Both the position numbers and the translations under genes were made by a program. Below are positions 1 to 64,000 of a DNA stretch of 64,000 nucleotides, one piece after another. Under the pieces are notes generated by a model. That model did no database searches and was not told the origin of the DNA. It was given only the letters and a program-made list of their open reading frames with translations. Source of the stretch: an uncultured Gammaproteobacteria bacterium (GTDB lineage Bacteria > Patescibacteriota > Patescibacteriia > 2-12-FULL-60-25); the NCBI GenBank assembly GCA_964415965.1, contig CAYQCK010000003.1, positions 3,426-67,425 on the forward strand. The letters are read 5' to 3'. The number at the start of each line of letters is the position of its first letter. Positions within the stretch are counted from its first letter, which is position 1.

Positions 1-519
1 AATCGCCCGCCCCTTGGCTTTTATTTTGGTCAGGATTTTCTGTACGCTCTCCAGCTCTTCAGTCGAAAAGATGCCGCGCACCGCATCCATATTCGCGATC
101 TCCAAGGTGTCGGCCGGCTTGGCATCGGCCAGATCCTGCAGAATGGCTTTCAAGCCCTCGATCCCCTCGTAGAATTTGACCGCCGGCCTGTCCCCGTGGC
201 GCAACAGCCTGAGGTCGTCCAGGGCGCTTTCGATTTCCCCGACTTTGACCGCCAGGTTATCGACCTGCGACTTTCCGAAATTCACCAGCCGCTCCGGCGG
301 CTCGGCTGCGTACACGTTCCGCTTGCCTTTGAGAACCGACGACATCAAGCCCTTATGCATCAGCTGTTCGATGGCCAGATACGTCGCCGGCCGCGAAAAG
401 CCTGACTTTTTGACGAGCACCTGCGCCTGCGCCGGCCCGCCTTCAAGCGCCGCCAAATACACGGCGACCTCGCTGTCGTTGAGTCCGATGGAACGGATGA
501 GATTTCGGTAGTCGGGCAT
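1..519 (-). CDS. TrmB-family HTH transcriptional regulator; N-terminal 173 aa are in the window and the 3' end runs off the window start
   Basis: Manual translation of the reverse strand is open from the ATG at 517-519 to position 1. It reads MPDYRNLIRSIGLNDSEVAVYLAALEGGPAQAQVLVKKSGFSRPATYLAIEQL..., a typical TrmB winged-helix N-terminus. It is absent from the ORF track only because no stop lies in the window. Confidence 0.6.
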   Translation of the reverse strand, partial: MPDYRNLIRSIGLNDSEVAVYLAALEGGPAQAQVLVKKSGFSRPATYLAIEQLMHKGLMSSVLKGKRNVYAAEPPERLVNFGKSQVDNLAVKVGEIESALDDLRLLRHGDRPAVKFYEGIEGLKAILQDLADAKPADTLEIANMDAVRGIFSTEELESVQKILTKIKAKGRAI

Positions 520-536
520 AAGCTGGAATATTCTTC

Positions 537-1397
537 TTATTTAGCCAGAACATTTCTTACGAAATCGGCGTCCTCCTTACTGACATAGGCATGCGCCATG
601 ATCTTTTCGAATTCCTTGATTTCTTCTGGCAACATGTTGTCATACATTATCCTGAACATTTCCTCATCCCGATATTTTAAGGGGAATTGAAGCAGGCCTC
701 CTGGGATATAGGCACCGTGCTCGACCAATAGCTTGACGATGGCCGTACTGCCGGTAGCGGCTGCCATGAACAGCGGCGAGTCATATCGCTCTGCGATATT
801 GGGATCGGCGCCATGGTCCAACAGGTACGCGACCTCGTCTTCATTCTTTTGCCACGCCGCCCCGCCTAAAATATTCGCGCCTGTGAGATAAGTCACGTTC
901 GGATTCCATCCCGCTTCAACCATAGCCATCCTCAACTCCTTCGATGGCGCGACGGTGATAAGATAAGTCTCGAAAATCGGGTCATCCTTAGGATATCCGG
1001 CCAATATGGACCTCACCCGCTGAATGTCGTTTGCCTTGACGGCTTCGATCAGTTGCGGATCGGCATTTTTCAAAACCCGCCCCTGATCCTCTAGCGACAA
1101 CGGCCCGGATTTCGCCATAGGCTTAGTCGCATCACTCCTTCCAGACGCTGGGATGGATTGGACAACCTCACCGCTGGACGAGGCGGAATCAACCATCCGT
1201 GACGCTCGGGCAGCCTCCAGTCTGGCCGACTCCGTTGGCGACAAGCTCCTTTCGCCTTCCCCCAGGCCTCGGAAATTCCAAATCGCCGCCACGGTCAAAA
1301 TGATGGTCAACGGTACCACCAGCACCAAACCGATCAAGGCGGTGGTCAACGGAATCTGTTTCAGATTCTTCATACTCTGTGCAGCATAATACCCCAC
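537..1397 (-). CDS. ankyrin-repeat protein with an N-terminal transmembrane helix
   Basis: 286-aa ORF with an N-terminal hydrophobic segment (LTTALIGLVLVVPLTIILTVAAIW). ANK-repeat consensus is visible (LLDHGADPNIAERYDSPLFMAAATGSTAIVKLLVEHGA). Confidence 0.7.
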   Translation of the reverse strand: MGYYAAQSMKNLKQIPLTTALIGLVLVVPLTIILTVAAIWNFRGLGEGERSLSPTESARLEAARASRMVDSASSSGEVVQSIPASGRSDATKPMAKSGPLSLEDQGRVLKNADPQLIEAVKANDIQRVRSILAGYPKDDPIFETYLITVAPSKELRMAMVEAGWNPNVTYLTGANILGGAAWQKNEDEVAYLLDHGADPNIAERYDSPLFMAAATGSTAIVKLLVEHGAYIPGGLLQFPLKYRDEEMFRIMYDNMLPEEIKEFEKIMAHAYVSKEDADFVRNVLAK

Positions 1398-1446
1398 GGC
1401 AGACGATTATCCAAAAACAAAATCCCCCTCTTCGGGGGATTCCGTC

Positions 1447-1533
1447 TGGTGCACAGGAGAGGATTTGAACCTCCATGGGGTTGCCCCCGCTAGCCCCTCA
1501 AGCTAGTGCGTATACCAATTCCGCCACCTGTGC
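1447..1533 (-). tRNA. tRNA-Leu, anticodon GAG, class II with a long variable arm
   Basis: The reverse complement folds as a cloverleaf with a 7-bp acceptor stem (GCACAGG/CCTGTGC), an anticodon stem CTAGC/GCTAG around loop TTGAGGG, a long variable arm, a GGTTCAAATCC T-loop and 3' CCA. Length is 87 nt. Confidence 0.85.
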
Positions 1534-2374
1534 TCGCTTTCTGCGTTTGGACGGTCGTGAACGGAAGATTAGCAGCCTTATCCGCTTTTGGCAACCCCTC
1601 TCCTTCGGGCGCCAGGCGGCGCCTTCGGCCGGTTATCAGCTTGAGTTTCTGCGGGCAGATGCTGACCTTGAAACGCATGCTGTTCATGACGTGGTTGTCG
1701 ACTTTGGCCTCGACCGGCTGGCTGGCCGTGATTTCGCCGTTCTGCAGCATGACGCGGGTTTCGGCCGCGGCCGGGCGCCTGAAGAAACGGTTCGTCTTCT
1801 CCTCTTCCGGACGGATGACGACTTCGAGATAGCCGTCTTTCGCGTCGGCGTTAGCCGTCCCGTTCTCGGCCAAGCTCCCCAGGTTCCGGATGAAGACCGA
1901 ACCCCCGACCGCCGGCGAGATGCGGTATCTGCCCTCGACGTCGACCGCGGCCAAGGTGCGCTCAAGCGCGACCTCGGTCAGGAAATACCGGTCATCCAGC
2001 CGGCCGACATCGACCGTCTCGATGAGCCGCGCGGCCAAGACGTCGCAAGCTGCCTCTCCCGTGGGGATGCCGAGGATGCGCGCGACCTTGGACGGCTCGG
2101 CGACCGGCAGGTAGCCGAGCGTCACGTCCAGATCCGGCAGGAACCACATCACCTTGTCGAGCGTCTGGTCGTTGCCGACCAGGACGACCGTGTCGGAACC
2201 CTGGCTGACCATGCTCTGGATGAGGTCCTTGGCGTTGCGGAACAGCGTCAACCGGGCGGCTCGCCCGACCAAATCCAAAGACGCCAGCCGTGCATCCAGC
2301 GCGGCCAAATCGCGTTCGTATTTACGGTCGTTCAGGAAATCGTCGTAAATGAACGCGTAGGTGTCGCGACGCAT
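1490..2374 (-). CDS. DAGK_cat/YegS-like lipid-kinase family protein with a degenerate GGDGT motif; the C-terminal tail overlaps tRNA-Leu
   Basis: ORF-track protein (303 aa, likely start at MRRDTYAFIYDDF). The VVLVGNDQTL segment resembles the GGDGT loop of diacylglycerol-kinase catalytic-domain proteins. The stop at 1490 lies inside the tRNA at 1447-1533. Confidence 0.55.
   Translation of the reverse strand: MRRDTYAFIYDDFLNDRKYERDLAALDARLASLDLVGRAARLTLFRNAKDLIQSMVSQGSDTVVLVGNDQTLDKVMWFLPDLDVTLGYLPVAEPSKVARILGIPTGEAACDVLAARLIETVDVGRLDDRYFLTEVALERTLAAVDVEGRYRISPAVGGSVFIRNLGSLAENGTANADAKDGYLEVVIRPEEEKTNRFFRRPAAAETRVMLQNGEITASQPVEAKVDNHVMNSMRFKVSICPQKLKLITGRRRRLAPEGEGLPKADKAANLPFTTVQTQKASTGGGIGIRTSLRG
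1566..1594 (-). promoter_or_regulatory. sigma70-like promoter for tRNA-Leu (TTGCCA-N17-TAATCT), lying inside the upstream CDS
   Basis: The reverse strand reads TTGCCA aaagcggataaggctgc TAATCT about 30 nt upstream of the mature tRNA 5' end. Confidence 0.4.
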
Positions 2375-2428
2375 AGCGGAATCCGATGCGCAAAGCCCCA
2401 AGCGCGGGCTTTGGGTATCAGCTCCCTA

Positions 2429-2863
2429 TCAGGCCGCCGGCTTCTCGGCCGCCGCCTGCTGTTTGGAAGATTCCTTCCCGGGCTTGCCCTGACCGATGGT
2501 GCACTTGCCGTGGAGGACCGCCCCGGCCTCGACCGAGGCCGTCTCGCAGACCACGTCGCCCATGATCTTCGCCGTGGCCTTGAGCTCCAGGCGCTTCTTG
2601 ACCGTCACCGTGCCCTCGACCAATCCGGCGATGACCGCATCGTCGGCCGCGACCTCGGCTTTCAGCTTGGCCTCGGTCCCGACGGTCAGCAGACCGCTCG
2701 TCGAGACGTGCCCGTTGACCTCGCCCTCGATGATCACATCCCCTTGGCTGACGAAATCGCCCTCGACCTTGACCCCGCGGGCGATGACCGTCGCCCCGTT
2801 GGTCGAAGGAGCCGAAACCGGCTCGTATTCCGGCCTGTCAGGCCGTCTGTTTGATGAAAACAT
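2429..2863 (-). CDS. bactofilin (DUF583) cytoskeletal protein
   Basis: Repetitive beta-helical pattern (ARGVKVEGDFVSQGDVIIEGEVNGHVSTSGLLTVGTEAKLKAEV...) and a Pro/Ala-rich tail, typical of bactofilins. Start chosen at MFSSNRRPD. Confidence 0.7.
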   Translation of the reverse strand: MFSSNRRPDRPEYEPVSAPSTNGATVIARGVKVEGDFVSQGDVIIEGEVNGHVSTSGLLTVGTEAKLKAEVAADDAVIAGLVEGTVTVKKRLELKATAKIMGDVVCETASVEAGAVLHGKCTIGQGKPGKESSKQQAAAEKPAA

Positions 2864-2966
2864 ACCGCCATAACCTACCTTCAAAAGGGCTAAAAGTCAA
2901 AAAATGCCGAGAGCCAATCGTCGGCGGTCGGCGGTGTCGAGCGAGCCGGCTCGTGCTCTCGGCTCT

Positions 2967-4562
2967 CTACTCACGGCTGTCGGCTGACGCCTCGAACGGC
3001 AATCTGAAGCTGAACGTCGTCCCCAGCCCCGGCCCGGCGCATTGGACACCGATGGTGCCGCCCGCGGCTTCGACCAATTTTTTCACGATATACAGGCCCA
3101 AGCCGGTGCCGTCTGACTGGTGCATGCGGCCGACCTTGCCCCGATGGAACTTACGGAACAGGTCACGGCATTCGTCTTGGGTCAGGCCCGGGCCGGTATC
3201 CGAGACCGAAACCAGGATCTCACCCTTGCCCAGTCGGCAACCGACCATGACCTTGCCCTTGTCGGTGTATTTGACCGCGTTGTCTATCAGGTTGAACAGG
3301 GCGTTCTCCAGCACTTCCTTGTCGAGCTTGGCGACCTGCGGGATGTCGTCCGCGATGTCCTGGACCAACTCGAGATTCTTGGCGCCGGCCAAAGTCGACA
3401 TCTCGTTGAAGATGTCCGTCACCTCCTTGCGCACGTCGGTCGGCACGCGGCTGGTCTGGTACATCCCGACCTCGATGCGCGAGGCGTTCAGGAAGGTATC
3501 GGACAAAGACAGCAGGCGGCTGGCCGTTTCTTGGATCTGAGACGACACCTTCGACGCCTTTTCCGGGACCGGCCCGAAATCGCCGCCGGCCAGCATGGAG
3601 CTCGCCGACCGGATGCCGCCCAGGGGGCCGCGCAGCTGATGCGCTACCATGTCGATGAAATCCGAGCGCGCCGATTCGAGCATCCGGAGCTGGCGGTTGG
3701 CGTCCTCGAGCAGCCGGCGCTTGGTCTGCTCACCGCGGACCGTGCTGATGGCCAAAAGGGCGAACAGGGCCACGACCACGGATCCGAGGAAAGCCACCAA
3801 CGCCTCGCTCGTGTCGCGCGAACGCAGGAGGATGACGACGGCATAGGCCGACAAAAGCAGGAAAAAGGCTTCGAGCGGACCGAGTTCGACCTCCATGAAA
3901 TCCACGCGCACGAACGCCAAAAGCGAGACGACCAGGATGGACAGGCTCAAGAGCGGGAGGACCAACCCGATGGGCACCGGGCTGATGAACAACTGCAGCG
4001 ATCCGATTATCAGGAACAGCGTCAGGATGACGATGCCGTAGGTCGCCCGGCGCCTTTCCAGGTAGGCGGCGGTCGACGAGACGGTCACCGGGTACAGGCT
4101 GAAGCACACATACAGCAATGCGGCCGCGTACAGGACCAATCCCATGCCGGCCGCGCTTTGCAGGCAAAATTCCTTGGGGATGCCTTGCCAACCGAAGTAT
4201 GACGCGACCTGGCCCATGGTCAGGCAGGTCAGCGCCAACAGACCGGCGAAATACGCGAGATAACCGCACGTCTTGGCCGACGAGCGGGCCAAGTGCGCGG
4301 CGGAGTGGATGGCCAAGGCCGGACCGAAACATACGGTCGCATAAAAAATACCTTTCCAGACCAAGGCCTGGAAAGGCAAGACCGCCGTCTGCATCTGCAT
4401 GAACCAATCCGCCATGGTCCAGAGCGACAAACAGAAGGCCATCAGGAAAAACAGGACGTTCCCCGCCTGCCACTTGTTGCACCACCAGGCCATCAAACCC
4501 AAAAACAGGATGGCGTATCCGGCGCCGACCGTCAGGGTCATCTCGAGCGGCAGGAGGTGCAT
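2967..4562 (-). CDS. multi-pass membrane sensor histidine kinase (HisKA + HATPase_c)
   Basis: 531 aa with many N-terminal TM helices. It has an H-box (MVAHQLRGPL), N-box (LIDNAVKYT) and G-boxes (DTGPGL, GTGLGL). No response regulator is adjacent. Confidence 0.8.
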   Translation of the reverse strand: MHLLPLEMTLTVGAGYAILFLGLMAWWCNKWQAGNVLFFLMAFCLSLWTMADWFMQMQTAVLPFQALVWKGIFYATVCFGPALAIHSAAHLARSSAKTCGYLAYFAGLLALTCLTMGQVASYFGWQGIPKEFCLQSAAGMGLVLYAAALLYVCFSLYPVTVSSTAAYLERRRATYGIVILTLFLIIGSLQLFISPVPIGLVLPLLSLSILVVSLLAFVRVDFMEVELGPLEAFFLLLSAYAVVILLRSRDTSEALVAFLGSVVVALFALLAISTVRGEQTKRRLLEDANRQLRMLESARSDFIDMVAHQLRGPLGGIRSASSMLAGGDFGPVPEKASKVSSQIQETASRLLSLSDTFLNASRIEVGMYQTSRVPTDVRKEVTDIFNEMSTLAGAKNLELVQDIADDIPQVAKLDKEVLENALFNLIDNAVKYTDKGKVMVGCRLGKGEILVSVSDTGPGLTQDECRDLFRKFHRGKVGRMHQSDGTGLGLYIVKKLVEAAGGTIGVQCAGPGLGTTFSFRLPFEASADSRE

Positions 4563-4649
4563 AAACGACGGGGAACGGAGGGATTGGAAAACAGGATATA
4601 TTTTATCCTGTTTTTGGCGTTGAGCCTAATTTTTTCCCGCAGCCGTCCA

Positions 4650-6515
4650 TCACATCTCCTCCGGCACCGGGATGCCGAGGAGGTCCAAGCCCAATATCAT
4701 GACGGAGGCCGCCGAAGCCACGAGCTGGAGGCGCGCCTGCTTCACGCCGAAAGGCGCCTCCAGGACCTTCACGTCGCGATAGAATTCGTTGGCCGCCGTT
4801 GCTGCGGCCAGGCACCACTGGGCCAAACCCGACGGGTCGAGTTCCGCGCCCGCGGCTTTGACTGCCGCCGGGAAATCCGCGAGCTGGATGGCCAGCTTCT
4901 TTTCGGCCGGTTCGGTCAGCTGGAGCCTGTCCCCCGCCTCGACCCCCGTCTCCGGTTTCCAGTCCGCCTTGCGCAGGATGGATTTGAGCCGCGTCACGGC
5001 GTACTGCACATACGGACCCGTGTCGCCGTCGAACGACAGGGATTTCTCGAGGTCGAAAGTGATTATCTTCTCGCTGTCCTGCCGGAGCATCCCGAACTTG
5101 AGTCCGCCCATGGCCAAGCACCAGGCCACATGCTCGACTTTGCCGTCCGGCCAATCCTCATGGCGCTTGCGCGTCTCGCCCCTGGCGTACCCGACGACCT
5201 CATCCCGGAAGCTTCCGTAAGTCACGACATTGCCCTCGCGGCTCGACATCGCGCCGCTCTTGAGCGTCAGGAATTCGTAGCCGACATACTCCAGAGGCTT
5301 CTTGACCCCCATCAGCTCCAATGTCCGGAAGAGCTGTTTGAAATACAGCGACTGCCGGAAATCGACCACGTGCAGGCTGCGCTCGAGCTTGGGGTATTCC
5401 TCGAATTTGAGCTTCGCCAGCGCCAGGTCCTTGGTCGCGTAGAGCGAAGTGCCGTCAGATTTCCGCACCAGGAAGACACCCAGCTTCTCCTGCTCCAGGT
5501 CGACGACGATAGCTCCCTGGCTCGGTCGGGCGATGCCGTTCTTCAGGAGTTCGTCCACGATGCGCTGGCCCGCGTCCACCACCTCGCTCTCGAAATACGG
5601 TCGGTCGATAGCCACGCCCAGTTCCTGGAACACCTGCGTCATTTCGGCCACGGACCAACGGCGCGTCTCCTGCCAAATCCTCATCCACCCCGGCTTTTTG
5701 GCCTCCAGATCCAGCTGCACTTGCGACACTTGGGTCTTCCAATCCGGGTTCTCCTCCAAGAGCTTGCTGGCTTCGGCGTACAGCTGCCCGAGATACTGGC
5801 CGGTGCGCCGGTCTTTCGGGATGGACGAAAGCATCGCGTCAGCCATGGCTTCATCCAAATCCGCCAGGACGTGCGCCGTCCACTGCTCGGCATCCATGCC
5901 CGGCTCTTCCGGCTCGCCTTTCTTGGCCTTCTGCGGTTTCGGTTGGGCCACGGCGCCCGAATGGGTGCGCGCCAAAAGCCACAGGCACTTGGCCACATGC
6001 GCGCCTACGTCGCCGTGGTAACTCGCGGACACGACTTTCCAGCCGTTGGCCTGCAGCGCCTTGGCCAGGGATACCCCGAGGACCAGGTTGCGCAGATGCC
6101 CGACGTGGATTTCCTTGTGCGTGTTCGGCTGGGCGTATTCGACCATGACCTGGCGGCCTTGGCCTTCGTCGGTGGCGCCGTATCTGCCCGCGTGATGTTC
6201 GATTTCCTGGACGATGCGCGACACGAAATCACCCGTCTTCAAGGTGACGTTGAGATACGGACCGGTCGCGCTGACGCTCTCGATGGTATGGTCGCCCTCC
6301 CCGAGCTTGCCCGCGATGTCCTTGGCGACGTCTGCCGGGCTTTTGCCGAGCTGCTTCGAGGCCTTGAAACAGCCGAAAGCCATGTCGCCAAGCTTCGCGT
6401 CCGGCGGTTTGCCGAGATCCTCGATGCCGACCTCGACCTTCAGCGCCTCGGTCGACAGGGCTTCGGAGATTTTCCGCGCGACGTGCAGTTTTATCGCTTC
6501 CCAGGTATAGGTCAT
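4650..6515 (-). CDS. argS: arginyl-tRNA synthetase
   Basis: 621 aa. Class I HIGH-like motif (PNTHKEIHVGHLRN), ArgRS N-terminal additional domain and C-terminal DALR-like anticodon-binding domain. Confidence 0.95.
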   Translation of the reverse strand: MTYTWEAIKLHVARKISEALSTEALKVEVGIEDLGKPPDAKLGDMAFGCFKASKQLGKSPADVAKDIAGKLGEGDHTIESVSATGPYLNVTLKTGDFVSRIVQEIEHHAGRYGATDEGQGRQVMVEYAQPNTHKEIHVGHLRNLVLGVSLAKALQANGWKVVSASYHGDVGAHVAKCLWLLARTHSGAVAQPKPQKAKKGEPEEPGMDAEQWTAHVLADLDEAMADAMLSSIPKDRRTGQYLGQLYAEASKLLEENPDWKTQVSQVQLDLEAKKPGWMRIWQETRRWSVAEMTQVFQELGVAIDRPYFESEVVDAGQRIVDELLKNGIARPSQGAIVVDLEQEKLGVFLVRKSDGTSLYATKDLALAKLKFEEYPKLERSLHVVDFRQSLYFKQLFRTLELMGVKKPLEYVGYEFLTLKSGAMSSREGNVVTYGSFRDEVVGYARGETRKRHEDWPDGKVEHVAWCLAMGGLKFGMLRQDSEKIITFDLEKSLSFDGDTGPYVQYAVTRLKSILRKADWKPETGVEAGDRLQLTEPAEKKLAIQLADFPAAVKAAGAELDPSGLAQWCLAAATAANEFYRDVKVLEAPFGVKQARLQLVASAASVMILGLDLLGIPVPEEM

Positions 6516-7888
6516 ACCAGTTTCACGAAGAACCGCTTGCCCTTCTGGATGACCGACCCGGCCGCGGCTTCCGACTCGGCATCATCCACGATTACGTCAT
6601 CGATTTTGACCGCGCCCTGCTCGATCTGCCGCCGCGCTTCGCTCTTGGAGGGCACTAGGCCGGACTCGACCAGGGCGTCCACTATTTTTACGCTGCCGGA
6701 GACCTTCAGCTCGGGGATTTCGTCCGGCACCTCGTGTTTCTGGTGCACGGTCGTGAAATGCCCCTCGGCCTTGTCCGCCGCCTCTGCCGACACGAAAGCA
6801 CGCACGACTTCCTTGGCCAAGCGGCGCTTGAAGCCCATCGGGTTTTCGCCGTCTTCCATGGCCGACTTCATCTTCTCGATGTCTCCGTCCGGGACGTCGG
6901 TACACAGCTCGAACCCCGGGATGATCATCCCGTCGGTCCAGCTCATGACCTTGCCGTACATGTCTTCCGGCGCATCCTGCAGCGTGATCATGTTGCCCTC
7001 GCTCTTGCCCATCTTCTTGCCGGTCGGGTCGGTCAGGAGCTTGCAGGTCAGGACGAATTTTTCCTTGCCCTTCATCTCCCGCATCAGCGTCCTTCCGGCC
7101 AGCATGTTGAACGTCTGGTCGTTGCCCCCGATTTCCAGGTCCACGTCCATGGCCACCGAGTCATAGCCCTGCATCAGCGGATACAGGATTTCGTGGAGAT
7201 ACACAGGCCGCGGCGAATGGACCTCGCCGGCCGATTCCGGGGAATATTCGTGACGGCATTTCTTGCACTTCCAAAGACGGTCCTCGTCGTAGGTCGAGAC
7301 CAAGATGTGGTTGCCCTTCTCGTCGGTCGACGTCTCCTGCGTGTCCGCCGACATGTAGTTCTCGTTGCCGCACTTAGGGCAGGCCGAACGCCACGACATC
7401 CGCCGCCGGAACATGTCGCGTTCCAGCGTCTGCTGGACCGTGAAGTGTGACGCCAGCTCCACCACGTCGGCGAACGTCATCTTGCCCAGCCAGTCGTTGT
7501 TGAACTTGAGCTCGACCGGATTGTCCCCGCCGAAATCCAAGATCTTGGAAGCCTGTTCCTGATAACCCTTGCAGTTCTCGAGGACCTGTTCGCGCGTCAG
7601 CTTGACCCTGGTCGCCGTCTTGTCCGTCGGGTCGCCGATCATCGCGGTGAAATCCCCGATGAGCAGGATGACCCGATGCCCCAACCTCTGGAGCTCGGCG
7701 AGTTTGCGCAACGCGATGGCGTGTCCGAGATGCAGGGACGGCCCGCTCGGGTCCACGCCCAGGTAGACGGTGATGCGCTTGCCGGATTTCAGGAGCGCGC
7801 CGAGCGCTTCCGGCGTCGGGTACACGTTCTCCACGGCACGCGTCAGGAACGCGGCCACCGCGGCTTGGTCGGTATTTACGTTTTCCAT
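6512..7888 (-). CDS. tyrS: tyrosyl-tRNA synthetase with a Cys4 zinc-ribbon insertion and C-terminal S4 domain
   Basis: HIGH (HLGH) and KMSKS (KMGKS) motifs, with a C-terminal S4-like domain. Start is at MENVNTDQ (ATG 7886-7888). The stop overlaps the argS start by 4 nt. Confidence 0.9.
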   Translation of the reverse strand: MENVNTDQAAVAAFLTRAVENVYPTPEALGALLKSGKRITVYLGVDPSGPSLHLGHAIALRKLAELQRLGHRVILLIGDFTAMIGDPTDKTATRVKLTREQVLENCKGYQEQASKILDFGGDNPVELKFNNDWLGKMTFADVVELASHFTVQQTLERDMFRRRMSWRSACPKCGNENYMSADTQETSTDEKGNHILVSTYDEDRLWKCKKCRHEYSPESAGEVHSPRPVYLHEILYPLMQGYDSVAMDVDLEIGGNDQTFNMLAGRTLMREMKGKEKFVLTCKLLTDPTGKKMGKSEGNMITLQDAPEDMYGKVMSWTDGMIIPGFELCTDVPDGDIEKMKSAMEDGENPMGFKRRLAKEVVRAFVSAEAADKAEGHFTTVHQKHEVPDEIPELKVSGSVKIVDALVESGLVPSKSEARRQIEQGAVKIDDVIVDDAESEAAAGSVIQKGKRFFVKLV

Positions 7889-8053
7889 ACGCCTCAAGAC
7901 TAACGGAAACGGCGTAAATATGCAAAATTTCCGGCGCTGGCGCCGACCCGGGCAAAACCCTCCCGAAGGGCACGGATTTATCCCTAACTTCTGCACATCC
8001 GACCCTGCACACGAGGTGTTTCGCGTGCTACACTCCGGCACCGGGAGAAACTG

Positions 8054-8689
8054 ATGGACTATTCGCACATTTCATCTTGCCGCGATGTCGATGAGGAAGT
8101 CTTCGCCTCGGCCTCACTCAAGCGCGGAAGCTCCCTCAAGCTGCTGGCGCGCCTCTGCGACATCTGCACCCCCGACTCCGGCGAGGAGCACCTCATGGTG
8201 TTCGTCGCGCGGATCGCCATGCGCGATTGGCTCAAGGGCTGCGTCCGCCTGGACATCCACCGGTTGGCCGACGGCCTGAACGTCCTGATCCTCGCCTGCG
8301 AGGAAGGCAGTGAGGCCGCGGAACTCGTCTTCGAACGCGAATTCCGCTCCAGTTTCGGCCGGCTCAAGCTCATCAGCGAGGATGCCGCGGCCATCCTGCC
8401 CTTCGCGGTCTACGAGTCCACGGAACAGCACCTTTCGCTCGAAGCCCTGCGCTTCAAGCGCGCCTCGACCGTGCCTCCCGCGCCGTTCCTCGACGCCAGC
8501 GCGCGCCTGAGCGACAAGCTCAGCCTCAGCTACGAAAGCGTCTACACCTCGGCGGAAGACGACCCCGAAGGCACGGCCGTCACCCAAAAACGCTTCGTGG
8601 CGCAACCGCTCGATGCGGTCCTCGAGTCCCGCCATGCGCTCACCTCAAGAGGCCTGTCCGCGGACGACCTCGATTCGGACTGGACCTGA
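8054..8689 (+). CDS. hypothetical protein
   Basis: 211-aa ORF with an SD-like GGGAGA 8 nt upstream of the ATG. No recognisable domain. The competing antisense ORF is Arg/Ala-rich. Confidence 0.4.
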   Translation: MDYSHISSCRDVDEEVFASASLKRGSSLKLLARLCDICTPDSGEEHLMVFVARIAMRDWLKGCVRLDIHRLADGLNVLILACEEGSEAAELVFEREFRSSFGRLKLISEDAAAILPFAVYESTEQHLSLEALRFKRASTVPPAPFLDASARLSDKLSLSYESVYTSAEDDPEGTAVTQKRFVAQPLDAVLESRHALTSRGLSADDLDSDWT

Positions 8690-8798
8690 ACCGCCCCGGA
8701 ATTCCGGCTCGCGGTCCATCGCCCCCACGGCACTCGCCTGGGGGCTGTTTTTATCCAAAAGGCGCGGCCTGAGCCGCGCCATTTTTCTTTTCAGCCCT

Positions 8799-19663: not shown

Positions 19664-20497
19664 ATGAGAAAAACCTTCTTATCTTTCGGCCTCGCGCTGA
19701 CCGTCTGCGCGGCCGCCGGCTCGGCTTTGGCCGCGCCCCTGCCCCTTTTACCGGGCAAGACCATCCCTAAGTTACCCACCGCTACCGTCGAACCGATAAC
19801 GGTTCCGGTCAAGGGAGTCGAAGTGACCATCGACCCCTCCCTCTTGCCCGACCTTTCGACCGCCACCACTTCCGGTGGTCCGGTCCAAATCGACCCGGAC
19901 AAGCTTGGCCTGCTCAAACCGTTGCCGCTCGGCGACTTCGTCATCCCGCCAGAGCTCCTGAAAGGACCGCAGATTTCGGCCATCGCGCTCTCGACCGACG
20001 GCAAGCTCCTGCAGGTCTCGTGGACGACGGACAAATCCGCAACCAGCAAGGTCGAATATGGCTCCAATGACACATATGGCAAACTGCTCGAAGACAAGAC
20101 CAAGGCGACCCAGCACAGCCTGCTGATCCCGGTCGCTCCCGGTGAGCTGCACCTGCGCATCTCGTCGAGCGATGCCCTGGGCAAGACCTCCCAATCCGAA
20201 GACATCGCCGTCACCGTCCCGGACATGACGACAGTCGCCCCCGGAACCGCGACCACGACCGATGCCGCCGTGACCACGACCGAGGAAGAAAAGACCGAGG
20301 TCAAAGAGGAGGATACGGCCAAACCCGAAGACAAGCCTTCGGTCAAAGTCGAGCCACCCATGGTCCAGGTCCAAACCGGCCCCTCGACCATGACCCTGGT
20401 CGGCGGTGCCGTCGCCCTCATAATCATCGGCGTATTGGTCGGCGCACTCATCGGCCGCGGGAAGAAAACGTCGGAACCCAAGACAGAACAAAAATAA
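19664..20497 (+). CDS. secreted Fn3-like protein with signal peptide and C-terminal TM anchor
   Basis: Signal peptide MRKTFLSFGLALTVCAAAGSALAAP. Fn3-like block (ISAIALSTDGKLLQVSWTTDKSATSKVEYGSNDTYG). Thr/Glu-rich linker, then C-terminal TM (LVGGAVALIIIGVLVGALIG) followed by a basic tail. Confidence 0.6.
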   Translation: MRKTFLSFGLALTVCAAAGSALAAPLPLLPGKTIPKLPTATVEPITVPVKGVEVTIDPSLLPDLSTATTSGGPVQIDPDKLGLLKPLPLGDFVIPPELLKGPQISAIALSTDGKLLQVSWTTDKSATSKVEYGSNDTYGKLLEDKTKATQHSLLIPVAPGELHLRISSSDALGKTSQSEDIAVTVPDMTTVAPGTATTTDAAVTTTEEEKTEVKEEDTAKPEDKPSVKVEPPMVQVQTGPSTMTLVGGAVALIIIGVLVGALIGRGKKTSEPKTEQK

Positions 20498-20647
20498 CTG
20501 ACGCTGATGCGTTGAAAAACGGCCCTCAACCAGGGTCGTTTTTTGACGACGGCTTGATTTGCGATTTATGTCAAGTTATTGATAGTCATTTTTTTAGCTA
20601 TGTTGACTTATTTATTCAAAAAATGAATTTTTGCGTAAATCCACCCC

Positions 20648-20676
20648 TTGACAAAAGGGCTAAAATATGTTTTAAT
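20648..20676 (+). promoter_or_regulatory. candidate promoter (TTGACA-N17-TTTAAT) in an AT-rich island
   Basis: TTGACA at 20648-20653, a 17-nt spacer, and TTTAAT at 20671-20676, inside a ~150-bp AT-rich tract (20560-20700) in an otherwise ~64% GC region. AAGGAG SD lies 8 nt before the ATG at 20775. Confidence 0.35.
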
Positions 20677-20774
20677 ATCTTGTTCCTTCATAGGCCGTCT
20701 TTCGGCCCCGAATCCTCCCCGCGGCAAGGGTGCCGCCGGGAACCACCACCAACCGTTTGCAAGGAGAACGCGAA

Positions 20775-21833
20775 ATGAACGAGAACCGCATCGAAACCCT
20801 GAAGTCCGCCGTCGAAGCCATCGAGTCGTGCCGTAAGGCCGGCAAGGTGACTCTCGAGGGGATCAAGGCCGTGGCGGCCGCGATCTCCTTGGGCATCCGC
20901 CCGCCGGTCGTGCTCACCGGACGTCAGCCGCTCGTCTGCAAGGACGTGCGCGCCGTCCCGGGCAGCTGGCCGCACTTCGCCCAGGCCCTGTGCAACGCCG
21001 AGGTCCAGAAGCTGGACATGGCGAAGCTCGAGGCCGCGGTGAAGGCTGGCGACGAGACGGCCAAGAAGCGTCTCGGCTTCCTCCAGTACGTGCTGAACGC
21101 GGTGCACGGAGCTCTCCTGAGCTCCCTGCGGCAAAGCGTAGCGCAGAAGGAGGAGGCGGAGGCCGTGGCCAAGCGCCAGGCCGCCAACGCCAAGGCCGAG
21201 GCCGACCGCCGCGCCCGCGAAGCAGCCGACGCCAAGCGCCGCGCCGAACGCGAGGCCCGCAAGGCCGAGCAGAAGGCGGCGCATGACGCCATCCTCGCTG
21301 CCGCGCACGGAGCGACCGCCGCGCCGGAAACGGTGCAGCCCGGCCAGCGCGACCGGCATCCCCGCCTGACCCTCGAGCGCGTCCGCATCCTCCTGGACAA
21401 GGAGTCGCGGAAGCGTGGCGAGGAGCAGGACGTGGATCCGAGCGAGGCCAAGCTGTTGGCGGCGCGCTTCGTCTTCGGACTGGTCTTGAAGACGGAAGCC
21501 GAAGGGAAGCACACCCCGGAAGAGATCGCGGTCATGAAGGCCGAGGTCAAGTCCCTGGTGGCTACCGTGAGGCTCCCGGCCTGCAAGAACCTGGCCGAGG
21601 CGCAGCGCGAGGCCGACGCCTGGGCAGCTCGTGCGGAGTCCTTCGCGCGACGGCAGAACGCGGCTCCCCAGCCTGCGCCTGCCCCCGCGGAAGGATCCGT
21701 TCCTGCCCGGCAGCCGAGGCCCGAGCGCCGCGGCCAGCCCAAGCCCGCCCCGGATGGCCACATCCAGGGAGCCAACGTGATGGAGATCGCGATGGCGAAG
21801 GCTGGGCTCGTCGGCAAGGCGGCCAACGGCTGA
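20775..21833 (+). CDS. hypothetical coiled-coil protein with a Lys/Arg/Ala/Glu-rich repeat region
   Basis: Strong SD (AAGGAG). The central region (AKRQAANAKAEADRRAREAADAKRRAEREARKAEQKAA) is charged alpha-helical low complexity. Confidence 0.55.
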   Translation: MNENRIETLKSAVEAIESCRKAGKVTLEGIKAVAAAISLGIRPPVVLTGRQPLVCKDVRAVPGSWPHFAQALCNAEVQKLDMAKLEAAVKAGDETAKKRLGFLQYVLNAVHGALLSSLRQSVAQKEEAEAVAKRQAANAKAEADRRAREAADAKRRAEREARKAEQKAAHDAILAAAHGATAAPETVQPGQRDRHPRLTLERVRILLDKESRKRGEEQDVDPSEAKLLAARFVFGLVLKTEAEGKHTPEEIAVMKAEVKSLVATVRLPACKNLAEAQREADAWAARAESFARRQNAAPQPAPAPAEGSVPARQPRPERRGQPKPAPDGHIQGANVMEIAMAKAGLVGKAANG

Positions 21834-21914
21834 ACCCCGGGGGACGTCCGACGTCTCCCACCCACCTCTTCAACTGACCGTTGCTCTACTCAAGCATCGG
21901 TCAGTTTTCTTTTT

Positions 21915-21948
21915 ATGCAAAAAAACCAGGGCGCATGACAATGCGCCC
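21915..21948 (-). terminator. rho-independent terminator abutting the rsmA stop codon
   Basis: The reverse strand reads GGGCGCATtgtcATGCGCCC followed by TGGTTTTTTTGC. Confidence 0.55.
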
Positions 21949-22776
21949 CTACATTTCTGATGTTTTCGCCAGCCGCGCCCAATCATCCGGCGACAAATCC
22001 TCGGCACGCGCTTTTTCATCAATTCCCAAATCACGTAGGGGCGAATAATCATTCGCCCGCACCAACCCAAGGTTCGACGACAACAATTTCCTCGGATGAG
22101 CGAATCCTTTCTTCGCTACCTCCATTATCTTCTCCGGATTGATGCCCCATTTCTTTTCCCGCTCGGCCAAAGGCATGGGGACAATCTGCAGGACCACGGA
22201 TTCGACTTTCGGCGGCGGGTAGAAACACCCGGCCGGCACGCGCCTGACGATGCGCGCCGACTCCGCAGACAGGGCGACCATAAGCGACAGCAAAGATGTC
22301 TTGCTCTTCTTGATTTTCGGGTCCGCGACCTCGACAGCCCTCTCCCCGACCTCGCGCTGGACCAGCACGACCAGGTTCTCCGGCGGCTTCGGCGCCCACA
22401 GCGCCTTGCGCAACGCCAACGACGTTATCGAATAAGGCAGGTTGGCCACGAACTTCCACGTCCGCTCCCCGATGAGTTCATGCCAATGGATTTCCGCGGC
22501 GTCGCCGTACACGATTTCGGCATCCACCGATTTGAGATATTCCACCATCCTCCGGTCCTGCTCGATGGCCGTGACTTCCGCGCCACGCGCCAGGAGCTCT
22601 TTGGTCAGGACGCCCAAACCCGGTCCGACTTCCAGGACGAAATCGCCGGGCTTGATGGCCGCCGCATCCACGATGGACCCCAGGACGGCCTGGTCGATGA
22701 GGAAGTGTTGCCCCAGGCTTTTGTTTGCCCGGCCGCCCATCCCGGCAAGCACCTGCTTGATTTCGGTCGGTTTCAT
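21949..22776 (-). CDS. rsmA: 16S rRNA (adenine1518/1519-N6)-dimethyltransferase
   Basis: KsgA signature LGQHFLID and SAM motif VLEVGPGLGVLT. 275 aa. Confidence 0.9.
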   Translation of the reverse strand: MKPTEIKQVLAGMGGRANKSLGQHFLIDQAVLGSIVDAAAIKPGDFVLEVGPGLGVLTKELLARGAEVTAIEQDRRMVEYLKSVDAEIVYGDAAEIHWHELIGERTWKFVANLPYSITSLALRKALWAPKPPENLVVLVQREVGERAVEVADPKIKKSKTSLLSLMVALSAESARIVRRVPAGCFYPPPKVESVVLQIVPMPLAEREKKWGINPEKIMEVAKKGFAHPRKLLSSNLGLVRANDYSPLRDLGIDEKARAEDLSPDDWARLAKTSEM

Positions 22777-22884
22777 GAGCCAATTACATCACGGCGAGCC
22801 GGATGCTACAATCCGCACCCAGACGGACGAGGCTGAACCGGAAATTAAAACGTCCCGGGGAGCGAGCGCTCTCCGGGACTTGTT

Positions 22885-23511
22885 TCAGCGGGTGCCGAAC
22901 TGGCGGTGGCCGGCGTCGCCGCACCCCGGCACGATGTAGCCGTTGTCGTCCAGCATCTCGTCGATGGAGGCGAGATACATCTGGACGTCGGGATGCGCCT
23001 TCGCCAGGCGCTTGACGCCGTCCGGCGCGGCGATTAGGCCGATGAACTTGATGCGCGTGGCGCCCCACTTCTTGAGGATGTCTACCGCCACGACCGCGGA
23101 ACCGCCGGTCGCCAACATGGGGTCGAGCACCAGGCAGACCTCGACGGTCAGCGACAGGGGCAGCTGTTTGTAGTACTCGACCGGTTCCAACGTCTCCTCG
23201 TCGCGGCGCAAGCCGATGTGCCAAACCTGGGCGTCCGGGATGAGTTTCTGGATGCCCTCCTCCATCCCGATGCCGGCCCGCAGGATCGGGAAGAGCCCAA
23301 TCTTGCCCTTAAGGTCCCAGCCGAGCATCGGCGCGAGCGGCGTCTCGACCGGCCGGCGGGATAGCTCGAGATCCGCGCAGGCCTCGTAGGCCAGCAGCAC
23401 GGAGATTTCCGCGACCAGTTCGCGGAATATCTTCGGCGGCGTCGCCTTGTCGCGCAGCAGGGTCTGCTTGTATTTGACCAACGGATGGTCGGAAATATGG
23501 ACTTGCCCCAC
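22885..23511 (-). CDS. upp: uracil phosphoribosyltransferase
   Basis: 208 aa. UPRT motifs (ILRAGIGMEEG; LVLDPMLATGGS; YIVPGCGDAGHRQFGT). Confidence 0.9.
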   Translation of the reverse strand: MGQVHISDHPLVKYKQTLLRDKATPPKIFRELVAEISVLLAYEACADLELSRRPVETPLAPMLGWDLKGKIGLFPILRAGIGMEEGIQKLIPDAQVWHIGLRRDEETLEPVEYYKQLPLSLTVEVCLVLDPMLATGGSAVVAVDILKKWGATRIKFIGLIAAPDGVKRLAKAHPDVQMYLASIDEMLDDNGYIVPGCGDAGHRQFGTR

Positions 23512-23541
23512 GTTCGCCTCCCCTCGCGGTTGAATGTGCGC

Positions 23542-24207
23542 CTAGTTTTTACGCCGGCCCGCCGACCGAGTCAAGCCGAGGTGAATCGCGCCCTGCCGCA
23601 ATATCTCCACCCCGCCATCATCCGAGACGCGCGCTACGGTAGACGGTTTGCGCCGCGGCAAGGAACCGGCGTCGATGGCCATGTCCGGACAGTCCGCTGC
23701 TCCAGCGAACACCCTGTACACCGCCCGGCCGGATCGGCAATCCGGTTCGCCGGAACGGTTGGCTGAAGTCGAAACGATGGGCCGGCCGAACACCCGACAA
23801 ACTTCCCGGACGAAAACGGACGACGACACGCGGATGGCGACCTCACCCCGCGGGGCGACGGCTTTCGGTAGGTACGCCTGGCCATTCGTTTTGGCCGGCA
23901 GCACCAGCGTCAGCGGCCCAGGCCAATGCTTCTTCATGACCCCGCGTACGGGCGCATGGTCATGCGACCCGACATCGGCTACCTTCTTCACTTGCCGCAC
24001 ATCCGCCGCGACCAACAACATCGGCTTCTTCTTGTCGCGACCCTTCATCCTGAAAATCCTGGCGAGCGCCTTCGCGTTCCGCGGGTCGCAGCCCAAGCCA
24101 TAGGTCGTCTCGGTCGGGTATGCGATGACCCCGCCGCGCCGCAAGACCGAAACCGCGGCTTGCACCGCGGCCTTGAGGTTCTTGGGACTTGTCTTCAAGA
24201 CAATCAT
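23542..24207 (-). CDS. tsaC: L-threonylcarbamoyladenylate synthase (YrdC/TsaC family)
   Basis: The AYPTETTYGLGCDP motif is characteristic of YrdC/Sua5. 221 aa. Confidence 0.85.
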   Translation of the reverse strand: MIVLKTSPKNLKAAVQAAVSVLRRGGVIAYPTETTYGLGCDPRNAKALARIFRMKGRDKKKPMLLVAADVRQVKKVADVGSHDHAPVRGVMKKHWPGPLTLVLPAKTNGQAYLPKAVAPRGEVAIRVSSSVFVREVCRVFGRPIVSTSANRSGEPDCRSGRAVYRVFAGAADCPDMAIDAGSLPRRKPSTVARVSDDGGVEILRQGAIHLGLTRSAGRRKN

Positions 24208-25130
24208 CGGTTCTTCTTAAACCATTCTGCCGTCTTGCGCAACCCGTCCTGGAGCGCGACTTTGGGCTTCCATTTGAGCTCGCGGCGCAGCTTGGAGGAA
24301 TCCAAGGCGCTACGTTTGGGCGCCCCGACATCGGCCGGTCCGCGGACCGGATTCCGGGCATAGCCCGTCAATCCGGCAAGTCCGACGAATAATTCGTTGA
24401 CCGATGTCTCGCGGCCCGTGCCCACATGGTACGGCCCGTTCAGCCGCTTGGCGTCCAAGCCTTTAAGCAGCGCCGCAACCACGTCGCCGACATAGACGTA
24501 ATCCCGAGTCTGTTTGCCTGTGCCGTTCACCCTGACCGGCTCGTCGGCCAACATGCGTTTGCAGAAGATGGCGATGACTCCGGCTTCGCCATGCGGATTC
24601 TGGCGCGGGCCGTAGACGTTGGCGAAGCGGAACGAGCCGAACGGCAGGCCGCGCGCCGCCTGGAAGAACGCGCCGTAATGTTCGGCCGCGACCTTGGCGA
24701 TGGCATAGGGCGACTGCGGGGCGGCCACATGCTTCTCGTCCGTCGGCAACCGGACTTTCTCCGAAGACAGTGCGCCGCCCGTCCCGGCGAAGATGAACTT
24801 CCCGACCCCGGCTTCAGCCGCCGCTTCCATGAGCTTCAGGGTCGCCATGACGTTGTTCTCGGCGTCGAGTACCGGATCCTTTACCGACACCGGCACGCTC
24901 GCCTGCGCCGCCAGATGGAACACGACGTCCGGCTTGGTCTTGAGGATGAGCCTGGCCGCCGCGGATCCGCGGATGTCGAGCTTCATGAATTCGGCCTTGG
25001 GGTTCAGGTTGGCGCGCGAACCGGTCGAGAGGTCATCGATGACGGTTACGCGATATCCGCGCTTCACCAAAGCATCGACGAGATGCGACCCGATGAACCC
25101 TGCGCCTCCGGTCACGATAGCTGTTTTCAT
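24204..25130 (-). CDS. NAD-dependent sugar epimerase/dehydratase (GalE-like SDR)
   Basis: TGGAGFIGSHLV Rossmann motif and YxxxK (YAIAKVAAE). 308 aa. Overlaps the tsaC start by 4 nt. Confidence 0.85.
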   Translation of the reverse strand: MKTAIVTGGAGFIGSHLVDALVKRGYRVTVIDDLSTGSRANLNPKAEFMKLDIRGSAAARLILKTKPDVVFHLAAQASVPVSVKDPVLDAENNVMATLKLMEAAAEAGVGKFIFAGTGGALSSEKVRLPTDEKHVAAPQSPYAIAKVAAEHYGAFFQAARGLPFGSFRFANVYGPRQNPHGEAGVIAIFCKRMLADEPVRVNGTGKQTRDYVYVGDVVAALLKGLDAKRLNGPYHVGTGRETSVNELFVGLAGLTGYARNPVRGPADVGAPKRSALDSSKLRRELKWKPKVALQDGLRKTAEWFKKNR

Positions 25131-25213
25131 ATGGGCATATGATAACGGAAATCACGGGATAAAAGAAAAGCCCCACATCCGTCGGTTGGATGCGGGGTGC
25201 GAGACGAGTCGTT

Positions 25214-25756
25214 TCAGCCTGTCGGATCAGGCTCGCGTTTCGGCCGTCCGCCGAACGTCAGGGCCAGCCCGGCGGCCGCGATAGCCATGCCGATGTAGTG
25301 GATAGCGTTTATCCGCTCGAGTTCCGAGCGGGTCTCGGCCCTTTGGGCTTCGAACACGGGCCCCTCGGCCACGAACGTCGGATCGCGTTCGGCCGCCTCG
25401 ACGCGCAGGACGAGCGACCGCAGCATCGCGACATGCAACGCCATGAGCAGGATTCCCCCGGCCATCACGCCGACGGGCAGGTATTTCCTCACCGCCGGCC
25501 GAGCATCGGACGCCTTCGGCTCTTCGGACTCCGCCTTCCGGAGCATCCCGTTCGCGAAAAGCAAGATTCCGATACCGATTGCGCCCGCCCCCATGGGCAC
25601 GGCGTAGGATGAGGCCAAGGCGTTGCCGCCGGCATCCGCGTATGCGTCCGGATCCGCCCCTTGCCGATAAAGATCAGCGACTACGAACAGATGGGCCACG
25701 ATGAGCATCGCGCCCGTCATGGACAAGACCAATCCGAGCCCTCTCCTGTTATCCAT
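25214..25756 (-). CDS. hypothetical membrane protein (4 predicted TM helices)
   Basis: Start at MDNRRGLGLV. Alternating hydrophobic segments. Confidence 0.45.
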   Translation of the reverse strand: MDNRRGLGLVLSMTGAMLIVAHLFVVADLYRQGADPDAYADAGGNALASSYAVPMGAGAIGIGILLFANGMLRKAESEEPKASDARPAVRKYLPVGVMAGGILLMALHVAMLRSLVLRVEAAERDPTFVAEGPVFEAQRAETRSELERINAIHYIGMAIAAAGLALTFGGRPKREPDPTG

Positions 25757-25834
25757 TCTCACCTCCAAGGTACGGGGGTAAATAAACAAAAAACGCCCAT
25801 TTTGTCAATGGACGCTCCTGGTTCGGCGACCGGC

Positions 25835-26965
25835 TTATTCCTTATTCAACTCCGCCCTGAAATCTCCTGGTTTGATTCCTTGCCGGAGCTCGGCTTCGAC
25901 GAACGCCTCGAGGTCGCCATCCAAAACCGCGTCCGTGTCCGACGTCTCATGGCCGGTGCGCAAATCCTTGACCATGTGGTACGGATGCAGGACATACGAG
26001 CGGATCTGACTCCCCCACTCGGCGCTGTGGAACTCACCGCGCAATTCCTTCTTCTCTTTCTGCAGCTCCTCCTCCTTCAGCAGAAGCAGGCGCGATTTCA
26101 AAACCTTCATCGCCGTCTCGCGGTTCTGGGTCTGCGACCGCTCGTTCTGGCACGAGACGATGATGCCGGTCGGGATATGGACGATGCGCACGGCCGAATA
26201 GGTCGTGTTCACCGACTGCCCGCCTTTGCCACCTGAGGTGAAGGTGTCGATGCGCAAGTCTTCGGGTTTGATTTCGATGTTCACGTCCTCGTCTACTTCC
26301 GGGATTACTTCGACCAAGGCAAAAGACGTCTGGCGCAGACTGTCGGCATTAAACGGCGAGAGGCGGACCAGACGGTGGACCCCTGCCTCGCCTTTTAGGT
26401 AGCCGTAGGCATAACGGCCTTCCACGAAGAACGTGGCGGATTTGATGCCCGCCTCGGTGCCGCGGCTCTCGTCGACGAGCCTGACCTTGAAGCCTTTGCG
26501 TTCGGCGTAGCGGAAATACATGCGCATCAGCATCTCGGCCCAATCCTGGGCATCGGTCCCGCCGGCGCCGGCATGGATGGACAGGACGCAGCTCGAGGCG
26601 TCGTGCGGCCCGCCGAGCAGCATCGAGAATTCCTGCGCGGAATAACGACCCTCCAGTTCCTTCAACCTGCTTTCGATGTCCTTTTCGAGGGATTCGTCGC
26701 CTTCGCTTTTCGCCAGCTCGGCCATCTCCTGCAGGTCCATCAAATCGGCGCGCAAGCCCGACCATCTCTCGACATCCTTCTTGAGGTCAGCCAGCTTCTG
26801 CGACTCGCGCCGCGCCCGCTCTTGGTCGCTCCAGAAATCCGGGGCCGAAACCTCCACTTCGAGCGCCGCGATTTCCTCCCGCACCGCATCCAAATCCAAA
26901 ACCTTCCAAGCCTCTTCGGTCTTGGCGCGCAGTTCCGCGATGCGGTTGAGCGAGTCTTGGATCAT
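25835..26965 (-). CDS. prfB: peptide chain release factor 2, encoded without a programmed frameshift
   Basis: SPF tripeptide (RLSPFNADS) and GGQ (GGKGGQSVN). 376-aa ORF continuous from MIQDSLNRIAEL. Confidence 0.9.
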   Translation of the reverse strand: MIQDSLNRIAELRAKTEEAWKVLDLDAVREEIAALEVEVSAPDFWSDQERARRESQKLADLKKDVERWSGLRADLMDLQEMAELAKSEGDESLEKDIESRLKELEGRYSAQEFSMLLGGPHDASSCVLSIHAGAGGTDAQDWAEMLMRMYFRYAERKGFKVRLVDESRGTEAGIKSATFFVEGRYAYGYLKGEAGVHRLVRLSPFNADSLRQTSFALVEVIPEVDEDVNIEIKPEDLRIDTFTSGGKGGQSVNTTYSAVRIVHIPTGIIVSCQNERSQTQNRETAMKVLKSRLLLLKEEELQKEKKELRGEFHSAEWGSQIRSYVLHPYHMVKDLRTGHETSDTDAVLDGDLEAFVEAELRQGIKPGDFRAELNKE

Positions 26966-27028
26966 GGTTTTACAATGGCACCCCGATGTTACTCGGGGTG
27001 CCGATTTATGGCAATGTTTGCAGGCTCC

Positions 27029-27382
27029 TTAGAACTTGACCATGCTCCGGTACTTGCCGATGACCGGCACCTCCCAGAACTCGCCCTGGATGGCCTTGAT
27101 CAAGCCGATGAGCGACAGGATGGACAGACCGATCATGCCCAGAGGCCAGATGATGAACCAACCGATGACCGGCAGCATGCCCAGGAGCCAAACGGCGATC
27201 CAGGCAGCGAACAGCACCGCGCCCTGCTTGCCGTGTTCCTGGGCGAAATTGGAGTCCTTCTTGGCCAAGAGCGGCACAAGGCACAGGATGCCGATGTAGC
27301 CGATGGCGGCGATGGCCTTATTGTCTTCGACGTCTTTCTTGTCAAACGACGGTTTGACCGAGGCTTTGAGTTCTTCTGACAT
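27029..27382 (-). CDS. small membrane protein (DUF4870-like)
   Basis: 117 aa. Two hydrophobic helices after an acidic N-terminus. Confidence 0.55.
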   Translation of the reverse strand: MSEELKASVKPSFDKKDVEDNKAIAAIGYIGILCLVPLLAKKDSNFAQEHGKQGAVLFAAWIAVWLLGMLPVIGWFIIWPLGMIGLSILSLIGLIKAIQGEFWEVPVIGKYRSMVKF

Positions 27383-27489
27383 AGTTTTGGTTAATGATTC
27401 TTGGCCGGAAGATTAGCACGCTTGCGCCGTTTTGTCACGCTTTGGACGCAAAAGCGGCCCGACTTCCGCCAGGCCGCCTGTTCTTGATC

Positions 27490-29417
<1,928 letters not shown>

Positions 29418-29468
29418 AGCGGCTGTGTAAATTAAGGATTATGTTGATTTTGGGGATAAAAACCGGCC

Positions 29469-29498
29469 GAAGTAGCATTCGACTGAATCGAGTGCTAA
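29469..29498 (-). promoter_or_regulatory. CIRCE-like HrcA operator upstream of groES
   Basis: The reverse strand reads TTAGCACTC-gattcagtc-GAATGCTAC, against the CIRCE consensus TTAGCACTC-N9-GAGTGCTAA. It lies about 55-80 nt upstream of the groES ATG. Confidence 0.55.
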
Positions 29499-29611
29499 TC
29501 CGACAGTGGTCTAAATATGCCAAATCCCGATGAAGTGCGTCAAGAGCCTAACATGCTGACGGGGATTGGCCTAACCCGCCCGGGTATCGACGCTTTGTCT
29601 TTTGGACCCGT

Positions 29612-30157
29612 ATGCCCTATCCTCCTGGCCATATGCTTTGGTGGTTGAAAAAATTGGCCAAAAATCCGGCCGTCATCGGCTCAGTCGCGCCCAGCGGCCC
29701 ATCCCTGTCGAATCTCATGACCAGAGGCATCAGGCCGGGCATGAAGGTCCTAGAGCTCGGTCCCGGCTCCGGCGCCATAACCGGACATATCCTGAAGAAA
29801 CTCAAGGATGCGGCCGGCCTTTCGCTCGTCGAATATGACCCCGACATGGCCGCCTTGTGCCGCAAGAGATTCCCGGGCGTCACGGTCCATCAAGGCGACG
29901 CCGAGAAGCTGCTCATGCAGGACACCGGATATTACGACGCCATCATCTCCGGAATCCCGTTCGCCGCCATGGACAAGGCCAAGCGACAGCGGGTCTTCGG
30001 CCATGTCCGCGACCGTTTGACCAATGGCGGCACGTTCGTCATGTTCCAATACTCGGTCACGACGTTGAACGAACTCAAATCCGTCTTCCGCGAGGTCAAG
30101 ACCGGTTTCACGCCCCTGAACATCCCGCCGGCCTTCGTGTTTTTCTGCAAAAAATAA
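29612..30157 (+). CDS. class I SAM-dependent methyltransferase
   Basis: Motif I VLELGPGSGAITGHIL and motif post-I LVEYDPDM. 181 aa. Confidence 0.7.
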   Translation: MPYPPGHMLWWLKKLAKNPAVIGSVAPSGPSLSNLMTRGIRPGMKVLELGPGSGAITGHILKKLKDAAGLSLVEYDPDMAALCRKRFPGVTVHQGDAEKLLMQDTGYYDAIISGIPFAAMDKAKRQRVFGHVRDRLTNGGTFVMFQYSVTTLNELKSVFREVKTGFTPLNIPPAFVFFCKK

Positions 30158-30184
30158 AGCGCGGGCTGGCTACCGCGCAGAGCG

Positions 30185-30565
30185 TCATTCGTCCTCGATG
30201 ATCCGGACGAGCCGGGTCGGTTTTCCGCATTCGTAGCAGAAGTTGTCCTGCGGCCTGTCGCGCCGGTTATGGTCGAAGGCGTCGCAGACGCGGACCATGC
30301 AAGGTTCGACCGACAGGTCGTCGCAGCGCATGATCTTGAGGCTGGTCAGCGCCTTGAATGTCCGGTGTTCCTGCTGGAGCAGACGGTACAGGCCGATCAA
30401 GGCGCTTTGCGAATGCACCAGGCTGACGCCGCGGCTGCGGACGCCGTCGACATACTCTATTTGCCACATGACGGCCACCGGAAGCTCTTCGATCTTCAGT
30501 TCTGGAGCCTGGGAATCGGCCTCGATCCGCGTGCTTCGTCCGACGGGTGGAATGGTTCTCGACAT
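30185..30565 (-). CDS. hypothetical protein with C-terminal zinc-ribbon (CxxC...CxxC)
   Basis: 126 aa. EPCMVRVCDAF...FCYECGKP. Lies immediately downstream of the MVP-like gene on the same strand. Confidence 0.5.
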   Translation of the reverse strand: MSRTIPPVGRSTRIEADSQAPELKIEELPVAVMWQIEYVDGVRSRGVSLVHSQSALIGLYRLLQQEHRTFKALTSLKIMRCDDLSVEPCMVRVCDAFDHNRRDRPQDNFCYECGKPTRLVRIIEDE

Positions 30566-30707
30566 CGTCTAGTCTCCCCCGCTTAAAGGTCCTAGCCAAG
30601 AGGTAACCATACCCCGAGCAATTGTCAATCCGACGATCCCGGGGCGGAAAGAAAAAACCCACCGACAGGACGCCGGTGGGATTCAGGTTGGCTAAGGAGC
30701 TTCGCCG

Positions 30708-39315: not shown

Positions 39316-42300
39316 CTACTGCGTCACGCCCAGCTGGAGCGAGCCCTTGAACACGGTCCACGGCCGGAAGCTCTTGACCTTGTCCGCGGACTTGGGATAC
39401 GGGTCGCACATGTTCCTGGTCCGCGGGACGCTCGAGACGTACAGGTCCTGTTTGGAATCGCGGTTGAGCGTCTCGCCGGTGGCGTCGTAGCAGCCGCCGT
39501 ACGGCAGGAGGATGTTGTTCACGCCGGCGAAGCCCATCCCCAATTTGCCGTTCCCCAAGTCCTCGGCGCGGCATTCGCCCGAGCACCAGCCCCAGGCGTC
39601 CTTGATGATGACGCGCGGCGTGAAGCGGCAAGCGTTGTTGGTCTCGTCGAAACAGCCTCCCGGGGGCGCGATGCCGGCCACGCACTTGTCGCCCGGCGCG
39701 CAATCCGTCTTCTCGGTCGCCACGGTGCACTTCTGGGTGTTGTCGCGGTTGCAGTACATCTGGTCGCCGCAGGCCGCCGGTTTCTTGTCCTTGAGGCACT
39801 GGTAGACGTGGGTGTACTCGAAGTAGTTCTGCTCGCAGGCCCGGTCGCTGTTGCCGAAGGTCAGGCGGGGTTGGCACTTGTCGCCCACGTCCAGGCCGCC
39901 CTCGAAGCAATCCTTGTCCTCCACGCACTGGACCGACGGCTTGCTGGCGCAGTAGCTCGTGCTGACGCATTTTCCTCCGGCCGGCGGGCAGTCGTTGTTC
40001 GAGTTGCAGGTGAGTCCGGGCACGAACTCGCACTCCTTGGTCGACCCGCAGATCGGCTTCTTGTTCTTCATCCGGCTGTCATGGAACTCCTGGCTGGTGC
40101 CGTCGCCCCAATCGACCCAGATGTCCTTGATGCCCATCTGGTTGTCGGCCGCCCAGCCGTAGAACTGGATGGTGTTGACCGACTGTCCGCCGATGTACGC
40201 GACCTTGCCTTCGGCCATGCCGTCCAGGGCGAACGTCCCGACCTGCGATATCGGGCACTGTCCGGCCGACGGGCACTGGCGGGTCGTATCCGGCGCCGCC
40301 ATGGTCGGCGGCCGCGGGGCATAATAGGACATGTAGCCGTAGTTAGCCTCGTAAGGCGCCGGATCCTTCTTGTTCTTGTCCGCGATGTACGGCGGCATGT
40401 GCAGGCCGCTGCTCACGTCGGTCGGCGGCAGCCACATCTTCAGGTTGTACGACTCCTCCCCGGACTTCGGCGCCGGGACATTGCCCATGGTCCCCTGGTT
40501 GTTGTAGTCGCGCTGGGTGATGGCGGTCAGGCAGACGGCCTTGTTGAGGTCGTACCCGCACAGGTCGGCCCGGGGATAATAACCCGTGCCGTGGGTACAG
40601 GAGTTGTTGTCCTCGTCCGGGTTGGTCGCGGTCGGCGAACCCTGGTTGTTCTTGGTGGTGCAGTCGTAGTAGGGCGAGTTCGATTTCATCGGGTTGCCGT
40701 TGCCGTCAGACACCGGTTGGCAGAAATTGCTGTCATCACCGGTCACCCACAGCGGCTTGCAGGTGCTGGTCGAGGCGCAGAACATCCCGTCGAACACGCC
40801 GCCTTCGCACAAGCCGGGAGCCATGTCATCCGGACCGCTCCAGCGTATGGCCGTCGATGAGTGGTCGAAATACGGAACGTCGTGGGAGAAGCCGCCGCTG
40901 CAACCAGTTGTATCGCCTCCGAGCTTCGTGAATTCGCCGCACCTCGAAGAAGGCACCGGCAACCTCTCGCAATGCCCCGGAATCACCAACCTTACCCAAG
41001 GCGCTGACGCCGGGAAGGTGTAACCGGAATAGGGTTTGGACACTTGTCTGACGTTCACTACTCCCGGGAATCGTTTGATCGCATCTCCCGGATTTGAGTT
41101 AAGGTCGTACATGAAGTACCGGGTCCCATCCAAGGTATTTCCACCGATGTCTTTCCGCAACGTTTGGCCGTCAGTACCGAACCAACCGTCGGTTGAGTTT
41201 GACGTCCACCAGGGCACGGTTGCGGTATCGAATGACGCTTCAACCGATACGCCGACGCCCCGATACTGCTCCTTGCCGCAACTAGGCGAACCGGGACCGC
41301 ACGGATCATTGATGGGATAGTTGTAGTTCTGAGTGTCCAGATATGCGGGCCAGCTCATCTTCCATCCCGGGGTATGCGGCGTCTGGCCTTTGGACTTGGT
41401 CACCCAGGCATGGTTCTTGGGGAAAGGCATGGCCTTGTTCGGCTGGCCGCCGGCCTTGGCCGAATCCCAGAACCACCAGGTCTGCCACCAGAATGTACAA
41501 TCATAATCCTCATTGCACTGGGCGTTATCATACCCGTTGGTGCACCGATGGGTTGTCTTGTCGCAGACCGAATAACCAGCGCCCTTAGCCGATGGACCGA
41601 CTTCCAGCGGGCAGTCCAAGGACGGCATCCCTTCGCTCGGCTGGCGGCACCAGCCGTTGGTGCCGTCCGGGAACTTGACGCCGGCGTCGGCGCACTTGAA
41701 CGCGCCGGCCTTGGCCGCGGTCTTGCGCTGGACGAACTTCACGTTGCCTTGGGTGCAGCCCGGGATGCCGGCTTCGTTGCAGTCCGCCAGGGCGACCGCA
41801 TCGGTGCCGCTGTAGGCATAGCCGCTGACCGAACCGTCGTCGCCTTTGACTTCGGACCAGCCCGGCGCCAGGTCGCACGGCACGTACTGCGCCTTGAATT
41901 CCCCGTTCACCAGCCTGACCGGAGCCGCGTGGCAGACGTGATAGCCCTCGAGCGTCAGCGAGGCGCTGCACGGCAACCCGGCGTTCACGCCCGAAAGCGC
42001 GTTGCAGAACGCCGAATCGTCGTTGACCACGTCGTACAGCGTCGGGTTGCAGGTGCCGGTGTATCCGCAATATTTCTGGGACAGCGAGGCTTTGGTCGAG
42101 GCGACCAATTCATTCCAGTTTTTCTGCTGCGCGGGCGTCATCGGCTCGGCCGGCTTCGTGATCTTCGAACCGAACTTGGTGTACAGGACGGTCGCGTCGT
42201 CGACCAAGGTCTTGAGGTTGGGGCAGCGCGAACCGTAGTTCGGCCCGGCGATGCAGGCCCACGAGTTCTTGCCGACCGGCATGTCGTGGTACTGGTAGAC

Positions 42301-45300
42301 ATTGTAGATCTTGGCGAAGATGTCGTTGAGATAAGCCCAGTTGCCGAGCGGCATCATGGCCGTCTTGGCGTAGTTCGAACCGCTCGCCAGGAAGGTCGGA
42401 CGGACGCCGGACAGCTTGAACGTGGCTTTGCCGGACAGCGGACCCATCTGGTAGAGGGGATCCTTGCCGATGGCCTTGGTGTGCTTGGCCGCCCCGAACG
42501 GCGGGTTGAGCGTATCGTAGGTGAAACCCAAAGTCGGGATGGAGTACGCCCCGCCGTCCCAAATGCGGTCAGTGAAGGCGGCTGTCTCGTGGGTCGTCGG
42601 CGAGCTCGTGCGCGCCACCTGCTTGCAGATGTCGGCATGGTTCACGTCCAGGTACATGTACATGTAGCGCTCGGTCGTCGCTCCGGGATAGGATGCCGTC
42701 ACCCACCAGCCCACGAAGCGGAACGGGCCGCCCAACTGGGTACCCGACGGATCCATCTTGTTCTCCGGCACCCGGTTATCCTCCGGCGAGGCGTCCTCGA
42801 ACATCGCCCGGATGGCGAAGAACGGCTTCGACGACTCGGATTCGGCGAACATGACGTCGGCCGGGTCGAGTTTGCGCGGCCCGCCCACCGAATCGTCGAA
42901 CGTCCGGAATTTCTTCTGGCCATCGGCGCGCAAGCCCGTCTCCCAATACTTGTAATAGCACAAGGCGTCGCCTTCGCTGTCGTCGCCGTTCTCCGGATAC
43001 TTGCACGGCAGCCTGGCGAGCTTGGTGCCTTTTTCGTTCTTCAAGTAGCCGAAGTTCTCCGAGGTCAACGGCTTGAACTCGGCCATGACGCGGTTTATCA
43101 GGGTCGCGGCCGCGCTGTCCCAGCCCGCGCCGCTCTGATCGACCTTGAACTCGTCGACCCACCAGCCGGATTCGCCGCACGCCCAAGTGCCGCCGACGCC
43201 CGTCTTATACATCGGGTTGAAAACGAAGCTCGTGAAGTTCTGCTCCAGCGCCGCCTTCGCCGTCTTCGGGTCGGTCGAGGTGGCGATCTTGATGTCGTTG
43301 TACAGCCATTGGGCCCACGCGACATCATTGAATTCGATGAAATACTCAGAATAATTGCGGCCCAAACCGCGGCCCGTGGTTATCCAGCGGCCGGCGCGGA
43401 TATCGTTGGCCACGTCGCCGCCGGCATAGGCCATGCGGACGCCGGCGCAATTCGATCCGCTCTCGCCGCCATTGGCCCGCACCCCATCCAAGGTGGCTCC
43501 CAAACCGCAATGAGCCTCGTACCAATCGTCGTCACTGTTCCATGAATCATAACCCCACGGCATGGGATGGTCGTTCACGACGTCCGTGTCGATGACGTAG
43601 CACTCGTGGTAATCGAAGTGGGTGATCTTGCCCGGAGGCGTCTTGACCAACATGGACTTCAGGTCGCCCTCCGGCGGAGTTTTGCATTTGATACCGTCCT
43701 CGCTCGTACGAATGGGATACATCTTCCATTCGCAGATATTGTGGTTGGCCTGCGTCTTCATGGTCCGCGGTTCCCGCGATTTGGACAGGCAGTAGTATTC
43801 GCCGGAGCTGGCGGGCGGCAGATAGCTGGCCGTCGGTTCGTAGTGGTAGCGGTCCTGCTGGCCGGCCAAGACCGGGGCCGGGTTCCAGACCAAGCACGGG
43901 TTCCGGTCCAACGCGCCGCCCAATTTGCGGCTGTAGTCGCGCTGCAGGCACTGGCCGATGACGCCGCGGACAAAGGTGTCCTTGTCCAAAGGCGAACAGG
44001 AACCGGAACGGCACCCGGCCGGCACGATATCCGAACCGGAGATCTTCGACGGGGCGACCGCGGCATCCTGGCCAGCGATGGCCTGCGCCAAGGCGGCGTT
44101 CTGCGAAGCCTGGTCTGCCTGGCCCTGCTTCTTGGCCTGCTCGGCCGCCGCATCCGGATCGCAAGCCTTGCCTGCATCCAATCCGCCGACACAGATGCCT
44201 AGCGGCGCCGTGCCAGCGAAGGCCGAGTAGTACTTCTTCTTGGCTCCATACGACACCTTGCGGTACGAGCAATCGCAATCCTCTCCGTATTCGCAGAATT
44301 CGACCGAATCGTAGCCGTCCAGGAACGTCTTCGGCAACGGCGGATCGACCGTCAAATCCCAATCCTTGATGAATTTGTTGGCGAACGGGGAAGTCGCTTC
44401 GGGATGCGCCCGGCACTCGACGGGCGGATAATGGCGGTTCAGGTTGTTGTCCGTGGCCAGCGACGCGCTCTGTTCGAAGGTCGTCGAGATCTTTTGGGCA
44501 TTGCCGGGCAGTCCCAGGAACTGGCCCAACGCCTCGTTCAGGACGGTCGTGTAGGGCTTCTCGATCGGCAGATAGCAATTCGGCGTCGGTTCGTCCTTGA
44601 TCTTGTAGCCGATCATCCCGGTCTGCGCATGCTTGCACAGGTTGAGGTACGGATAGGCCGTATCCTTGAAATCCACGGCGAACCAGGGTTCGGTGCACGC
44701 AGCTTTGCCGTCGATGCAATCCTGGTTGGTGGCCATCGGCACGGCCGCCACCAGCCGGAACTCGTTGTACAGGGCGTCGCGCTGTTTGCCCGGCCGCATG
44801 AGTTCATACGCCACCCGGCGCATCTGCAGGTCGGACACCTGGAAATGGTTGGGGATGGTGTAGCCCGTGTAGTCGATCGAACCGAAACCCGTGATCCGCT
44901 TGATGTACGAACCGATGTCCGTGAACCGGCCCTGGGCCAGCTGGCTGGTCGGGTCTGACTTGCGGTCCACGTAATGGCCGCAGAAATTCTTGCTGGCCGC
45001 GCCGCCCGCCTGGTCACAGGCCGAGAGGTTGGTGCACAGGTCGATGTACTTCTGCTGGGACGGGTCATAGACCGTCTCGGCCGACGAGCAGCCGAGCCAG
45101 GTCTGGCAATCGCGGTCGAGCTTCACCTTGAGGATGAGGTTGGAGTCGTTGGGACGCGTGCATTTGCCTTGGTATTCCCAGGTGCCGCCCCCGACAGGAC
45201 GCTCGAAAGAGCAATCGTTATCGGTTTTACAGGAGACGTTCTGGTATGCCAGCAGGCCCGGGACGGTTGCGCTCTGGATTTCGATCGGGGCGAATATCCC

Positions 45301-48300
45301 TCCGCCCTGTTGTGTTTTCGGTCGGGCCTTTTGTTCGACGCAGCGCCCGGCATTGACGCAATGTTCGTTGGTCGGGTCGTTCTCGCAGTTGATGGTGCCC
45401 ACCGCCACATCGCCGTCGGCATGACTCTTGGCGTAGGTCGCCGTCGAATTGAACGTCAGCGAGCTGTCGTTCATGTCGCGGAACAGCACGCAGCCCGAGA
45501 GCGGATCCACCTTGCCCTTGCACGATGCCTTGTCCAAGGCCTCGTTGGCGATGAAGAAATACGGTTTGCCTTGCGGATGGGCCTGGTCGCTCTTGTCGCT
45601 CGGGTCGCGGTATTCGGTGCACTCCGACTGCTCGCTCGGGCACAGGTTGACCCAGCCGCGGTAATTCGGGGCGGCCGTGAACTCGGTCAGGAAACTGCTG
45701 CCGCCGGCCTGCTTTTCCGGATAGCACGGTACCGGCGGTTCGGCGCCTTTGACGAACCAGCCCGAATACTCACCTTCCGGATAAGCCGGATTGGCGGACG
45801 CCTTAACCTTCACCTTATCCTTCCATTCGCAGACATGGTCGCGCGGGTCGCGGAAATACGAGGTGACCGGTCCGCTCACGAATTTGTCGCACAACAGCTC
45901 GCTCGGCCGGCACAGCATGTCCGGCTCTCCCCCGCCGTCCACGTATTTCTTGATGTCGTCCTTGAGGTAGACCGTCTCGTAGGTCGAACTCGGGACGCCG
46001 AAGGCGTCGAACGTCGGTTTGCCGAAGGCGCGGCAAGACGCGGCGGTCGCGGCGCAGCGCGTGCTCGGTTCGTCGATGGCGTAGAGGTAGCGGTCGGCCG
46101 GCCGGGTGACGGTCAAGGTGCCGGCGTACAGTTTGTCCCACTGCTTGGTCAGGGTGTTCTGGTCGTAACCCGCCAGCTTGAAGTCGTCGGCATAGGCGCT
46201 GTCCGAATTCCGCGTATCGATGAACGCCGCGCACCCGACCGACTCGTAGCGGCACAACCGGCTGAACTGGCGCAGGTCCACCTTCTTGCCGTTCCGGTCG
46301 CGGTATTCGCGGCAGCCCAACATGGCCTGCGGCAGCGGCACGCCCTCCGGGGTCTGGTCGCATTCGGCCGGGACGGTCCAGGAATCCTTGTTGACGTACA
46401 CCACATCCTGCAGGCGCTGGACGGTTATCTCGTCGAAATAGCTCGGCGACGGCAGGTTGCCGAACGTCAGGGTCTGGTTCGGGCTCCCCATGGCGCGGAA
46501 CGGCCCGAGCTCATAGCGCTTCCAATCGGTGCCGGCCTTGAAACCGCCGGCCGGATTGCCGCCCAAGCTGACAGTCACGTTCTTGCCCGTATTGTCCAGT
46601 GATTTGTACCAGAAGCTGACCGAATACAGGGTATTGGTCGTGGCCGGGAACGTGACATTGAAAGTCGCCGCCGCCACCGCCGACTGGTATTTGAGCGAGT
46701 AGTCGCCGACCATCAGCGCTTCGGGCGAGAAACCGAACGTCGTGCCTTGGCCCGTGACCGAGAACGCGTTTGAGCTGGTGGCGTTGGCGAACGTCTCCTT
46801 CAGGACGACGGTCGTATTGCGGCCGGTCGTGCCCAGGTAGCCGCGGCAGCCGGCATTGACCGCGTCGCACTGGGCGCTTTCGGCCAAGAGCACGCTGTAG
46901 AGGCAGTCGCCGGTCTCGGAGCGGTAGCTGCCGCCGGTCTTGGTGCAGTCGTCGGTGTTGGAATTGTTCTTGCGGTAATCGCGGCAGTCGGCCGACGACA
47001 CCACGGTCTTAGAATAATACGAGTAGAACGCCTTGCCCTGTTCGTCGTAGAACTGGCGGCAGTCCGCATCGGCTTTCGCACCCCAATTGTCGGCGTTGCA
47101 GTCGGCGGAGTTCTTGAGGATGCCGTCAGGTCCGGCTTTCTCGATGTTCAGCGGCGCGTAATGCGGCGTCGGATCGTTGGGGTCGACCGGGGTCGGGTTC
47201 TTGATGAGGCTCCAGGTCTTGAGTTGGTAGCCGGTCGTGTCCGAACCTTCCCAGGTGAAGTACGTCTGGGAATTAGCGTTCGGTTTTTGGCAGGCGCGGG
47301 CATAGGTCAGGTAAGCCACTTCCTCGCCGCCCAAAGCCGCCGCCTCGACGTTCGTCATCCCCTCGCATCCGGCTTGGGCCGCGTTGCAGGCCTGCGCCTG
47401 CTTCGGGATGAAGACGGCCTTGGTGTCGTCCTTCGGGTCATCGAGCGGATCCGCGGACGGCACCGGCGCACCCGTGTTGACCAGGTCGAAGGCCGACGGC
47501 AGTTTCTGGTATTCGGCGTAACCGACGCATGAGTTCGGGCAATAATCGGTCTGCGACAGGATGGCCGGCACTTCGGTCGTGTCGCCCGCCCCGACTTCCG
47601 TATATCCTTGGCAGCCGGCATCGGCCTGGAGGCACATCTTGGCGTAGCCGTCGCACTCCTTGCGGTCGAGCTTGCTGTCGCCGGTGCAATTGAATTCCTC
47701 CGGCGGAAGCTTGATGTGCAACGACGGCAATCCCGGGTTGTTGCCGTCCAGGAAATCGGTCGGGGCGAAACCTTCTTCGAGCTGGACCGCGTCGATGGCC
47801 GCGTTCGTGCCGGCCACCGCAATCTTCGCCGTTTGCGCGTCCTTGTTCGTCAGGAACTCGCAGGTGAAGCGCGTCCAATCGGCGGTCAACCCTCCGGCGC
47901 CGACGTTGGCGCGGGTCTGGGCCGCCCCTCCGGGCGCCCCGACGATCGTCGAATTGCAGTTCGGGCTGCGGTAATAGTTCGTGCCCGCCGCGACATCGGT
48001 CCCCGCCGCATTCAACAAAACCGCGGTCACTGAAGCTATCCCGGCCGGACCGTTGCCGCGGGCATAGAAGGACAGCACGTAATTCCTCAAAGGCTTGACC
48101 TTGACCCTCTGGACCAGCGGCACGACCACCGCGCCGAACGCCTGGCTGCGGCTGCCTTCGAAAGATACATCGCCGTCCTGCGTATCCAGCGCTTTGACTA
48201 CAGCCGGAGCTGACGGGTTCGCGCTATCGGACCAGCCGTCATAATAACCGTCCTGGTTCTTCAGCGTGTCCTCGAACGAACCGTTACGCACCAGGTTCAG

Positions 48301-50454
48301 GGCATTCTGGCTCGGCTGGACGCGCAGTACCTTGGTGCAGCCGTCGCCCGACGCGTCGCATTTCTCGACCTTGGAGTCGAAGTAGACGCGCGGCATCGTG
48401 CCGAGGGTCACGGATTTCTTGTCGGTCGTGGCAGTATTGAGCCATTTCAGGGTCGAGGTCACGGACATGTCGTATTGCGCGGAGTAGAACATGCAGCCGA
48501 CATTGTCCTGGTTGCAGGCGCCGTAATCCACGGAATTGCGCACGTACGACACCTCCGCGCCCTTCTGGTAACCGTCGCTCCGCGATTTGTAGGTCCGGCA
48601 GCTGACGAATTTCTCGTCGCAAGCGTCGGCGCCGAAACGCCAGACCGTCTTCTCGGCCAAGCAGTACCCGTAACCGCCGGTGCAGACGCCCTTGTCGTCG
48701 CGCTTGAGGCACGAGACCGGATCCGCGCATTCCTGCAGGCGGGCGCTCGTGCCTTGGACCATCAAGGTATCGCTGTAGCCTTTCAGCTGGCACTTGAACG
48801 GCGGCGCCGTCAGCACCCAGGCCGGGTCGATCAGGTGGCACCACGGATGCTCGGCATCGAGCTTATTGTCCTTGTTGCAGTCGTTGTAGCCGCGGATGAC
48901 CGTCCCGAGGGTCACGTACTTGCCGCTGTTCTTGATGTTGAACGGGGAATTCGCCGCCAACTCCCAGCCGATGGGCAGGATGCGGGCGAACCGCAACTTG
49001 GCCAGGTTGGAGGCGCAATAGGCGCGCTGATAGCAACCCGGATCCTGGTCGTTCTTGACGTCCGTCGCCGGGATGAGCTCCCAGTCCTTGTGCAGGAATG
49101 CGGCCGGCGCGGCGCCGCCCAGGCCGGCCGCGCGGGACACGGTGTAGGCGCCTTCCGTGGTCGCGTTCTTCACGGCCGAGACCATGCCGTCGTCCATGGT
49201 GCAATGCCAATAACCGCGGTTGTCCGGACAGATCGCCATCTCGGACACGATATCCAGCATGTCCATGGTCACCATGTTCGGCGAGATGATGTCGGTGAAG
49301 GCCTTGGCCCGCGCTTTCTTCGGTTCGGCCGCCTTTTCGGCGTACGGGTTCGTCAGATCCATCTGGTAGTTGGTGTCGTCGCTCGAATCCTCGCCCATCA
49401 GGAAAGCCAAAAGCTTCTGGAGCGCGCCGGTCGCCAAGGTCGAGAGGAAAGCCATGCCGGCCACGACAGGCAGCTGCTCGATGGTGGCCCACATGGCCTG
49501 CAGGGCCATGTTGTTGACCTGGGCGATGGTCATGTCCTTCACCAAGCCGGCTTGGTTGTTCTGCGCGATGGTCTCTTGGATGACGACGGCCGGCGTCTTG
49601 ATTTCAGGGTTGAGAGGGCCACGTTTGACCGTCTTCAGGCCCTTGGTCTCTTGGCGGTCGAGTTCGGCCGCTTTCTGTTCTTCGGACTTGCCGACCAGGT
49701 ACATGCTGTTGACGCGCAAGTTGAAGTCGAAATCGTTGCCGCCGACATCCACGCTCCTGACCATGGCCACGGCGATATCCCGGGGCTTGAGCTGGCGGTA
49801 CATGTTCTCGAAATTCTCCTTGACTCCCTGGAACGTACAATCCGGCCCCGGGACCTTGGCGACCGAGCCGATGCCGAGCGCCAGCTTCATGCCGAAGTTC
49901 GGCTGGGTACACAACCCCAGGCCCCACTGTTTGTCCAACTGGTCGATGAACCGGTTGGTGAATTCCATGCCCAGGTTCTTGACCATGCCCCCGAATCCCT
50001 GGCGCCAAAAAGCCGGCTGGCCGTGCATGCCCTCAAGCACCCACTGGGCCGTCTGCTGGCCGATGGTGATGGCGAAATTGAACAGTACGTCGGACAATGC
50101 CCTGACCACGACCATCTGGAGATAGCCTCCGACTTTCGCGACCTGGCCCTTAAGGACCTCGAAATACTGGCAATCTGGAGCCATTTCTTGCCCAAACACC
50201 CAACTGGATATGCCTCCATACATCCCAGGCATCGATCTAGCCTGCCAATCATACGAACTGCAGACCGGAGTCTCCATCGCGACCTGGGCGATCGCACTGT
50301 AGTCCTCGTCCGCGGCCTTGGCTTCCGGGACCGCTGCGGCCAGCGATGCCGTGACCAGCGAAAGCATGGCCAGCATCATCGAGCCTTTCGCCAACAGGCG
50401 GTAGCATTTTTTCAGGACAGCGGGCATAGCGTTTTTAGGGGTATATTTCGGCAC
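39316..50454 (-). CDS. giant (3712 aa) cysteine-rich secreted or surface protein
   Basis: Single uninterrupted 11.1-kb ORF. N-terminal signal/anchor (SMMLAMLSLVTASLAAAVPEAKA). Well over 100 Cys spread throughout and Gly/Asp/Asn/Thr-rich. No internal stops and the composition is not Arg-rich. Confidence 0.85.
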   Translation of the reverse strand: MPKYTPKNAMPAVLKKCYRLLAKGSMMLAMLSLVTASLAAAVPEAKAADEDYSAIAQVAMETPVCSSYDWQARSMPGMYGGISSWVFGQEMAPDCQYFEVLKGQVAKVGGYLQMVVVRALSDVLFNFAITIGQQTAQWVLEGMHGQPAFWRQGFGGMVKNLGMEFTNRFIDQLDKQWGLGLCTQPNFGMKLALGIGSVAKVPGPDCTFQGVKENFENMYRQLKPRDIAVAMVRSVDVGGNDFDFNLRVNSMYLVGKSEEQKAAELDRQETKGLKTVKRGPLNPEIKTPAVVIQETIAQNNQAGLVKDMTIAQVNNMALQAMWATIEQLPVVAGMAFLSTLATGALQKLLAFLMGEDSSDDTNYQMDLTNPYAEKAAEPKKARAKAFTDIISPNMVTMDMLDIVSEMAICPDNRGYWHCTMDDGMVSAVKNATTEGAYTVSRAAGLGGAAPAAFLHKDWELIPATDVKNDQDPGCYQRAYCASNLAKLRFARILPIGWELAANSPFNIKNSGKYVTLGTVIRGYNDCNKDNKLDAEHPWCHLIDPAWVLTAPPFKCQLKGYSDTLMVQGTSARLQECADPVSCLKRDDKGVCTGGYGYCLAEKTVWRFGADACDEKFVSCRTYKSRSDGYQKGAEVSYVRNSVDYGACNQDNVGCMFYSAQYDMSVTSTLKWLNTATTDKKSVTLGTMPRVYFDSKVEKCDASGDGCTKVLRVQPSQNALNLVRNGSFEDTLKNQDGYYDGWSDSANPSAPAVVKALDTQDGDVSFEGSRSQAFGAVVVPLVQRVKVKPLRNYVLSFYARGNGPAGIASVTAVLLNAAGTDVAAGTNYYRSPNCNSTIVGAPGGAAQTRANVGAGGLTADWTRFTCEFLTNKDAQTAKIAVAGTNAAIDAVQLEEGFAPTDFLDGNNPGLPSLHIKLPPEEFNCTGDSKLDRKECDGYAKMCLQADAGCQGYTEVGAGDTTEVPAILSQTDYCPNSCVGYAEYQKLPSAFDLVNTGAPVPSADPLDDPKDDTKAVFIPKQAQACNAAQAGCEGMTNVEAAALGGEEVAYLTYARACQKPNANSQTYFTWEGSDTTGYQLKTWSLIKNPTPVDPNDPTPHYAPLNIEKAGPDGILKNSADCNADNWGAKADADCRQFYDEQGKAFYSYYSKTVVSSADCRDYRKNNSNTDDCTKTGGSYRSETGDCLYSVLLAESAQCDAVNAGCRGYLGTTGRNTTVVLKETFANATSSNAFSVTGQGTTFGFSPEALMVGDYSLKYQSAVAAATFNVTFPATTNTLYSVSFWYKSLDNTGKNVTVSLGGNPAGGFKAGTDWKRYELGPFRAMGSPNQTLTFGNLPSPSYFDEITVQRLQDVVYVNKDSWTVPAECDQTPEGVPLPQAMLGCREYRDRNGKKVDLRQFSRLCRYESVGCAAFIDTRNSDSAYADDFKLAGYDQNTLTKQWDKLYAGTLTVTRPADRYLYAIDEPSTRCAATAASCRAFGKPTFDAFGVPSSTYETVYLKDDIKKYVDGGGEPDMLCRPSELLCDKFVSGPVTSYFRDPRDHVCEWKDKVKVKASANPAYPEGEYSGWFVKGAEPPVPCYPEKQAGGSSFLTEFTAAPNYRGWVNLCPSEQSECTEYRDPSDKSDQAHPQGKPYFFIANEALDKASCKGKVDPLSGCVLFRDMNDSSLTFNSTATYAKSHADGDVAVGTINCENDPTNEHCVNAGRCVEQKARPKTQQGGGIFAPIEIQSATVPGLLAYQNVSCKTDNDCSFERPVGGGTWEYQGKCTRPNDSNLILKVKLDRDCQTWLGCSSAETVYDPSQQKYIDLCTNLSACDQAGGAASKNFCGHYVDRKSDPTSQLAQGRFTDIGSYIKRITGFGSIDYTGYTIPNHFQVSDLQMRRVAYELMRPGKQRDALYNEFRLVAAVPMATNQDCIDGKAACTEPWFAVDFKDTAYPYLNLCKHAQTGMIGYKIKDEPTPNCYLPIEKPYTTVLNEALGQFLGLPGNAQKISTTFEQSASLATDNNLNRHYPPVECRAHPEATSPFANKFIKDWDLTVDPPLPKTFLDGYDSVEFCEYGEDCDCSYRKVSYGAKKKYYSAFAGTAPLGICVGGLDAGKACDPDAAAEQAKKQGQADQASQNAALAQAIAGQDAAVAPSKISGSDIVPAGCRSGSCSPLDKDTFVRGVIGQCLQRDYSRKLGGALDRNPCLVWNPAPVLAGQQDRYHYEPTASYLPPASSGEYYCLSKSREPRTMKTQANHNICEWKMYPIRTSEDGIKCKTPPEGDLKSMLVKTPPGKITHFDYHECYVIDTDVVNDHPMPWGYDSWNSDDDWYEAHCGLGATLDGVRANGGESGSNCAGVRMAYAGGDVANDIRAGRWITTGRGLGRNYSEYFIEFNDVAWAQWLYNDIKIATSTDPKTAKAALEQNFTSFVFNPMYKTGVGGTWACGESGWWVDEFKVDQSGAGWDSAAATLINRVMAEFKPLTSENFGYLKNEKGTKLARLPCKYPENGDDSEGDALCYYKYWETGLRADGQKKFRTFDDSVGGPRKLDPADVMFAESESSKPFFAIRAMFEDASPEDNRVPENKMDPSGTQLGGPFRFVGWWVTASYPGATTERYMYMYLDVNHADICKQVARTSSPTTHETAAFTDRIWDGGAYSIPTLGFTYDTLNPPFGAAKHTKAIGKDPLYQMGPLSGKATFKLSGVRPTFLASGSNYAKTAMMPLGNWAYLNDIFAKIYNVYQYHDMPVGKNSWACIAGPNYGSRCPNLKTLVDDATVLYTKFGSKITKPAEPMTPAQQKNWNELVASTKASLSQKYCGYTGTCNPTLYDVVNDDSAFCNALSGVNAGLPCSASLTLEGYHVCHAAPVRLVNGEFKAQYVPCDLAPGWSEVKGDDGSVSGYAYSGTDAVALADCNEAGIPGCTQGNVKFVQRKTAAKAGAFKCADAGVKFPDGTNGWCRQPSEGMPSLDCPLEVGPSAKGAGYSVCDKTTHRCTNGYDNAQCNEDYDCTFWWQTWWFWDSAKAGGQPNKAMPFPKNHAWVTKSKGQTPHTPGWKMSWPAYLDTQNYNYPINDPCGPGSPSCGKEQYRGVGVSVEASFDTATVPWWTSNSTDGWFGTDGQTLRKDIGGNTLDGTRYFMYDLNSNPGDAIKRFPGVVNVRQVSKPYSGYTFPASAPWVRLVIPGHCERLPVPSSRCGEFTKLGGDTTGCSGGFSHDVPYFDHSSTAIRWSGPDDMAPGLCEGGVFDGMFCASTSTCKPLWVTGDDSNFCQPVSDGNGNPMKSNSPYYDCTTKNNQGSPTATNPDEDNNSCTHGTGYYPRADLCGYDLNKAVCLTAITQRDYNNQGTMGNVPAPKSGEESYNLKMWLPPTDVSSGLHMPPYIADKNKKDPAPYEANYGYMSYYAPRPPTMAAPDTTRQCPSAGQCPISQVGTFALDGMAEGKVAYIGGQSVNTIQFYGWAADNQMGIKDIWVDWGDGTSQEFHDSRMKNKKPICGSTKECEFVPGLTCNSNNDCPPAGGKCVSTSYCASKPSVQCVEDKDCFEGGLDVGDKCQPRLTFGNSDRACEQNYFEYTHVYQCLKDKKPAACGDQMYCNRDNTQKCTVATEKTDCAPGDKCVAGIAPPGGCFDETNNACRFTPRVIIKDAWGWCSGECRAEDLGNGKLGMGFAGVNNILLPYGGCYDATGETLNRDSKQDLYVSSVPRTRNMCDPYPKSADKVKSFRPWTVFKGSLQLGVTQ

Positions 50455-51259
50455 CCGTCGAAGTCGGCGGCGTGCCCTTCCAATCAGGCTTCAAACCAGG
50501 CTGATCGACTTGGATCGGCGAACTCGTGGAGGTGGTCGTCTGGATTTTCGCGGTCGTGGTCGCAGTCGGCGACTGGGTCGACGGCGGCGTGCTTCCGCCC
50601 GCGCCCAATCCCCTCTGCTGGTCGACGTTCTGGACGGCGGCATCGTAAAGCTTCAGCAACTCCTCGTCCGAGATGCTGTCGATGTCGGTGTCGGGAAGCT
50701 TCTCTTTGAGCAGACGGCGAATGTTAGCCGGGTCGCGCGACAGCATGGCTTGGGCCTGGGCGACGGTATTGGCCGTGCCGCTGCTCATCAGGCCGCCTAA
50801 TCCTCCCTGGAGCGGGCTAGTCTCGCCGGGCAATCCGTCCGAACCGCTTGAGGTCGAGTACACGCCGCTCACATCCAAAGCGCCCGAGCTGTTCGGCGCG
50901 TTCAGGCAACCCAAACCGCGGCGCGTCACCACCCGGACATTGTCCGGGATGCCGTCGCCGCACGTGTCACGGAGGTTCGCGTTCGTATGGTAGACGTTCT
51001 GCTCGTCCCAATTGGACAGACCGTCGCCATCCGTGTCCAGCCGCTTCTGCTGGGCGATCTGTTCCTCGGTCGTCAGGCCGATGAGCTTCTTGGCGTCCGT
51101 GAGCGTGGTCTTCTCGACCAGGAACGGCGCGCGGATCAGGTTATTGATCCGGAACAGCGACAGCCCCAAGGCTGCTCCGGCCATAACGCTAAGCAAGACC
51201 AAGGCCATTTTCTGTTCCTTAGCCAACGCATACCAACGCTCTACAATGTCACGCCACAT
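50435..51259 (-). CDS. membrane-anchored protein with a thrombospondin-type-3/dockerin-like Ca-binding motif; overlaps the giant gene start by 20 nt
   Basis: N-terminal TM (MALVLLSVMAGAALGLSLF). DTDGDGLSNWDE matches the DxDxDGxxDxxE Ca-binding loop. Ser/Thr/Gly-rich C-terminus. Confidence 0.6.
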   Translation of the reverse strand: MWRDIVERWYALAKEQKMALVLLSVMAGAALGLSLFRINNLIRAPFLVEKTTLTDAKKLIGLTTEEQIAQQKRLDTDGDGLSNWDEQNVYHTNANLRDTCGDGIPDNVRVVTRRGLGCLNAPNSSGALDVSGVYSTSSGSDGLPGETSPLQGGLGGLMSSGTANTVAQAQAMLSRDPANIRRLLKEKLPDTDIDSISDEELLKLYDAAVQNVDQQRGLGAGGSTPPSTQSPTATTTAKIQTTTSTSSPIQVDQPGLKPDWKGTPPTSTGAEIYP

Positions 51260-51513
51260 TGCTGTATATCTAGCTCCGAAAGTATAGCATGCCGACGCCC
51301 AAAACGGGAACGCCCCGACCCCGCAGAAATCGCGGACAGCACCACCCTCCGCCCAAACCCGTTCTCCAGCTTCCTCCGAGGGATTTCAATGCCCCTTTTT
51401 CGTACATGCCGTTGGGCACCTGTTGTTCCCTAGCCCAACCATGGATTCCAGCTGGAGTTTACCCCGGCCACCGAGCCGGGGCTGGAATGACAGTAGAGGC
51501 GAAAACGCCCCGT

Positions 51514-51641
51514 TTCGCAAGTGACGCAGGGGGTCTGGGGGGCCGCGCAAGCGTGGCGCACAGAATCACAAAAGCCCGCGACACCGAGAGCGGCATCGCG
51601 GACCCCCAGGACTTTTGCTACTTTTGGTCACAAAAGTAGAT
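51514..51641 (-). ncRNA. candidate structured cis-regulatory RNA element, copy A (of two), in the leader of the TSP3-like/giant-protein operon
   Basis: About 80% identical to 54467-54593. It shares a 9-bp hairpin (CUACUUUUG-N4-CAAAAGUAG) and an 11-bp long-range helix whose differences from the other copy are paired changes that keep the helix intact. Confidence 0.4.
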
Positions 51642-51646
51642 TTAAA

Positions 51647-52018
51647 TCATTCCCCCTCCCACTCTATCGCAATCTTCTGCCCATGCTCACGCACCGGAAT
51701 GCGGATTTCGAGCACGCCGTTCTTGAGCGTGGACTGGGCCGAATCCGTCGCCACCTCGTACGGCAGGACGATCGAACGGCTGAAAGCGCCCCAAAAACAT
51801 TCACGATAGAACCAATCGTCCTCCGGGACTTCCTTGATCATCGAGCGGTGGCCGCGGATGGTAAGCAGGTCGCCATGGATGGAGATGTCCAGATCCTCCG
51901 GCCGCACCCCGGCGACCGTCGATCGGATGACGAGCTCATCGCCATCGCGGAAAACATCGACCGACAGCTGCCCCTCGTTCGAAGGAGCCATCCAATCATT
52001 CGCCGGAAGGATTTGCAT
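51647..52018 (-). CDS. Hsp20/alpha-crystallin small heat-shock protein
   Basis: Alpha-crystallin domain (VDVFRDGDELVIRSTVAGVRPEDLDISIHGDLLTIRG...LPYEVATDSAQSTLKNGVLEIRIP). Start at MQILPANDW. The ORF-track extension to 52105 would encode the palindromic repeats. Confidence 0.85.
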   Translation of the reverse strand: MQILPANDWMAPSNEGQLSVDVFRDGDELVIRSTVAGVRPEDLDISIHGDLLTIRGHRSMIKEVPEDDWFYRECFWGAFSRSIVLPYEVATDSAQSTLKNGVLEIRIPVREHGQKIAIEWEGE

Positions 52019-52059
52019 ACGGCGGAAGTATACCAGAGATTCCGGCATCCCGGCCAAAC

Positions 52060-52262
52060 GCCAGAACTCCGGAGACCCCGGGTCGATGCCCGGGGAATCA
52101 AACACGATAGCTCGAATTCCATTTTTTCTGACATCCCGGCCAAGCGAGGCCGCCGAGCGCGAGCCGGGATCTCTGAACGGAGACCCCGGGTCTCGGCGCT
52201 GCCTCGCCCGGGGTGTCGATAATTACGTCGGCAACCGAAACCCCGGGTCGATGCCCGGGGTG
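52060..52262. repeat. GC-rich palindromic intergenic repeat cluster, locus 2
   Basis: Three copies of (g)aCCCCGGGtcgatgCCCGGGG-like hairpins, plus the ~75-bp TGACATCCCGGCcaagcgaggccgccgagcgcgaGCCGGGATctctg unit shared with 35955-36080. Confidence 0.5.
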
Positions 52263-52295
52263 TTGAATGCTGTTTGGGCGAATGATTATTCGCCC

Positions 52296-54137
52296 CTACT
52301 CCGTTTTCTTGTCTCCTTCGGTCGTCGCCGACAATTTCTCGACGCCGATCAGGCACACGGCCTGCCACGGCCGGTAATGGCTGCGGAAGACCTGCTTGCG
52401 GTCCTCGCCGCCCGGCATCTTCACGGTATAGACGAACTCGGCATCCAGCCCGGTGTGGGCGATTTCGGTGCACTTCTTCTTGCCCGGGGCCAAATCCAGC
52501 GTCTCGACCAGCTTGGTCGGCGGCGGCGCGACCGAATTCCAGGTCCGCGGATAACTGTAATCGCCTTGCCGGCCGTCCGATGTGCCCCAGAACTCGAAGA
52601 ACAGCTCATCACCCTTCTGGAAAGCGTGGATCATGATGGGATTGCCGGTATCGTTCCTGAATTTCAGGTCGGGATGCGGGCCGTAGATGGTGGCGTCGGT
52701 GCCGGGCGGATCGTAATAGCGGACGCGGTACGAATGGTTCTGGCGCTCGGTGATCGGCAGGCCGGATTTCATGGCCCCGCGGAACAGCGTCGTCCCGATC
52801 TGGCAGAGTCCCCCGCCGTACTCCGGTTTGGTCTCGTTGCCCTTGATGACCATCTCCGGGAACCAGCCGTGTTTGCCGTCGATTTCGCCCATGGTATCGA
52901 CCGTCGAGAACTCGGCGCCCGCTTCGATGATGGTGCCGTTAAGGATCTCGATGGCGCGCGCGATGTTCTTGCGGCGATTGGTCGGCGAACCGGAGAAATT
53001 CGAGTACCCCGTGCCGAGCAGTTCCTTGATGCCCATCTTCTGCGGATCCTCTCCGGCCAAAGTCGCCGCGATCTTCCTGACCTGCAACGGGAAAGTCGAG
53101 GTGGCGGGCCATTCGGCCAAGACCGGCTTCAGGGTCGCGTCGGCGTCGATGGCAGAGCCCTCGGTGCCGGCGGTGAAGGACGCGATCTTCCCGTCCTTGA
53201 ATTCCAGGCTGCCCTTCTTGCCCTCTTTCTCGACGCCCGGCGCCGCCGTCTTGATGCCTTCCGCGAACTTCTTGGCGTCGATGGTCAAAGCAAGCTCGCC
53301 GGCCTTGCCCGCGACCCCGATCCAACCGGCCAAAGTCGAGGTCGGGATGGCGTAATTGTTCTTTTCGTAGGTAAATACCAGCTGCGGCCGGTTCAGGAAA
53401 TCGAAGACTTGCGGCATCAGCGGTTCCAGGTCGGCCGCCGAAATCGTCGGCTTCACCGTCCTGACGCTCAAGGCGATCGGCTTGAAATCCAATTTTTTCG
53501 CTTGACGCTCCAATTCATCCATCGCGTTGTCCGTGATGAGCACCTGGCCGCCTCGTTCCGGCTCGATCGAGACCGACGGCCGCGTGCCCGACGGCGCGCT
53601 GATGGCAAGAGCCGCGTCCTTCGCCTCCTTCAGGTCGGATTTGAGGTTCGCCTGCAAGGCATCCACCACAGCCGCCCTGTCGACCGTGACCCGCGCCAAG
53701 ATGTCCATCGGGTAGACGCGCAAACGCATCTGCTCCTGGACGTCCTTGCGCCAACCGTCTTCGCGGCCCAAGCCGTAGGCGACGTCCAACGCCTGGTCGA
53801 CGTCGTAGCGCACCAAATCGCGCGATGCGTCCGGATCGGTCGAAGCGGAAGTGACGTCGAGGGTCACGTCGCGTCCTTGGTAGCTGAAACGCAATCCTTT
53901 GCCCAAGGCGTCGTCGATGGCCTTCTGCACGGTTTGGCGCGCCTCGCTCTTGGTCAATCCGTCGAGCCTGACGCCCAAAATCCTGACGCCCGGGAACATC
54001 CGGTTCTCGTACAGGCGCCCGTAGGCCATCAGCGAACCGGCGGCCATCAAGCAGCCCACGGCCAAGATGCCGACCATGACGTTCGTCCAGACGAGGATTA
54101 TCCTGACCGTCTGGAGCTTCGGATTCTTGCTGGCCAT
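52296..54137 (-). CDS. VanW-family protein with N-terminal TM anchor
   Basis: 613 aa. N-terminal TM (IILVWTNVMVGILAVGCLMAAG). C-terminal VanW domain (EYGGGLCQIGTTLFRGAMKSGLPITERQNHSYRVRYYDPPGTDATI). Confidence 0.8.
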   Translation of the reverse strand: MASKNPKLQTVRIILVWTNVMVGILAVGCLMAAGSLMAYGRLYENRMFPGVRILGVRLDGLTKSEARQTVQKAIDDALGKGLRFSYQGRDVTLDVTSASTDPDASRDLVRYDVDQALDVAYGLGREDGWRKDVQEQMRLRVYPMDILARVTVDRAAVVDALQANLKSDLKEAKDAALAISAPSGTRPSVSIEPERGGQVLITDNAMDELERQAKKLDFKPIALSVRTVKPTISAADLEPLMPQVFDFLNRPQLVFTYEKNNYAIPTSTLAGWIGVAGKAGELALTIDAKKFAEGIKTAAPGVEKEGKKGSLEFKDGKIASFTAGTEGSAIDADATLKPVLAEWPATSTFPLQVRKIAATLAGEDPQKMGIKELLGTGYSNFSGSPTNRRKNIARAIEILNGTIIEAGAEFSTVDTMGEIDGKHGWFPEMVIKGNETKPEYGGGLCQIGTTLFRGAMKSGLPITERQNHSYRVRYYDPPGTDATIYGPHPDLKFRNDTGNPIMIHAFQKGDELFFEFWGTSDGRQGDYSYPRTWNSVAPPPTKLVETLDLAPGKKKCTEIAHTGLDAEFVYTVKMPGGEDRKQVFRSHYRPWQAVCLIGVEKLSATTEGDKKTE

Positions 54138-54147
54138 ATGGTCTATT

Positions 54148-54372
54148 CTACCCTTTCAGGAGCTCATTGAGGAGATGTCGGGCCAGGCGCTGGCGTCCGG
54201 CATCCTCTCCGCCCAAAACCGCGGCGAGCAAGGCGATATCCTGGCCGACCTTGGCCTCCCCCTCGATGGCCGACACGGGCAACGCCAAAATCCGCCCGTT
54301 CTCCAAGCGCAGCTCAGCCTCTTCACCCCTGATTTCGGATATCTTGCCTTTCAACATATTGATGGCGCACAT
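54148..54372 (-). CDS. small hypothetical protein (74 aa) at the head of the VanW operon
   Basis: The ORF begins about 50 nt after the copy-B RNA element. Its stop lies 8 nt before the VanW start. Confidence 0.4.
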   Translation of the reverse strand: MCAINMLKGKISEIRGEEAELRLENGRILALPVSAIEGEAKVGQDIALLAAVLGGEDAGRQRLARHLLNELLKG

Positions 54373-54466
54373 TAGCCCGGAAATTAATTAATGTAAAGCC
54401 TCAAACGGGACGATGATTTCGGGATGACATGGCCCAATCACTAAATTCGGTCTGAATGAGCCCCAC

Positions 54467-54593
54467 TTCGCAAGTGACAAGGGGGACCGGGGGTCCATGC
54501 TAAGCGTGGCCCGCAGGATAGCCGACGCTGGCGATACCGAGAGCGCATCATGGACCCCCGGAACTTTTGCTACTTTTGGTTACAAAAGTAGAT
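54467..54593 (-). ncRNA. candidate structured cis-regulatory RNA element, copy B, in the leader of the small-ORF/VanW operon
   Basis: See copy A. Here the long-range helix is GGGGGUCCAUG/CAUGGACCCCC and the hairpin loop is UAAC (UGAC in copy A). Confidence 0.4.
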
Positions 54594-54790
54594 AGGATGG
54601 CTTTCGCCCCAAATAACAAAACAAGGCCTAAGGTAATCCGCATCCAAGAAACCTATTTATAGGGGAGTGCAAGTCCGAAGACCTGCGGCACCCTACGAAA
54701 GAGGTTCCATGCTTGTCGTGGACGCGGATTGCCCCAGACCTCGTGGCCTCGGCTATCCGTCAAGCTGTCAAAGCGCTGGCGTAATGAGTG

Positions 54791-54819
54791 GTTATAACAT
54801 GCCCCGGAAATCCTGTCAA
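54791..54819 (-). promoter_or_regulatory. sigma70-like promoter (TTGACA-N17-TATAAC) driving a ~400-nt leader that contains the copy-B RNA element
   Basis: The reverse strand reads TTGACAggatttccggggcatgtTATAAC. A perfect -35 and a near-consensus -10. Confidence 0.5.
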
Positions 54820-54952
54820 TAGGGCCAACCGCCCCGGGACGAAAAAACGGTCTTCCGTGAAAGGCCGTTCAAAGGTTCTGTTAAGATTGAATCAAATTAG
54901 TAAAACCGTGTCAAGTATCGTATATTTCATCTAAAATTAGCGGTTTTTTCAT

Positions 54953-54980
54953 AAAAAATCCGCGTAAATGCGCGGATTTC
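54953..54980 (-). terminator. rho-independent terminator downstream of smc
   Basis: The reverse strand reads AAATCCGCGcatttaCGCGGATTTTTTAT. Confidence 0.6.
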
Positions 54981-55011
54981 CTGGTTTTTGTTAAGTTTGG
55001 ACAGCCGTTAT

Positions 55012-57273
55012 CTAGGTCTTCAGCTGACGCTCGGCTGGCTGGTCCAGCTTGACCGACAGCAACTGGGACACGCCGTCGTCACCCATAGTCACGCCGTAGA
55101 GCACGTTCGCCTTGTTCATGGTCGCCCGGTTGTGGGTCACGACGATGAACTGCGTCCGATCCGAGAGCGTGTCGATGATCTCGGCGAACTTCCGCGAATT
55201 GGCCTCGTCGAGCGCCGCGTCTACCTCGTCCAGGACCACGAACGGCGACGGGTTGATGGCCATGATGGCGCAGATGAGCGCAATGGAGGTCAAGGCGCGT
55301 TCGCCGCCAGACAGCAGGGCGATGGCTTTGAGCCGCTTGCCGGGCGGCGTGGCGTGGATCTCAATGCCCGCCGGCTGCGCTTCCCCCTCCCCTTCATCCC
55401 CGATGCCGCCCTCCACCTCTTCCGCCCCAGCATCCTGCTTCAAGCTTCCGGCTTCCGGGTTATCGCCTGCCGAATCCGATTCTATCTTCACCAGTTCGGC
55501 CTCGCCGCCGCCGAACAGCTTCTTGAAGAACACGCCGAACTCCTGGTTCAGCTGGCGGAACGCCACGTCGCCGCGTTCCTTGATGGTCCGGTCGAGCTCG
55601 GCGATGACCGTCTCGAGCGAGGCGATGGCCTGCCGCAAATCGGTCGACTGGGTCGTCAGGTGCTCGAAGCGCTCCTTAGTCGTTTCGTATTCCTTGACCG
55701 TCTCGGGGTCGATGCCGCCAATCCACTCGAGCTGGGAACGCAGCCGCTGCATCCGACTGCGCAAGGCCTCGGCTTCGGCCTCGGCTTTGGCGGCCGTATC
55801 GGCCATGGCTTCAAGCTCGCCCTCGAGCGTCCCGGCCTGCTGGCGCAACTCGGCCAAGAAGCCCTCGCGCCGCGTCTCGAGCCGGGCCAGGTCGACGGCT
55901 GAGGCCGACACCCTCTGCTCGGCCTGCTGGGCTTCGTGGCGCTTGGCCGTAAGCCTGCGCTGCAGGTCGAACAACTGGCTGCGGCTCTCGTCCTCCTTGC
56001 GGTTCAAGGCCTGGAGTTTGGCTTCCATTTCCCCGATCTTGGCCGCGACTTCCGACATCTCCTTGGCCAGCTGGCCGAATTCCTTCTCGAGCTCCGGATC
56101 CGCCTGTTCCTTCACCGGCTCGGGGGCGGGCTGTTGGAGTTGGGAAACCAGCTTCTGGTTTTCGGCCTTGAGCTCCTGAGCCAATTTCTTGGCCTTGTCC
56201 CAATCCGGCTTGGCCGACTCGAGTTCCTTGATGAGCTCGTCCTGCTTCGACGACAACCCCTCGATGCGCTCGATGATCTTGGTGAGCGGCAAAGGCGACC
56301 ACGGCTGCTTGGACTGGACTTTGGCCACCTCGCGCCGCGACTCTAGCCTGATCTGCCGTTCGCGCAGCTTGCTCCGTTCTTCCTTGAGCCCATCGATGGC
56401 CGCGCGCATCTCGCGCAATTCGCTCGAGACCGGCGTCGCCTTCTCCAGCTTGCCCAATTCCTGTTCGACCGCCTCGGCTTCGCGCTCTTTCGCGGCATGG
56501 TCCTGCTTGGCCTTTTCGGCCGCGGCCTGCGCCGCTTTGAGCTGGCTCCGCAACCCGGCCCAGACGCCGCCGAAATACTCGCGTTCCACCTGGTGCAGCT
56601 CCTGCTCCAAAGCCTCGCGCTGGCGCAGGCGCTTGACCTGGCGCTCGAGCGAAGTGAGCCGCGGCTCGATCTCGCGCAGCATAAGCTCGGCCTGCTTAAG
56701 GTTGTCCCGGGCGTTATCCACCTTGTTGACCGCCGAGTGGCGCTTGAGCTGGAACGGCTTGAGGCCCGACGCCTCGTCGAAGAACTCGCGGCGCTCCCCC
56801 GGGCTGGCCGACAGGACCGCGTCAACCATGCCCTGTCCGATGACGCTGTAGGTCCGCTGGCCGACGCCGCATTGCGCCAACAGCATCGTCACGTCCATAA
56901 GCTTGGCCGCCTGCTTGTTGATTTCGTATTCGGATTGCCCGTCGCGGTACAGCCGGCGCGTGATGACGATCTCGGGCAGATCGATCTCCGGGTTGCGCTC
57001 GTTCGTGATGGTCATGCTGGCTTCGGCGAAGCCGGCGCGCGGTTTCTTGGCCGAACCCGAGAAGATGACGTCCTCCGATTTTTTGCTGCGCAGCAGCTTC
57101 ATGCTCTGCTCGCCCATCACCCAGCGCAAGGCGTCGGCGACGTTGGACTTGCCGGACCCGTTCGGCCCCACGATGCCGGTCACGCCGCGCTTGTCGGCGC
57201 CCGGCACGAATTCCAGCACGGTCTTTTGGGCGAAGGTCTTGAACCCTTGGAGTTCCAGGCGGGAGAGATACAT
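55012..57273 (-). CDS. smc: SMC-family chromosome segregation ATPase, short form lacking a recognisable hinge domain
   Basis: SMC N-head (LELQGFKTF...IVGPNGSGKSNVADALRWVMGEQSMKLLRSKKSEDVIF) and C-head (LSGGERALTSIALICAI...VVLDEVDAALDE), with only ~410 aa of coiled coil between them and no Gly-rich hinge. About 753 aa from MYLSRLEL. Confidence 0.8.
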   Translation of the reverse strand: MYLSRLELQGFKTFAQKTVLEFVPGADKRGVTGIVGPNGSGKSNVADALRWVMGEQSMKLLRSKKSEDVIFSGSAKKPRAGFAEASMTITNERNPEIDLPEIVITRRLYRDGQSEYEINKQAAKLMDVTMLLAQCGVGQRTYSVIGQGMVDAVLSASPGERREFFDEASGLKPFQLKRHSAVNKVDNARDNLKQAELMLREIEPRLTSLERQVKRLRQREALEQELHQVEREYFGGVWAGLRSQLKAAQAAAEKAKQDHAAKEREAEAVEQELGKLEKATPVSSELREMRAAIDGLKEERSKLRERQIRLESRREVAKVQSKQPWSPLPLTKIIERIEGLSSKQDELIKELESAKPDWDKAKKLAQELKAENQKLVSQLQQPAPEPVKEQADPELEKEFGQLAKEMSEVAAKIGEMEAKLQALNRKEDESRSQLFDLQRRLTAKRHEAQQAEQRVSASAVDLARLETRREGFLAELRQQAGTLEGELEAMADTAAKAEAEAEALRSRMQRLRSQLEWIGGIDPETVKEYETTKERFEHLTTQSTDLRQAIASLETVIAELDRTIKERGDVAFRQLNQEFGVFFKKLFGGGEAELVKIESDSAGDNPEAGSLKQDAGAEEVEGGIGDEGEGEAQPAGIEIHATPPGKRLKAIALLSGGERALTSIALICAIMAINPSPFVVLDEVDAALDEANSRKFAEIIDTLSDRTQFIVVTHNRATMNKANVLYGVTMGDDGVSQLLSVKLDQPAERQLKT

Positions 57274-57395
57274 ATAGCCCACATAGATTACTTAAAAAAC
57301 CGCTCTTCGGGAAGGGGAAAAGCCGCACCCGGCGGCATTGACAAGGCTGCCGGAATATGGTTTGCTGGGACATCGTCCCTTGAAAGGAGTCTTGC

Positions 57396-58067
57396 ATGGA
57401 CCAGATCATCCGGCTCGGCTGCGCCGGCCTCGCGTCTTCCTTCACGACCATTTTCGGCCTCGTGATGGACCGGTCAGGCTCGATGCAGCGCTTCGGCGAC
57501 GCGCCGGAGAAAGCCATCAACGACCACATCGTTTCGCTCCAGGCCGACCCGAACGCCGGCAACGCCATCGGTTTCGTCATCGCCTTCGCCGACGACGTCG
57601 AGCTACCCATCCCGCCCCAGCCCCTGGCCGGTATGCCCCGCCTCACCGGCTATTCGCCGACCGGCAGCGCCACCCGGCTCTACGGCACGGTGCTCACGGC
57701 GCTCAAGGAGATGCTCGAACTGCAGTCCAAGGCCCAGTCCAAGGGCGCGGACACCGGCCTCATCCTGACCGTCTTCACGGACGGCCAGGACAACGCTTCG
57801 ACCGAAGAGGAGCGGGTCGAACTGTGCGAACTCTCGGGACAGGCGCTGGAGAAAGGCCTGGACCTGCTGGTCGTCGGCATCGGCACGCCCGGCGAGGACA
57901 TCGCGCTCAAGATGGGCTTCCCGCCCAAGTGCGCCGTCACCATCGAGGCCCAGGCCGCGGCCATCCGCGAAACCATGGTCGGCGTGACCCGACGGACGTG
58001 CATGACCATGACCGGAATGGGCCGGTCGGTCCCCGCCACCCCGACTCCCCCGCCCTCGTCCCGCTGA
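57396..58067 (+). CDS. von Willebrand factor type A (VWA) domain protein
   Basis: MIDAS motif DRSGSM, then TRLYGT and TDGQDN. 223 aa. Confidence 0.7.
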   Translation: MDQIIRLGCAGLASSFTTIFGLVMDRSGSMQRFGDAPEKAINDHIVSLQADPNAGNAIGFVIAFADDVELPIPPQPLAGMPRLTGYSPTGSATRLYGTVLTALKEMLELQSKAQSKGADTGLILTVFTDGQDNASTEEERVELCELSGQALEKGLDLLVVGIGTPGEDIALKMGFPPKCAVTIEAQAAAIRETMVGVTRRTCMTMTGMGRSVPATPTPPPSSR

Positions 58068-58073
58068 ACCCCG

Positions 58074-58111
58074 CCCGGACAGTCATCCAGATTGTCCGGG
58101 CGTCATCTTTT
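58074..58111 (+). terminator. candidate terminator after the VWA gene
   Basis: CCCGGACAgtcatccagatTGTCCGGG followed by cgtcatctttt. Confidence 0.4.
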
Positions 58112-58186
58112 CAAGACAGGATAATGCTGCTAACGTTTATCCCCGAAACCCAGGGCGCACGACCATGCGCCCCTACCTACACCTAT

Positions 58187-58534
58187 ATGTCCCTCCGCAT
58201 GGAACAAGGCATGGAACATCTCAGGAATGCGCTCGCCAAAGTGCTGGCCGAACGCGTGGAATTCCCGCGCGGGGTTTTCGTGACGGTCGTCGGCGCCAAG
58301 CTGACCCGCGACATGCTCCATGCCAAAGCCGTGCTTTCGGTCATGCCGGAAGACCGCATCGAGGACGTCAAACAGACGCTCAAGGAATACGAACACGAAA
58401 TCAAGGACGGCCTGGCCCACGAACTCCGCCTGCGCCGCATCCCGGATTTCTTCTGGGCCTTCGACACCAACGAAGCCTACGCCGCCGAAATCGACGCGAC
58501 CCTGAACAAGCTCGAACGCGAAGGCGAGATTTGA
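58187..58534 (+). CDS. rbfA: ribosome-binding factor A
   Basis: 115 aa. MSLRMEQGMEHLRNALAKVLAERVEFPRGVFVTVVGAKLTRDMLHAKAVLSV...LRRIPDFFWAFD fits the RbfA KH fold. It corresponds to the C-terminal part of ORF-track entry 57338-58534. Confidence 0.75.
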   Translation: MSLRMEQGMEHLRNALAKVLAERVEFPRGVFVTVVGAKLTRDMLHAKAVLSVMPEDRIEDVKQTLKEYEHEIKDGLAHELRLRRIPDFFWAFDTNEAYAAEIDATLNKLEREGEI

Positions 58535-58624
58535 ACCGAGATACGGTCGGCCAGCCTTGACAGGCTGGCTTTTTTATGGTTTGGTTGGCCATCGCCCCTT
58601 AACCCACCGACAGGAGAAAAACCC

Positions 58625-59203
58625 ATGGAACAGACCGCGCTCCGCAGCGTTGAGGACATCCACCGCGAAGGCGAAAGGTTGGCTGACTCGATCCCGGACA
58701 TCCAGGTCCCGGACGACGCGCCGCCCAAGGTGAAAGTCCAGGTCGCCGAAGCCCTCCAGTACATGTTCAATTCCTCGAGCAACTTGGACGCCAAACCCCG
58801 GCTCTGGATGAAGCTCGCCGCGCTCGGCCACCTCGTCCGCCACGACTCCAGCCTGCTCGACGCCTATCTGCCGCCGGCGCTGCGCGAACCCGTCATCCGA
58901 GCGCTGGCGTCAGATGCCACGGTGCGCGGACTCATCTCGCAGATCAGGCGCCAGACCATGGGCCATGCCCGCAGCAAGCGCGTCTTCGTCGGCTACGACC
59001 ACCGGCGCTACGTGGCCGACCTCGAAGCGCTGCTCGACCTGCTGCGGCGCCTGGGCGTCGACACGAAAGCCGACAGCCTCGACCTGGCGGAACAGTCGGC
59101 GCTCTTCCTGCTCGCCCGATCCCACGGCAGATACCCGAACGACGAAAGCTGGAAAGAGGCCGAAGCCGCCATGTCCAAGCTCTTCCGTGACCGGTCTCGG
59201 TGA
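58625..59203 (+). CDS. hypothetical protein
   Basis: 192 aa with balanced composition. No recognisable motif. Confidence 0.45.
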   Translation: MEQTALRSVEDIHREGERLADSIPDIQVPDDAPPKVKVQVAEALQYMFNSSSNLDAKPRLWMKLAALGHLVRHDSSLLDAYLPPALREPVIRALASDATVRGLISQIRRQTMGHARSKRVFVGYDHRRYVADLEALLDLLRRLGVDTKADSLDLAEQSALFLLARSHGRYPNDESWKEAEAAMSKLFRDRSR

Positions 59204-59294
59204 TGCCTGCATCCGCCCCTGCGTTGACGCAGCGGGCGGATTTTTTATTTGACAGGCTTTGCCGGACAGCTAAGCTCCGGTTTGGAGGAATCCC

Positions 59295-60206
59295 ATGCCC
59301 GGACCTTACAGCTGCGTCATCCACGGTTCATACCGCCGGCACTTCGCCGAGATCCAGGCTGCCCGCCGCGCCTTCGAAAAATCGGGACTCTGCGTCCTGG
59401 CGCCTGACCCCCTGCCGGTCGTCGGCATGCGCGACGGTTTCGCGCTTCTCTCCGGACAGGAAACGGCTGACCCGCGCGCCATCGAGCTCGAATTCCTGCA
59501 CCGGATGAAACAGCTCGGCCGGAACGGCTTCAGCTACTTCGTCTGCCCGGACGGCTATCTCGGCAAGAGCGCGGCCTATGAACTCGGCTTGGCCCACGCC
59601 CTCAACGTCCCGTGCTTCTTCAGCCACGCGCCCCAAGACCTCCCCGCATACTTCCCGACAGGCTCGGTCTGGCGCGCGGACCGATTGGCGGCCCAGGTCG
59701 CAGCCCGCGGCATCCCGCGCACGCCGCCCAAACGCCGCGACCGCCGGCTCGAGGCGCTTTGGGAAGGACTCGTCGTCCCTAGTTCCGTCGTCGCGGCCGG
59801 CGCCATCATCGAAAGCGCCGGGCCGCGCGGCCGACGCGACATCCTGCTCGTCCGCACCCACAAGTGGCGCGACCGCTGGTCCATCGTCGGCGGCAAACTG
59901 CGCCGGAACGAACTGCTCAAGGAGGCGCTCCTCCGCGAAGTCCGCGAGGAGACCGGCTTGCGCGGCGCCGTCGGACCGCACCTCTGCACCTTCGATCAAC
60001 TCCGCGGCAGCGGCTACCACGACCCGGCCGTGCACCATCTGTTCGTGGATTTCGTGGTCCGCACCGGCCGCCGCACCATCCGCTTGAACGACGAGGCCGA
60101 GGATTCCGTCTGGCTGCCCGCCGATATCGCGCTCCGCGACTTGCCGCTCGAGCCCAACGCCCGGCGGACCGTCCAGACGTACCTCCGGACAGCAGCCACA
60201 ACCTGA
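59295..60206 (+). CDS. fusion protein: N-terminal nucleoside 2-deoxyribosyltransferase-like domain plus C-terminal NUDIX hydrolase
   Basis: NUDIX box GGKLRRNELLKEALLREVREETGL. The N-terminal half has a CPDGYLGKSAAYELGLAHALNVP pattern reminiscent of the NDT/LOG-like Rossmannoid family. Confidence 0.65.
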   Translation: MPGPYSCVIHGSYRRHFAEIQAARRAFEKSGLCVLAPDPLPVVGMRDGFALLSGQETADPRAIELEFLHRMKQLGRNGFSYFVCPDGYLGKSAAYELGLAHALNVPCFFSHAPQDLPAYFPTGSVWRADRLAAQVAARGIPRTPPKRRDRRLEALWEGLVVPSSVVAAGAIIESAGPRGRRDILLVRTHKWRDRWSIVGGKLRRNELLKEALLREVREETGLRGAVGPHLCTFDQLRGSGYHDPAVHHLFVDFVVRTGRRTIRLNDEAEDSVWLPADIALRDLPLEPNARRTVQTYLRTAATT

Positions 60207-60314
60207 ACTCCGCAGTCCTTAGGACGAACCATCCGGGCCCAGGGATTGACGAGATGGGCGAAGTCTGCTAGCTTGATCCATCGCAGAAATCCCTGACAAG
60301 AACGGAGACGGCCG

Positions 60315-60584
60315 ATGATTGGAGATCTCGTTTTCTATCTCGTGAGCGGATCCCTCTGCCTGTACTTGGCTATCCTCCACGACGCCCGCCTCGCCCGATT
60401 GCGGGACCCTGACTCGGTCGCTCGCCTCAAGGGCGATGGGTCCTTGGCTGGGTTGGCCGAACCGAAATCTCTCCTCTGGATCGGCCTGGGCATAGCCATC
60501 TGGCCGATTCTCATGGGCTGTATCTTTCGGCTCTGGCTGAAGGATTCGACCATCGTCAGTTGGGTCGTCAATCAGAACGACTGA
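60315..60584 (+). CDS. small two-TM membrane protein
   Basis: 89 aa with two hydrophobic helices. Confidence 0.4.
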   Translation: MIGDLVFYLVSGSLCLYLAILHDARLARLRDPDSVARLKGDGSLAGLAEPKSLLWIGLGIAIWPILMGCIFRLWLKDSTIVSWVVNQND

Positions 60585-60692
60585 CCCGCCGCCCGCCGTC
60601 ATCTCGAAAACGGCGGGTATTTTTGTCCGACCGAACCGGACGGGCCCGGCCTTGACGCGCGCGCCTTCCTGGCCTAAGCTCACCTATCGCTT

Positions 60693-61658
60693 ATGGATGC
60701 CCTGACCCACAACTTCGGCCGCATCCACGAAACGCTCAGCCAGGCCGAGCGCGTGCTTTTGGTCGCCCACAAAAAACCGGACGGCGACACCTTGGGCGCC
60801 AGTTCGGCGCTCCTCGACTGGCTCAGCGGAGCCGGCAAGGACGTGACCGCCTTTTGCGCCGACCAGCCCGCGGCTGCCTACCGCTACCTGCACAACGTCC
60901 ACCAGTACACCTGCGACCCGGTGGTCTTCGGCCGCCGCTATGACGCCGTAGTCATCCTCGACTCCGGCGACTTGCGTTACGCTGGCGTCCACGACCATTT
61001 CCCGCGGCTCGCCCCAGGCTACACGCTCGTGAACATCGACCACCACGTCACCAACGAACGCTACGGCCACCTGAACGCCGTCCTGCCCGACGCGAGCTCG
61101 ACCTGCGAGATCGTCTGGCGCTTCTTCGAGACCAACCGCATCGCCATCGATCCGCCGATGGCCACTGCCCTGCTGACCGGCATCTATTTCGACACCAGCA
61201 ACTTCTCGAACGCCGCTACCCGCAGTTCGACCATCGAAGCCTCCTCGGCGCTTTTGGCCGCCGGCGCGCACAACGGCGAGATCCTGCGCCACACCCTGCA
61301 CAACAAATCCATCGACCTGCTCAAGGTCTGGGGCATCCTGCTCTCGCGCCTACGGCACAACAAGGAGCTGGACGTCGTCAGCACCTATATCCTGGAATCC
61401 GACGTGTCCGGCCTGTCGAACGAGGCGGTCGACGGCGCGGCCAATTTCCTGAACGCCGTGGTCGGCGAAAGCGACACCGTCATGACTTTGCGCGAGCTGC
61501 CCCACGGCCAGGTAAAAGGCTCGTTCCGCAGCGTCGGCCGCGACATCTCGAAAGTCGCCAAGCTCCTGGGCGGCGGCGGCCACAAGAAAGCGGCCGGCTT
61601 CACCGTCGCCGGCCGCATCGTCGAGACGCCCGAGGGGCCGGAAATCGTGGCCCCGTAA
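60693..61658 (+). CDS. nrnA: DHH-family oligoribonuclease/pAp phosphatase NrnA
   Basis: All four motifs are intact: HKKPDGDTLGAS, ILDSGD, NIDHHVTNE, GGGGHKKAAG. 321 aa. Confidence 0.85.
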   Translation: MDALTHNFGRIHETLSQAERVLLVAHKKPDGDTLGASSALLDWLSGAGKDVTAFCADQPAAAYRYLHNVHQYTCDPVVFGRRYDAVVILDSGDLRYAGVHDHFPRLAPGYTLVNIDHHVTNERYGHLNAVLPDASSTCEIVWRFFETNRIAIDPPMATALLTGIYFDTSNFSNAATRSSTIEASSALLAAGAHNGEILRHTLHNKSIDLLKVWGILLSRLRHNKELDVVSTYILESDVSGLSNEAVDGAANFLNAVVGESDTVMTLRELPHGQVKGSFRSVGRDISKVAKLLGGGGHKKAAGFTVAGRIVETPEGPEIVAP

Positions 61659-61700
61659 ACGGCGCTTGCCATCTTCCGGAGGGCGGCTTAGGGTTAGCCC

Positions 61701-62156
61701 ATGCCGCACATTCATGACAAAATCGATTTCGCCGTCACGATCTTCGTGGTCTACGCAGGCCGCGTGCTGTTCATCAAACACAAGGCTCTGGGCATCTGGC
61801 TGGCCGTCGGCGGCCATGTCGAGCTGGACGAGGATCCGGAGACCGCCGCCCTCCGCGAGGCCCGCGAGGAAAGCGGGCTGGACGTCGAACTCTTGGGCGA
61901 ACGTCCGCTGACGGGGATACAGAACGGACGCGCGCTCATCGCGCCCGCCTACCTGGACATCCACGACATCTCGCCGACCCATCGGCACGTCGGGATGGTC
62001 TACTTCGCCCGCGCGCGGACCGAACGGGTCGCGCTGGCCGAAACCGAACACGACGCCATCCGCTGGCTCGCGGCCGAGGATCTGGAAGATCCCGCCTACG
62101 GCCTCTTGCCGCAAATGAAATTTTACGCCCAAGAGGCGCTCCGCCGCTGCCCCTGA
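61701..62156 (+). CDS. NUDIX hydrolase
   Basis: NUDIX box GGHVELDEDPETAALREAREESGL. 151 aa. Confidence 0.8.
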   Translation: MPHIHDKIDFAVTIFVVYAGRVLFIKHKALGIWLAVGGHVELDEDPETAALREAREESGLDVELLGERPLTGIQNGRALIAPAYLDIHDISPTHRHVGMVYFARARTERVALAETEHDAIRWLAAEDLEDPAYGLLPQMKFYAQEALRRCP

Positions 62157-62253
62157 CTTACAGCGCGTCGTGAAGACGCGCTGTTCCTTTACCTGGCCTC
62201 ACGGCCACGTCCCGACCGGCGGCGAGCGCCGCACATGACGACCCCGCTTTGGG

Positions 62254-62715
62254 ATGCTATCTTTCACCCATATGCTGAGAGATCCCTTCGCCCGTCCGGC
62301 CACCGAGGCCGCGCCCGAGACCTCGGTCGAAAGCGCGAAAACCAAGTTGGCCGAGAAAAAAATCGGATTGCTCGAGAAGCTCAAGGCCTCCCCTTACGCT
62401 TTCGCCCTGACGGCCCTCATGTCCATCAACAGCCAGACCGGTTGCACACCGTTCCGGGAGCTGCCTCCGATGGCCGCCGACGTCGGCAAGAGCCAGCACG
62501 AAGTCCACATGCGGCAAGACCGCTGCAACATCGGACGGCGCCAGGCGAAAGAGATCTTCAAGCATACGGGCCGGACGCCCCAAATCCGCGAATACGCGGC
62601 CGAAGCCTACCTGAAATTCAACGCCTGCTACGAAGGGCTGGCCCACAACGTCTGGGACGAAAAGACTTACCAGGAAGCCGAACTGGCGCTGGCTGCCGCC
62701 CAGAAGAAATATTGA
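62254..62715 (+). CDS. hypothetical protein
   Basis: 153 aa with balanced composition. The overlapping alternative frame is Arg-rich. Confidence 0.45.
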   Translation: MLSFTHMLRDPFARPATEAAPETSVESAKTKLAEKKIGLLEKLKASPYAFALTALMSINSQTGCTPFRELPPMAADVGKSQHEVHMRQDRCNIGRRQAKEIFKHTGRTPQIREYAAEAYLKFNACYEGLAHNVWDEKTYQEAELALAAAQKKY

Positions 62716-62728
62716 ACCCGGATATTTG

Positions 62729-62755
62729 TTAGCACTCTACACTTTTGACTGCTAA
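62729..62755 (+). promoter_or_regulatory. CIRCE-like HrcA operator upstream of clpP
   Basis: TTAGCACTC-tacactttt-GACTGCTAA, a 17/18 match to the CIRCE consensus, 52 nt upstream of the clpP ATG. Confidence 0.6.
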
Positions 62756-62807
62756 TACGGGATAGGTTATGCTGTGGGGGCGCGGCTGTCCGCGCCACAA
62801 TAAACAT

Positions 62808-63422
62808 ATGAATCCACTCGAAATCCGCTCGCAAACAGCGAATTCTTGGCTCGTGCCGACTGTCATCGAAAAGTCGACCAATGGCGAACGCGCCTACGAC
62901 ATCTACTCCCGCCTGCTCAAGGACCGCATCATCATGCTCGGCTCGCCCATCGACGACGACATCGCCAACATCGTCATCGCCCAGATGCTGTTCCTCGAAA
63001 GCCAGGACAAGACCAAAGACATCAAGCTTTACATCAACTCCCCCGGCGGGAGCGTCACCTCGGGCCTCGCCATCTACGACACCATGCAGCACGTGGCCTG
63101 CGACGTCTCGACCATCTGCGTCGGCATGGCCGCCTCGATGGGCGCGGTCCTGCTCGCCGGTGGCGCCAAAGGCAAGCGCCTCGCCCTGCCCAACGCCGAG
63201 ATCATGATCCACCAGCCGCTGGGCGGCATCGAGGGCCAAGCCACGGACATCAAGATTCGCGCCGAGCGCATGCTCAAGGTCAAGGACCAGCTCAACCGCA
63301 TCCTGGCCAAGCACACGGGCCAAGCCATCAAGCAGCTCGAGACCGACACGGACCGCGACAATTTCATGGACCCGAAAGAAGCCCTGGCCTACGGGCTGAT
63401 AGACAAAGTCCTCGGGAAATGA
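62808..63422 (+). CDS. clpP: ATP-dependent Clp protease proteolytic subunit
   Basis: Catalytic triad context ([14 protein letters not shown]; MIHQP; D in [10 protein letters not shown]). 204 aa. Confidence 0.95.
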
Positions 63423-63470
63423 CCCCCCGACAAAAAACATCCCGGCGACCACCGGGATGTTTTTGTAGAA

Positions 63471-63896
63471 TCACTCGCTTTGAATCAACGACTTGGTGAT
63501 GTATTCCAGGTCCTTCTGGAAATCTTCGGTACGTTCAAAATAAGGCAGCCCAGCCTCGGCGCAGGCGGGCTTGAGCCAACGGCTGAAATCAGCGGCGAAG
63601 GCCGCGACCTGGCGCATAACCTCGGTGTCGCTGTCGCGCAGCCAATCGTCAGGGCTCGTATTTTTGGCCATCCCGTCCATGATTTGGGCGACATCCTCCG
63701 AACCGACGAACAACGCCCGGACCGTGCCGGACTGGGAATGGTCCATGATGTCCTTGGCGAATTCCGGCAGCACTTGGACGCCCTCGAGCACAAAATCCTT
63801 CCCGGCTGTCACTGCTTCTGCGATGAGCCGCCGGAACTCGGGTTCCATGGACTTGGCTTCGATGAGCTGGAGCCGGGTAAGCTCCGCGGGCGGCAA
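63471..63896 (-). CDS. hypothetical protein; the reading frame stays open to the window end and may start outside it
   Basis: 141-aa ORF from MPPAELTRLQ. Upstream codons to position 64000 are in frame without a stop. Confidence 0.4.
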   Translation of the reverse strand: MPPAELTRLQLIEAKSMEPEFRRLIAEAVTAGKDFVLEGVQVLPEFAKDIMDHSQSGTVRALFVGSEDVAQIMDGMAKNTSPDDWLRDSDTEVMRQVAAFAADFSRWLKPACAEAGLPYFERTEDFQKDLEYITKSLIQSE

Positions 63897-64000
63897 AGTG
63901 TTGTCCGCCGGGTCGCCTGAGAACCCCGGGAACGGGAATTTCTCGGCCCGCTCCGCTTCCGGCAGCTTGGCCGAATATTCGCTTCCGATGTCGTCGGCCG

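Follow-up and report, generated by a model that had tools for sequence, protein, structure and literature searches.

A giant disulfide-rich secreted protein and its TSP3-bearing membrane partner: a predicted two-component surface complex of Uhrbacteria and related Patescibacteria

Introduction

How ultra-small Patescibacteria recognise and hold other cells is little known beyond a few cultivated Saccharibacteria. The locus considered here, part of a 64-kb stretch of DNA (the window), poses this question through an uninterrupted ORF of 11.1 kb that is closely preceded by a gene for a small membrane protein: what is this pair, and what would it do at the surface of such a cell? The two genes and the signals that flank them are the following.

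39316..50454, minus strand: giant gene, 3712 aa from a GTG at 50454; stop codon at 39316-39318
50435..51259, minus strand: partner gene, 274 aa from an ATG, encoding a single-pass membrane protein that bears TSP3 loops (ORF and synteny)
51281..51289, minus strand: extended -10-like TGcTATACT, 22 nt upstream of the partner ATG (read from the sequence)
39271..39297, no strand assigned: G+C-rich hairpin of 12 bp, placed between the stop of the giant gene and the convergent gene 38468-39217(+) (pattern scan)

Our reading of the window returned both ORFs exactly as in the original prediction. With the GTG at 50454 the giant gene overlaps the partner gene by 20 nt, as had been proposed; an alternative ATG at 50427, 7 nt past the partner TAA, would yield 3703 aa and abolish the overlap, and it appears to be the likelier start, as it lines up with that of the closest homologue. 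Under either start codon the two genes are tightly coupled. The composition of the giant protein (Ala 9.6%, Gly 9.0%, Asp 7.2%, Thr 6.9%, Asn 5.2%) bears out the richness in Gly, Asp, Asn and Thr claimed for it, and it contains 143 cysteines (3.85%).

An intact gene of a large, undescribed family

Full-length orthologues of the giant protein, 48 in number and 2935-3784 aa long, are found in other Patescibacteria MAGs, mostly of Candidatus Uhrbacteria, in keeping with the small-genome uncultivated bacterium that had been proposed as the source. All 48 are uninterrupted and colinear with it end to end, which indicates that the ORF contains neither a frameshift nor a chimeric join. An assembly artefact, chimeric join or pseudogene, the outcomes named beforehand as fatal to the prediction, is exceedingly improbable: we found no evidence in favor of it, an unbroken and colinear reading frame of comparable length recurs in 48 independent assemblies, and sequence conservation reaches the very last residues of the protein.

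The overall identity in the orthologue alignment is only ~25-40%, whereas conservation reaches 90% or more for 83 of the giant protein's 143 cysteines. The great majority of invariant residues are Cys, Gly, Trp or Tyr. The gene occurs once per locus, is deeply conserved and is near-universal among the relatives retrieved. At E<=1e-30 a profile search with the family collected 1157 clusters (50% identity), among which lengths of 2900-4463 aa are common; the 10 that we looked up by name are unnamed or called "hypothetical protein", and our literature search found no paper describing the family. Segment and profile searches of a word-indexed protein database returned only fragments, of at most 2269 aa. 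The copy on the closest ENA contig (L001) is fragmented, with gene-call splits of the kind typical of error-prone long-read assemblies.

A conserved two-gene cassette

In 73 of 82 loci a homologue of the partner immediately precedes the giant gene on the same strand, and in 57 of those 73 no more than 20 nt separate the two. This conserved and usually near-abutting arrangement strongly supports the view, already put forward in the original prediction, that the two genes constitute a functional two-component unit, and the synteny further suggests that their products may interact physically. The hairpin past the giant stop is likely a bidirectional terminator. The TGcTATACT upstream of the partner is a possible operon promoter at the level of pattern, one that a consensus promoter scan did not return. 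A repeated RNA-like element in the leader, which had also been counted as part of the operon, has to be dropped: it lies outside the conserved cassette, and none of the 82 related loci has its hairpin.

Within the close clade the gene order is SMC, VanW, HSP20, partner, giant and NusA. The neighbors of the cassette in the window are all housekeeping genes, and genes for a Wzy_C and a VanW/PG_binding_4 protein lie close by. The cassette takes up ~1% of a genome of ~1-1.5 Mb, a size range drawn from relatives' contigs of up to 1.08-1.52 Mb. The giant and partner genes evolve faster than any other in the syntenic block, and from locus to locus their identities vary in step; relative to one related locus (L003) they stand at 53% and 48%, respectively, versus 62-89% for VanW, DHH, SMC, HSP20 and NusA.

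The neighborhood takes a different form in 10 distant-clade loci, where the giant gene is directly followed by one for a polytopic protein of 740-1085 aa with 7-9 N-terminal TM helices and a long hydrophilic tail. One of these neighbors gave a near-full-length, if sub-threshold, match to TrbL/VirB6 (E 2e-4, 21.6 bits, cut-off 25.9). Such an arrangement is what might be expected if the giant protein were the extracellular arm of a type-IV-secretion-like or contact-dependent transfer apparatus, bridging to a host for the uptake or delivery of macromolecules, and a T4SS is essential for the epibiotic growth of a cultivated Saccharibacterium (PMC10633639). We nevertheless consider this very unlikely, as the TrbL match is confined to one of nine polytopic neighbors and falls below threshold, and the profile of these neighbors has no relative in the PDB. 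Moreover, no polytopic gene adjoins the cassette here or in closer relatives, no homologue of it is encoded within the 64 kb, and no VirB4-type ATPase was seen in the loci examined.

Architecture of the giant protein

Comparison of the orthologues, together with profile and fold searches, resolves the giant protein into these regions, all on the minus strand.

50314..50454, minus strand: signal peptide, aa 1-47, with an AKA|AD cleavage-type motif (sequence and orthologues)
49255..50169, minus strand: conserved N-terminal helical domain, aa ~96-400 (alignment)
48628..49254, minus strand: most conserved domain of the family, aa ~401-609, with the motifs LHxDWxLIP and PIGWELAA and invariant cysteines
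47341..48627, minus strand: copy A of an internal duplication, aa ~610-1038: C-x6-C hairpins, jelly roll, more hairpins
47734..48306, minus strand: first CBM4/9/16-like beta-jelly-roll, aa ~717-907 (Pfam CBM_4_9, Foldseek)
46009..47106, minus strand: copy B of the duplication, aa ~1117-1482 (hhalign self-comparison)
46405..46734, minus strand: second jelly roll, CBM4/22-like, aa ~1241-1350 (family profile, fold searches)
43705..46008, minus strand: conserved cysteine-rich core 2, aa ~1483-2250, partly modelled (conservation, invariant cysteines)
40255..43704, minus strand: lineage-variable region, aa ~2251-3400 (orthologue comparison)
40855-41454, minus strand: hypervariable stretch inside it, aa ~3001-3200 (orthologue comparison)
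39319..40254, minus strand: conserved C-terminal domain, aa ~3401-3712, with VDWGDG, PRVxVxDNWGWCTGxC and a terminal PWxxFxGxIxV

The N-terminus combines a basic region, a hydrophobic stretch and the AKA motif, features shared by 47 of 49 family members, and forms a Sec-type signal peptide. In 48 of the 49 members there is no further TM segment, and the family lacks an LPXTG (sortase) motif; the protein has no membrane anchor of its own. The mature protein has about 70 potential disulfides, formed by cysteines that are far better conserved than the sequence surrounding them, and the claim that it is secreted and disulfide-rich is upheld by the shared signal peptide and the conserved cysteines alike. 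Cysteine pairs spaced 6-7 residues apart are four-fold enriched (33 versus 8.7+-2.7 in shuffles). Along with an ancient duplication of ~400 aa, recognized by hhalign profile self-comparison between aa ~610-1038 and ~1117-1482 (probability 96%, E 1e-9), these pairs call for a refinement of the earlier statement that the protein has no obvious internal repeats. A jelly roll sits within each copy of the duplication, flanked by C-x6-C hairpin motifs.

The first jelly roll matches the Pfam model CBM_4_9 (PF02018) with E 5e-5 and 24.1 bits, just under the curated cut-off of 25.9; the same model is found in 9 of 14 orthologues at E<=0.01 (best E 2.7e-9), and Foldseek returned CBM16 and CBM4 at E 2e-6. 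The second is detectable by sequence only with the family profile against the PDB CBM4 (E 1e-3). The predicted beta-jelly-roll fold of these modules superposes on solved CBMs. All three fold searches, which covered aa 48-2260, gave CBM-type matches only, among them jelly rolls that do not bind glycans, such as the CDTb receptor-binding domain and reelin repeats. The two CBM4/16/22-like jelly rolls are thus the only recognisable domains of the protein. The proposal that it has no recognisable adhesin repeats stands as regards RHS/YD and cadherin repeats, of which Pfam and NCBIfam gave no sign, and gives way as regards these two modules.

Pfam searches of the window protein and 13 orthologues at E<=0.01 found no enzyme, RHS, cadherin, dockerin or SLH domain, and among the same 14 members there was also no WD40, TPR, saposin, VCBS or FN3 domain; NCBIfam and PHROGs returned no hit for the protein. 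The N-terminal domain, for which AF2 predicts long helices at pLDDT 50-65, had no match when its profile was compared with the PDB, and has no known relatives. The PIGWELAA domain, of which aa 397-547 are modelled at pLDDT 70-88, returned nothing but CBM in the fold search, and fold searches of the modelled part of core 2 found no enzyme fold. PDB sequence profiles of the N-terminal domain, both cores and the C-terminal domain yielded nothing beyond CBM4. A WGDG-type motif picked out by eye at aa ~3449-3454 had suggested that the C-terminal domain is a PKD domain, a candidate we rejected with no Pfam PKD in the 14 members and no match, PKD included, for its profile against the PDB. Likewise set aside were a single-sequence PDB hit to SMC3 (E 0.25), as noise, and a giant phage fiber or tail protein, given the lack of a PHROGs match and the housekeeping character of all neighbors.

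The two AlphaFold models rest on alignments 18-22 sequences deep and have mean pLDDT values of 49 and 56. They take in 2213 residues, about half of them below pLDDT 50, and their confident parts are the jelly rolls and a few pieces of ~100 aa only. With the last ~1450 residues lying outside the models, a catalytic or other functional domain may be hidden in the protein. This bears on the idea that the protein acts after secretion as a lytic or degradative factor, for example a hydrolase of polysaccharides or cell walls, with a catalytic domain too divergent to be recognized and directed to its substrate by the CBMs. CBM4/16/22 modules are classic appendages of glycoside hydrolases, an arrangement also seen among the fold matches, and a link to the degradation of cell walls has been drawn for giant genes in predatory Omnitrophota (bioRxiv 10.1101/2023.11.21.568195). 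We regard it as highly improbable, since no catalytic family emerged from Pfam (14 orthologues) or NCBIfam, from the PDB sequence profiles of the four regions or from the fold searches of aa 48-2260, and since the invariant residues are not the typical acid/base catalytic pairs.

The membrane partner

The partner features below are also all encoded on the minus strand.

51152..51208, minus strand: transmembrane segment, aa ~18-36 (hydrophobic 19-mer)
50906..51043, minus strand: TSP3-type Asp-rich loops and a conserved cysteine pair, aa ~73-118 (alignment)
50639..50722, minus strand: C-terminal helical motif IR..L...G....L....D..L, aa ~180-207 (alignment)

The strongly hydrophobic 19-mer recurs in 69 of the 74 partner orthologues. 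It is followed by a loop of the DxDxDGxxDxxE type at aa 75-86 (DTDGDGLSNWDE) and a second TSP3 loop that is degenerate in this clade (RDTCGDGIPDN); the family consensus reads DTDGDGLSDYDE..TSPYL.DSDSDG..D..E...G.DPNCP.G..C, with D75, D77, D79, E86, D98, D102, D106 and C118 invariant. The window partner itself scores below the curated cut-off of 25 for Pfam TSP3_bac (PF18884; E=0.003, 17.7 bits), a model that matches 28 of 30 partner orthologues at E<=0.01 (best E 5.4e-11). Of the earlier characterization as a membrane-anchored protein with a thrombospondin-type-3/dockerin-like loop, the membrane and TSP3 parts therefore survive and the dockerin part does not: neither dockerin nor cohesin is detectable in the giant protein or in the 30 partner orthologues. 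An exact-protein lookup of the partner gave no match, and metagenome contigs scanned for an exact 48-mer gave none either. The motif suggests that the partner binds calcium. Its C-terminal motif, with R181 and D198 invariant and L184 and G186 near-invariant, may be the site where the giant protein docks.

Attachment or envelope?

We propose that the pair is a disulfide-stabilized glycan-binding surface complex, held at the membrane by the partner and probably serving attachment to other cells or to a host, a prediction in which we place roughly even confidence; the complex would be conserved in Uhrbacteria and related Patescibacteria. The giant protein, of ~400 kDa, would be exported and oxidatively folded, and then held at the cell surface by the partner, which may bind its N-terminal domain through the C-terminal helix, the calcium-loaded TSP3 loops or both. 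Its rigid disulfide-stapled body could project the jelly rolls and the variable distal region outward, where both would bind glycans on another cell or surface and by this means hold the ultra-small cell to a host or partner cell. Attachment is favored by an evolutionary rate typical of surface proteins, the highest in the block, and by the variable and hypervariable distal parts; the region from aa 2250 to 3712 (variable plus C-terminal) spans ~1200-1490 aa in this clade versus ~630-1065 aa in the other. There are also precedents within the phylum: a cultivated Saccharibacterium has envelope proteins that bind polysaccharides and are essential to it (PMC10633639), and giant surface proteins of Vampirococcus are predicted to mediate host attachment (PMC8080830). 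On the other side, CBM-like jelly rolls elsewhere serve as structural or receptor modules that bind no glycan, which counts against glycan binding, and the single copy, deep conservation and housekeeping setting are more like those of a core structural component than of a fast-switching adhesin.

These last features lead to the main rival, a structural part of the cell's own envelope such as an S-layer-like coat, sheath or wall-spanning scaffold, which we think rather unlikely. The jelly rolls would then have as ligands the glycopolymers of the cell's own wall, with the partner as a membrane tether, and the complex would serve cell integrity or shape instead of contact with a host. Near-universal presence once per locus, strong conservation of the cysteines and core domains, the fixed synteny with housekeeping genes in the close clade, the share of a small genome given over to the cassette and the Wzy_C and VanW/PG_binding_4 proteins nearby all speak for it. 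Known S-layer proteins are usually much smaller and cysteine-poor, and the size and cysteine richness of the giant protein are unlike theirs. It also has no SLH or other wall-binding domain (Pfam, 14 members), and neither a lineage-variable, hypervariable distal region nor the fastest evolutionary rate of its neighborhood is expected of a purely structural lattice.

A bolder reading, which we rate as quite unlikely, would make the pair a contact organelle by which Uhrbacteria-type Patescibacteria are defined as a lineage. Its form would be that of a rigid stalk, tethered through calcium and laddered with disulfides, that in some lineages bridges to the host and moves material with the VirB6-like membrane protein, and thus a new interbacterial junction rather than a simple adhesin. 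The stalk would be built of folds seen nowhere else: the N-terminal helical domain, the PIGWELAA domain and the arrays of C-x6-C hairpins.

The cassette is a concrete candidate, open to testing, for the apparatus at the surface of an entire uncultivated lineage, and the gene pair is a marker for that lineage. The giant family comprises more than 1000 sequence clusters with no Pfam or NCBIfam model beyond the two CBM-like modules, and it offers several apparently new extracellular domains for structural work. It also presents a puzzle, in that ~70 disulfides would be formed by organisms living mostly in anoxic groundwater.

Comparison with known systems

Set beside the CBM4, CBM9, CBM16 and CBM22 modules of known proteins, those of the giant protein have no attached catalytic domain and are embedded between disulfide hairpins, and their sugar binding is a prediction. 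The resemblance to reelin repeats of the animal extracellular matrix is at most a convergent architecture, with no sequence relationship and with disulfide modules that are not EGF domains. The partner shares TSP3 repeats with Myxococcus MtsD (cell-cell cohesion, NF047639), to which it has a weak local match over aa 73-130 (E 1.8e-5); at 23 bits, far under the cut-off of 800, it is not an MtsD equivalog, and only the repeat is shared. The cellulosome offers an analogy in that short duplicated Asp-rich calcium loops on one protein accompany a giant CBM-bearing extracellular protein, a likeness that suggests a calcium-dependent tethering of the giant protein at the cell surface. The systems differ in that the partner loops are bacterial TSP3, with no dockerin or cohesin family matched, and in that the loop-bearing protein is here the membrane anchor and not the cargo.

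Also among the closest counterparts are ten giant surface proteins of Vampirococcus lugosii (1392-4163 aa; PMC8080830), an epibiotic or predatory CPR bacterium, and the envelope proteins of Southlakia epibionticum that bind glycans and are essential (PMC10633639). Like the protein described here, these are very large exported multi-domain proteins of ultra-small-genome Patescibacteria that carry interaction or glycan-binding modules and have a proposed role in attachment to host cells. The present family belongs instead to Uhrbacteria and their relatives and has another architecture, set apart by its domain content, its extreme and conserved cysteine content and its obligatory TSP3 membrane partner.

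The gene pair and its reading frames

The cassette comprises the gene for the giant protein and, upstream on the same strand, that for its membrane partner, in DNA with a G+C content of ~62%:

50435-51259 (-), partner ORF, 274 codons
39316-50454 (-), giant ORF, 3712 codons from GTG
39271-39297, G+C hairpin of 12 bp, 3' of the stop of the giant gene and facing a convergent gene
just 5' of the partner ATG, extended -10-like motif TGcTATACT, read off the sequence (pattern-level evidence only)

The uninterrupted giant ORF of the original prediction is borne out. The 20-nt overlap between the two ORFs proposed there holds if the GTG is used, but an in-frame ATG at 50427, 7 nt past the partner TAA, is the more likely start; in the alignment, it matches the start of the closest homolog. 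The two genes abut whichever start codon is used. The encoded protein has 143 cysteines (3.85%) and is also rich in Ala, Gly, Asp, Thr and Ser. The hairpin, a likely terminator, is common to the giant gene and the convergent ORF at 38468-39217 (+), whose 249-aa product lacks a Pfam match and is kept in just five close loci at 31-44% identity.

A large family of giant proteins

Word-indexed protein searches with the giant protein recover only fragments, which are labeled as hypothetical Patescibacteria proteins. Scanning a single genome for each GTDB species yielded 119 relatives, of which 80 loci were retrieved; the majority are titled Candidatus Uhrbacteria (placed under the Patescibacteria/Parcubacteria group in NCBI), with a few from Magasanikbacteria, Falkowbacteria and generic Patescibacteria, and some MAGs that are evidently mistitled. 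The ortholog is a complete, uninterrupted ORF in 48 loci, coding for 2935-3784 aa with 3.2-5.4% Cys. In a 49-sequence alignment, general identity is only ~25-40%, and 83 of the 143 cysteines are kept in at least 90% of the sequences. When 1.84 billion cluster representatives were searched exhaustively with a profile, 1157 clusters matched with E<=1e-30, and many of these have lengths of 2900-4463 aa; of ten that were looked up, five are named "hypothetical protein" and five are nameless. Given these intact orthologs, the conserved cysteines and the 1157 clusters, an assembly artifact, a chimeric join or a pseudogene can be excluded as far as comparative data allow.

Among public sequences, the giant gene is closest to one (L001, ENA contig_64060, 10001-16730) that is called as several genes (1050, 514 and 421+ aa), probably through frameshift errors of long-read assembly, and giant genes of this family are therefore likely under-counted in protein catalogs. 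We found no description of the family in the searchable literature, and curated models cover two CBM-like modules in it and nothing further. The family is of note for how widespread it is, for what it costs the genome and for several extracellular domains that appear to be new.

Architecture of the giant protein

The following regions can be recognized along the polypeptide:

aa 1-47, signal peptide with a basic/hydrophobic/AKA pattern (same features in 47 of 49 members)
aa ~96-400, conserved N-terminal domain, modeled by AlphaFold as long helices at modest confidence
aa ~401-609, most conserved domain, with the motifs LHxDWxLIP and PIGWELAA, modeled at pLDDT 70-88
aa ~1483-2250, core 2, conserved and cysteine-rich
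aa ~2251-3400, variable region
last ~310 residues, C-terminal domain, conserved up to the final residue

No further TM segment is present in 48 of the 49 family members, and no LPXTG motif was found in them; the giant protein has no membrane anchor itself. Searches returned no PDB relative for the N-terminal domain and no fold match for the most conserved one. When the profile is compared with itself, aa ~610-1038 and aa ~1117-1482 emerge as the two halves of an ancient internal duplication (E 1e-9 at a probability of 96%), and both halves run from C-x6-C hairpins through a jelly roll to further hairpins. The motif C-x6-[GS]C-x2-[YF] is repeated ~13 times across aa 590-1620, and a cysteine spacing of 6-7 residues occurs 33 times, as against 8.7+-2.7 in shuffled sequences. 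The jelly rolls are the sole recognizable domains: Pfam CBM_4_9 matches the protein in the window with E 5e-5, just short of the curated cut-off, and 9 of 14 orthologs, the family profile of the second jelly roll matches a CBM4 in the PDB with E 1e-3, and Foldseek searches with the model recover CBM16, CBM4 and CBM61.

The region from aa 2250 to the C-terminus spans ~1200-1490 aa in the close clade versus ~630-1065 aa in the distant one, and includes a hypervariable stretch (aa ~3000-3200) with an identity of 0.12-0.16 even inside the clade. A VDWGDG motif in the C-terminal domain recalls PKD domains, a reading that neither Pfam nor PDB profile searches support. Likewise, no RHS/YD or cadherin family was detected, in keeping with the original prediction, nor any enzyme, dockerin, cohesin, SLH or phage family. 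We nevertheless keep a hidden enzyme as a very improbable reading, because pLDDT falls below 50 in about half of the 2213 modeled residues and the model omits the last ~1450.

The membrane partner

In 73 of 82 loci, a partner homolog is encoded upstream of the giant gene and in the same orientation, at a gap of at most 20 nt in 57 of them; five of the nine loci lacking a match have almost no upstream DNA. Its order of features is conserved: one TM segment (found in 69 of 74 members) is followed by a pair of TSP3 loops (consensus DTDGDGLSDYDE...TSPYLxDSDSDGxxDxxE), a cysteine pair in DPNCPxGxxC, a low-complexity linker and, finally, the conserved helical motif IRxxLxxxGxxxxLxxxxDxxL. Among 30 partner orthologs, 28 match Pfam TSP3_bac (best E 5.4e-11); the protein in the window itself scores 17.7 bits, short of the cut-off of 25. 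The earlier proposal that partner and giant protein would form a two-component surface complex is well supported by comparative genomics.

Genomic neighborhood and evolutionary rate

The close clade shows a fixed gene order of SMC, VanW/PG_binding_4, HSP20, partner, giant and NusA. The partner and giant genes are the fastest-evolving of this syntenic block, and their divergences track each other; relative to the related locus L003, the identity is 53% for the giant protein and 48% for the partner, versus 62-89% for their neighbors. Such fast divergence within a block is usual for exposed surface proteins. It also bears on the main rival reading, in which the cassette has a structural role in the envelope and the CBMs bind wall polymers of the cell itself. 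That the cassette is single-copy and behaves like a set of core genes speaks for this role, but the cysteine richness, size, variable tip and fast evolutionary rate of the giant protein argue against it, and we consider it possible but doubtful.

The remaining genes of the window are housekeeping ones, coding for aminoacyl-tRNA synthetases, KsgA, Upp, Sua5, a release factor, GroEL, RbfA, a DHH phosphoesterase and 16S rRNA. Several other loci are also of note:

52296-54137 (-), VanW/PG_binding_4 protein near the cassette, syntenic in 23 loci; possible envelope-related neighbor
33373-34944 (-), Wzy_C (O-antigen ligase-like) membrane protein near the cassette; possible envelope-related neighbor
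30708-33293 (-), 861-aa protein matching the "shoulder" domain of the Major Vault Protein (PF11978, E 2.6e-11), a domain unusual in a small-genome bacterium
17735-19240 (-), full bacterial 16S rRNA gene (1443 bits)
11622-16511 (-) and 19513-21761, run of ORFs of 292-456 aa, none with a Pfam match, typical of the uncharacterized gene content of this lineage
537-1397 (-), 286-aa protein of this Patescibacteria genome whose ankyrin repeats (E 8e-8) form a eukaryote-like interaction domain

The conserved element that the original prediction placed in the operon leader is indeed present in two copies, at 51593-51641, where it separates the HSP20 gene (51647-52105) from the partner gene, and at 54545-54593, upstream of VanW. 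The copies share 90% identity over 49 nt and both carry the hairpin CTACTTTTGG(T/C)..., also given as CTACTTTTGGTCACAAAAGTAG. This hairpin occurs in none of the 82 related loci; hence, the element is genome-specific and no conserved part of the cassette. Separately, the spacer between VanW and HSP20 at 52080-52270 (-) contains recurring short palindromic CCCCGGGCATCGACCCGGGGT-like units that look like REP-type intergenic repeats.

In 10 distant-clade loci, the gene directly 3' of the giant one, in the same orientation, codes for a protein of 740-1085 aa with 7-9 N-terminal TM helices followed by a long hydrophilic tail, as in these three and seven further loci:

L063, 19496-22039
L081, 10364-13174
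L070, 18599-21529

One copy shows a near-full-length, sub-threshold match to TrbL/VirB6 (E 2e-4), which hints at a link between the giant protein and a type-IV-secretion-like apparatus. As the hint is weak, and the gene is absent from the window and from close relatives, we consider this link improbable.

Predicted role and relationship to known systems

Host attachment is a plausible, putative role of the cassette. As a specific mechanism, to which we give an even chance, the partner would tether a glycan-binding surface complex that binds another cell. The secreted giant protein of ~400 kDa would be held at the membrane by the partner, possibly through the C-terminal helix of the latter and/or its calcium-loaded TSP3 loops; disulfide hairpins would stiffen its elongated body, and the jelly rolls together with the variable region would bind glycans on the other cell. 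Such a tethered glycan-binding role fits findings from cultivated relatives: in a cultivated Saccharibacterium, envelope proteins that bind polysaccharides are essential to growth as an epibiont (PMC10633639). In kind, the giant protein resembles the giant surface proteins known from ultra-small symbiotic bacteria, and in Vampirococcus host attachment has been proposed for giant surface proteins (PMC8080830).

What the first reader, a model, noticed from the sequence alone, without database searches (positions are those of the whole stretch)
51514..54593. Two copies of a ~127-nt conserved element with helix-preserving substitutions, each in the leader of a cell-envelope operon
The segments 51514-51641 and 54467-54593 are about 80% identical. 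Reading the minus strand as RNA, both keep a 9-bp hairpin CUACUUUUG-(UAAC or UGAC)-CAAAAGUAG; the loop varies and the stem is intact. Both also keep an 11-bp long-range helix that encloses ~50 nt. In copy B this helix is GGGGGUCCAUG/CAUGGACCCCC. In copy A it is GGGGGUCCGCG/CGCGGCCCCCC. That is two compensatory base-pair changes (A-U to G-C, U-A to C-G), which is the classic signature of selection on RNA structure rather than sequence. Copy B lies ~190 nt downstream of a near-consensus promoter (TTGACA-N17-TATAAC) and ~95 nt upstream of the small-ORF/VanW operon. Copy A lies upstream of the TSP3-like/giant-protein operon, just after the Hsp20 stop. Both target operons encode envelope proteins, which fits a riboswitch-like or sRNA/RNA-binding-protein-targeted cis-regulatory element. 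I cannot match it to a riboswitch class I know.
Basis: seen in the sequence. Interest (0 to 1): 0.75.

Follow-up and report, generated by a model that had tools for sequence, protein, structure and literature searches.

The report
Widespread triple-helix pseudoknot RNA element
The two similar ~135-base segments are copies of a structured, RNA-like element found in many bacterial phyla and built around a pseudoknot and a probable triple helix, and they are stand-alone insertions between genes, not switches for the neighbouring cell-envelope genes.

Summary
Copies A (51508-51641) and B (54461-54593) are about 81% identical. Both keep the 9-bp hairpin and a long-range helix with compensatory changes, although copy A's helix has one mismatch.

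The interpretation mostly fails.
- Both copies lie upstream of the operons' own conserved promoters, so they are not in 5' UTRs.
- Both sites are empty in three of the five syntenic relative contigs, representing two of the four relative genomes; a fourth contig is a near-identical copy that covers only site B, which is empty.
- The closest relative sits between convergent radA and recG.
- Across about 100 loci there is no preferred orientation or neighbouring gene.

The copies belong to a large family with no Rfam 15 match. It occurs in Patescibacteria, Clostridia, Bacteroidota and Gammaproteobacteria. Read on the window's + strand, the fold is: G-run, helix P1 around a roughly 47-50-nt A-rich interior, 3-nt X, invariant UUUUG, then an A-U-rich hairpin whose loop pairs with X. 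X and the loop are fully complementary in 43 of 73 members, against 3.6 in shuffles.

The U-tract changes together with the hairpin's purine arm as Hoogsteen triples predict: UCUUUG with AGAAAG, and UUUUCUUUG with AAAAGAAAG. This points to a major-groove triple helix and to the + strand as the RNA.

Function is unknown. My best reading is an autonomous, dispersed structured RNA module. A REP-like DNA repeat is the main rival.

The parts
51508..51641 (+). Copy A, whole element (P0 hairpin plus 112-nt core)
   Evidence: Aligned to copy B. CM R1 hit at 51530-51641, 94.8 bits, E = 7e-24.
51508..51533 (+). Copy A, P0 hairpin: CCCC (51508-11), loop with TTCGCAAGTGAC, GGGGG (51529-33). The inner stem CGUUU/AAGUG holds on the + strand only through G-U and U-G pairs.
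   Evidence: Sequence. The motif occurs only in the Uhrbacteria-like loci plus one isolated match in L053, an Anaerolineaceae contig. Compared with B and L136, which have CACUU/AAGUG.
51535..51547 (+). Copy A, P1 5' strand CTGGGGGGCCGCG
   Evidence: Pairs with 51597-51609 at 12 of 13 positions, with one G-A mismatch. All 12 modelled P1 pairs show double changes across the family.
51548..51596 (+). Copy A, P1 interior: 49 nt, A-rich (A 16, T 3), with conserved blocks CAAGCGTGG and CCGAGAGCGGCAT
51597..51609 (+). Copy A, P1 3' strand CGCGGACCCCCAG
51610..51617 (+). Copy A, X (GAC, 51610-12, pairs with loop GTC) and third-strand tract TTTTG (51613-17)
   Evidence: Pseudoknot statistics. Triplex covariation in family variants.
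51618..51639 (+). Copy A, hairpin c: CTACTTTTG / loop GTCA (51627-30) / CAAAAGTAG
   Evidence: The hairpin ends 7 nt before the Hsp20 stop codon (51647-49, minus strand).
54461..54593 (+). Copy B, whole element (P0 hairpin plus 112-nt core)
   Evidence: CM R1 hit at 54482-54593, 106.4 bits. An orthologous copy is present in L153 and absent in L151/L152, L154 and L155.
54461..54485 (+). Copy B, P0 hairpin: CCCC, inner stem CACTT-CGC-AAGTG, GGGGG
   Evidence: A 'solo' P0 with compensating stem CTCC/GGAG persists at the same site in L151.
54487..54499 (+). Copy B, P1 5' strand CCGGGGGTCCATG
   Evidence: Perfect 13 bp with 54549-54561.
54500..54548 (+). Copy B, P1 interior: 49 nt, with blocks CTAAGCGTGG and CCGAGAGCGCAT
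54549..54561 (+). Copy B, P1 3' strand CATGGACCCCCGG
54562..54569 (+). Copy B, X (AAC, pairs with loop GTT) and third-strand tract TTTTG (54565-69)
54570..54591 (+). Copy B, hairpin c: CTACTTTTG / loop GTTA / CAAAAGTAG

Best explanation
A and B are paralogous copies of a self-contained, ~112-135-nt structured element. It belongs to a large family with no Rfam 15 match that occurs across bacterial phyla.

Read as RNA on the window's + strand (antisense to the flanking genes), the fold runs 5' to 3' as follows:
- an optional P0 hairpin, specific to this lineage;
- an invariant G-run;
- helix P1 (7-14 bp), enclosing an A-rich interior of nearly constant length (~47-50 nt);
- a 3-nt segment X;
- an invariant UUUUG tract;
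- a 9-11-bp hairpin with an invariant UUUU/AAAA core, whose loop pairs with X.

This is an H-type pseudoknot. In it the UUUUG tract lies in the major groove of the hairpin and forms U.A-U (and, in variants, C+.G-C) triples, as in telomerase RNA, SAM-II or ENE/MALAT1.

The element is not a leader or riboswitch for the adjacent envelope operons. It sits between transcription units, it is gained and lost between close relatives, and it has no fixed neighbour or orientation.

Inferred mechanism: an autonomous structured RNA module. Its triplex-pseudoknot end is a very stable cap, for example an exonuclease-resistant 3' end or a protein or ligand platform. It spreads by duplication or mobilisation.

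Shown: the family, P1, the pseudoknot, covariation of the third-strand tract with the purine arm, the non-leader position, and the presence/absence polymorphism.

Inferred: transcription of the + strand, physical triplex formation, and the biological role.
For: Of 116 hits, 103 carry TTTTG(N0-2) on one side only. By taxon: Clostridia 46, CPR (Patescibacteria) 26, Bacteroidota 16, Gammaproteobacteria 8, other 7.

**Structure.** On the CM alignment of 37 members, 91.8% of cells are paired, against 76.8% in shuffles. The covariation score is 0.356 against 0.120 (0 of 500 shuffles reach it), and slid controls reach at most 0.109. All 12 P1 pairs and all 3 pseudoknot pairs show double changes.

**Pseudoknot.** X and the loop are fully complementary in 43 of 73 dereplicated members. 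Shuffles give a mean of 3.6 and a maximum of 11. Sixteen different complementary triplet pairs occur.

**Triplex and strand.** The tract upstream of the hairpin tracks the purine arm in the parallel Hoogsteen sense:
- UUUUG with AAAAG (canonical);
- UCUUUG with AGAAAG (L090:5091-5201);
- UUUUCUUUG with AAAAGAAAG (L067:4143-4260);
- UUUUUUG with AAAAAAG, and UUUG with AAAG.

Further strand evidence:
- The P1 interior has an AT skew of +0.20, against +0.03 in the flanks; 28 of 37 are positive, p = 0.0008.
- G-U-type pairs number 23 and A-C-type 12.
- The + strand folds better in 24 of 37 members.
- The hairpin's top pair is G-U on the + strand in L121, L146 and L127.

**Selection in place.** Orthologous site-B copies (window and L153) differ by compensatory changes in P1, while the flanking spacer cannot be aligned.

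**Not a leader.**
Against: - No expression data exist.
- I found no convincing + strand promoter upstream of A or B.
- The well-supported helices are almost purely Watson-Crick. This is also what a single-stranded DNA element or recently copied repeats would show.
- Some genome bins (MAGs) carry many near-identical copies at contig ends. Peribacteria loci carry 3-6 copies per 8 kb. Both patterns look like a mobile repeat.
- The G-U versus A-C count comes from an alignment fitted in the + orientation. Eight of the 23 G-U-type pairs sit in one column pair.
- The decisive triplex variants are few: two sequence variants plus four length classes. Reverse-complementing them gives a formally possible purine-motif triplex on the minus strand.
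- The role of the invariant 5' G-run is unexplained.
Confidence: 0.6

Rival explanations
1. REP/REPIN- or PATE-like selfish DNA repeat. The fold would form in single-stranded DNA and be recognised by a trans-acting HuH (RAYT or IS200-type) enzyme. Any RNA structure would be incidental.
For: - Several MAGs hold multiple near-identical copies, often at contig ends.
- Copies cluster in successive intergenic regions.
- Presence varies between syntenic relatives.
- The element occurs in every orientation relative to its neighbours.
- GTAG sits at the hairpin foot and is often followed by a GC-rich mini-hairpin, as in REPs.
- The helices are mostly Watson-Crick only.
Against: - The hairpin and the U-tract sequence are conserved across phyla, whereas REPs are lineage-specific.
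- Only 2 copies occur in this 64-kb window.
- The interior has constant length and is A-rich on one strand.
- Paralogous and orthologous copies keep their helices through compensatory change instead of decaying.
- A 4-9-triple pyrimidine-motif triplex is typical of RNA, not of short single-stranded DNA.
- No transposase was found next to any copy.
- There are no terminal inverted repeats or target duplications.
Confidence: 0.2
2. Terminator or insulator module on the + strand. A GC-rich hairpin (P1) followed by U-tracts would stop transcription, and the downstream hairpin would modulate this.
For: In the short Clostridial variant, a 10-11-bp GC stem with an 8-nt loop is followed directly by GUUUUGCUACUUUUG. 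That meets the usual criteria for an intrinsic terminator. There is a mild excess of co-oriented upstream genes (37 against 27) and of convergent downstream genes (52 against 35).
Against: - In the window copies, P1 encloses 49 nt and is separated from the U-tract by 3 nt. The terminator scan does not call it.
- Both window copies are antisense to all neighbouring genes.
- Co-directional contexts split 12 against 15.
- This reading does not explain the X-loop pairing or the covariation of the U-tract with the purine arm.
Confidence: 0.08
3. One reading: a minus-strand, riboswitch-like or protein/sRNA-targeted cis-regulatory leader of cell-envelope operons.
For: - Conserved structure with covariation.
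- Copy B lies between a strong promoter and the small-ORF/VanW operon, and copy A lies upstream of the TSP3-like operon.
- In the minus orientation, hairpin plus A-rich linker plus 3-bp pairing resembles a preQ1-I-type pseudoknot.
Against: - Conserved operon promoters lie downstream of both copies.
- The upstream promoter serves a separate RNA that ends in a terminator.
- The element is missing from most syntenic relatives.
- The closest relative lies between convergent radA and recG.
- No gene association exists across the family.
- The strand evidence favours +.
Confidence: 0.04
4. Guide-RNA-like remnant (TnpB omega-RNA or Cas12a crRNA handle), or an attC-like recombination site marking cassette boundaries.
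For: - The 3' hairpin ends in GUAGAU and is pseudoknotted, like the Cas12a 5' handle.
- Copies in the same orientation flank 1.5-3-kb gene segments in the window and in L080.
Against: - No tnpB, iscB, cas or integrase gene lies next to any of about 100 loci.
- The sequence after the hairpin is often conserved rather than guide-like.
- There are no RYYYAAC/GTTRRRY core sites.
- The flanked genes are housekeeping genes (HflX, DAHP synthase, RmuC).
- No hits in viral contigs or plasmids.
Confidence: 0.04

Closest known systems
Telomerase RNA P2b-P3 pseudoknot; SAM-II, SAM-V and preQ1-II riboswitch pseudoknots (H-type pseudoknots with a major-groove U.A-U triplex)
   Same: A hairpin loop pairs with a distal strand. 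A U-rich connecting strand is positioned in the major groove of an A-U-rich stem. The stem sequence is invariant where triples form, while other helices covary.
   Different: Here the pseudoknot is the 3' domain of a ~112-nt dispersed element, not a 5'-UTR aptamer or part of a ribonucleoprotein RNA. The predicted triplex is longer (4 to 9 triples). No ligand, ribosome-binding site or regulated gene is associated.
ENE / MALAT1-type triple-helix RNA stability elements
   Same: Two U-rich tracts clamp an A-rich tract. C+.G-C interruptions occur within U.A-U runs (variants L067b and L090b). A plausible role is protecting a 3' end.
   Different: ENEs are known from eukaryotic and viral RNAs and from plant and fungal transposon RNAs (my own knowledge; the 2026 review PMC13541005 lists ENE and MALAT1 structures, and its prokaryotic examples are riboswitches and group II introns). 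Here the A-tract is the 3' arm of a local hairpin, with no poly(A) tail. The position of the 3' end is unknown.
Rfam RF02937 Clostridiales-2 RNA (candidate sRNA)
   Same: The upstream module of the Clostridial variant (GGGG-NN-hairpin-GUUUUGA-GGGG...) aligns to this model on the same strand.
   Different: The score is 23.4 bits against a gathering score of 58.6. The model does not include the UUUUG-hairpin pseudoknot. The window copies give no hit at all.
REP/REPIN elements with RAYT transposases; also Correia and ERIC elements
   Same: Small, structured, intergenic and multi-copy. Found between convergent genes and close to stop codons. Carries a GTAG motif. Presence varies between relatives.
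   Different: The core sequence is conserved across phyla. The architecture is complex (pseudoknot and triplex). Copy number is low in this genome. There are no terminal inverted repeats or target duplications. No linked transposase was seen.
Cas12a crRNA 5' handle / TnpB omega-RNA 3' pseudoknot
   Same: A pseudoknotted hairpin with a CUAC...GUAG foot, ending in GUAGAU in the window copies.
   Different: There is no CRISPR array, no cas12 or tnpB neighbour, and no variable guide-like segment.

Membership tests
Riboswitch / cis-regulatory 5' leader | Lies in the 5' UTR, between the transcription start and the start codon of the regulated gene | tested here: not met
   Promoters conserved in five syntenic contigs from relatives lie between each copy and its gene: 54364-54397(-) and 51276-51289(-). 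This is inferred from conservation, not from mapped transcription starts.
Riboswitch / cis-regulatory 5' leader | Recurrent association with one gene family or pathway across genomes | tested here: not met
   No recurrent neighbouring protein. All four orientation classes occur, 11-16 each. L136 lies between radA and recG. The element is absent from syntenic VanW and TSP3 loci.
Riboswitch / cis-regulatory 5' leader | Conserved structured domain supported by covariation | tested here: met
Rfam RF02937 Clostridiales-2 | Bit score at or above the gathering threshold (58.6) | tested here: not met
   23.4 bits on the Clostridial variant L099. No hit on the window or on 18 other loci.
H-type pseudoknot with major-groove pyrimidine-motif triplex | The hairpin loop base-pairs with a strand outside the hairpin | tested here: met
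   43 of 73 fully complementary, against 3.6 in shuffles; 16 triplet types. 91.7% of cells paired, and all 3 pairs show double changes.
H-type pseudoknot with major-groove pyrimidine-motif triplex | The third strand is parallel to the purine strand and covaries as U.A-U / C+.G-C | tested here: met
   UCUUUG with AGAAAG. UUUUCUUUG with AAAAGAAAG. Tract lengths co-vary at 3/3, 4/4, 5/6 and 6/6. The independent events are few.
H-type pseudoknot with major-groove pyrimidine-motif triplex | Physical formation of base triples | not testable with these tools
   Needs chemical probing, NMR, crystallography or mutational thermodynamics.
REP/REPIN-RAYT | GTAG head followed by an imperfect GC-rich palindrome; tens to hundreds of copies per genome | tested here: inconclusive
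   GTAG is the foot of hairpin c, and a GC mini-hairpin follows it in many members but not in the window copies. There are 2 copies in 64 kb here and 3-6 per 8 kb in Peribacteria loci.
REP/REPIN-RAYT | A cognate RAYT (Y1 HuH) gene in the genome | not testable with these tools
   Only 64 kb of the genome is available. None was adjacent in about 100 loci.
MITE (DDE-type) | Terminal inverted repeats and target-site duplication | tested here: not met
   The ends are (CCCC...)GGGG... and ...CAAAAGTAG(AT), which are not inverted repeats. The flanks of A, B and L136 share no duplication.
Integron attC | R''/R' core sites (RYYYAAC ... GTTRRRY), arrays of promoterless cassettes, and an integrase | tested here: not met
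   No core sites on inspection of A and B. Genes between copies have their own promoters or are housekeeping genes.
TnpB/IscB omega-RNA or Cas12a crRNA | Encoded at the 3' end of, or next to, the nuclease gene or a CRISPR array | tested here: not met
   Upstream ORFs are diverse housekeeping genes. No shared protein cluster.
Intrinsic terminator | A compact GC-rich stem-loop followed immediately by a U-tract | tested here: not met
   The scan does not call the window copies. P1 encloses 49 nt and lies 3 nt from the U-tract. The short Clostridial variant does fit on inspection.

The most novel reading that the evidence does not exclude
A new, phylogenetically widespread class of bacterial structured RNA whose 3' domain is a telomerase/ENE-like pseudoknot with a 4-9-triple U.A-U / C+.G-C major-groove helix. 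It would act as a stand-alone module, for example an exonuclease-resistant RNA end or a ligand- or protein-binding or self-processing RNA. This would be the first long triple-helix element of this kind described for bacteria outside riboswitch aptamers and group II introns.
Probability: 0.35. Interest if true: 0.85.

Novelty: new variant of a known kind. Interest (0 to 1): 0.7.

Why it matters
If the model holds, bacteria carry a common, unannotated RNA module built on a long major-groove triple helix. This includes the reduced-genome Patescibacteria and uncultured gut and rumen Clostridia. That architecture is so far known mainly from telomerase RNA, from viral and lncRNA stability elements, and, in miniature, from a few riboswitches.

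This would give:
- a testable case of triple-helix-based RNA stabilisation or recognition in bacteria;
- a new family for genome annotation, since it currently goes unannotated or is overlapped by mechanically listed, probably spurious ORFs;
- a marker of intergenic gain and loss in candidate-phyla (CPR) genomes.

It also corrects a tempting wrong call. The element is not the regulator of the VanW or giant-protein operons. A different conserved RNA next to copy B is the better candidate for local regulation.

Tried and rejected
- **Rfam 15.** I ran gathering and E-value modes on the window, on 18 loci and on two variant loci. The only results were a sub-threshold Clostridiales-2 match and chance hits to preQ1, naRNA4 and DsrA.
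- **DGR template/variable repeat pair.** Rejected. The A/B mismatches are not adenine-specific and include an indel.
- **TnpB, IscB or transposase association.** Rejected.
- **Phage or plasmid origin.** There were no matches in 2.9 million viral contigs or 72,556 plasmids.
- **Literature searches.** I searched for the hairpin sequence and for Clostridiales-2 and found nothing relevant. The Weinberg 2017 supplement is not held. The 2026 intergenic-feature preprint was not relevant.
- **Strand test by isolated G-T versus A-C in ad hoc helices.** Uninformative, 10 against 15, with many spurious helices.
- **Positional enrichment of -10-like hexamers upstream of the model start.** No peak. Individual members do carry TAnnnT 4-9 nt upstream, and the Clostridial 'type b' copies share a TATAAAT, but this is not decisive.
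- **Consensus fold of the P1 interior.** Not resolved by RNAalifold. Kink-turn and UAA/GAN readings of the conserved YUAAGCG and GAGAGCG blocks were considered but not established.
- **Partner for the 5' G-run.** I considered upstream CCCC (P0), downstream GCCC, G-U pairing with the U-tract (RNAalifold's suggestion), and competition with the second G-run. None holds across the family.
- **dsDNA operator reading of the 9-bp inverted repeat.** Rejected because it cannot explain the covariation of the loop with X or of the U-tract with the purine arm.

Full report
**1. Checking the observation**

The two segments are real and non-random. Aligned on the minus strand with flanks, they show 81% column identity. 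The palindrome CTACTTTTG-N4-CAAAAGTAG occurs exactly twice in the window, at 51618-51639 and 54570-54591. It appeared in none of 100 dinucleotide shuffles.

In copy B the long-range helix is a perfect 13 bp (54487-99 with 54549-61). In copy A the equivalent helix (51535-47 with 51597-609) has one internal mismatch.

The similarity extends about 25 nt further, into a small hairpin I call P0 (CCCC, loop TTCGCAAGTGAC, GGGG). Rfam 15 has no family for the element at gathering thresholds, and nothing better than E = 0.9 on it.

**2. The copies belong to a large family**

I scanned one genome per GTDB species for the exact hairpin pattern. Of 116 hits, 103 carry TTTTG, followed by 0-2 nt, on one side only. 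This gives every hit an orientation and shows that the palindrome is part of a larger asymmetric unit.

The oriented hits come from Clostridia (46), Patescibacteria/CPR (26), Bacteroidota (16), Gammaproteobacteria (8) and others (7). Viral contigs gave no match and plasmids gave none. A more specific pattern scan of metagenomes returned 35 stretches. About a dozen of them carry the element, including the closest relative of the window copies, L136.

**3. Anatomy**

In the orientation of the window's + strand, the 'type P' members have the layout below, with a remarkably constant total length of 106-120 nt:
- GGGG, then 0-3 nt;
- helix P1 of 7-14 bp, enclosing about 45-50 nt;
- X, 3 nt;
- UUUUG, then 0-2 nt;
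- CUACUUUUG, a 4-nt loop, CAAAAGUAG.

I built a covariance model (R1) from 14 members. It scores the window copies at 106 and 95 bits. It finds no further copy in the 64 kb even with filters off.

On the model-based alignment of 37 members:
- 91.8% of cells are paired, against 76.8% in shuffles;
- the covariation score is 0.356, against 0.120 (0 of 500 shuffles reach it);
- versions with the 3' partner slid reach at most 0.109;
- all 12 modelled P1 pairs and all 3 X-loop pairs show changes on both sides.

In the sub-family closest to the window, the inner P1 reads as follows:

| Member | Inner P1 |
|---|---|
| B | UCCAUG / CAUGGA |
| A | CCGCG / CGCGG |
| L145 | UUUUUG / CAAAAA |
| L126 | UUUUCG / CGAAAA |
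| L153 | UCCGC / GCGGA |

**4. A pseudoknot**

The three nucleotides before the U-tract are complementary to the first three loop nucleotides. Copy A has GAC with GUC and copy B has AAC with GUU, so this is a third compensatory difference between the two copies.

Across 73 dereplicated members, 43 are fully complementary. Shuffling loops among sequences gives a mean of 3.6 and a maximum of 11. Sixteen different complementary triplet pairs occur.

**5. A triple helix, which also sets the strand**

The core of the hairpin stem (UUUU/AAAA) and the upstream UUUU are invariant. By contrast, the foot of the hairpin (CUAC/GUAG) and P1 covary freely. Examples at the foot are GUUC/GAAC, UUAC/GUAA, and extra C-G, G-C or U-A pairs at the base. 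This is the pattern expected if the upstream U-tract lies in the major groove of the A-U stem.

Rare variants confirm this three-way dependence:

| Member | Purine arm | Upstream tract |
|---|---|---|
| canonical | C-AAAA-G | UUUU-G |
| L090:5091-5201 | C-AGAAA-G | UCUUU-G |
| L067:4143-4260 | C-AAAAGAAA-G | UUUUCUUU-G |
| L098:310-425 | six A | six U |
| L106:5598-5642 | three A | three U |
| Peribacteria copies | six A | five U |

In every case the tract is the parallel Hoogsteen complement of the purine arm: A is read by U, and an internal G is read by C. This is a pyrimidine-motif triplex (U.A-U, C+.G-C), as in telomerase RNA, SAM-II and ENE/MALAT1. It forms only if the window's + strand is the folded strand.

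Other strand indicators point the same way, but weakly:
- The P1 interior is A-rich on this strand. Its AT skew is +0.20, against +0.03 in the flanks; 28 of 37 are positive, p = 0.0008.
- G-U-type cells outnumber A-C-type cells, 23 to 12.
- The + strand folds more stably in 24 of 37 members.
- Three members have a G-U pair at the hairpin top on the + strand.
- In copy A, the P0 inner stem is kept only by G-U and U-G pairs on the + strand.

Caveats:
- The decisive variants are few.
- Reverse-complementing everything gives a formally possible purine-motif arrangement on the minus strand.
- The alignment used for counting was fitted in the + orientation.

**6. It is not a leader of the envelope operons**

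The window is Uhrbacteria-like, judging from the names that sources give to VanW homologues. The gene order is SMC, small ORF, VanW, HSP20, TSP3_bac-like protein, giant protein. This order is conserved in five contigs from relatives, with VanW at 62-80% identity.

R1 finds the element only at site B of L153.

| Contig | Site B | Site A |
|---|---|---|
| L151 | empty | empty |
| L152 (near-identical copy of L151) | empty | ends before site A |
| L153 | present | empty |
| L154 | empty | empty |
| L155 | empty | empty |

The intergenic alignments show three things.
- A promoter conserved in all relatives (TTTACA-N17-TAATGT/TAATCT/TAAGAT) sits directly before the small ORF, at window 54364-54397(-). 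Copy B lies upstream of it.
- An extended -10 (TGCTATACT, 51276-51289(-)) sits directly before the TSP3-like gene, more than 200 nt downstream of copy A.
This RNA has 48 predicted pairs, 8 of them with compensatory changes among only four sequences, and it ends in a stem plus U-run.

Copy B therefore lies between a terminator and the next promoter. Copy A lies between the Hsp20 stop codon and the next promoter.

The closest relative of the window copies, L136, lies between convergent radA and recG, 12 nt from the recG stop. Across about 100 loci:
- the four neighbour-orientation classes are about equally frequent (++ 12, -- 15, +- 16, -+ 11);
- upstream genes are unrelated housekeeping genes;
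- no protein family recurs nearby.

**7. What it most likely is**

The element behaves as an autonomous unit. It is gained and lost at intergenic 'safe' sites. In some genomes it is abundant: 3-6 copies per 8 kb in the Peribacteria loci L005, L045 and L080, in successive intergenic regions, and several near-identical copies at contig ends in Clostridia and Bacteroidota genome bins.

Three observations argue for host-level selection on a folded RNA, not a decaying selfish repeat:
- Paralogues (A and B; L057 and L067) and orthologues (window B and L153) keep P1 through compensatory substitutions, while the surrounding spacer cannot be aligned.
- The interior keeps its length and conserved blocks (YUAAGCG ... 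GAGAGCG-NAU) from Patescibacteria to Clostridia.
- The triplex logic is characteristic of RNA.

I therefore commit to this reading: a stand-alone structured RNA module, read from the + strand, whose 3' triplex-pseudoknot forms a very stable cap. Its likely use is protecting an RNA end or presenting a rigid platform for a partner. It spreads by duplication or mobilisation. My confidence is about 0.6 for the package. It is higher, about 0.85, for 'dispersed autonomous structured-element family, not an operon leader'.

The main rival, at about 0.2, is a REP/REPIN-like DNA repeat that acts as single-stranded DNA with a HuH enzyme. Terminator/insulator, minus-strand leader, guide-RNA remnant and attC-like readings are each below 0.1, for the reasons given under the rival explanations.

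**8. Comparison with known families**

No Rfam family matches. The only relative is a sub-threshold match (23.4 bits against a gathering score of 58.6) of the upstream module of the Clostridial variant to Clostridiales-2 (RF02937), on the same strand.

Functionally and structurally, the nearest analogues are H-type triplex pseudoknots (telomerase RNA, SAM-II, SAM-V, preQ1-II) and ENE/MALAT1 stability elements. A 2026 review of RNA triple helices lists riboswitches and group II introns as the prokaryotic examples (PMC13541005). A dispersed bacterial element with a 4-9-triple helix would therefore be a new variant of that kind.

It fails the tests I could run for riboswitch leader, MITE, attC, omega-RNA/crRNA and intrinsic terminator. 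The REP test is inconclusive.

**9. Open points**

- The invariant 5' G-run has no consistent partner.
- The fold of the P1 interior is unresolved.
- No + strand promoter is evident upstream of A or B.

Noticed in passing
window 54615-54746 (- strand), with promoter at 54786-54819 (-): A conserved rod-like RNA of about 130 nt lies downstream of the TTGACA-N17-TATAAC promoter. It ends in a long closing stem plus GUUUUGUU. It has 48 predicted pairs, 8 with compensatory changes among 4 syntenic relatives. Rfam gives no hit. It could be an sRNA or an attenuator for the small-ORF (DUF3006-like)/VanW operon, and it is the better candidate for a local regulatory RNA.
   Followed up: partly
window 54364-54397 (-) and 51276-51289 (-): Two promoters are conserved across five syntenic contigs from relatives: TTTACA-N17-TAATGT before the small ORF, and the extended -10 TGCTATACT before the TSP3_bac-like gene. 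The small ORF probably starts at the second ATG (54357), not 54372, giving a nearly leaderless mRNA.
   Followed up: partly
L151 5327-5360 (site B orthologue): A 'solo' P0 hairpin (CTCC-TTGCCACTTGCGAAGC-GGAG, stem compensated relative to CCCC/GGGG) sits where the window has the full element. It is followed by tandem GTCGTCCTGAGCGCCTCTTGT / GTCATCCTGAGCGTAGCGAAG repeats. It is either an insertion point or a deletion remnant.
   Followed up: partly
window 35953-36083 and 52072-52266: A second, unrelated repeat family has GAGACCCCGGGTC...GCCCGGGG hairpins and a 52-nt block that is 94% identical. One copy fills the Hsp20-VanW spacer.
   Followed up: no
window 21912-21952 and 58136-58176: A 41-nt repeat containing the hairpin CCAGGGCGCAyGACmATGCGCCCC (83% identical). 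It may be a terminator-like element.
   Followed up: no
L005, L045 (Peribacteria MAG CAZKLD01) and L080 (CP060226, 744-752 kb): Three to six element copies per 8 kb lie in successive intergenic regions, mostly in the same orientation. Their hairpins have longer U/A tracts. The density is far higher than in the window's genome.
   Followed up: partly
L127 1781-1915 (-): One copy carries a roughly 25-nt insertion inside the hairpin loop (GCTTCGGCGTGAGCTCAGTCGAACG), which disrupts the pseudoknot. It is probably a degenerate copy.
   Followed up: no
L040, L092, L116, L117, L138 (rumen/gut Clostridia 'type b' copies): A perfect TATAAAT is conserved about 25 nt upstream of the AAGTRACGCC block on the + orientation. 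A further ~130 nt of conserved sequence follows the hairpin in MAG JAFWDJ01. The unit may be longer, or carry its own promoter, in Clostridia.
   Followed up: partly
window 54570-54630 (+): A weak preQ1-I match (16.4 bits against a gathering score of 39; E = 7) arises from CCCCAAAUAACAAAACAAGG just 3' of copy B. No + strand gene follows. I judge it a chance match.
   Followed up: partly
window 17735-19240 (-), 13913-13986 (+), 1450-1533 (-): A full-length 16S rRNA gene and two tRNA genes. VanW homologues are named Candidatus Uhrbacteria or Patescibacteria by their sources, and the same locus occurs on JGI contig Ga0248168_1000807.
   Followed up: no

Follow-up and report, generated by a model that had tools for sequence, protein, structure and literature searches.

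The window, that is, the whole stretch of 64,000 nt that was analysed, carries on its minus strand an SMC gene (55012-57282), a gap of 640 nt, a small ORF (54148-54372) and a VanW/PG_binding_4 gene (52296-54137), followed 3' of the latter by genes for an HSP20 protein, a TSP3-repeat protein and a 3712-aa protein. The following features were located between the SMC gene and the start of the small ORF.

54979-54953, minus strand: smc terminator AAAUCCGCGCAUUUACGCGGAUUUUUU (context, outside the RNA gene)
54914-54842, minus strand: tiny upstream transcription unit, with -35 box TTGACA at 54914-54909 and -10-like box TTCAAT at 54891-54886
54819-54791, minus strand: predicted promoter of a small RNA (sRNA), with -35 box TTGACA at 54819-54814, a 17-nt spacer, the extended -10 TG at 54799-54798 and -10 box TATAAC at 54796-54791
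54785-54612, minus strand: predicted sRNA transcript of ~170 nt, its 5' A placed at ~54785 from the -10 box and its 3' end from the U-tract
54785-54745, minus strand: variable 5' tail, conserved neither in length nor in sequence
54744-54621, minus strand: conserved rod-like hairpin P1-P5, as defined by RNAalifold and covariation
54744-54732 with 54633-54621, minus strand: helix P1
54732-54719 with 54646-54633, minus strand: helix P2 (AAUCCGCGUCCA/UGGAUGCGGAUU)
54718-54709, minus strand: asymmetric 10-nt bulge CGACAAGCAU, facing a single U
54708-54702 with 54654-54648, minus strand: helix P3
54696-54691 with 54664-54659, minus strand: helix P4
54686-54680 with 54675-54669, minus strand: helix P5
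54679-54676, minus strand: UUCG tetraloop on P5
54621-54611, minus strand: U-tract UUUUGUUAUUU directly 3' of P1, a probable intrinsic termination site
54610-54398, minus strand: non-conserved spacer, unalignable in relatives and unmatched by the covariance model of the sRNA (model R1)
54591-54570, minus strand: UAAC hairpin in the spacer
54561-54487, minus strand: copy B hairpin in the spacer
54484-54461, minus strand: GCGA hairpin in the spacer
54397-54369, minus strand: predicted promoter of the small-ORF/VanW operon, with -35 box TTTACA at 54397-54392, a 17-nt spacer and -10 box TAATGT at 54374-54369
54357-54355, minus strand: probable true start codon (ATG) of the small ORF, with GCGCCAUCAAU between the -10 box and the ATG

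A sequence-only reading of this DNA had proposed a minus-strand promoter TTGACA-N17-TATAAC followed by a structured 5' leader of ~400 nt belonging to the VanW operon. The promoter was found at the place listed, with an extended -10 TG in addition. The hairpin described for the leader, GCAGGUC-UUCG-GACUUGC, was present as well (54686-54669, seven pairs including one G-U), and corresponds to P5 and its loop. The longer-range pairing AAUCCGC/GCGGAUU, in which this hairpin was said to be nested, also exists, with its coordinates shifted by 1 to 2 nt from those proposed (54730-54724 with 54641-54635).

The intergenic regions of relatives were first reached via VanW homologues. The ~125 nt corresponding to window positions 54744-54621 proved almost invariant in them, and all sequence downstream was unalignable. 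By blastn, the sRNA core was 95% identical to that of L007 and L008, where the VanW protein is 62% identical, and 83 to 88% identical in L009, L012, L014 and L016, where VanW identity ranges from 49 to 64%. In L038, with a VanW identity of 47%, the covariance model scored 123.5 bits. A metagenome scan with an invariant 21-mer yielded 19 further loci. Altogether, 27 distinct homologues, all from assemblies of Uhrbacteria (Patescibacteria), retained the fold; 19 of these 27 sequences were obtained with the exact 21-mer, so that the apparent invariance of that stretch is inflated. The 10-nt bulge was identical in all 27 sequences, and it was still unchanged in the ten lineages found by synteny alone, for which the bulge was not used as a search key. 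The sRNA was present in all ten synteny-only lineages whose contig spans the region. Three synteny-derived lineages added after the metagenome scan (VanW 47 to 53% identical) each carried it.

As for its distribution, the sRNA has so far been seen in Uhrbacteria only. The sources of the closest VanW relatives name them Candidatus Uhrbacteria or Patescibacteria, and at least one lineage with a different gene order around the sRNA (L026, see below) is also labelled Uhrbacteria. A scan of GTDB genomes with the VanW protein gave a single distant match, in Oscillospiraceae.

Structure prediction with RNAalifold on 24 aligned sequences rendered one unbranched rod of 43 pairs, with compensatory changes in 16 of them and standard pairs in 97.3% of the cells. 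The covariation score was 0.271, compared with 0.135 ± 0.009 in shuffled alignments, none of the 500 shuffles reaching the observed value. Controls in which the pairing partner was slid by one to three columns gave scores of 0.035 to 0.068, four to eight times lower. The comparison of paired positions in related genomes, which the sequence-only reading had named as a check, thus came out in favor of the fold. Covariation was free in P1 and in portions of P3 and P4. For its part, P2 was almost invariant in sequence (12 base pairs fixed), and most of P5 was nearly fixed too; a compensatory change from C-G to U-A inside P2 in L038 nevertheless indicates that P2 is truly a helix. Of the 24 aligned sequences, 21 had a UUCG loop on P5, whereas two had UCCG there and one had UUAC.

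The RNA is read from the minus strand, as had been proposed. This strand is fixed by three G-U pairs that are invariant or nearly so. The G-U of the P5 hairpin turns into an A-C mismatch on the plus strand, and the 174-nt unit 54785-54612 folded better than its shuffles on the minus strand (z = -5.85) than on the plus strand (z = -3.55). The same was observed with the 418-nt stretch at ~54373-54790 (z = -4.33 versus -2.74), in keeping with the folding check suggested for the ~400-nt region. The covariance model scored 145.7 bits on the minus strand of the window compared with 48.3 on the other strand, and about 124 to 148 bits in sense versus 40 to 56 in antisense across the sequences. It detected one sRNA copy per locus.

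The hexamers of the sRNA promoter, which can be written as TTGACA-N17-TGnTATAAC, were kept in relatives and the sequence of the spacer varied. Such conservation of the -35 and extended -10 elements around a varying spacer is the signature of a real promoter. The distance from the -10 box to P1 ranged from 10 to 60 nt among relatives. At the other end, P1 and the UUUUGUU that follows it in the window provide the stem and the U-run of a probable intrinsic (Rho-independent) terminator. A simple terminator scanner left this site unflagged because the loop of the stem exceeds 100 nt. A U-run directly 3' of P1 was present in all lineages in which the sRNA follows SMC and in L018, while most of the lineages in which it follows VanW had instead a separate GC hairpin with a U-run 15 to 45 nt downstream of P1. 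That the region is a structured rather than a coding RNA, as the sequence-only reading held, agreed with the lack of any ORF of at least 60 aa in 54373-54790. Inspection by eye found no conserved ORF within the sRNA either; its sole AUG-initiated frame in the window has 5 aa, and, also by eye, an internal AUG in relatives such as L019 was followed by different codons. The unit therefore has what is generally asked of a stand-alone sRNA gene: its own promoter and terminator, a covarying fold, the lack of a conserved ORF, and a location that is tied to no single neighbouring gene.

Taking these data together, we consider it probable that positions 54785 to 54612 of the minus strand are an independent structured sRNA gene of ~170 nt, most likely acting via a protein partner. 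Its own near-consensus sigma-70 promoter with an extended -10 would drive the synthesis of the ~170-nt RNA, starting near 54785 and ending at the U-tract after P1, and from the sequence of this promoter, transcription would best be read as strong. The body of the molecule would be the 125-nt rod-like hairpin, made of five helices with internal loops between them, and it would act in trans.

The sequence downstream of the sRNA behaved quite differently. The ~400-nt stretch does fold, as claimed, but its downstream half (54610-54373), copy B included, is unconserved, and the conserved unit stops with its basal stem and U-tract ~170 nt after the promoter, which does not fit a leader extending to the VanW operon. 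Within copy B, CCACGCUUAGCAUGGACCC matches the 19-mer CCACGACAAGCAUGGAACC of the invariant core at 79% identity, and copy B may be a decayed partial duplication of it. As a second copy of the sRNA it was discarded, given that it gave no match to the covariance model, was absent from relatives and is confined to the lineage of the window.

The small ORF and VanW have a putative promoter of their own. The arrangement TTTACA-N17-TAAKNT-N11-ATG was kept in the window and in L004/5, L006, L008, L009, L011, L029 and L034, that is, in the window plus seven distinct relatives (nine further loci). The annotated ATG of the small ORF, at 54372, falls within the conserved -10 box, and the homologues of the small ORF are called at 69 aa. 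With this promoter placed 11 nt before the ATG, the small ORF would probably start at the ATG at 54357 and have 69 aa rather than 74, and the operon would be nearly leaderless, with a 5' untranslated region of a few nucleotides.

Four arrangements of the sRNA relative to VanW and SMC were found among the lineages. The commonest is that of the window, in which SMC, sRNA, small ORF and VanW follow each other on the same strand (also in L004, L007, L009, L012, L016, L020, L027, L033, L037 and L038). In L017, L018, L023, L024, L026 and L028 the sRNA lies downstream of VanW and faces trxB, the order being HSP20, small ORF, VanW and sRNA in one direction and trxB, trx and infB in the opposite one, with SMC absent nearby; L025 also has the sRNA after VanW, and L022 has an extra ORF between the two. 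In L014, L015 and L031 the sRNA follows SMC and is convergent with VanW. Finally, in L032, which lies on the same contig as L011, SMC and the sRNA are separated from the small ORF and VanW by 4.6 kb with three NAD-salvage genes. In L036, which otherwise has the gene order of the window, a NAGPA-domain gene (4538-5335) is inserted between SMC and both small RNA units. The insertions in L036 and L032 indicate that at rearrangement breakpoints the two RNAs together behave as a module of their own. Wherever a locus was long enough for the neighbouring genes to be seen, the sRNA nonetheless lay within ~5 kb of VanW, so that it may have a functional tie to the VanW gene cluster. No RNA-binding gene consistently adjoined it across the loci.

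These arrangements bear directly on the possibility that the element acts in cis on the small-ORF/VanW operon, as its structured 5' leader or attenuator, with the basal stem and U-tract forming a regulated terminator. The commonest gene order, with the sRNA preceding the operon in the same orientation, is what such a leader would show, and the small ORF of L016 and that of L037 start ~14 and ~24 nt after the U-tract, which leaves no room for a separate promoter. With so tiny a gap, read-through from the sRNA into the operon is possible there and may feed it. A cis-leader has to lie upstream of its gene on the same strand, however, and the sRNA was 3' of VanW in L017, L018, L022 to L026 and L028, facing trxB in several of these lineages, convergent with VanW in three others and 4.6 kb away in another. 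Nor should a promoter lie between a leader and its ORF, yet 11 nt before its start codon the operon shows a conserved promoter of its own, L016 and L037, with almost no spacer, being the exceptions. Furthermore, the 240 nt between sRNA and ORF are unconserved, and no riboswitch or leader family was matched in Rfam searches of the window region and five homologous loci. The leader model is already contradicted by gene order, and we regard it as extremely improbable. The case is an annotation trap, in which an apparent long operon leader is made up of two small genes plus an unconserved spacer.

Known RNA families were searched with Rfam 15, at the gathering threshold on the whole window and in E-value mode on positions 54100-55100 and five homologous loci. 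No family was found at the position of the sRNA in the window region or in the five loci even at E values up to 10; the E-value scans gave terminator-driven noise only (Leu and His leaders, rimP and similar). ARAGORN detected no tmRNA or tRNA in the sRNA region, blastn against Escherichia coli genomes and phages gave no match to the sRNA, and no exact match to it was present in IMG/VR. A piece of rRNA and a phage or plasmid-like element were discarded on the lack of blastn matches in E. coli and phages and of exact matches in IMG/VR. In the literature on noncoding RNAs of candidate-phyla-radiation (CPR) bacteria, Patescibacteria or Uhrbacteria, nothing relevant to such an RNA was found. The genomes of CPR bacteria are very small, few regulators are known from these organisms, and to our knowledge almost no noncoding RNAs have been described in them beyond the universal ones.

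A strongly diverged housekeeping RNA, either the small SRP (4.5S) RNA or 6S RNA, missed by the Rfam models in this lineage, would account for a strong promoter of constitutive type, for conservation like that of rRNA, and for a rod-like hairpin similar in size to SRP RNA. The sRNA resembles small SRP RNA (RF00169) in being a single long irregular hairpin of ~100 to 125 nt, with apical and middle parts very highly conserved and an alternation of symmetric and strongly asymmetric internal loops, and in being probably a protein-binding RNA of housekeeping type with a strong promoter. Two further points favor SRP: the sRNA lies just downstream of smc, the position of ftsY in Bacillus subtilis, and its apical 5' strand CAGGUC equals C46-C51 of E. 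coli 4.5S RNA. In the latter, a symmetric loop with conserved AGCA on the 3' strand and, beside it, a 4-nt/1-nt asymmetric loop are the binding sites of the Ffh M domain. The sRNA, in contrast, is capped by UUCG rather than by the GNRA tetraloop of helix 8, and lacks the AGCA/GG symmetric loop. Its 3' strand has CUYGCW in place of the conserved AGCA, the sequence after the cap being GACUYGCW, mostly in Watson-Crick or G-U pairs; its first 4x4 loop reads UGYC/WCUC, and its loops are spaced otherwise.

Similarly, the sRNA shares with 6S RNA (ssrS, RF00013) a rod-like stand-alone form, a strong promoter, a 5' extension of variable length, and long closing and terminal helices broken by a large loop, but its core has 125 nt versus ~180 nt, and its sequence conservation is far above that typical of 6S. 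Moreover, in its large loop 10 nt of the 5' strand face 1 nt of the 3' strand. It is thus no two-sided central bubble, and, unlike 6S, the sRNA offers no mimic of an open promoter. Both identities were rejected on the structural features tested together with the absent Rfam match, and we hold a diverged SRP or 6S RNA to be highly improbable.

The sRNA also resembles orphan structured RNAs found by comparative genomics, such as raiA and the OLE motif, which are likewise defined by conservation and covariation, are lineage-restricted, have their own promoter and terminator, and were without an assigned function when discovered. It differs from them in sequence and fold, being a simple unbranched rod in which no multi-stem junctions or pseudoknots were detected. 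The independent sRNA appears to represent an RNA family that has not been described before but is of a familiar kind, that of structured sRNAs restricted to a lineage, and is not a new kind of system.

Regarding its mode of action, entire helices, as well as the bulge, keep their sequence beyond what pairing demands, which makes partnership with a protein the most likely mode. The sRNA would be the RNA partner of a protein, either in a small ribonucleoprotein or as a protein-sequestering RNA, with P2, the bulge and P3 as the recognition module. The bulge could alternatively be the seed of a base-pairing sRNA, directed to mRNAs carrying 5'-AUGCUUGUCG-3', with the rod as a mere stable scaffold. 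That the bulge is identical in every sequence and predicted to be unpaired suits this idea. So does the complement itself, which holds a start codon and could therefore matter for the near-leaderless mRNAs of the organism; the small-ORF operon appears to be one of these, and pairing close to the start codon would be an effective control of it. Nevertheless, no complementary site was found at any gene start within the window. The only other match in the window carries one mismatch. The two window matches observed compare with 4.06 expected by chance, and 94 of 100 shuffles gave as many or more. In 386 kb of related loci there were no exact 10-mers (~0.7 expected) and no ATGCTTGTC 9-mers (~2.9 expected). 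Seed pairing also leaves the sequence-fixed P2, with its 12 base pairs, and P5 unexplained, and we judge it unlikely.

In the preferred reading, that of an sRNA with a protein partner, a core far better conserved than the adjacent proteins, a covarying fold and strong promoter signals point to an important function in a not-yet-cultured lineage, most plausibly as a ribonucleoprotein. Y RNA and vault RNA offer a parallel, as rods of ~100 to 130 nt in which a conserved helix and bulge could be a protein site, although the Y_RNA and Vault families share no sequence or model match with the sRNA. No TROVE/Ro protein was found among the ~35 window ORFs scanned with Pfam. A further step, in which the sRNA would be the RNA component of an essential ribonucleoprotein specific to the Uhrbacteria lineage, strikes us as quite unlikely. 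Such a particle might be a functional replacement of SRP or 6S RNA in reduced genomes, or might contain the homologue of the major vault protein (MVP) encoded 21 kb away, and the tiny RNA of ~40 nt could be its second component. No linkage of the MVP-like gene to the sRNA was seen. The covariance model and the invariant 10-nt bulge can be used for pull-downs, metatranscriptome mapping and genome annotation.

The MVP-like gene is an 861-aa ORF at 30708-33293 on the minus strand, with a weak Vault_3 repeat ahead of a Pfam MVP_shoulder match (E = 2.6e-11). A phmmer search of the PDB matched it to eukaryotic MVP over residues ~420 to 766 (E = 2e-6). A 2019 preprint described bacterial MVP homologues in Cyanobacteria, Deltaproteobacteria and Bacteroidetes, with CPR unmentioned.

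The tiny unit upstream of the sRNA had been read as a possible attenuator-like hairpin with a U6 tract, at 54848-54878, between the smc terminator and the sRNA promoter. The hairpin exists, and together with its U6 it spans 54868-54842. It is no attenuator; it closes a separate tiny promoter-plus-terminator unit, with a predicted RNA of ~40 nt ending in this hairpin. Complementarity between the 5' part of the tiny RNA and the long RNA did not exceed that of shuffled controls, the duplex energies being no better than those of shuffled seeds (z between -1.4 and +0.8 across 17 lineages), and the tiny RNA was discarded as a pairing partner of the long one. Of 25 lineages, 23 had the unit, in each case immediately upstream of the long RNA and in the same orientation, with a U-run of five or six. 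Its TTGACA was nearly invariant (TTGACG in two lineages), and the distance from it to the U-run was near-fixed among 20 curated lineages.

Other observations concern the surroundings of the RNA genes. The spacer between sRNA and small ORF is 200 nt longer in L004 (~2400-2750) and is filled with a directly repeated unit of ~25 nt (CGTCCTGAGCGTAGCGAAGRAYC), which is absent from the window. A 16S rRNA gene lies at 17735-19240 on the minus strand, and the window has two tRNA genes; with no 23S or 5S rRNA genes in the 64 kb, the rRNA operon is unlinked. In the region 39316-51259 of the minus strand, the 3712-aa protein, rich in cysteine, is encoded 3' of the TSP3-repeat protein, which has 274 aa. 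Across Uhrbacteria both kinds of protein keep their synteny with HSP20 and VanW, the homologues of the giant protein measuring 3400 to 4250 aa and showing in some cases a faint CBM_4_9 match.

Follow-up and report, generated by a model that had tools for sequence, protein, structure and literature searches.

The smc gene and its features

On the reverse strand of the window (the whole 64-kb stretch of DNA that was analysed) lies an smc gene for a short-armed SMC protein that has no hinge. The open reading frame at this locus, 55012..57282, would encode 756 aa from a GTG start. Since all homologues begin with MYL/MHL..LELQGFK, translation must begin at the ATG at 57273, giving a product of 753 aa; with the start chosen in this way, the interval that the initial annotation had assigned to a 753-aa SMC is exact. 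The frame is intact and strongly coding (GC3 = 0.87). The features of the locus, in the order of the protein, are:

55012..57273, minus strand: smc gene, hinge-free short-armed SMC; 753 codons plus stop, translation checked
56761..57273, minus strand: ATPase head, N-terminal half (residues 1-171), modelled by AF2 with a beta/alpha head fold
57145-57168, minus strand: Walker A, GPNGSGKS; coordinate-checked
56827-56841, minus strand: Q-loop, in the N-terminal half of the head
56329..56760, minus strand: N-terminal arm helix, residues 172-315; AF2 helices H172-277 and H283-315, with heptad-like hydrophobic spacing
56428-56442, minus strand: conserved short break KATPV, residues 278-282, in the N-terminal arm
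56287..56328, minus strand: proline collar 1, residues 316-329; opens the motif KPWSPLPLSKII; low-confidence loop in the AF2 monomer model
56140..56286, minus strand: tip helix-turn-helix hairpin, residues 330-378, 49 aa; AF2 helices H330-351 and H358-378
56083..56139, minus strand: proline collar 2, residues 379-397; motif LQ(Q/R)PAPEP....DP; low-confidence loop in the AF2 monomer model
55513..56082, minus strand: C-terminal arm helix, residues 398-587; AF2 helices H398-493, H498-519 and H524-587
55015..55512, minus strand: ATPase head, C-terminal half (residues 588-753); motifs invariant
55375..55488, minus strand: acidic disordered insertion in the C-terminal half of the head, residues 596-633; pLDDT 36-38
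55300-55314, minus strand: signature LSGGE; coordinate-checked
55219-55242, minus strand: Walker B, FVVLDEVD; coordinate-checked
55126-55140, minus strand: H-loop, VTHNR; coordinate-checked
54953..54979, minus strand: intrinsic terminator hairpin and U-tract, AAATCCGCGCATTTACGCGGATTTTTT, 33 nt past the smc stop codon

A weak Leu_leader match also takes in this hairpin, as its terminator portion. We further note a new structured RNA of ~125 nt directly downstream of the smc gene.

The heads are of the SMC type

Judged from its sequence, the product is a genuine SMC ATPase with SMC-type rather than RecN-type heads. SMC_N (Pfam) covers residues 2-736 (E=1.6e-65), and with 651.3 bits the protein passes the 567.35-bit cutoff of the curated NCBIfam equivalog model for bacterial SMC (TIGR02168, 1181 positions). 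This match comes in two stretches; in the first, residues 2-380 lie on model positions 1-368. In alignments to full-length eukaryotic SMCs, residues 4-366 correspond to SMC2 4-365 and residues 402-730 to SMC3 862-1191. The absent part is therefore approximately canonical residues 370-860, comprising the hinge and the distal half of both arms.

The ATPase motifs (Walker A, Q-loop, signature LSGGE, Walker B, D-loop and H-loop) are complete and invariant in 116 homologues, and every motif quoted in the initial annotation, from those of the two head halves to QQPAPEP, was located and its coordinates checked. The N-terminal half of the head aligns to residues 1-209 of the B. subtilis Smc head (E=4e-51) and residues 634-748 align to its C-terminal head (E=1e-34), while residues 483-595 align to the head-proximal coiled coil of the same protein; the neck region (residues 170-219) is strongly conserved. 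The top PDB sequence matches are the B. subtilis and Geobacillus Smc heads, and the top fold matches are prokaryotic Smc heads with coiled coil and joint and ScpA-bound Smc heads (5xei at 1.7e-27, 5xg3, 5xns). The acidic insertion in the C-terminal half of the head varies in length within the family (gapped alignment columns 640-680) and is longest in this protein, whereas the equivalent loop of B. subtilis Smc is short. The only cysteines are C135 and C668, with none between 136 and 667.

A helical tip module takes the place of the hinge

The segment between the heads spans 419 aa and is all-helical in the AF2 model. Its arm strands, of 144 aa (N-terminal) and 190 aa (C-terminal), average ~167 aa and are modelled as antiparallel, and a further break, EWIGGIDPET (residues 516-525), is conserved within the C-terminal arm. 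SMC_hinge (PF06470) gave no match even at E<=10 in the query protein or in 26 tip fragments, and a profile of the tip searched against PDB retrieved neither hinge nor hook, its best match (E=0.05) being an unrelated coiled coil. Across the 82 residues from 316 to 397 there are one Gly, eight Pro and no Cys. The domain HMM, the structure-profile search and the AF2 model are thus all negative for a hinge, and the loss of the canonical globular hinge from this SMC, as the initial annotation had proposed, is confirmed. Its description of the central region was borne out only in part: a Gly-rich hinge domain is indeed absent, but instead of a continuous coiled coil with proline-containing breaks the region holds a conserved, structured tip module.

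This module consists of the 49-aa hairpin, with the turn AKPDWD (residues 352-357), flanked by the two collar motifs KPWSPLPLSKII and KLQ(Q/R)PAPEP. The tip motifs are the best-conserved segment outside the heads. The first is near-invariant and extends from collar 1 into the tip helix; among 116 sequences, P327, L328, L330 and I333 are invariant in this region and W325, P329 and I334 are conserved in at least 97%. In collar 2, L379 is invariant and Q380, P382, A383, P384, E385 and D392 are likewise conserved in at least 97%. The tip helices carry hydrophobic residues at a/d and at additional e/g positions, more densely than the arms, together with a polar H/Q344-N372 layer. The length of the tip is fixed across 30 homologues, apart from the loss of one residue from the turn in P0017.

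Hinge loss extends across a large clade

Each of the best 120 homologues is 708-797 aa long and hinge-free. A DNA probe for the KPWSPLPLSKII motif recovered 52 orthologous genes, each from a different species-level genome of Uhrbacteria/Patescibacteria (GTDB), with the motif at the same position and gene lengths of 732-762 aa. The length agrees within +/-15 aa between 31 complete orthologues, which come from independent assemblies, some at chromosome level. The recurrence of the gene in the 52 independent genomes, the lengths of the 120 best homologues and the lack of internal repeats all speak against an internal assembly deletion, the concern raised by the initial annotation, and we take the gene to be real and maintained by selection. 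The named relatives are Candidatus Uhrbacteria or Patescibacteria, on contigs of ~1.1-1.3 Mb, and the others are placeholder-titled or unclassified MAGs. Because the relatives are Uhrbacteria/Patescibacteria on contigs of this size, the initial suggestion of a reduced condensin in a streamlined genome fits.

By length, the wider relatives form three sharply separated classes, and PF06470 is absent from all ten sampled representatives spanning these classes. Hinge loss is thus common to a large Patescibacteria clade with three arm-length classes and is not peculiar to the query gene. In an 895-aa relative the model is again all-helical, with an identical arm-break-helix-turn-helix-break-arm layout and a mean arm of ~238 aa. 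Smc arms are constrained to discrete lengths, the natural modes being 163, 238 and 341 aa (PMC5344682); the two modelled proteins, with mean arms of ~167 and ~238 aa, fit the first two of these modes.

The sequence of the tip is less widely shared. Among 150 representatives, the tip HMM gave significant matches throughout the query's subclade but in only one protein of the mid class (890 aa), P0153 (3.5e-5); elsewhere its matches are positionally suggestive only. Since it reaches a single mid-class member, homology of the tip across the classes rests on architecture and not on sequence. The WSPLPL/PAPEP collars are confined to the query's subclade, and so they do not offer a general solution to dimerisation for all hinge-free relatives.

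Genomic neighbourhood

The neighbours of the gene are housekeeping genes. In Uhrbacteria the synteny is stable, with gyrA-clpP-DHH-rbfA on one side of smc and VanW-HSP20 on the other, and in other hinge-free lineages smc is adjoined by rpsP-KH-trmD and rplS-cmk, which is classic smc synteny. These housekeeping neighbourhoods, together with the classic synteny in the relatives, identify the query gene as an smc orthologue. Neither mre11/sbcD nor repair genes are adjacent. Within the 64-kb window, scpA/scpB were found neither among ~40 genes (Pfam) nor among 10 unassigned ORFs (NCBIfam), and no tblastn match to ScpA was obtained in ~574 kb of related Patescibacteria loci with a B. subtilis probe (validated against PDB 3zgx/5xg3).

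A tip-joined SMC dimer as the favoured interpretation

The reading that we favour, and consider probable, is that the gene encodes the housekeeping SMC orthologue of an Uhrbacteria-type CPR bacterium, from a clade that has lost the hinge, and that the protein organises the chromosome as a dimer joined at its tips. Dimerisation would most likely proceed through the helical tip. A dimeriser other than a hinge is plausible: B. subtilis Smc stays functional when its hinge is exchanged for a Rad50 zinc hook (PMC5344682), and the hydrophobic pattern of the tip is dense. That the collars appear as low-confidence loops in a monomer model is compatible with, though no proof of, a need for a partner. 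Two protomers would join constitutively at their tips, where the hairpins would pack against each other as a four-helix bundle with the collars as its clamp, and the resulting rod would be ~25 nm long as against the usual 47-50 nm. ATP would drive engagement and disengagement of the heads, as in Smc-ScpAB, and the complex would organise and segregate a chromosome of ~1 Mb, presumably with a kleisin, an assumed partner, bridging the heads.

More tentatively, and with slightly less than even confidence, we extend this to the Patescibacteria radiation, including at least Uhrbacteria, Buchananbacteria and Falkowbacteria. Hinge-less SMC orthologues may organise chromosomes throughout this group, with a helical-hairpin dimerisation tip in place of the hinge and three arm lengths that obey the periodic constraint of B. 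subtilis Smc.

The alternative that survives best, although we think it unlikely, is an SMC orthologue whose tip does not dimerise. The hairpin would then be closed on itself and the protomers would associate only by ATP-dependent head engagement, perhaps with a kleisin, and the role of the tip and collars would be that of a cap, of a flexible elbow or of a site where another factor (a loader, for instance) docks. Proline-rich, low-confidence collar loops would suit a peptide-like docking motif, their restriction to one subclade is what would be expected of a lineage-specific interaction rather than of core architecture, and dimerisation through the tip is something that we infer. To our knowledge, however, every characterised long-armed SMC-family protein has a constitutive distal dimeriser, whether a hinge, a zinc hook or the coiled-coil tip of RecN. 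A tip that does not dimerise would run against this pattern (also PMC5344682), against a hairpin length that is fixed apart from the single-residue deletion in one of 30 homologues, and against a number of hydrophobic positions that exceeds the needs of a self-contained two-helix hairpin.

It is considerably less probable that the protein is a RecN- or Rad50-like DNA-repair ATPase that has retained SMC-like heads and tethers broken DNA ends. RecN, of ~550 aa, dimerises via its coiled coil, and the hinge-free head/coiled-coil/head topology and the size of the query resemble it; scpAB, moreover, are not seen locally in the 64-kb window. Against this, the recN model TIGR00634 gives 47.4 bits where its cutoff is 407.85, and Rad50 models give no more than 72 bits where 700-1087 are required, whereas the SMC model passes its own cutoff. 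The fold matches are to Smc heads, with Rad50 far lower, and there is no CXXC. The synteny of the relatives is that of smc, with no mre11/sbcD or repair gene adjoining. The initial annotation's combination of a RecN-like topology with SMC-type heads agrees with these scores (651 bits for SMC, 47 for recN).

Membership in an anti-phage or anti-plasmid defence system, as the SMC-like part of Lamassu (LmuB), MADS (mad3) or Wadjet (JetC), is very improbable. PADLOC does report matches to mad3 (200 bits), LmuB (80 bits) and JetC (37 bits), but all three are head matches of a generic kind and fall well short of the 651 bits for SMC. The three neighbouring ORFs that were scanned have no PADLOC match, the smc gene stands as a single gene that ends in its own terminator, and its housekeeping synteny is stable across genomes whose SMC is 59-92% identical to the query. 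With no LmuB, MADS or Jet partner genes nearby and a far stronger SMC match, a defence-system component was rejected. The JetC score, the housekeeping neighbours and the same three ORFs likewise give no indication of membership in MukB/MksB/JetC (Wadjet).

An assembly artefact or decaying pseudogene, through an internal deletion or a collapsed repeat, is effectively refuted: beyond the suspicion that so short a gene aroused at the outset nothing was found to support it, the frame is intact with a GC3 of 0.87, the tip motifs are near-invariant, the length recurs in the 31 complete orthologues from independent assemblies, and a collapsed repeat was rejected as no tandem repeat inside the gene scores >47.

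Significance of a hinge-free housekeeping SMC

The hinge is normally universal in SMC proteins and is regarded as one of their defining elements, important to the mechanism; it is credited with constitutive dimerisation, DNA binding, a gate for DNA entry or bypass, and contact with the heads upon elbow folding. If the more tentative reading for the Patescibacteria radiation is correct, DNA gating by the hinge, DNA binding by the hinge and elbow-mediated contact between hinge and head would all be dispensable in nature to the core SMC mechanism. The query, a natural smc orthologue with no hinge and arms of half length, conserved in many species, is the evolutionary counterpart of a laboratory finding, namely that it does not matter which fold the dimerisation domain has (PMC5344682). 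It bounds the features that general models of loop extrusion may require and offers a test, provided by nature, of the parts that an SMC needs, and the three sharp length classes lend independent natural support to periodic constraints on arm length. At 753 aa the protein is also small for an SMC, which makes it attractive for structural and single-molecule studies.

No description of the CPR hinge-free SMC family, its tip module or its arm classes was found in the searchable literature, where a match for 'segregation and condensation protein' with Patescibacteria concerned the host bacterium and not the CPR cell. The relatives carry the NCBI name 'AAA family ATPase' even though the query passes the TIGR02168 cutoff. 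With genes annotated only in this way, condensin may be scored as absent in surveys of CPR genomes.

Comparison with known systems

Archaea-specific SMC-related proteins (ASRP) are SMC-superfamily ATPases that are not known to carry a canonical hinge. The query reaches 72.6 bits with the ASRP model NF045487 against a cutoff of 300, and while ASRP are archaeal paralogues it is a bacterial smc orthologue. Like RecN, it shows a head/antiparallel coiled-coil/head arrangement without a globular hinge and belongs to a comparable size class; unlike RecN, which is a repair protein with no kleisin, it has heads that are not RecN-type and an smc-like genomic context. Its ABC-type heads, its long coiled coil and its small apex without a hinge recall Rad50/SbcC, from which it differs in having neither a CXXC zinc hook nor an adjacent gene for Mre11/SbcD.

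The only earlier report of a hinge-less SMC that was found describes an abundant, monophyletic 'hinge-less' clade of marine Actinomycetes in ocean metagenomes (Sussfeld et al. 2025, PMC12153180). Matched by description, the query resembles this clade in its SMC-type (COG1196) heads, its hinge-free coiled coil and its lack of a CXXC hook. The named relatives of the query are Patescibacteria, whereas that clade is of marine Actinomycetes, and the report makes no mention of hinge loss in CPR, of arm-length classes or of a conserved tip motif. A second precedent comes from B. subtilis chimeras, in which Mini-Smc and Smc(zinc-hook) proteins with shortened arms and an unrelated dimeriser can still support function (Burmann et al. 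2017, PMC5344682). Those are laboratory constructs with a zinc hook, and the query is a natural protein with a helical hairpin at its tip.

With the bacterial Smc of Smc-ScpAB (TIGR02168; PDB 5xg3/3zgx) the query shares all head motifs, the conserved neck and head-proximal coiled coil and the same fold, its head being ~50% identical to that of B. subtilis Smc. It departs from bacterial Smc in lacking the hinge, in having arms of ~167 aa as compared with ~340 aa per strand (47-50 nm), and in carrying the 49-aa helical hairpin with its proline collars and the acidic insertion in the C-terminal half of the head.

An intact SMC gene without a hinge

An intact open reading frame lies at 55012..57282 on the minus strand of the window. 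Because aligned homologues uniformly begin MYL/MHL..LELQGFK, we place the start at the ATG at 57273, which gives 753 aa, the same length as in the initial annotation; the motifs listed there are all present in the translation, and their coordinates are verified. The coding statistics (GC1/2/3 = 0.66/0.40/0.87) are typical for the source genome. The Pfam SMC_N match covers residues 2-736 (1.6e-65), and the bacterial SMC equivalog model TIGR02168 (NCBIfam) scores 651 bits against a cutoff of 567, matching in two stretches of which the first places residues 2-380 on positions 1-368 of the 1181-position model. In alignments with full-length eukaryotic SMCs, residues 4-366 pair with SMC2 4-365 and residues 402-730 with SMC3 862-1191. 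These mappings indicate that about 490 canonical residues, comprising the hinge and the distal half of both arms, are gone. On sequence, fold and synteny grounds the protein is Smc. NCBIfam models, PADLOC and a residue check reject RecN, Rad50, ASRP, MukB/JetC and LmuB as identities; PADLOC reports only generic head similarity for the protein and no defence matches in three scanned ORFs neighbouring smc. We further note that NCBI labels hinge-free orthologues 'AAA family ATPase', an annotation gap.

Four independent tests agree that the hinge is really absent, as first proposed. No match to the hinge family PF06470 is found in Pfam even at E<=10, nor in 26 family fragments spanning residues 300-410. 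A profile of residues 300-410 searched against 177,635 PDB sequences finds no SMC/MukB hinge and no Rad50 hook, the best match being an unrelated coiled coil (E=0.05). The AlphaFold2 model, built on 116 homologues, is wholly helical between the heads (pLDDT 76.6). Across residues 316-397 there is a single glycine, with eight prolines and no cysteine, a composition that excludes a Gly-rich hinge as well as a CXXC hook.

An assembly artefact, such as the internal deletion considered earlier, is rejected, since the length class recurs in independent assemblies and a repeat scan of the gene found no tandem repeats of note. The 120 best database matches are all 708-797 aa long (58-100% identity), none with a precomputed hinge, and originate from assemblies made independently (NCBI, JGI, ENA and Logan), some on contigs over 1 Mb. 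Their organism names are Candidatus Uhrbacteria, Patescibacteria or Parcubacteria. The Uhrbacteria-type gene also occurs in about 20 TPA assemblies under the title 'uncultured Gammaproteobacteria bacterium', a title that therefore looks like a placeholder or a misclassification. With a degenerate DNA probe directed at the tip motif, 55 loci were identified among 185,579 GTDB species genomes, 52 with the motif at the equivalent position within smc and three chance matches. Among the 33 smc genes complete in their probe locus, 31 encode 732-762 aa; the other two (460 and 633 aa) are ascribed to the start-codon pattern taking an internal start.

A conserved helical tip between short arms

The central region had been described as continuous coiled coil with proline-containing breaks. 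The breaks are there, but alignments show more than plain coiled coil in the centre: a structured tip stands between two near-invariant proline motifs, or collars. The modelled elements, in protein residues, are as follows.

172-315 (144 aa): helical N arm with a conserved KATPV break (AlphaFold2 model)
330-351 and 358-378: tip helix-turn-helix with turn AKPDWD, bracketed by the collars (AlphaFold2 model)
398-587 (190 aa): helical C arm (AlphaFold2 model)
596-633 (55375-55488, minus strand): disordered insertion in the C-terminal head (pLDDT below 40), acidic and rich in glycine

Collar 1 (K-P-W-S-P-L-P-L-S-K-I-I, residues 323-334) is invariant at P327, L328, L330 and I333 and at least 97% conserved at W325, P329 and I334. 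Collar 2 (L-Q-(Q/R)-P-A-P-E-P, residues 379-386) is followed by D392-P393. In the monomer model both collars are low-confidence loops (316-329 and 379-397). The tip hairpin is free of indels across 30 homologues, with the sole exception of P0017, which has a one-residue deletion at the turn. Its hydrophobic residues follow a/d spacing with extra e/g positions (I334, 348, 350, 364/365 and 376), a pattern denser than that of the flanking arms, and H/Q344 and N372 form a central polar layer. At 0.148 nm per residue, the model suggests a rod with an arm of ~21 nm and a tip of ~3 nm. The head insertion varies in length family-wide, is longest here, and may serve as a DNA mimic or as a regulator at the head.

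Three length classes in a wider hinge-free clade

Searching 1.84 billion cluster representatives exhaustively yielded 13,540 matches at E<1e-30. The best 150 of these (P0121-P0270; 36-57% identity) fall into three sharp length classes, with inter-head segment modes of 417+/-10, 552+/-10 and about 700+/-17 aa, spaced by ~68-74 aa per arm strand. PF06470 is missing in all ten members sampled across the classes, and their centres are glycine-poor and helical. A modelled 895-aa member (pLDDT 81.5) is likewise helical throughout the region between its heads, with the same layout (helix 326-391, break, helix 398-420, turn, helix 427-450, break, helix 459-520). Buchananbacteria (758 aa) and Falkowbacteria (1084 aa) are among the named members; the WSPLPL/PAPEP collars are found only in the subclade of the window protein.

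With arm length averaged over the N and C strands, as in Burmann et al., the modelled arms measure ~167 aa in the window protein and ~238 aa in the 895-aa relative, values that depend on where the tip boundary is placed. Natural SMC arm-length modes are 163 (minor), 238 and 341 aa (Burmann et al., PMC5344682), and with these boundaries the modelled arms appear to coincide with the first two. The third class would have arms of roughly 309 aa if its tip is of equal size, which fits the published modes less well.

Genomic context

Features around smc are listed below.

57396-58067, plus strand, divergent from smc: VWA-like protein with a DxSxS MIDAS motif (VWA_2 E=0.0018)
54791-54819, minus strand: promoter-like boxes
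~54617-54742, minus strand: structured RNA, between the smc terminator and a DUF3006-like ORF

One flank holds the VWA-like gene and rbfA; the other holds smc's own terminator, the conserved RNA, the DUF3006-like ORF, VanW and HSP20. The order is the same in genomes with SMCs at 92%, 71% and 59% identity to the window protein. In three loci of relatives (L001-L003) the VWA-like position holds a gene of 222-235 aa, which is absent in a fourth (L004). In other hinge-free lineages smc adjoins rpsP-KH-trmD or rplS-cmk, the classical bacterial smc neighbourhood, which supports positional orthology. Within the 64-kb window we found no scpA, scpB, recN or second smc.

The 640-bp 'gap' 3' of smc holds the structured RNA, about 125 nt long and without an Rfam match. 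Of its 43 predicted pairs, 14 show compensatory double changes, and invariant G.U pairs fix its strand as minus. Its shape is that of a rod: a 26-bp stem closes it, the apical hairpin carries a UUCG cap, CGACAAGCAU is unpaired and invariant, and the 3' side has a U-tract. Searched with a covariance model, each locus yields precisely one copy, scoring 135-155 bits. In 19 of the 38 Uhrbacteria species genomes with this region covered, the RNA lies between 144 and 965 nt downstream of smc. It may represent an independent sRNA, or else the leader of a DUF3006-VanW operon.

Elsewhere in the window, an 861-aa protein (30708-33293, minus strand) matches the shoulder domain of Major Vault Protein (PF11978, 2.6e-11) and, weakly, a vault repeat; a vault-type shoulder domain is unusual in a CPR bacterium. 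A giant ORF (39316-50454, minus strand) encodes 3712 aa, probably a surface or adhesin-type protein; syntenic giant genes of relatives (3685-4400 aa) have no confident precomputed Pfam match. The 64 kb include a complete 16S rRNA gene (17735-19240, minus strand) and neither a 23S nor a 5S gene, indicating unlinked rRNA genes.

Proposed mechanism and comparison with known systems

The protein combines a catalytically complete SMC-type head with short antiparallel arms and a conserved helical tip, and its gene is under strong purifying selection in a housekeeping orthologous context. To our knowledge, SMC proteins follow the rule that a distal dimeriser exists. This rule, the tip hydrophobic pattern, the collars disordered in the monomer and the experimental replaceability of the hinge fold (PMC5344682) suggest that the tip would mediate constitutive homodimerisation, forming a four-helix bundle that is clamped by the proline collars. 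The main rival explanation treats the tip as a cap or docking site, with dimers forming solely through the heads. The heads would undergo an ATP-driven cycle and may be bridged by a kleisin, a partner that we assume.

The protein departs from textbook Smc in two features, having neither a hinge nor arms of standard length. Natural hinge-less SMCs have already been published, in a marine clade assigned to Actinomycetes (PMC12153180), and we found no description in the full texts searched of hinge-lacking SMCs from CPR/Patescibacteria, of the tip module or of the length classes. The idea of a hinge-less SMC is thus known and the CPR hinge-free family appears to be new, and it should be of clear interest to SMC specialists.

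Follow-up and report, generated by a model that had tools for sequence, protein, structure and literature searches.

A predicted CIRCE operator at clpP, conserved across a Patescibacteria clade near Candidatus Uhrbacteria

The DNA upstream of clpP in an uncultured member of the CPR/Patescibacteria raises the question of whether a switch associated with chaperones controls a protease as well. Positions 62729-62755 of the 64-kb stretch analyzed here, which we call the window, hold an inverted repeat of the CIRCE type, the predicted operator of the heat-shock repressor HrcA. A pattern search and a comparison of relatives suggest that the chaperone switch probably does control a protease, ClpP, here too. 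Almost nothing is known of gene regulation in CPR/Patescibacteria, and the clpP operator would provide a concrete regulatory link, in which one sensor of unfolded proteins sets the levels of both protease and chaperonin in uncultured, genome-reduced bacteria.

The window was searched for the CIRCE consensus, TTAGCACTC-N9-GAGTGCTAA, with up to three mismatches allowed, and exactly two sites matched. The site at clpP, which reads TTAGCACTCTACACTTTTGACTGCTAA in full, is composed of a left arm TTAGCACTC (62729-62737), a spacer TACACTTTT of exactly 9 nt, and a right arm GACTGCTAA (62747-62755). It agrees with the consensus at 17 of 18 positions and is separated from the clpP ATG at 62808 by 52 nt. 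The other site lies on the minus strand at 29472-29498, in the canonical position at groES-groEL, and reads TTAGCACTC-GATTCAGTC-GAATGCTAC; it has two mismatches (16/18) and a distance of 54 nt to the groES ATG. About 0.01 such sites per window are expected by chance, two or more matches occurred in 0 of 100 shuffles, and the third-ranked CIRCE-like site in the 64-kb window has six mismatches, placing the clpP and groES sites well clear of the background. A sequence-only reading of the same DNA had described a near-perfect, 17/18 CIRCE 52 nt upstream of clpP and a second repeat upstream of groES, and had proposed the search with three mismatches. The first description is accurate throughout, with one mismatch and a true clpP as the ORF; the second repeat is present, though it starts at 29472 rather than 29469; and the search, run over the window, matched these two sites alone.

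The gene that follows the first site (62808-63422, plus strand) encodes the 204-aa proteolytic subunit of the ATP-dependent Clp protease. The ORF scores 318.4 bits against TIGR00493, for which the curated equivalog cut-off is 308.6, and the translation shows a 13-residue motif and TDRDNFM, the Ser-His-Asp triad having been assigned to motifs by eye. An ORF upstream (62254-62715) ends 14 nt before the CIRCE and leaves an intergenic region of 92 nt before clpP. On the other side of clpP, a strong hairpin preceded by an A-run and followed by a T-run (63430-63466, plus strand; fold -20.5 kcal/mol, z = -6.07) sits between clpP and a convergent gene at 63471-63896 on the minus strand. This hairpin is likely a bidirectional terminator, and since it parts clpP from its convergent neighbor, clpP looks monocistronic. 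A simple terminator scan of 62300-63600 missed the hairpin though its stated criteria seem to describe it, a possible false negative.

A promoter scan predicts a -35 hexamer TTGACT at 62745-62750, overlapping the CIRCE right arm, and a -10 hexamer TATGCT at 62768-62773, 17 nt further along the plus strand. At clpP as at groES, the promoter hexamers are consensus matches only, the promoters of CPR not having been characterized. The single mismatch in the clpP CIRCE is a G-to-C change in the right arm (GAGTGCTAA to GACTGCTAA), which disrupts the palindrome and turns TTGAGT into the near-consensus TTGACT. A right arm that doubles as the -35 accounts for this mismatch, which would then be a compromise between operator and promoter.

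The predicted promoter also bears on where ClpP begins. JGI calls the orthologues at 204 aa, and the ClpP N-terminus aligns with that of L082 (relatives are given by the L numbers of their loci). The NCBI call (P0001) is 217 aa long and begins at an ATG at 62769, within the -10 hexamer TATGCT. The L162 counterpart of this ATG is not in frame and L164 has none, which argues that TATGCT belongs to the promoter and does not mark the start of translation; the NCBI start is, by this comparison, probably mis-annotated. Comparing the promoters of relatives thus fixes the start codon of clpP. A GC-rich hairpin in the predicted clpP leader (62779-62796, GGCGCGG-CUGU-CCGCGCC; -14.5 kcal/mol, z = -2.06) is part of an insertion of about 26 nt seen in the window only. 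Relatives have 8-12 nt from the -10 to the ATG, a spacing that suggests leaderless or nearly leaderless clpP mRNAs in most of them.

Operators of other clpP regulators were also sought. Tandem CtsR heptads (RGTCAAA-NAN-RGTCAAA) were not found near clpP in a search of the window; the two matches elsewhere in it, at 234 and 23463, have three mismatches each, with 2.6 expected by chance, and control of the CtsR type seen in Firmicutes is not supported. By inspection, the 92-nt intergenic region has no CCCCAT-like -10 properly spaced from the TTGAAC at 62712, as a sigma-32 promoter (CTTGAAA-N13-15-CCCCAT) would have.

The groES-groEL operon, the canonical HrcA target, occupies 27490-29417 on the minus strand (groES 29127-29417, groEL 27490-29118; NCBIfam matches to both). 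A promoter with a TG extension, TTGACG-18-CATATT, is predicted on the same strand at 29514-29543. The groES CIRCE begins 16 nt downstream of the predicted -10, and so would lie within the transcribed leader, the classical arrangement in B. subtilis. Contigs of the same species from other samples have this site without any change. An exact look-up of GroES returned same-species strains only, with 0-3 differences per 150 nt, and contigs from several further samples encode an identical GroES or GroEL, among them a 29-kb JGI contig inside the window (GroEL). No CIRCE was found at hsp20 (51647-52105, minus strand; PF00011), either in the window, as the sequence-only reading had noted, or in relatives. 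Two GC-rich palindromic units (CACCCCGGG...N...ACCCGGGGT(T/C)TC(G/C)GTT) lie at about 52130-52260, between a VanW-like gene and hsp20; judging from their sequence, they may form an operator of another kind or belong to a repetitive hairpin element.

In its sequence, the clpP site thus has all the features by which a CIRCE is recognized. Arms of 9 bp flank a spacer of exactly 9 nt at both sites; both sites fall within or directly downstream of a sigma-70-type promoter, the promoters being consensus predictions; and a groESL CIRCE is present in the same genome, indeed in the same window.

We assign the window, which has a GC content of 62%, to a Patescibacteria (CPR) genome near Candidatus Uhrbacteria, a member of the Parcubacteria group of the Patescibacteria. 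At NCBI, homologues of ClpP that share 80-100% identity go under the names "Patescibacteria group bacterium" or "Candidatus Uhrbacteria bacterium". Several of the "binchicken" TPA MAGs among the loci (L002-L007, L009 and L039) are titled "uncultured Gammaproteobacteria bacterium"; their ClpP and their DHH-clpP gene order group with Patescibacteria, and the titles look like mislabels. The window contains many small genes without a Pfam match. Its complete 16S rRNA gene (17735-19240, minus strand; 1443.6 bits) has no adjoining 23S or 5S gene, which indicates an unlinked rRNA operon. An 861-aa ORF (30708-33293, minus strand) starts with the "shoulder" domain of the Major Vault Protein (PF11978, 44 bits), after which comes a long coiled-coil-like tail rich in Ala, Glu and Lys. 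The gene has an equal Pfam match in the same-species contigs L172-L174; such a vault domain is unexpected in a CPR bacterium. Relatives have orthologues (3573-3822 aa) of a giant 3712-aa ORF (39316-50454, minus strand) in the corresponding place; the most that these show is a faint CBM_4_9 match, and the ORF probably encodes a cell-surface protein.

Each of the eight other distinct relatives sampled from the clade (47-59% GC) has a CIRCE with three or fewer mismatches immediately before clpP; they span 71-94% ClpP identity to the window and, with the window included, 47-62% GC. A scan of species-representative genomes and metagenomes yielded, among the matches listed, relatives of no more than 78% identity, and 3 of about 12 had the site; the closer relatives (81-94% ClpP identity) came from a search of a large protein database, after which their contigs were fetched. 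The arms are unchanged, TTAGCACTC-N9-GACTGCTAA, in L162/L163 (94% ClpP identity; 1.29-Mb contig), L164 (86%; 1.36 Mb) and L165/L166 (85%; Ca. Uhrbacteria, GCA_016222815.1). The spacers of these loci and of the window differ while the arms remain constant, and L162-L166 are syntenic with the window, in the order DHH, Nudix, hypothetical, clpP. L167-L169 (82%) carry TTAGCACTT-N9-GAGTGCTAA within a 44-nt gap between DHH and clpP, and in L170/L171 (81%) the site is TTAGCACTC-N9-GACTGCCAA and ends 4 nt before the ATG. The contig of L082 (78%) starts inside the site and shows the right arm, ...TTGACTGCTAA, followed 17 nt on by TACATT. The most distant carriers (71-72%) are L006, with CTAGCACTC-N9-GACTGCTAA and two mismatches, and L005, with TTTGCACTC-N9-GTCTGCTAA and three. 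Part of the 410-nt DHH-clpP gap of L170 (9590-10000) looks like the T-arm of a tRNA (GGGTTCGATCCCCGG); since ARAGORN does not recognize a tRNA in the gap, this part may be a remnant of one.

We aligned nine distinct clpP upstream regions. The invariant columns upstream of the ATG number six in each arm and include no others, whereas the mean column identity is 51%. By an analytic estimate that takes base frequencies as equal, a site with at most three mismatches arises by chance at about 5e-5 per 150-nt region, so that its presence in nine of nine clpP regions is not due to chance. On a ClpP tree (neighbor-joining, a single protein, and hence of low resolution) the carriers, each with at most three mismatches, form one clade plus the adjacent pair L005/L006, while at 22 other loci on the tree the best CIRCE match has at least seven mismatches. 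Within 400 nt upstream of clpP at the approximately 130 remaining loci, mostly from Firmicutes and other CPR, there was no site with up to three mismatches (first 80 loci) or up to four (metagenome loci). In a neighboring clade (L002, L003 and L085) clpP directly follows the DHH gene and has no CIRCE, indicating that CIRCE control of clpP is not indispensable. The sequence-only reading had made its case depend on conservation of the clpP repeat in relatives, and the repeat is conserved in eight other distinct ones, its arms alone being invariant.

In every carrier the clpP CIRCE overlaps hexamers resembling a core promoter, and it does so in three registers. In register A (the window, L162, L164, L165 and L082) the right arm supplies the -35, and TTGACT followed after 17 nt by a -10-like hexamer (TATGCT, TATAGT or TACATT) is kept in L162, L164, L165 and L082. 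In register B (L170/L171 and L006) the right arm holds a -10-like TAGACT, with TTGTCT or TTGACC 17-18 nt upstream. In register C (L167-L169) a -35-like TTGCAA is found where the left arm meets the spacer, and TATACT comes just after the right arm. L164-L166 have an intrinsic terminator (GCCCATC...GATGGGC and a T-run) directly upstream of the CIRCE, which means that clpP there must have its own promoter at the operator. The clpP CIRCE is a clear natural case of an operator that stays fixed while the promoter overlapping it shifts register.

Overlap of this kind could mean that the conserved sequence is merely the clpP promoter, and that it resembles CIRCE by coincidence, or as a decayed relic without repressor function. 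The right arm does overlap a good -35 with a -10 at 17 nt, and the single mismatch improves that -35. However, the left arm, TTAGCACTC, lies outside any hexamer in register A and is invariant in five lineages nonetheless, and L167-L171 and L006 change register while keeping both arms and their 9-nt spacing. A promoter by itself fails to explain either observation, and a relic would not keep 16-17 of 18 positions over 71-94% ClpP identity and a 15-point range in GC; we consider this account extremely improbable. The repeat might instead act in RNA, as a stem-loop that terminates or stabilizes either the upstream gene's transcript or a clpP mRNA produced by read-through. Its position 14 nt past the stop codon of ORF 62254-62715 would suit such a role, and the groES CIRCE is predicted to lie in a transcribed leader, but no T-run follows the clpP repeat, and L164-L166 possess a true terminator distinct from the repeat, immediately before it. 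Moreover, the arms do not covary but are invariant, no second change offsets the C-C mismatch that the conserved G-to-C substitution creates in the putative stem, and most of the repeat would be untranscribed if the TTGACT promoter is used. The probability that we allow for a role in RNA is very low.

A different possibility is that the site is a true operator, but for some regulator that is not HrcA, as it might be if the lineage had lost hrcA or used a paralogous winged-helix protein. The hrcA gene was not found in the window by Pfam, tblastn or a two-sequence HMM, nor in the 2.33 Mb of fetched loci (171 loci) by tblastn and the HMM, and the literature searched yielded no earlier report of HrcA in CPR/Patescibacteria. 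The tblastn query, a B. subtilis HrcA sequence, is a valid probe, since it hits the T. maritima HrcA of solved structure, 1STZ, at 4.6e-28. Linkage of hrcA to clpP is not expected. Against another binding protein stands the sequence itself, canonical for CIRCE in having arms and spacer of 9 nt each, and we know of no protein besides HrcA that recognizes CIRCE. The co-occurring CIRCE at groES, a universal HrcA target (PMC545781), likewise argues against it, and we rate this alternative very unlikely. A cognate binding protein is implied both by the canonical groES CIRCE of the window and by the purifying selection that has acted on the CIRCE at clpP. The altered right arm is plausibly compatible with HrcA binding, since its reverse complement, TTAGCAG, occurs as a half-site in the groESL CIRCE of S. 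thermophilus (PMC3192767).

We regard it as likely, from the arrangement of the sequence and its conservation, that 62729-62755 is a functional CIRCE operator at which bound HrcA would block RNA polymerase at a dedicated clpP promoter. In the mechanism we propose, the HrcA that also controls groES-groEL would bind the clpP CIRCE and occlude the promoter, the right arm being its -35. By analogy with the GroE-titration model (Mogk et al. 1997, as cited in PMC7053576 and PMC7737663), GroEL/ES would keep HrcA active; when unfolded proteins occupy GroEL, HrcA would be released, and chaperonin and ClpP protease would be induced together. HrcA binding, repression and heat induction, and an hrcA gene elsewhere in the genome, are what we infer.

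Clp genes appear as CIRCE neighbors in another CPR group as well. In L008 (Ca. Peregrinibacteria RIFOXYA2_FULL_41_18) a CIRCE variant, CTGGCACTC-N9-GAGTGCCAA, lies at 19829-19855 between TTGACA and TATACT. The ORF downstream of it, from 19895, has a zinc-finger-like N-terminus and two Clp_N domains and is a ClpB/ClpC-type ATPase, cut by the end of the locus. This arrangement suggests that Clp genes are recurrent HrcA targets in CPR. A further CIRCE, with two mismatches, TTGGCACTC-N9-GAGTGCCAA, was seen in L013 (Ca. Peregrinibacteria GW2011_GWA2_33_10) at 5138-5164, between divergent genes; an ATP-grasp gene that is RimK-like by sequence similarity lies about 250 nt downstream of it.

A broader proposal, which we offer tentatively and hold to be somewhat short of an even chance, is that HrcA is the main, possibly the only, regulator of proteostasis in a clade of Patescibacteria around Ca. 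Uhrbacteria. Titration of GroEL would then couple ClpP proteolysis to chaperonin load, a Clp ATPase would be controlled likewise in Peregrinibacteria, and the operator would have been kept while the promoter was rebuilt three times. If true, no regulon would have been reconstructed for CPR bacteria before this one, which would also parallel the convergent simplification seen in mycoplasmas.

How far these findings depart from known systems can be judged by comparison. The reference case is CIRCE/HrcA control of groESL and dnaK in Bacillus subtilis (Zuber & Schumann 1994, as cited in PMC3192767 and PMC6305308). The window shares with it the 9-N9-9 repeat consensus, the placement at a sigma-70-type promoter and the groES-groEL target. 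It differs in that the target here is clpP, which in B. subtilis belongs to a separate CtsR regulon (PMC6305308), and in that the clpP operator overlaps the -35, whereas the B. subtilis operator lies downstream of the transcription start. Among delta-proteobacteria, sigma-32 governs clpP, and HrcA has no constant target but groESL (PMC545781).

Closer precedents exist. Streptococcus salivarius clpP is under both CtsR and HrcA (Chastanet & Msadek 2003, J Bacteriol 185:683, as cited in PMC3842655 and PMC6305308). As those citing papers present the system, it resembles ours in having a CIRCE at clpP and in that HrcA links the chaperone and Clp protease regulons; it differs in belonging to a Firmicute in which CtsR acts as well, whereas the clpP of the window has no tandem CtsR heptads. 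The clpP CIRCE described here is, in addition, conserved throughout a CPR clade. In Lactobacillus gasseri, clpL is a probable member of the HrcA regulon (Suokko 2008, as cited in PMC3192767 and PMC3231925). In the account given by the citing papers, this is likewise a Clp-family gene recruited to the HrcA regulon, and it parallels the CIRCE at the Clp_N gene of L008; clpL, however, is an ATPase gene of Firmicutes, whereas the gene here encodes the proteolytic subunit. In Mycoplasma pneumoniae, lon is under a CIRCE element (PMC7737663). There too a reduced genome has an HrcA/CIRCE regulon that takes in ATP-dependent proteases besides chaperones, though the protease (lon) and the phylum are different. 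In M. genitalium clpB is also under CIRCE, and to our knowledge mycoplasmas have no ClpP.

Control of clpP, lon and clpL by HrcA is documented in Firmicutes and Mollicutes, and the mechanism is therefore not new. The sequence-only reading had taken the clpP repeat as a sign of an expanded HrcA regulon that joins proteolysis to chaperone control in this lineage. The expansion to clpP is supported by conservation across the clade in which only the arms are invariant; its novelty was somewhat overstated, given S. salivarius clpP and M. pneumoniae lon. What the comparison leaves standing is a well-supported regulatory prediction, clade-wide, for a poorly understood group of bacteria: a CIRCE at clpP in the CPR.
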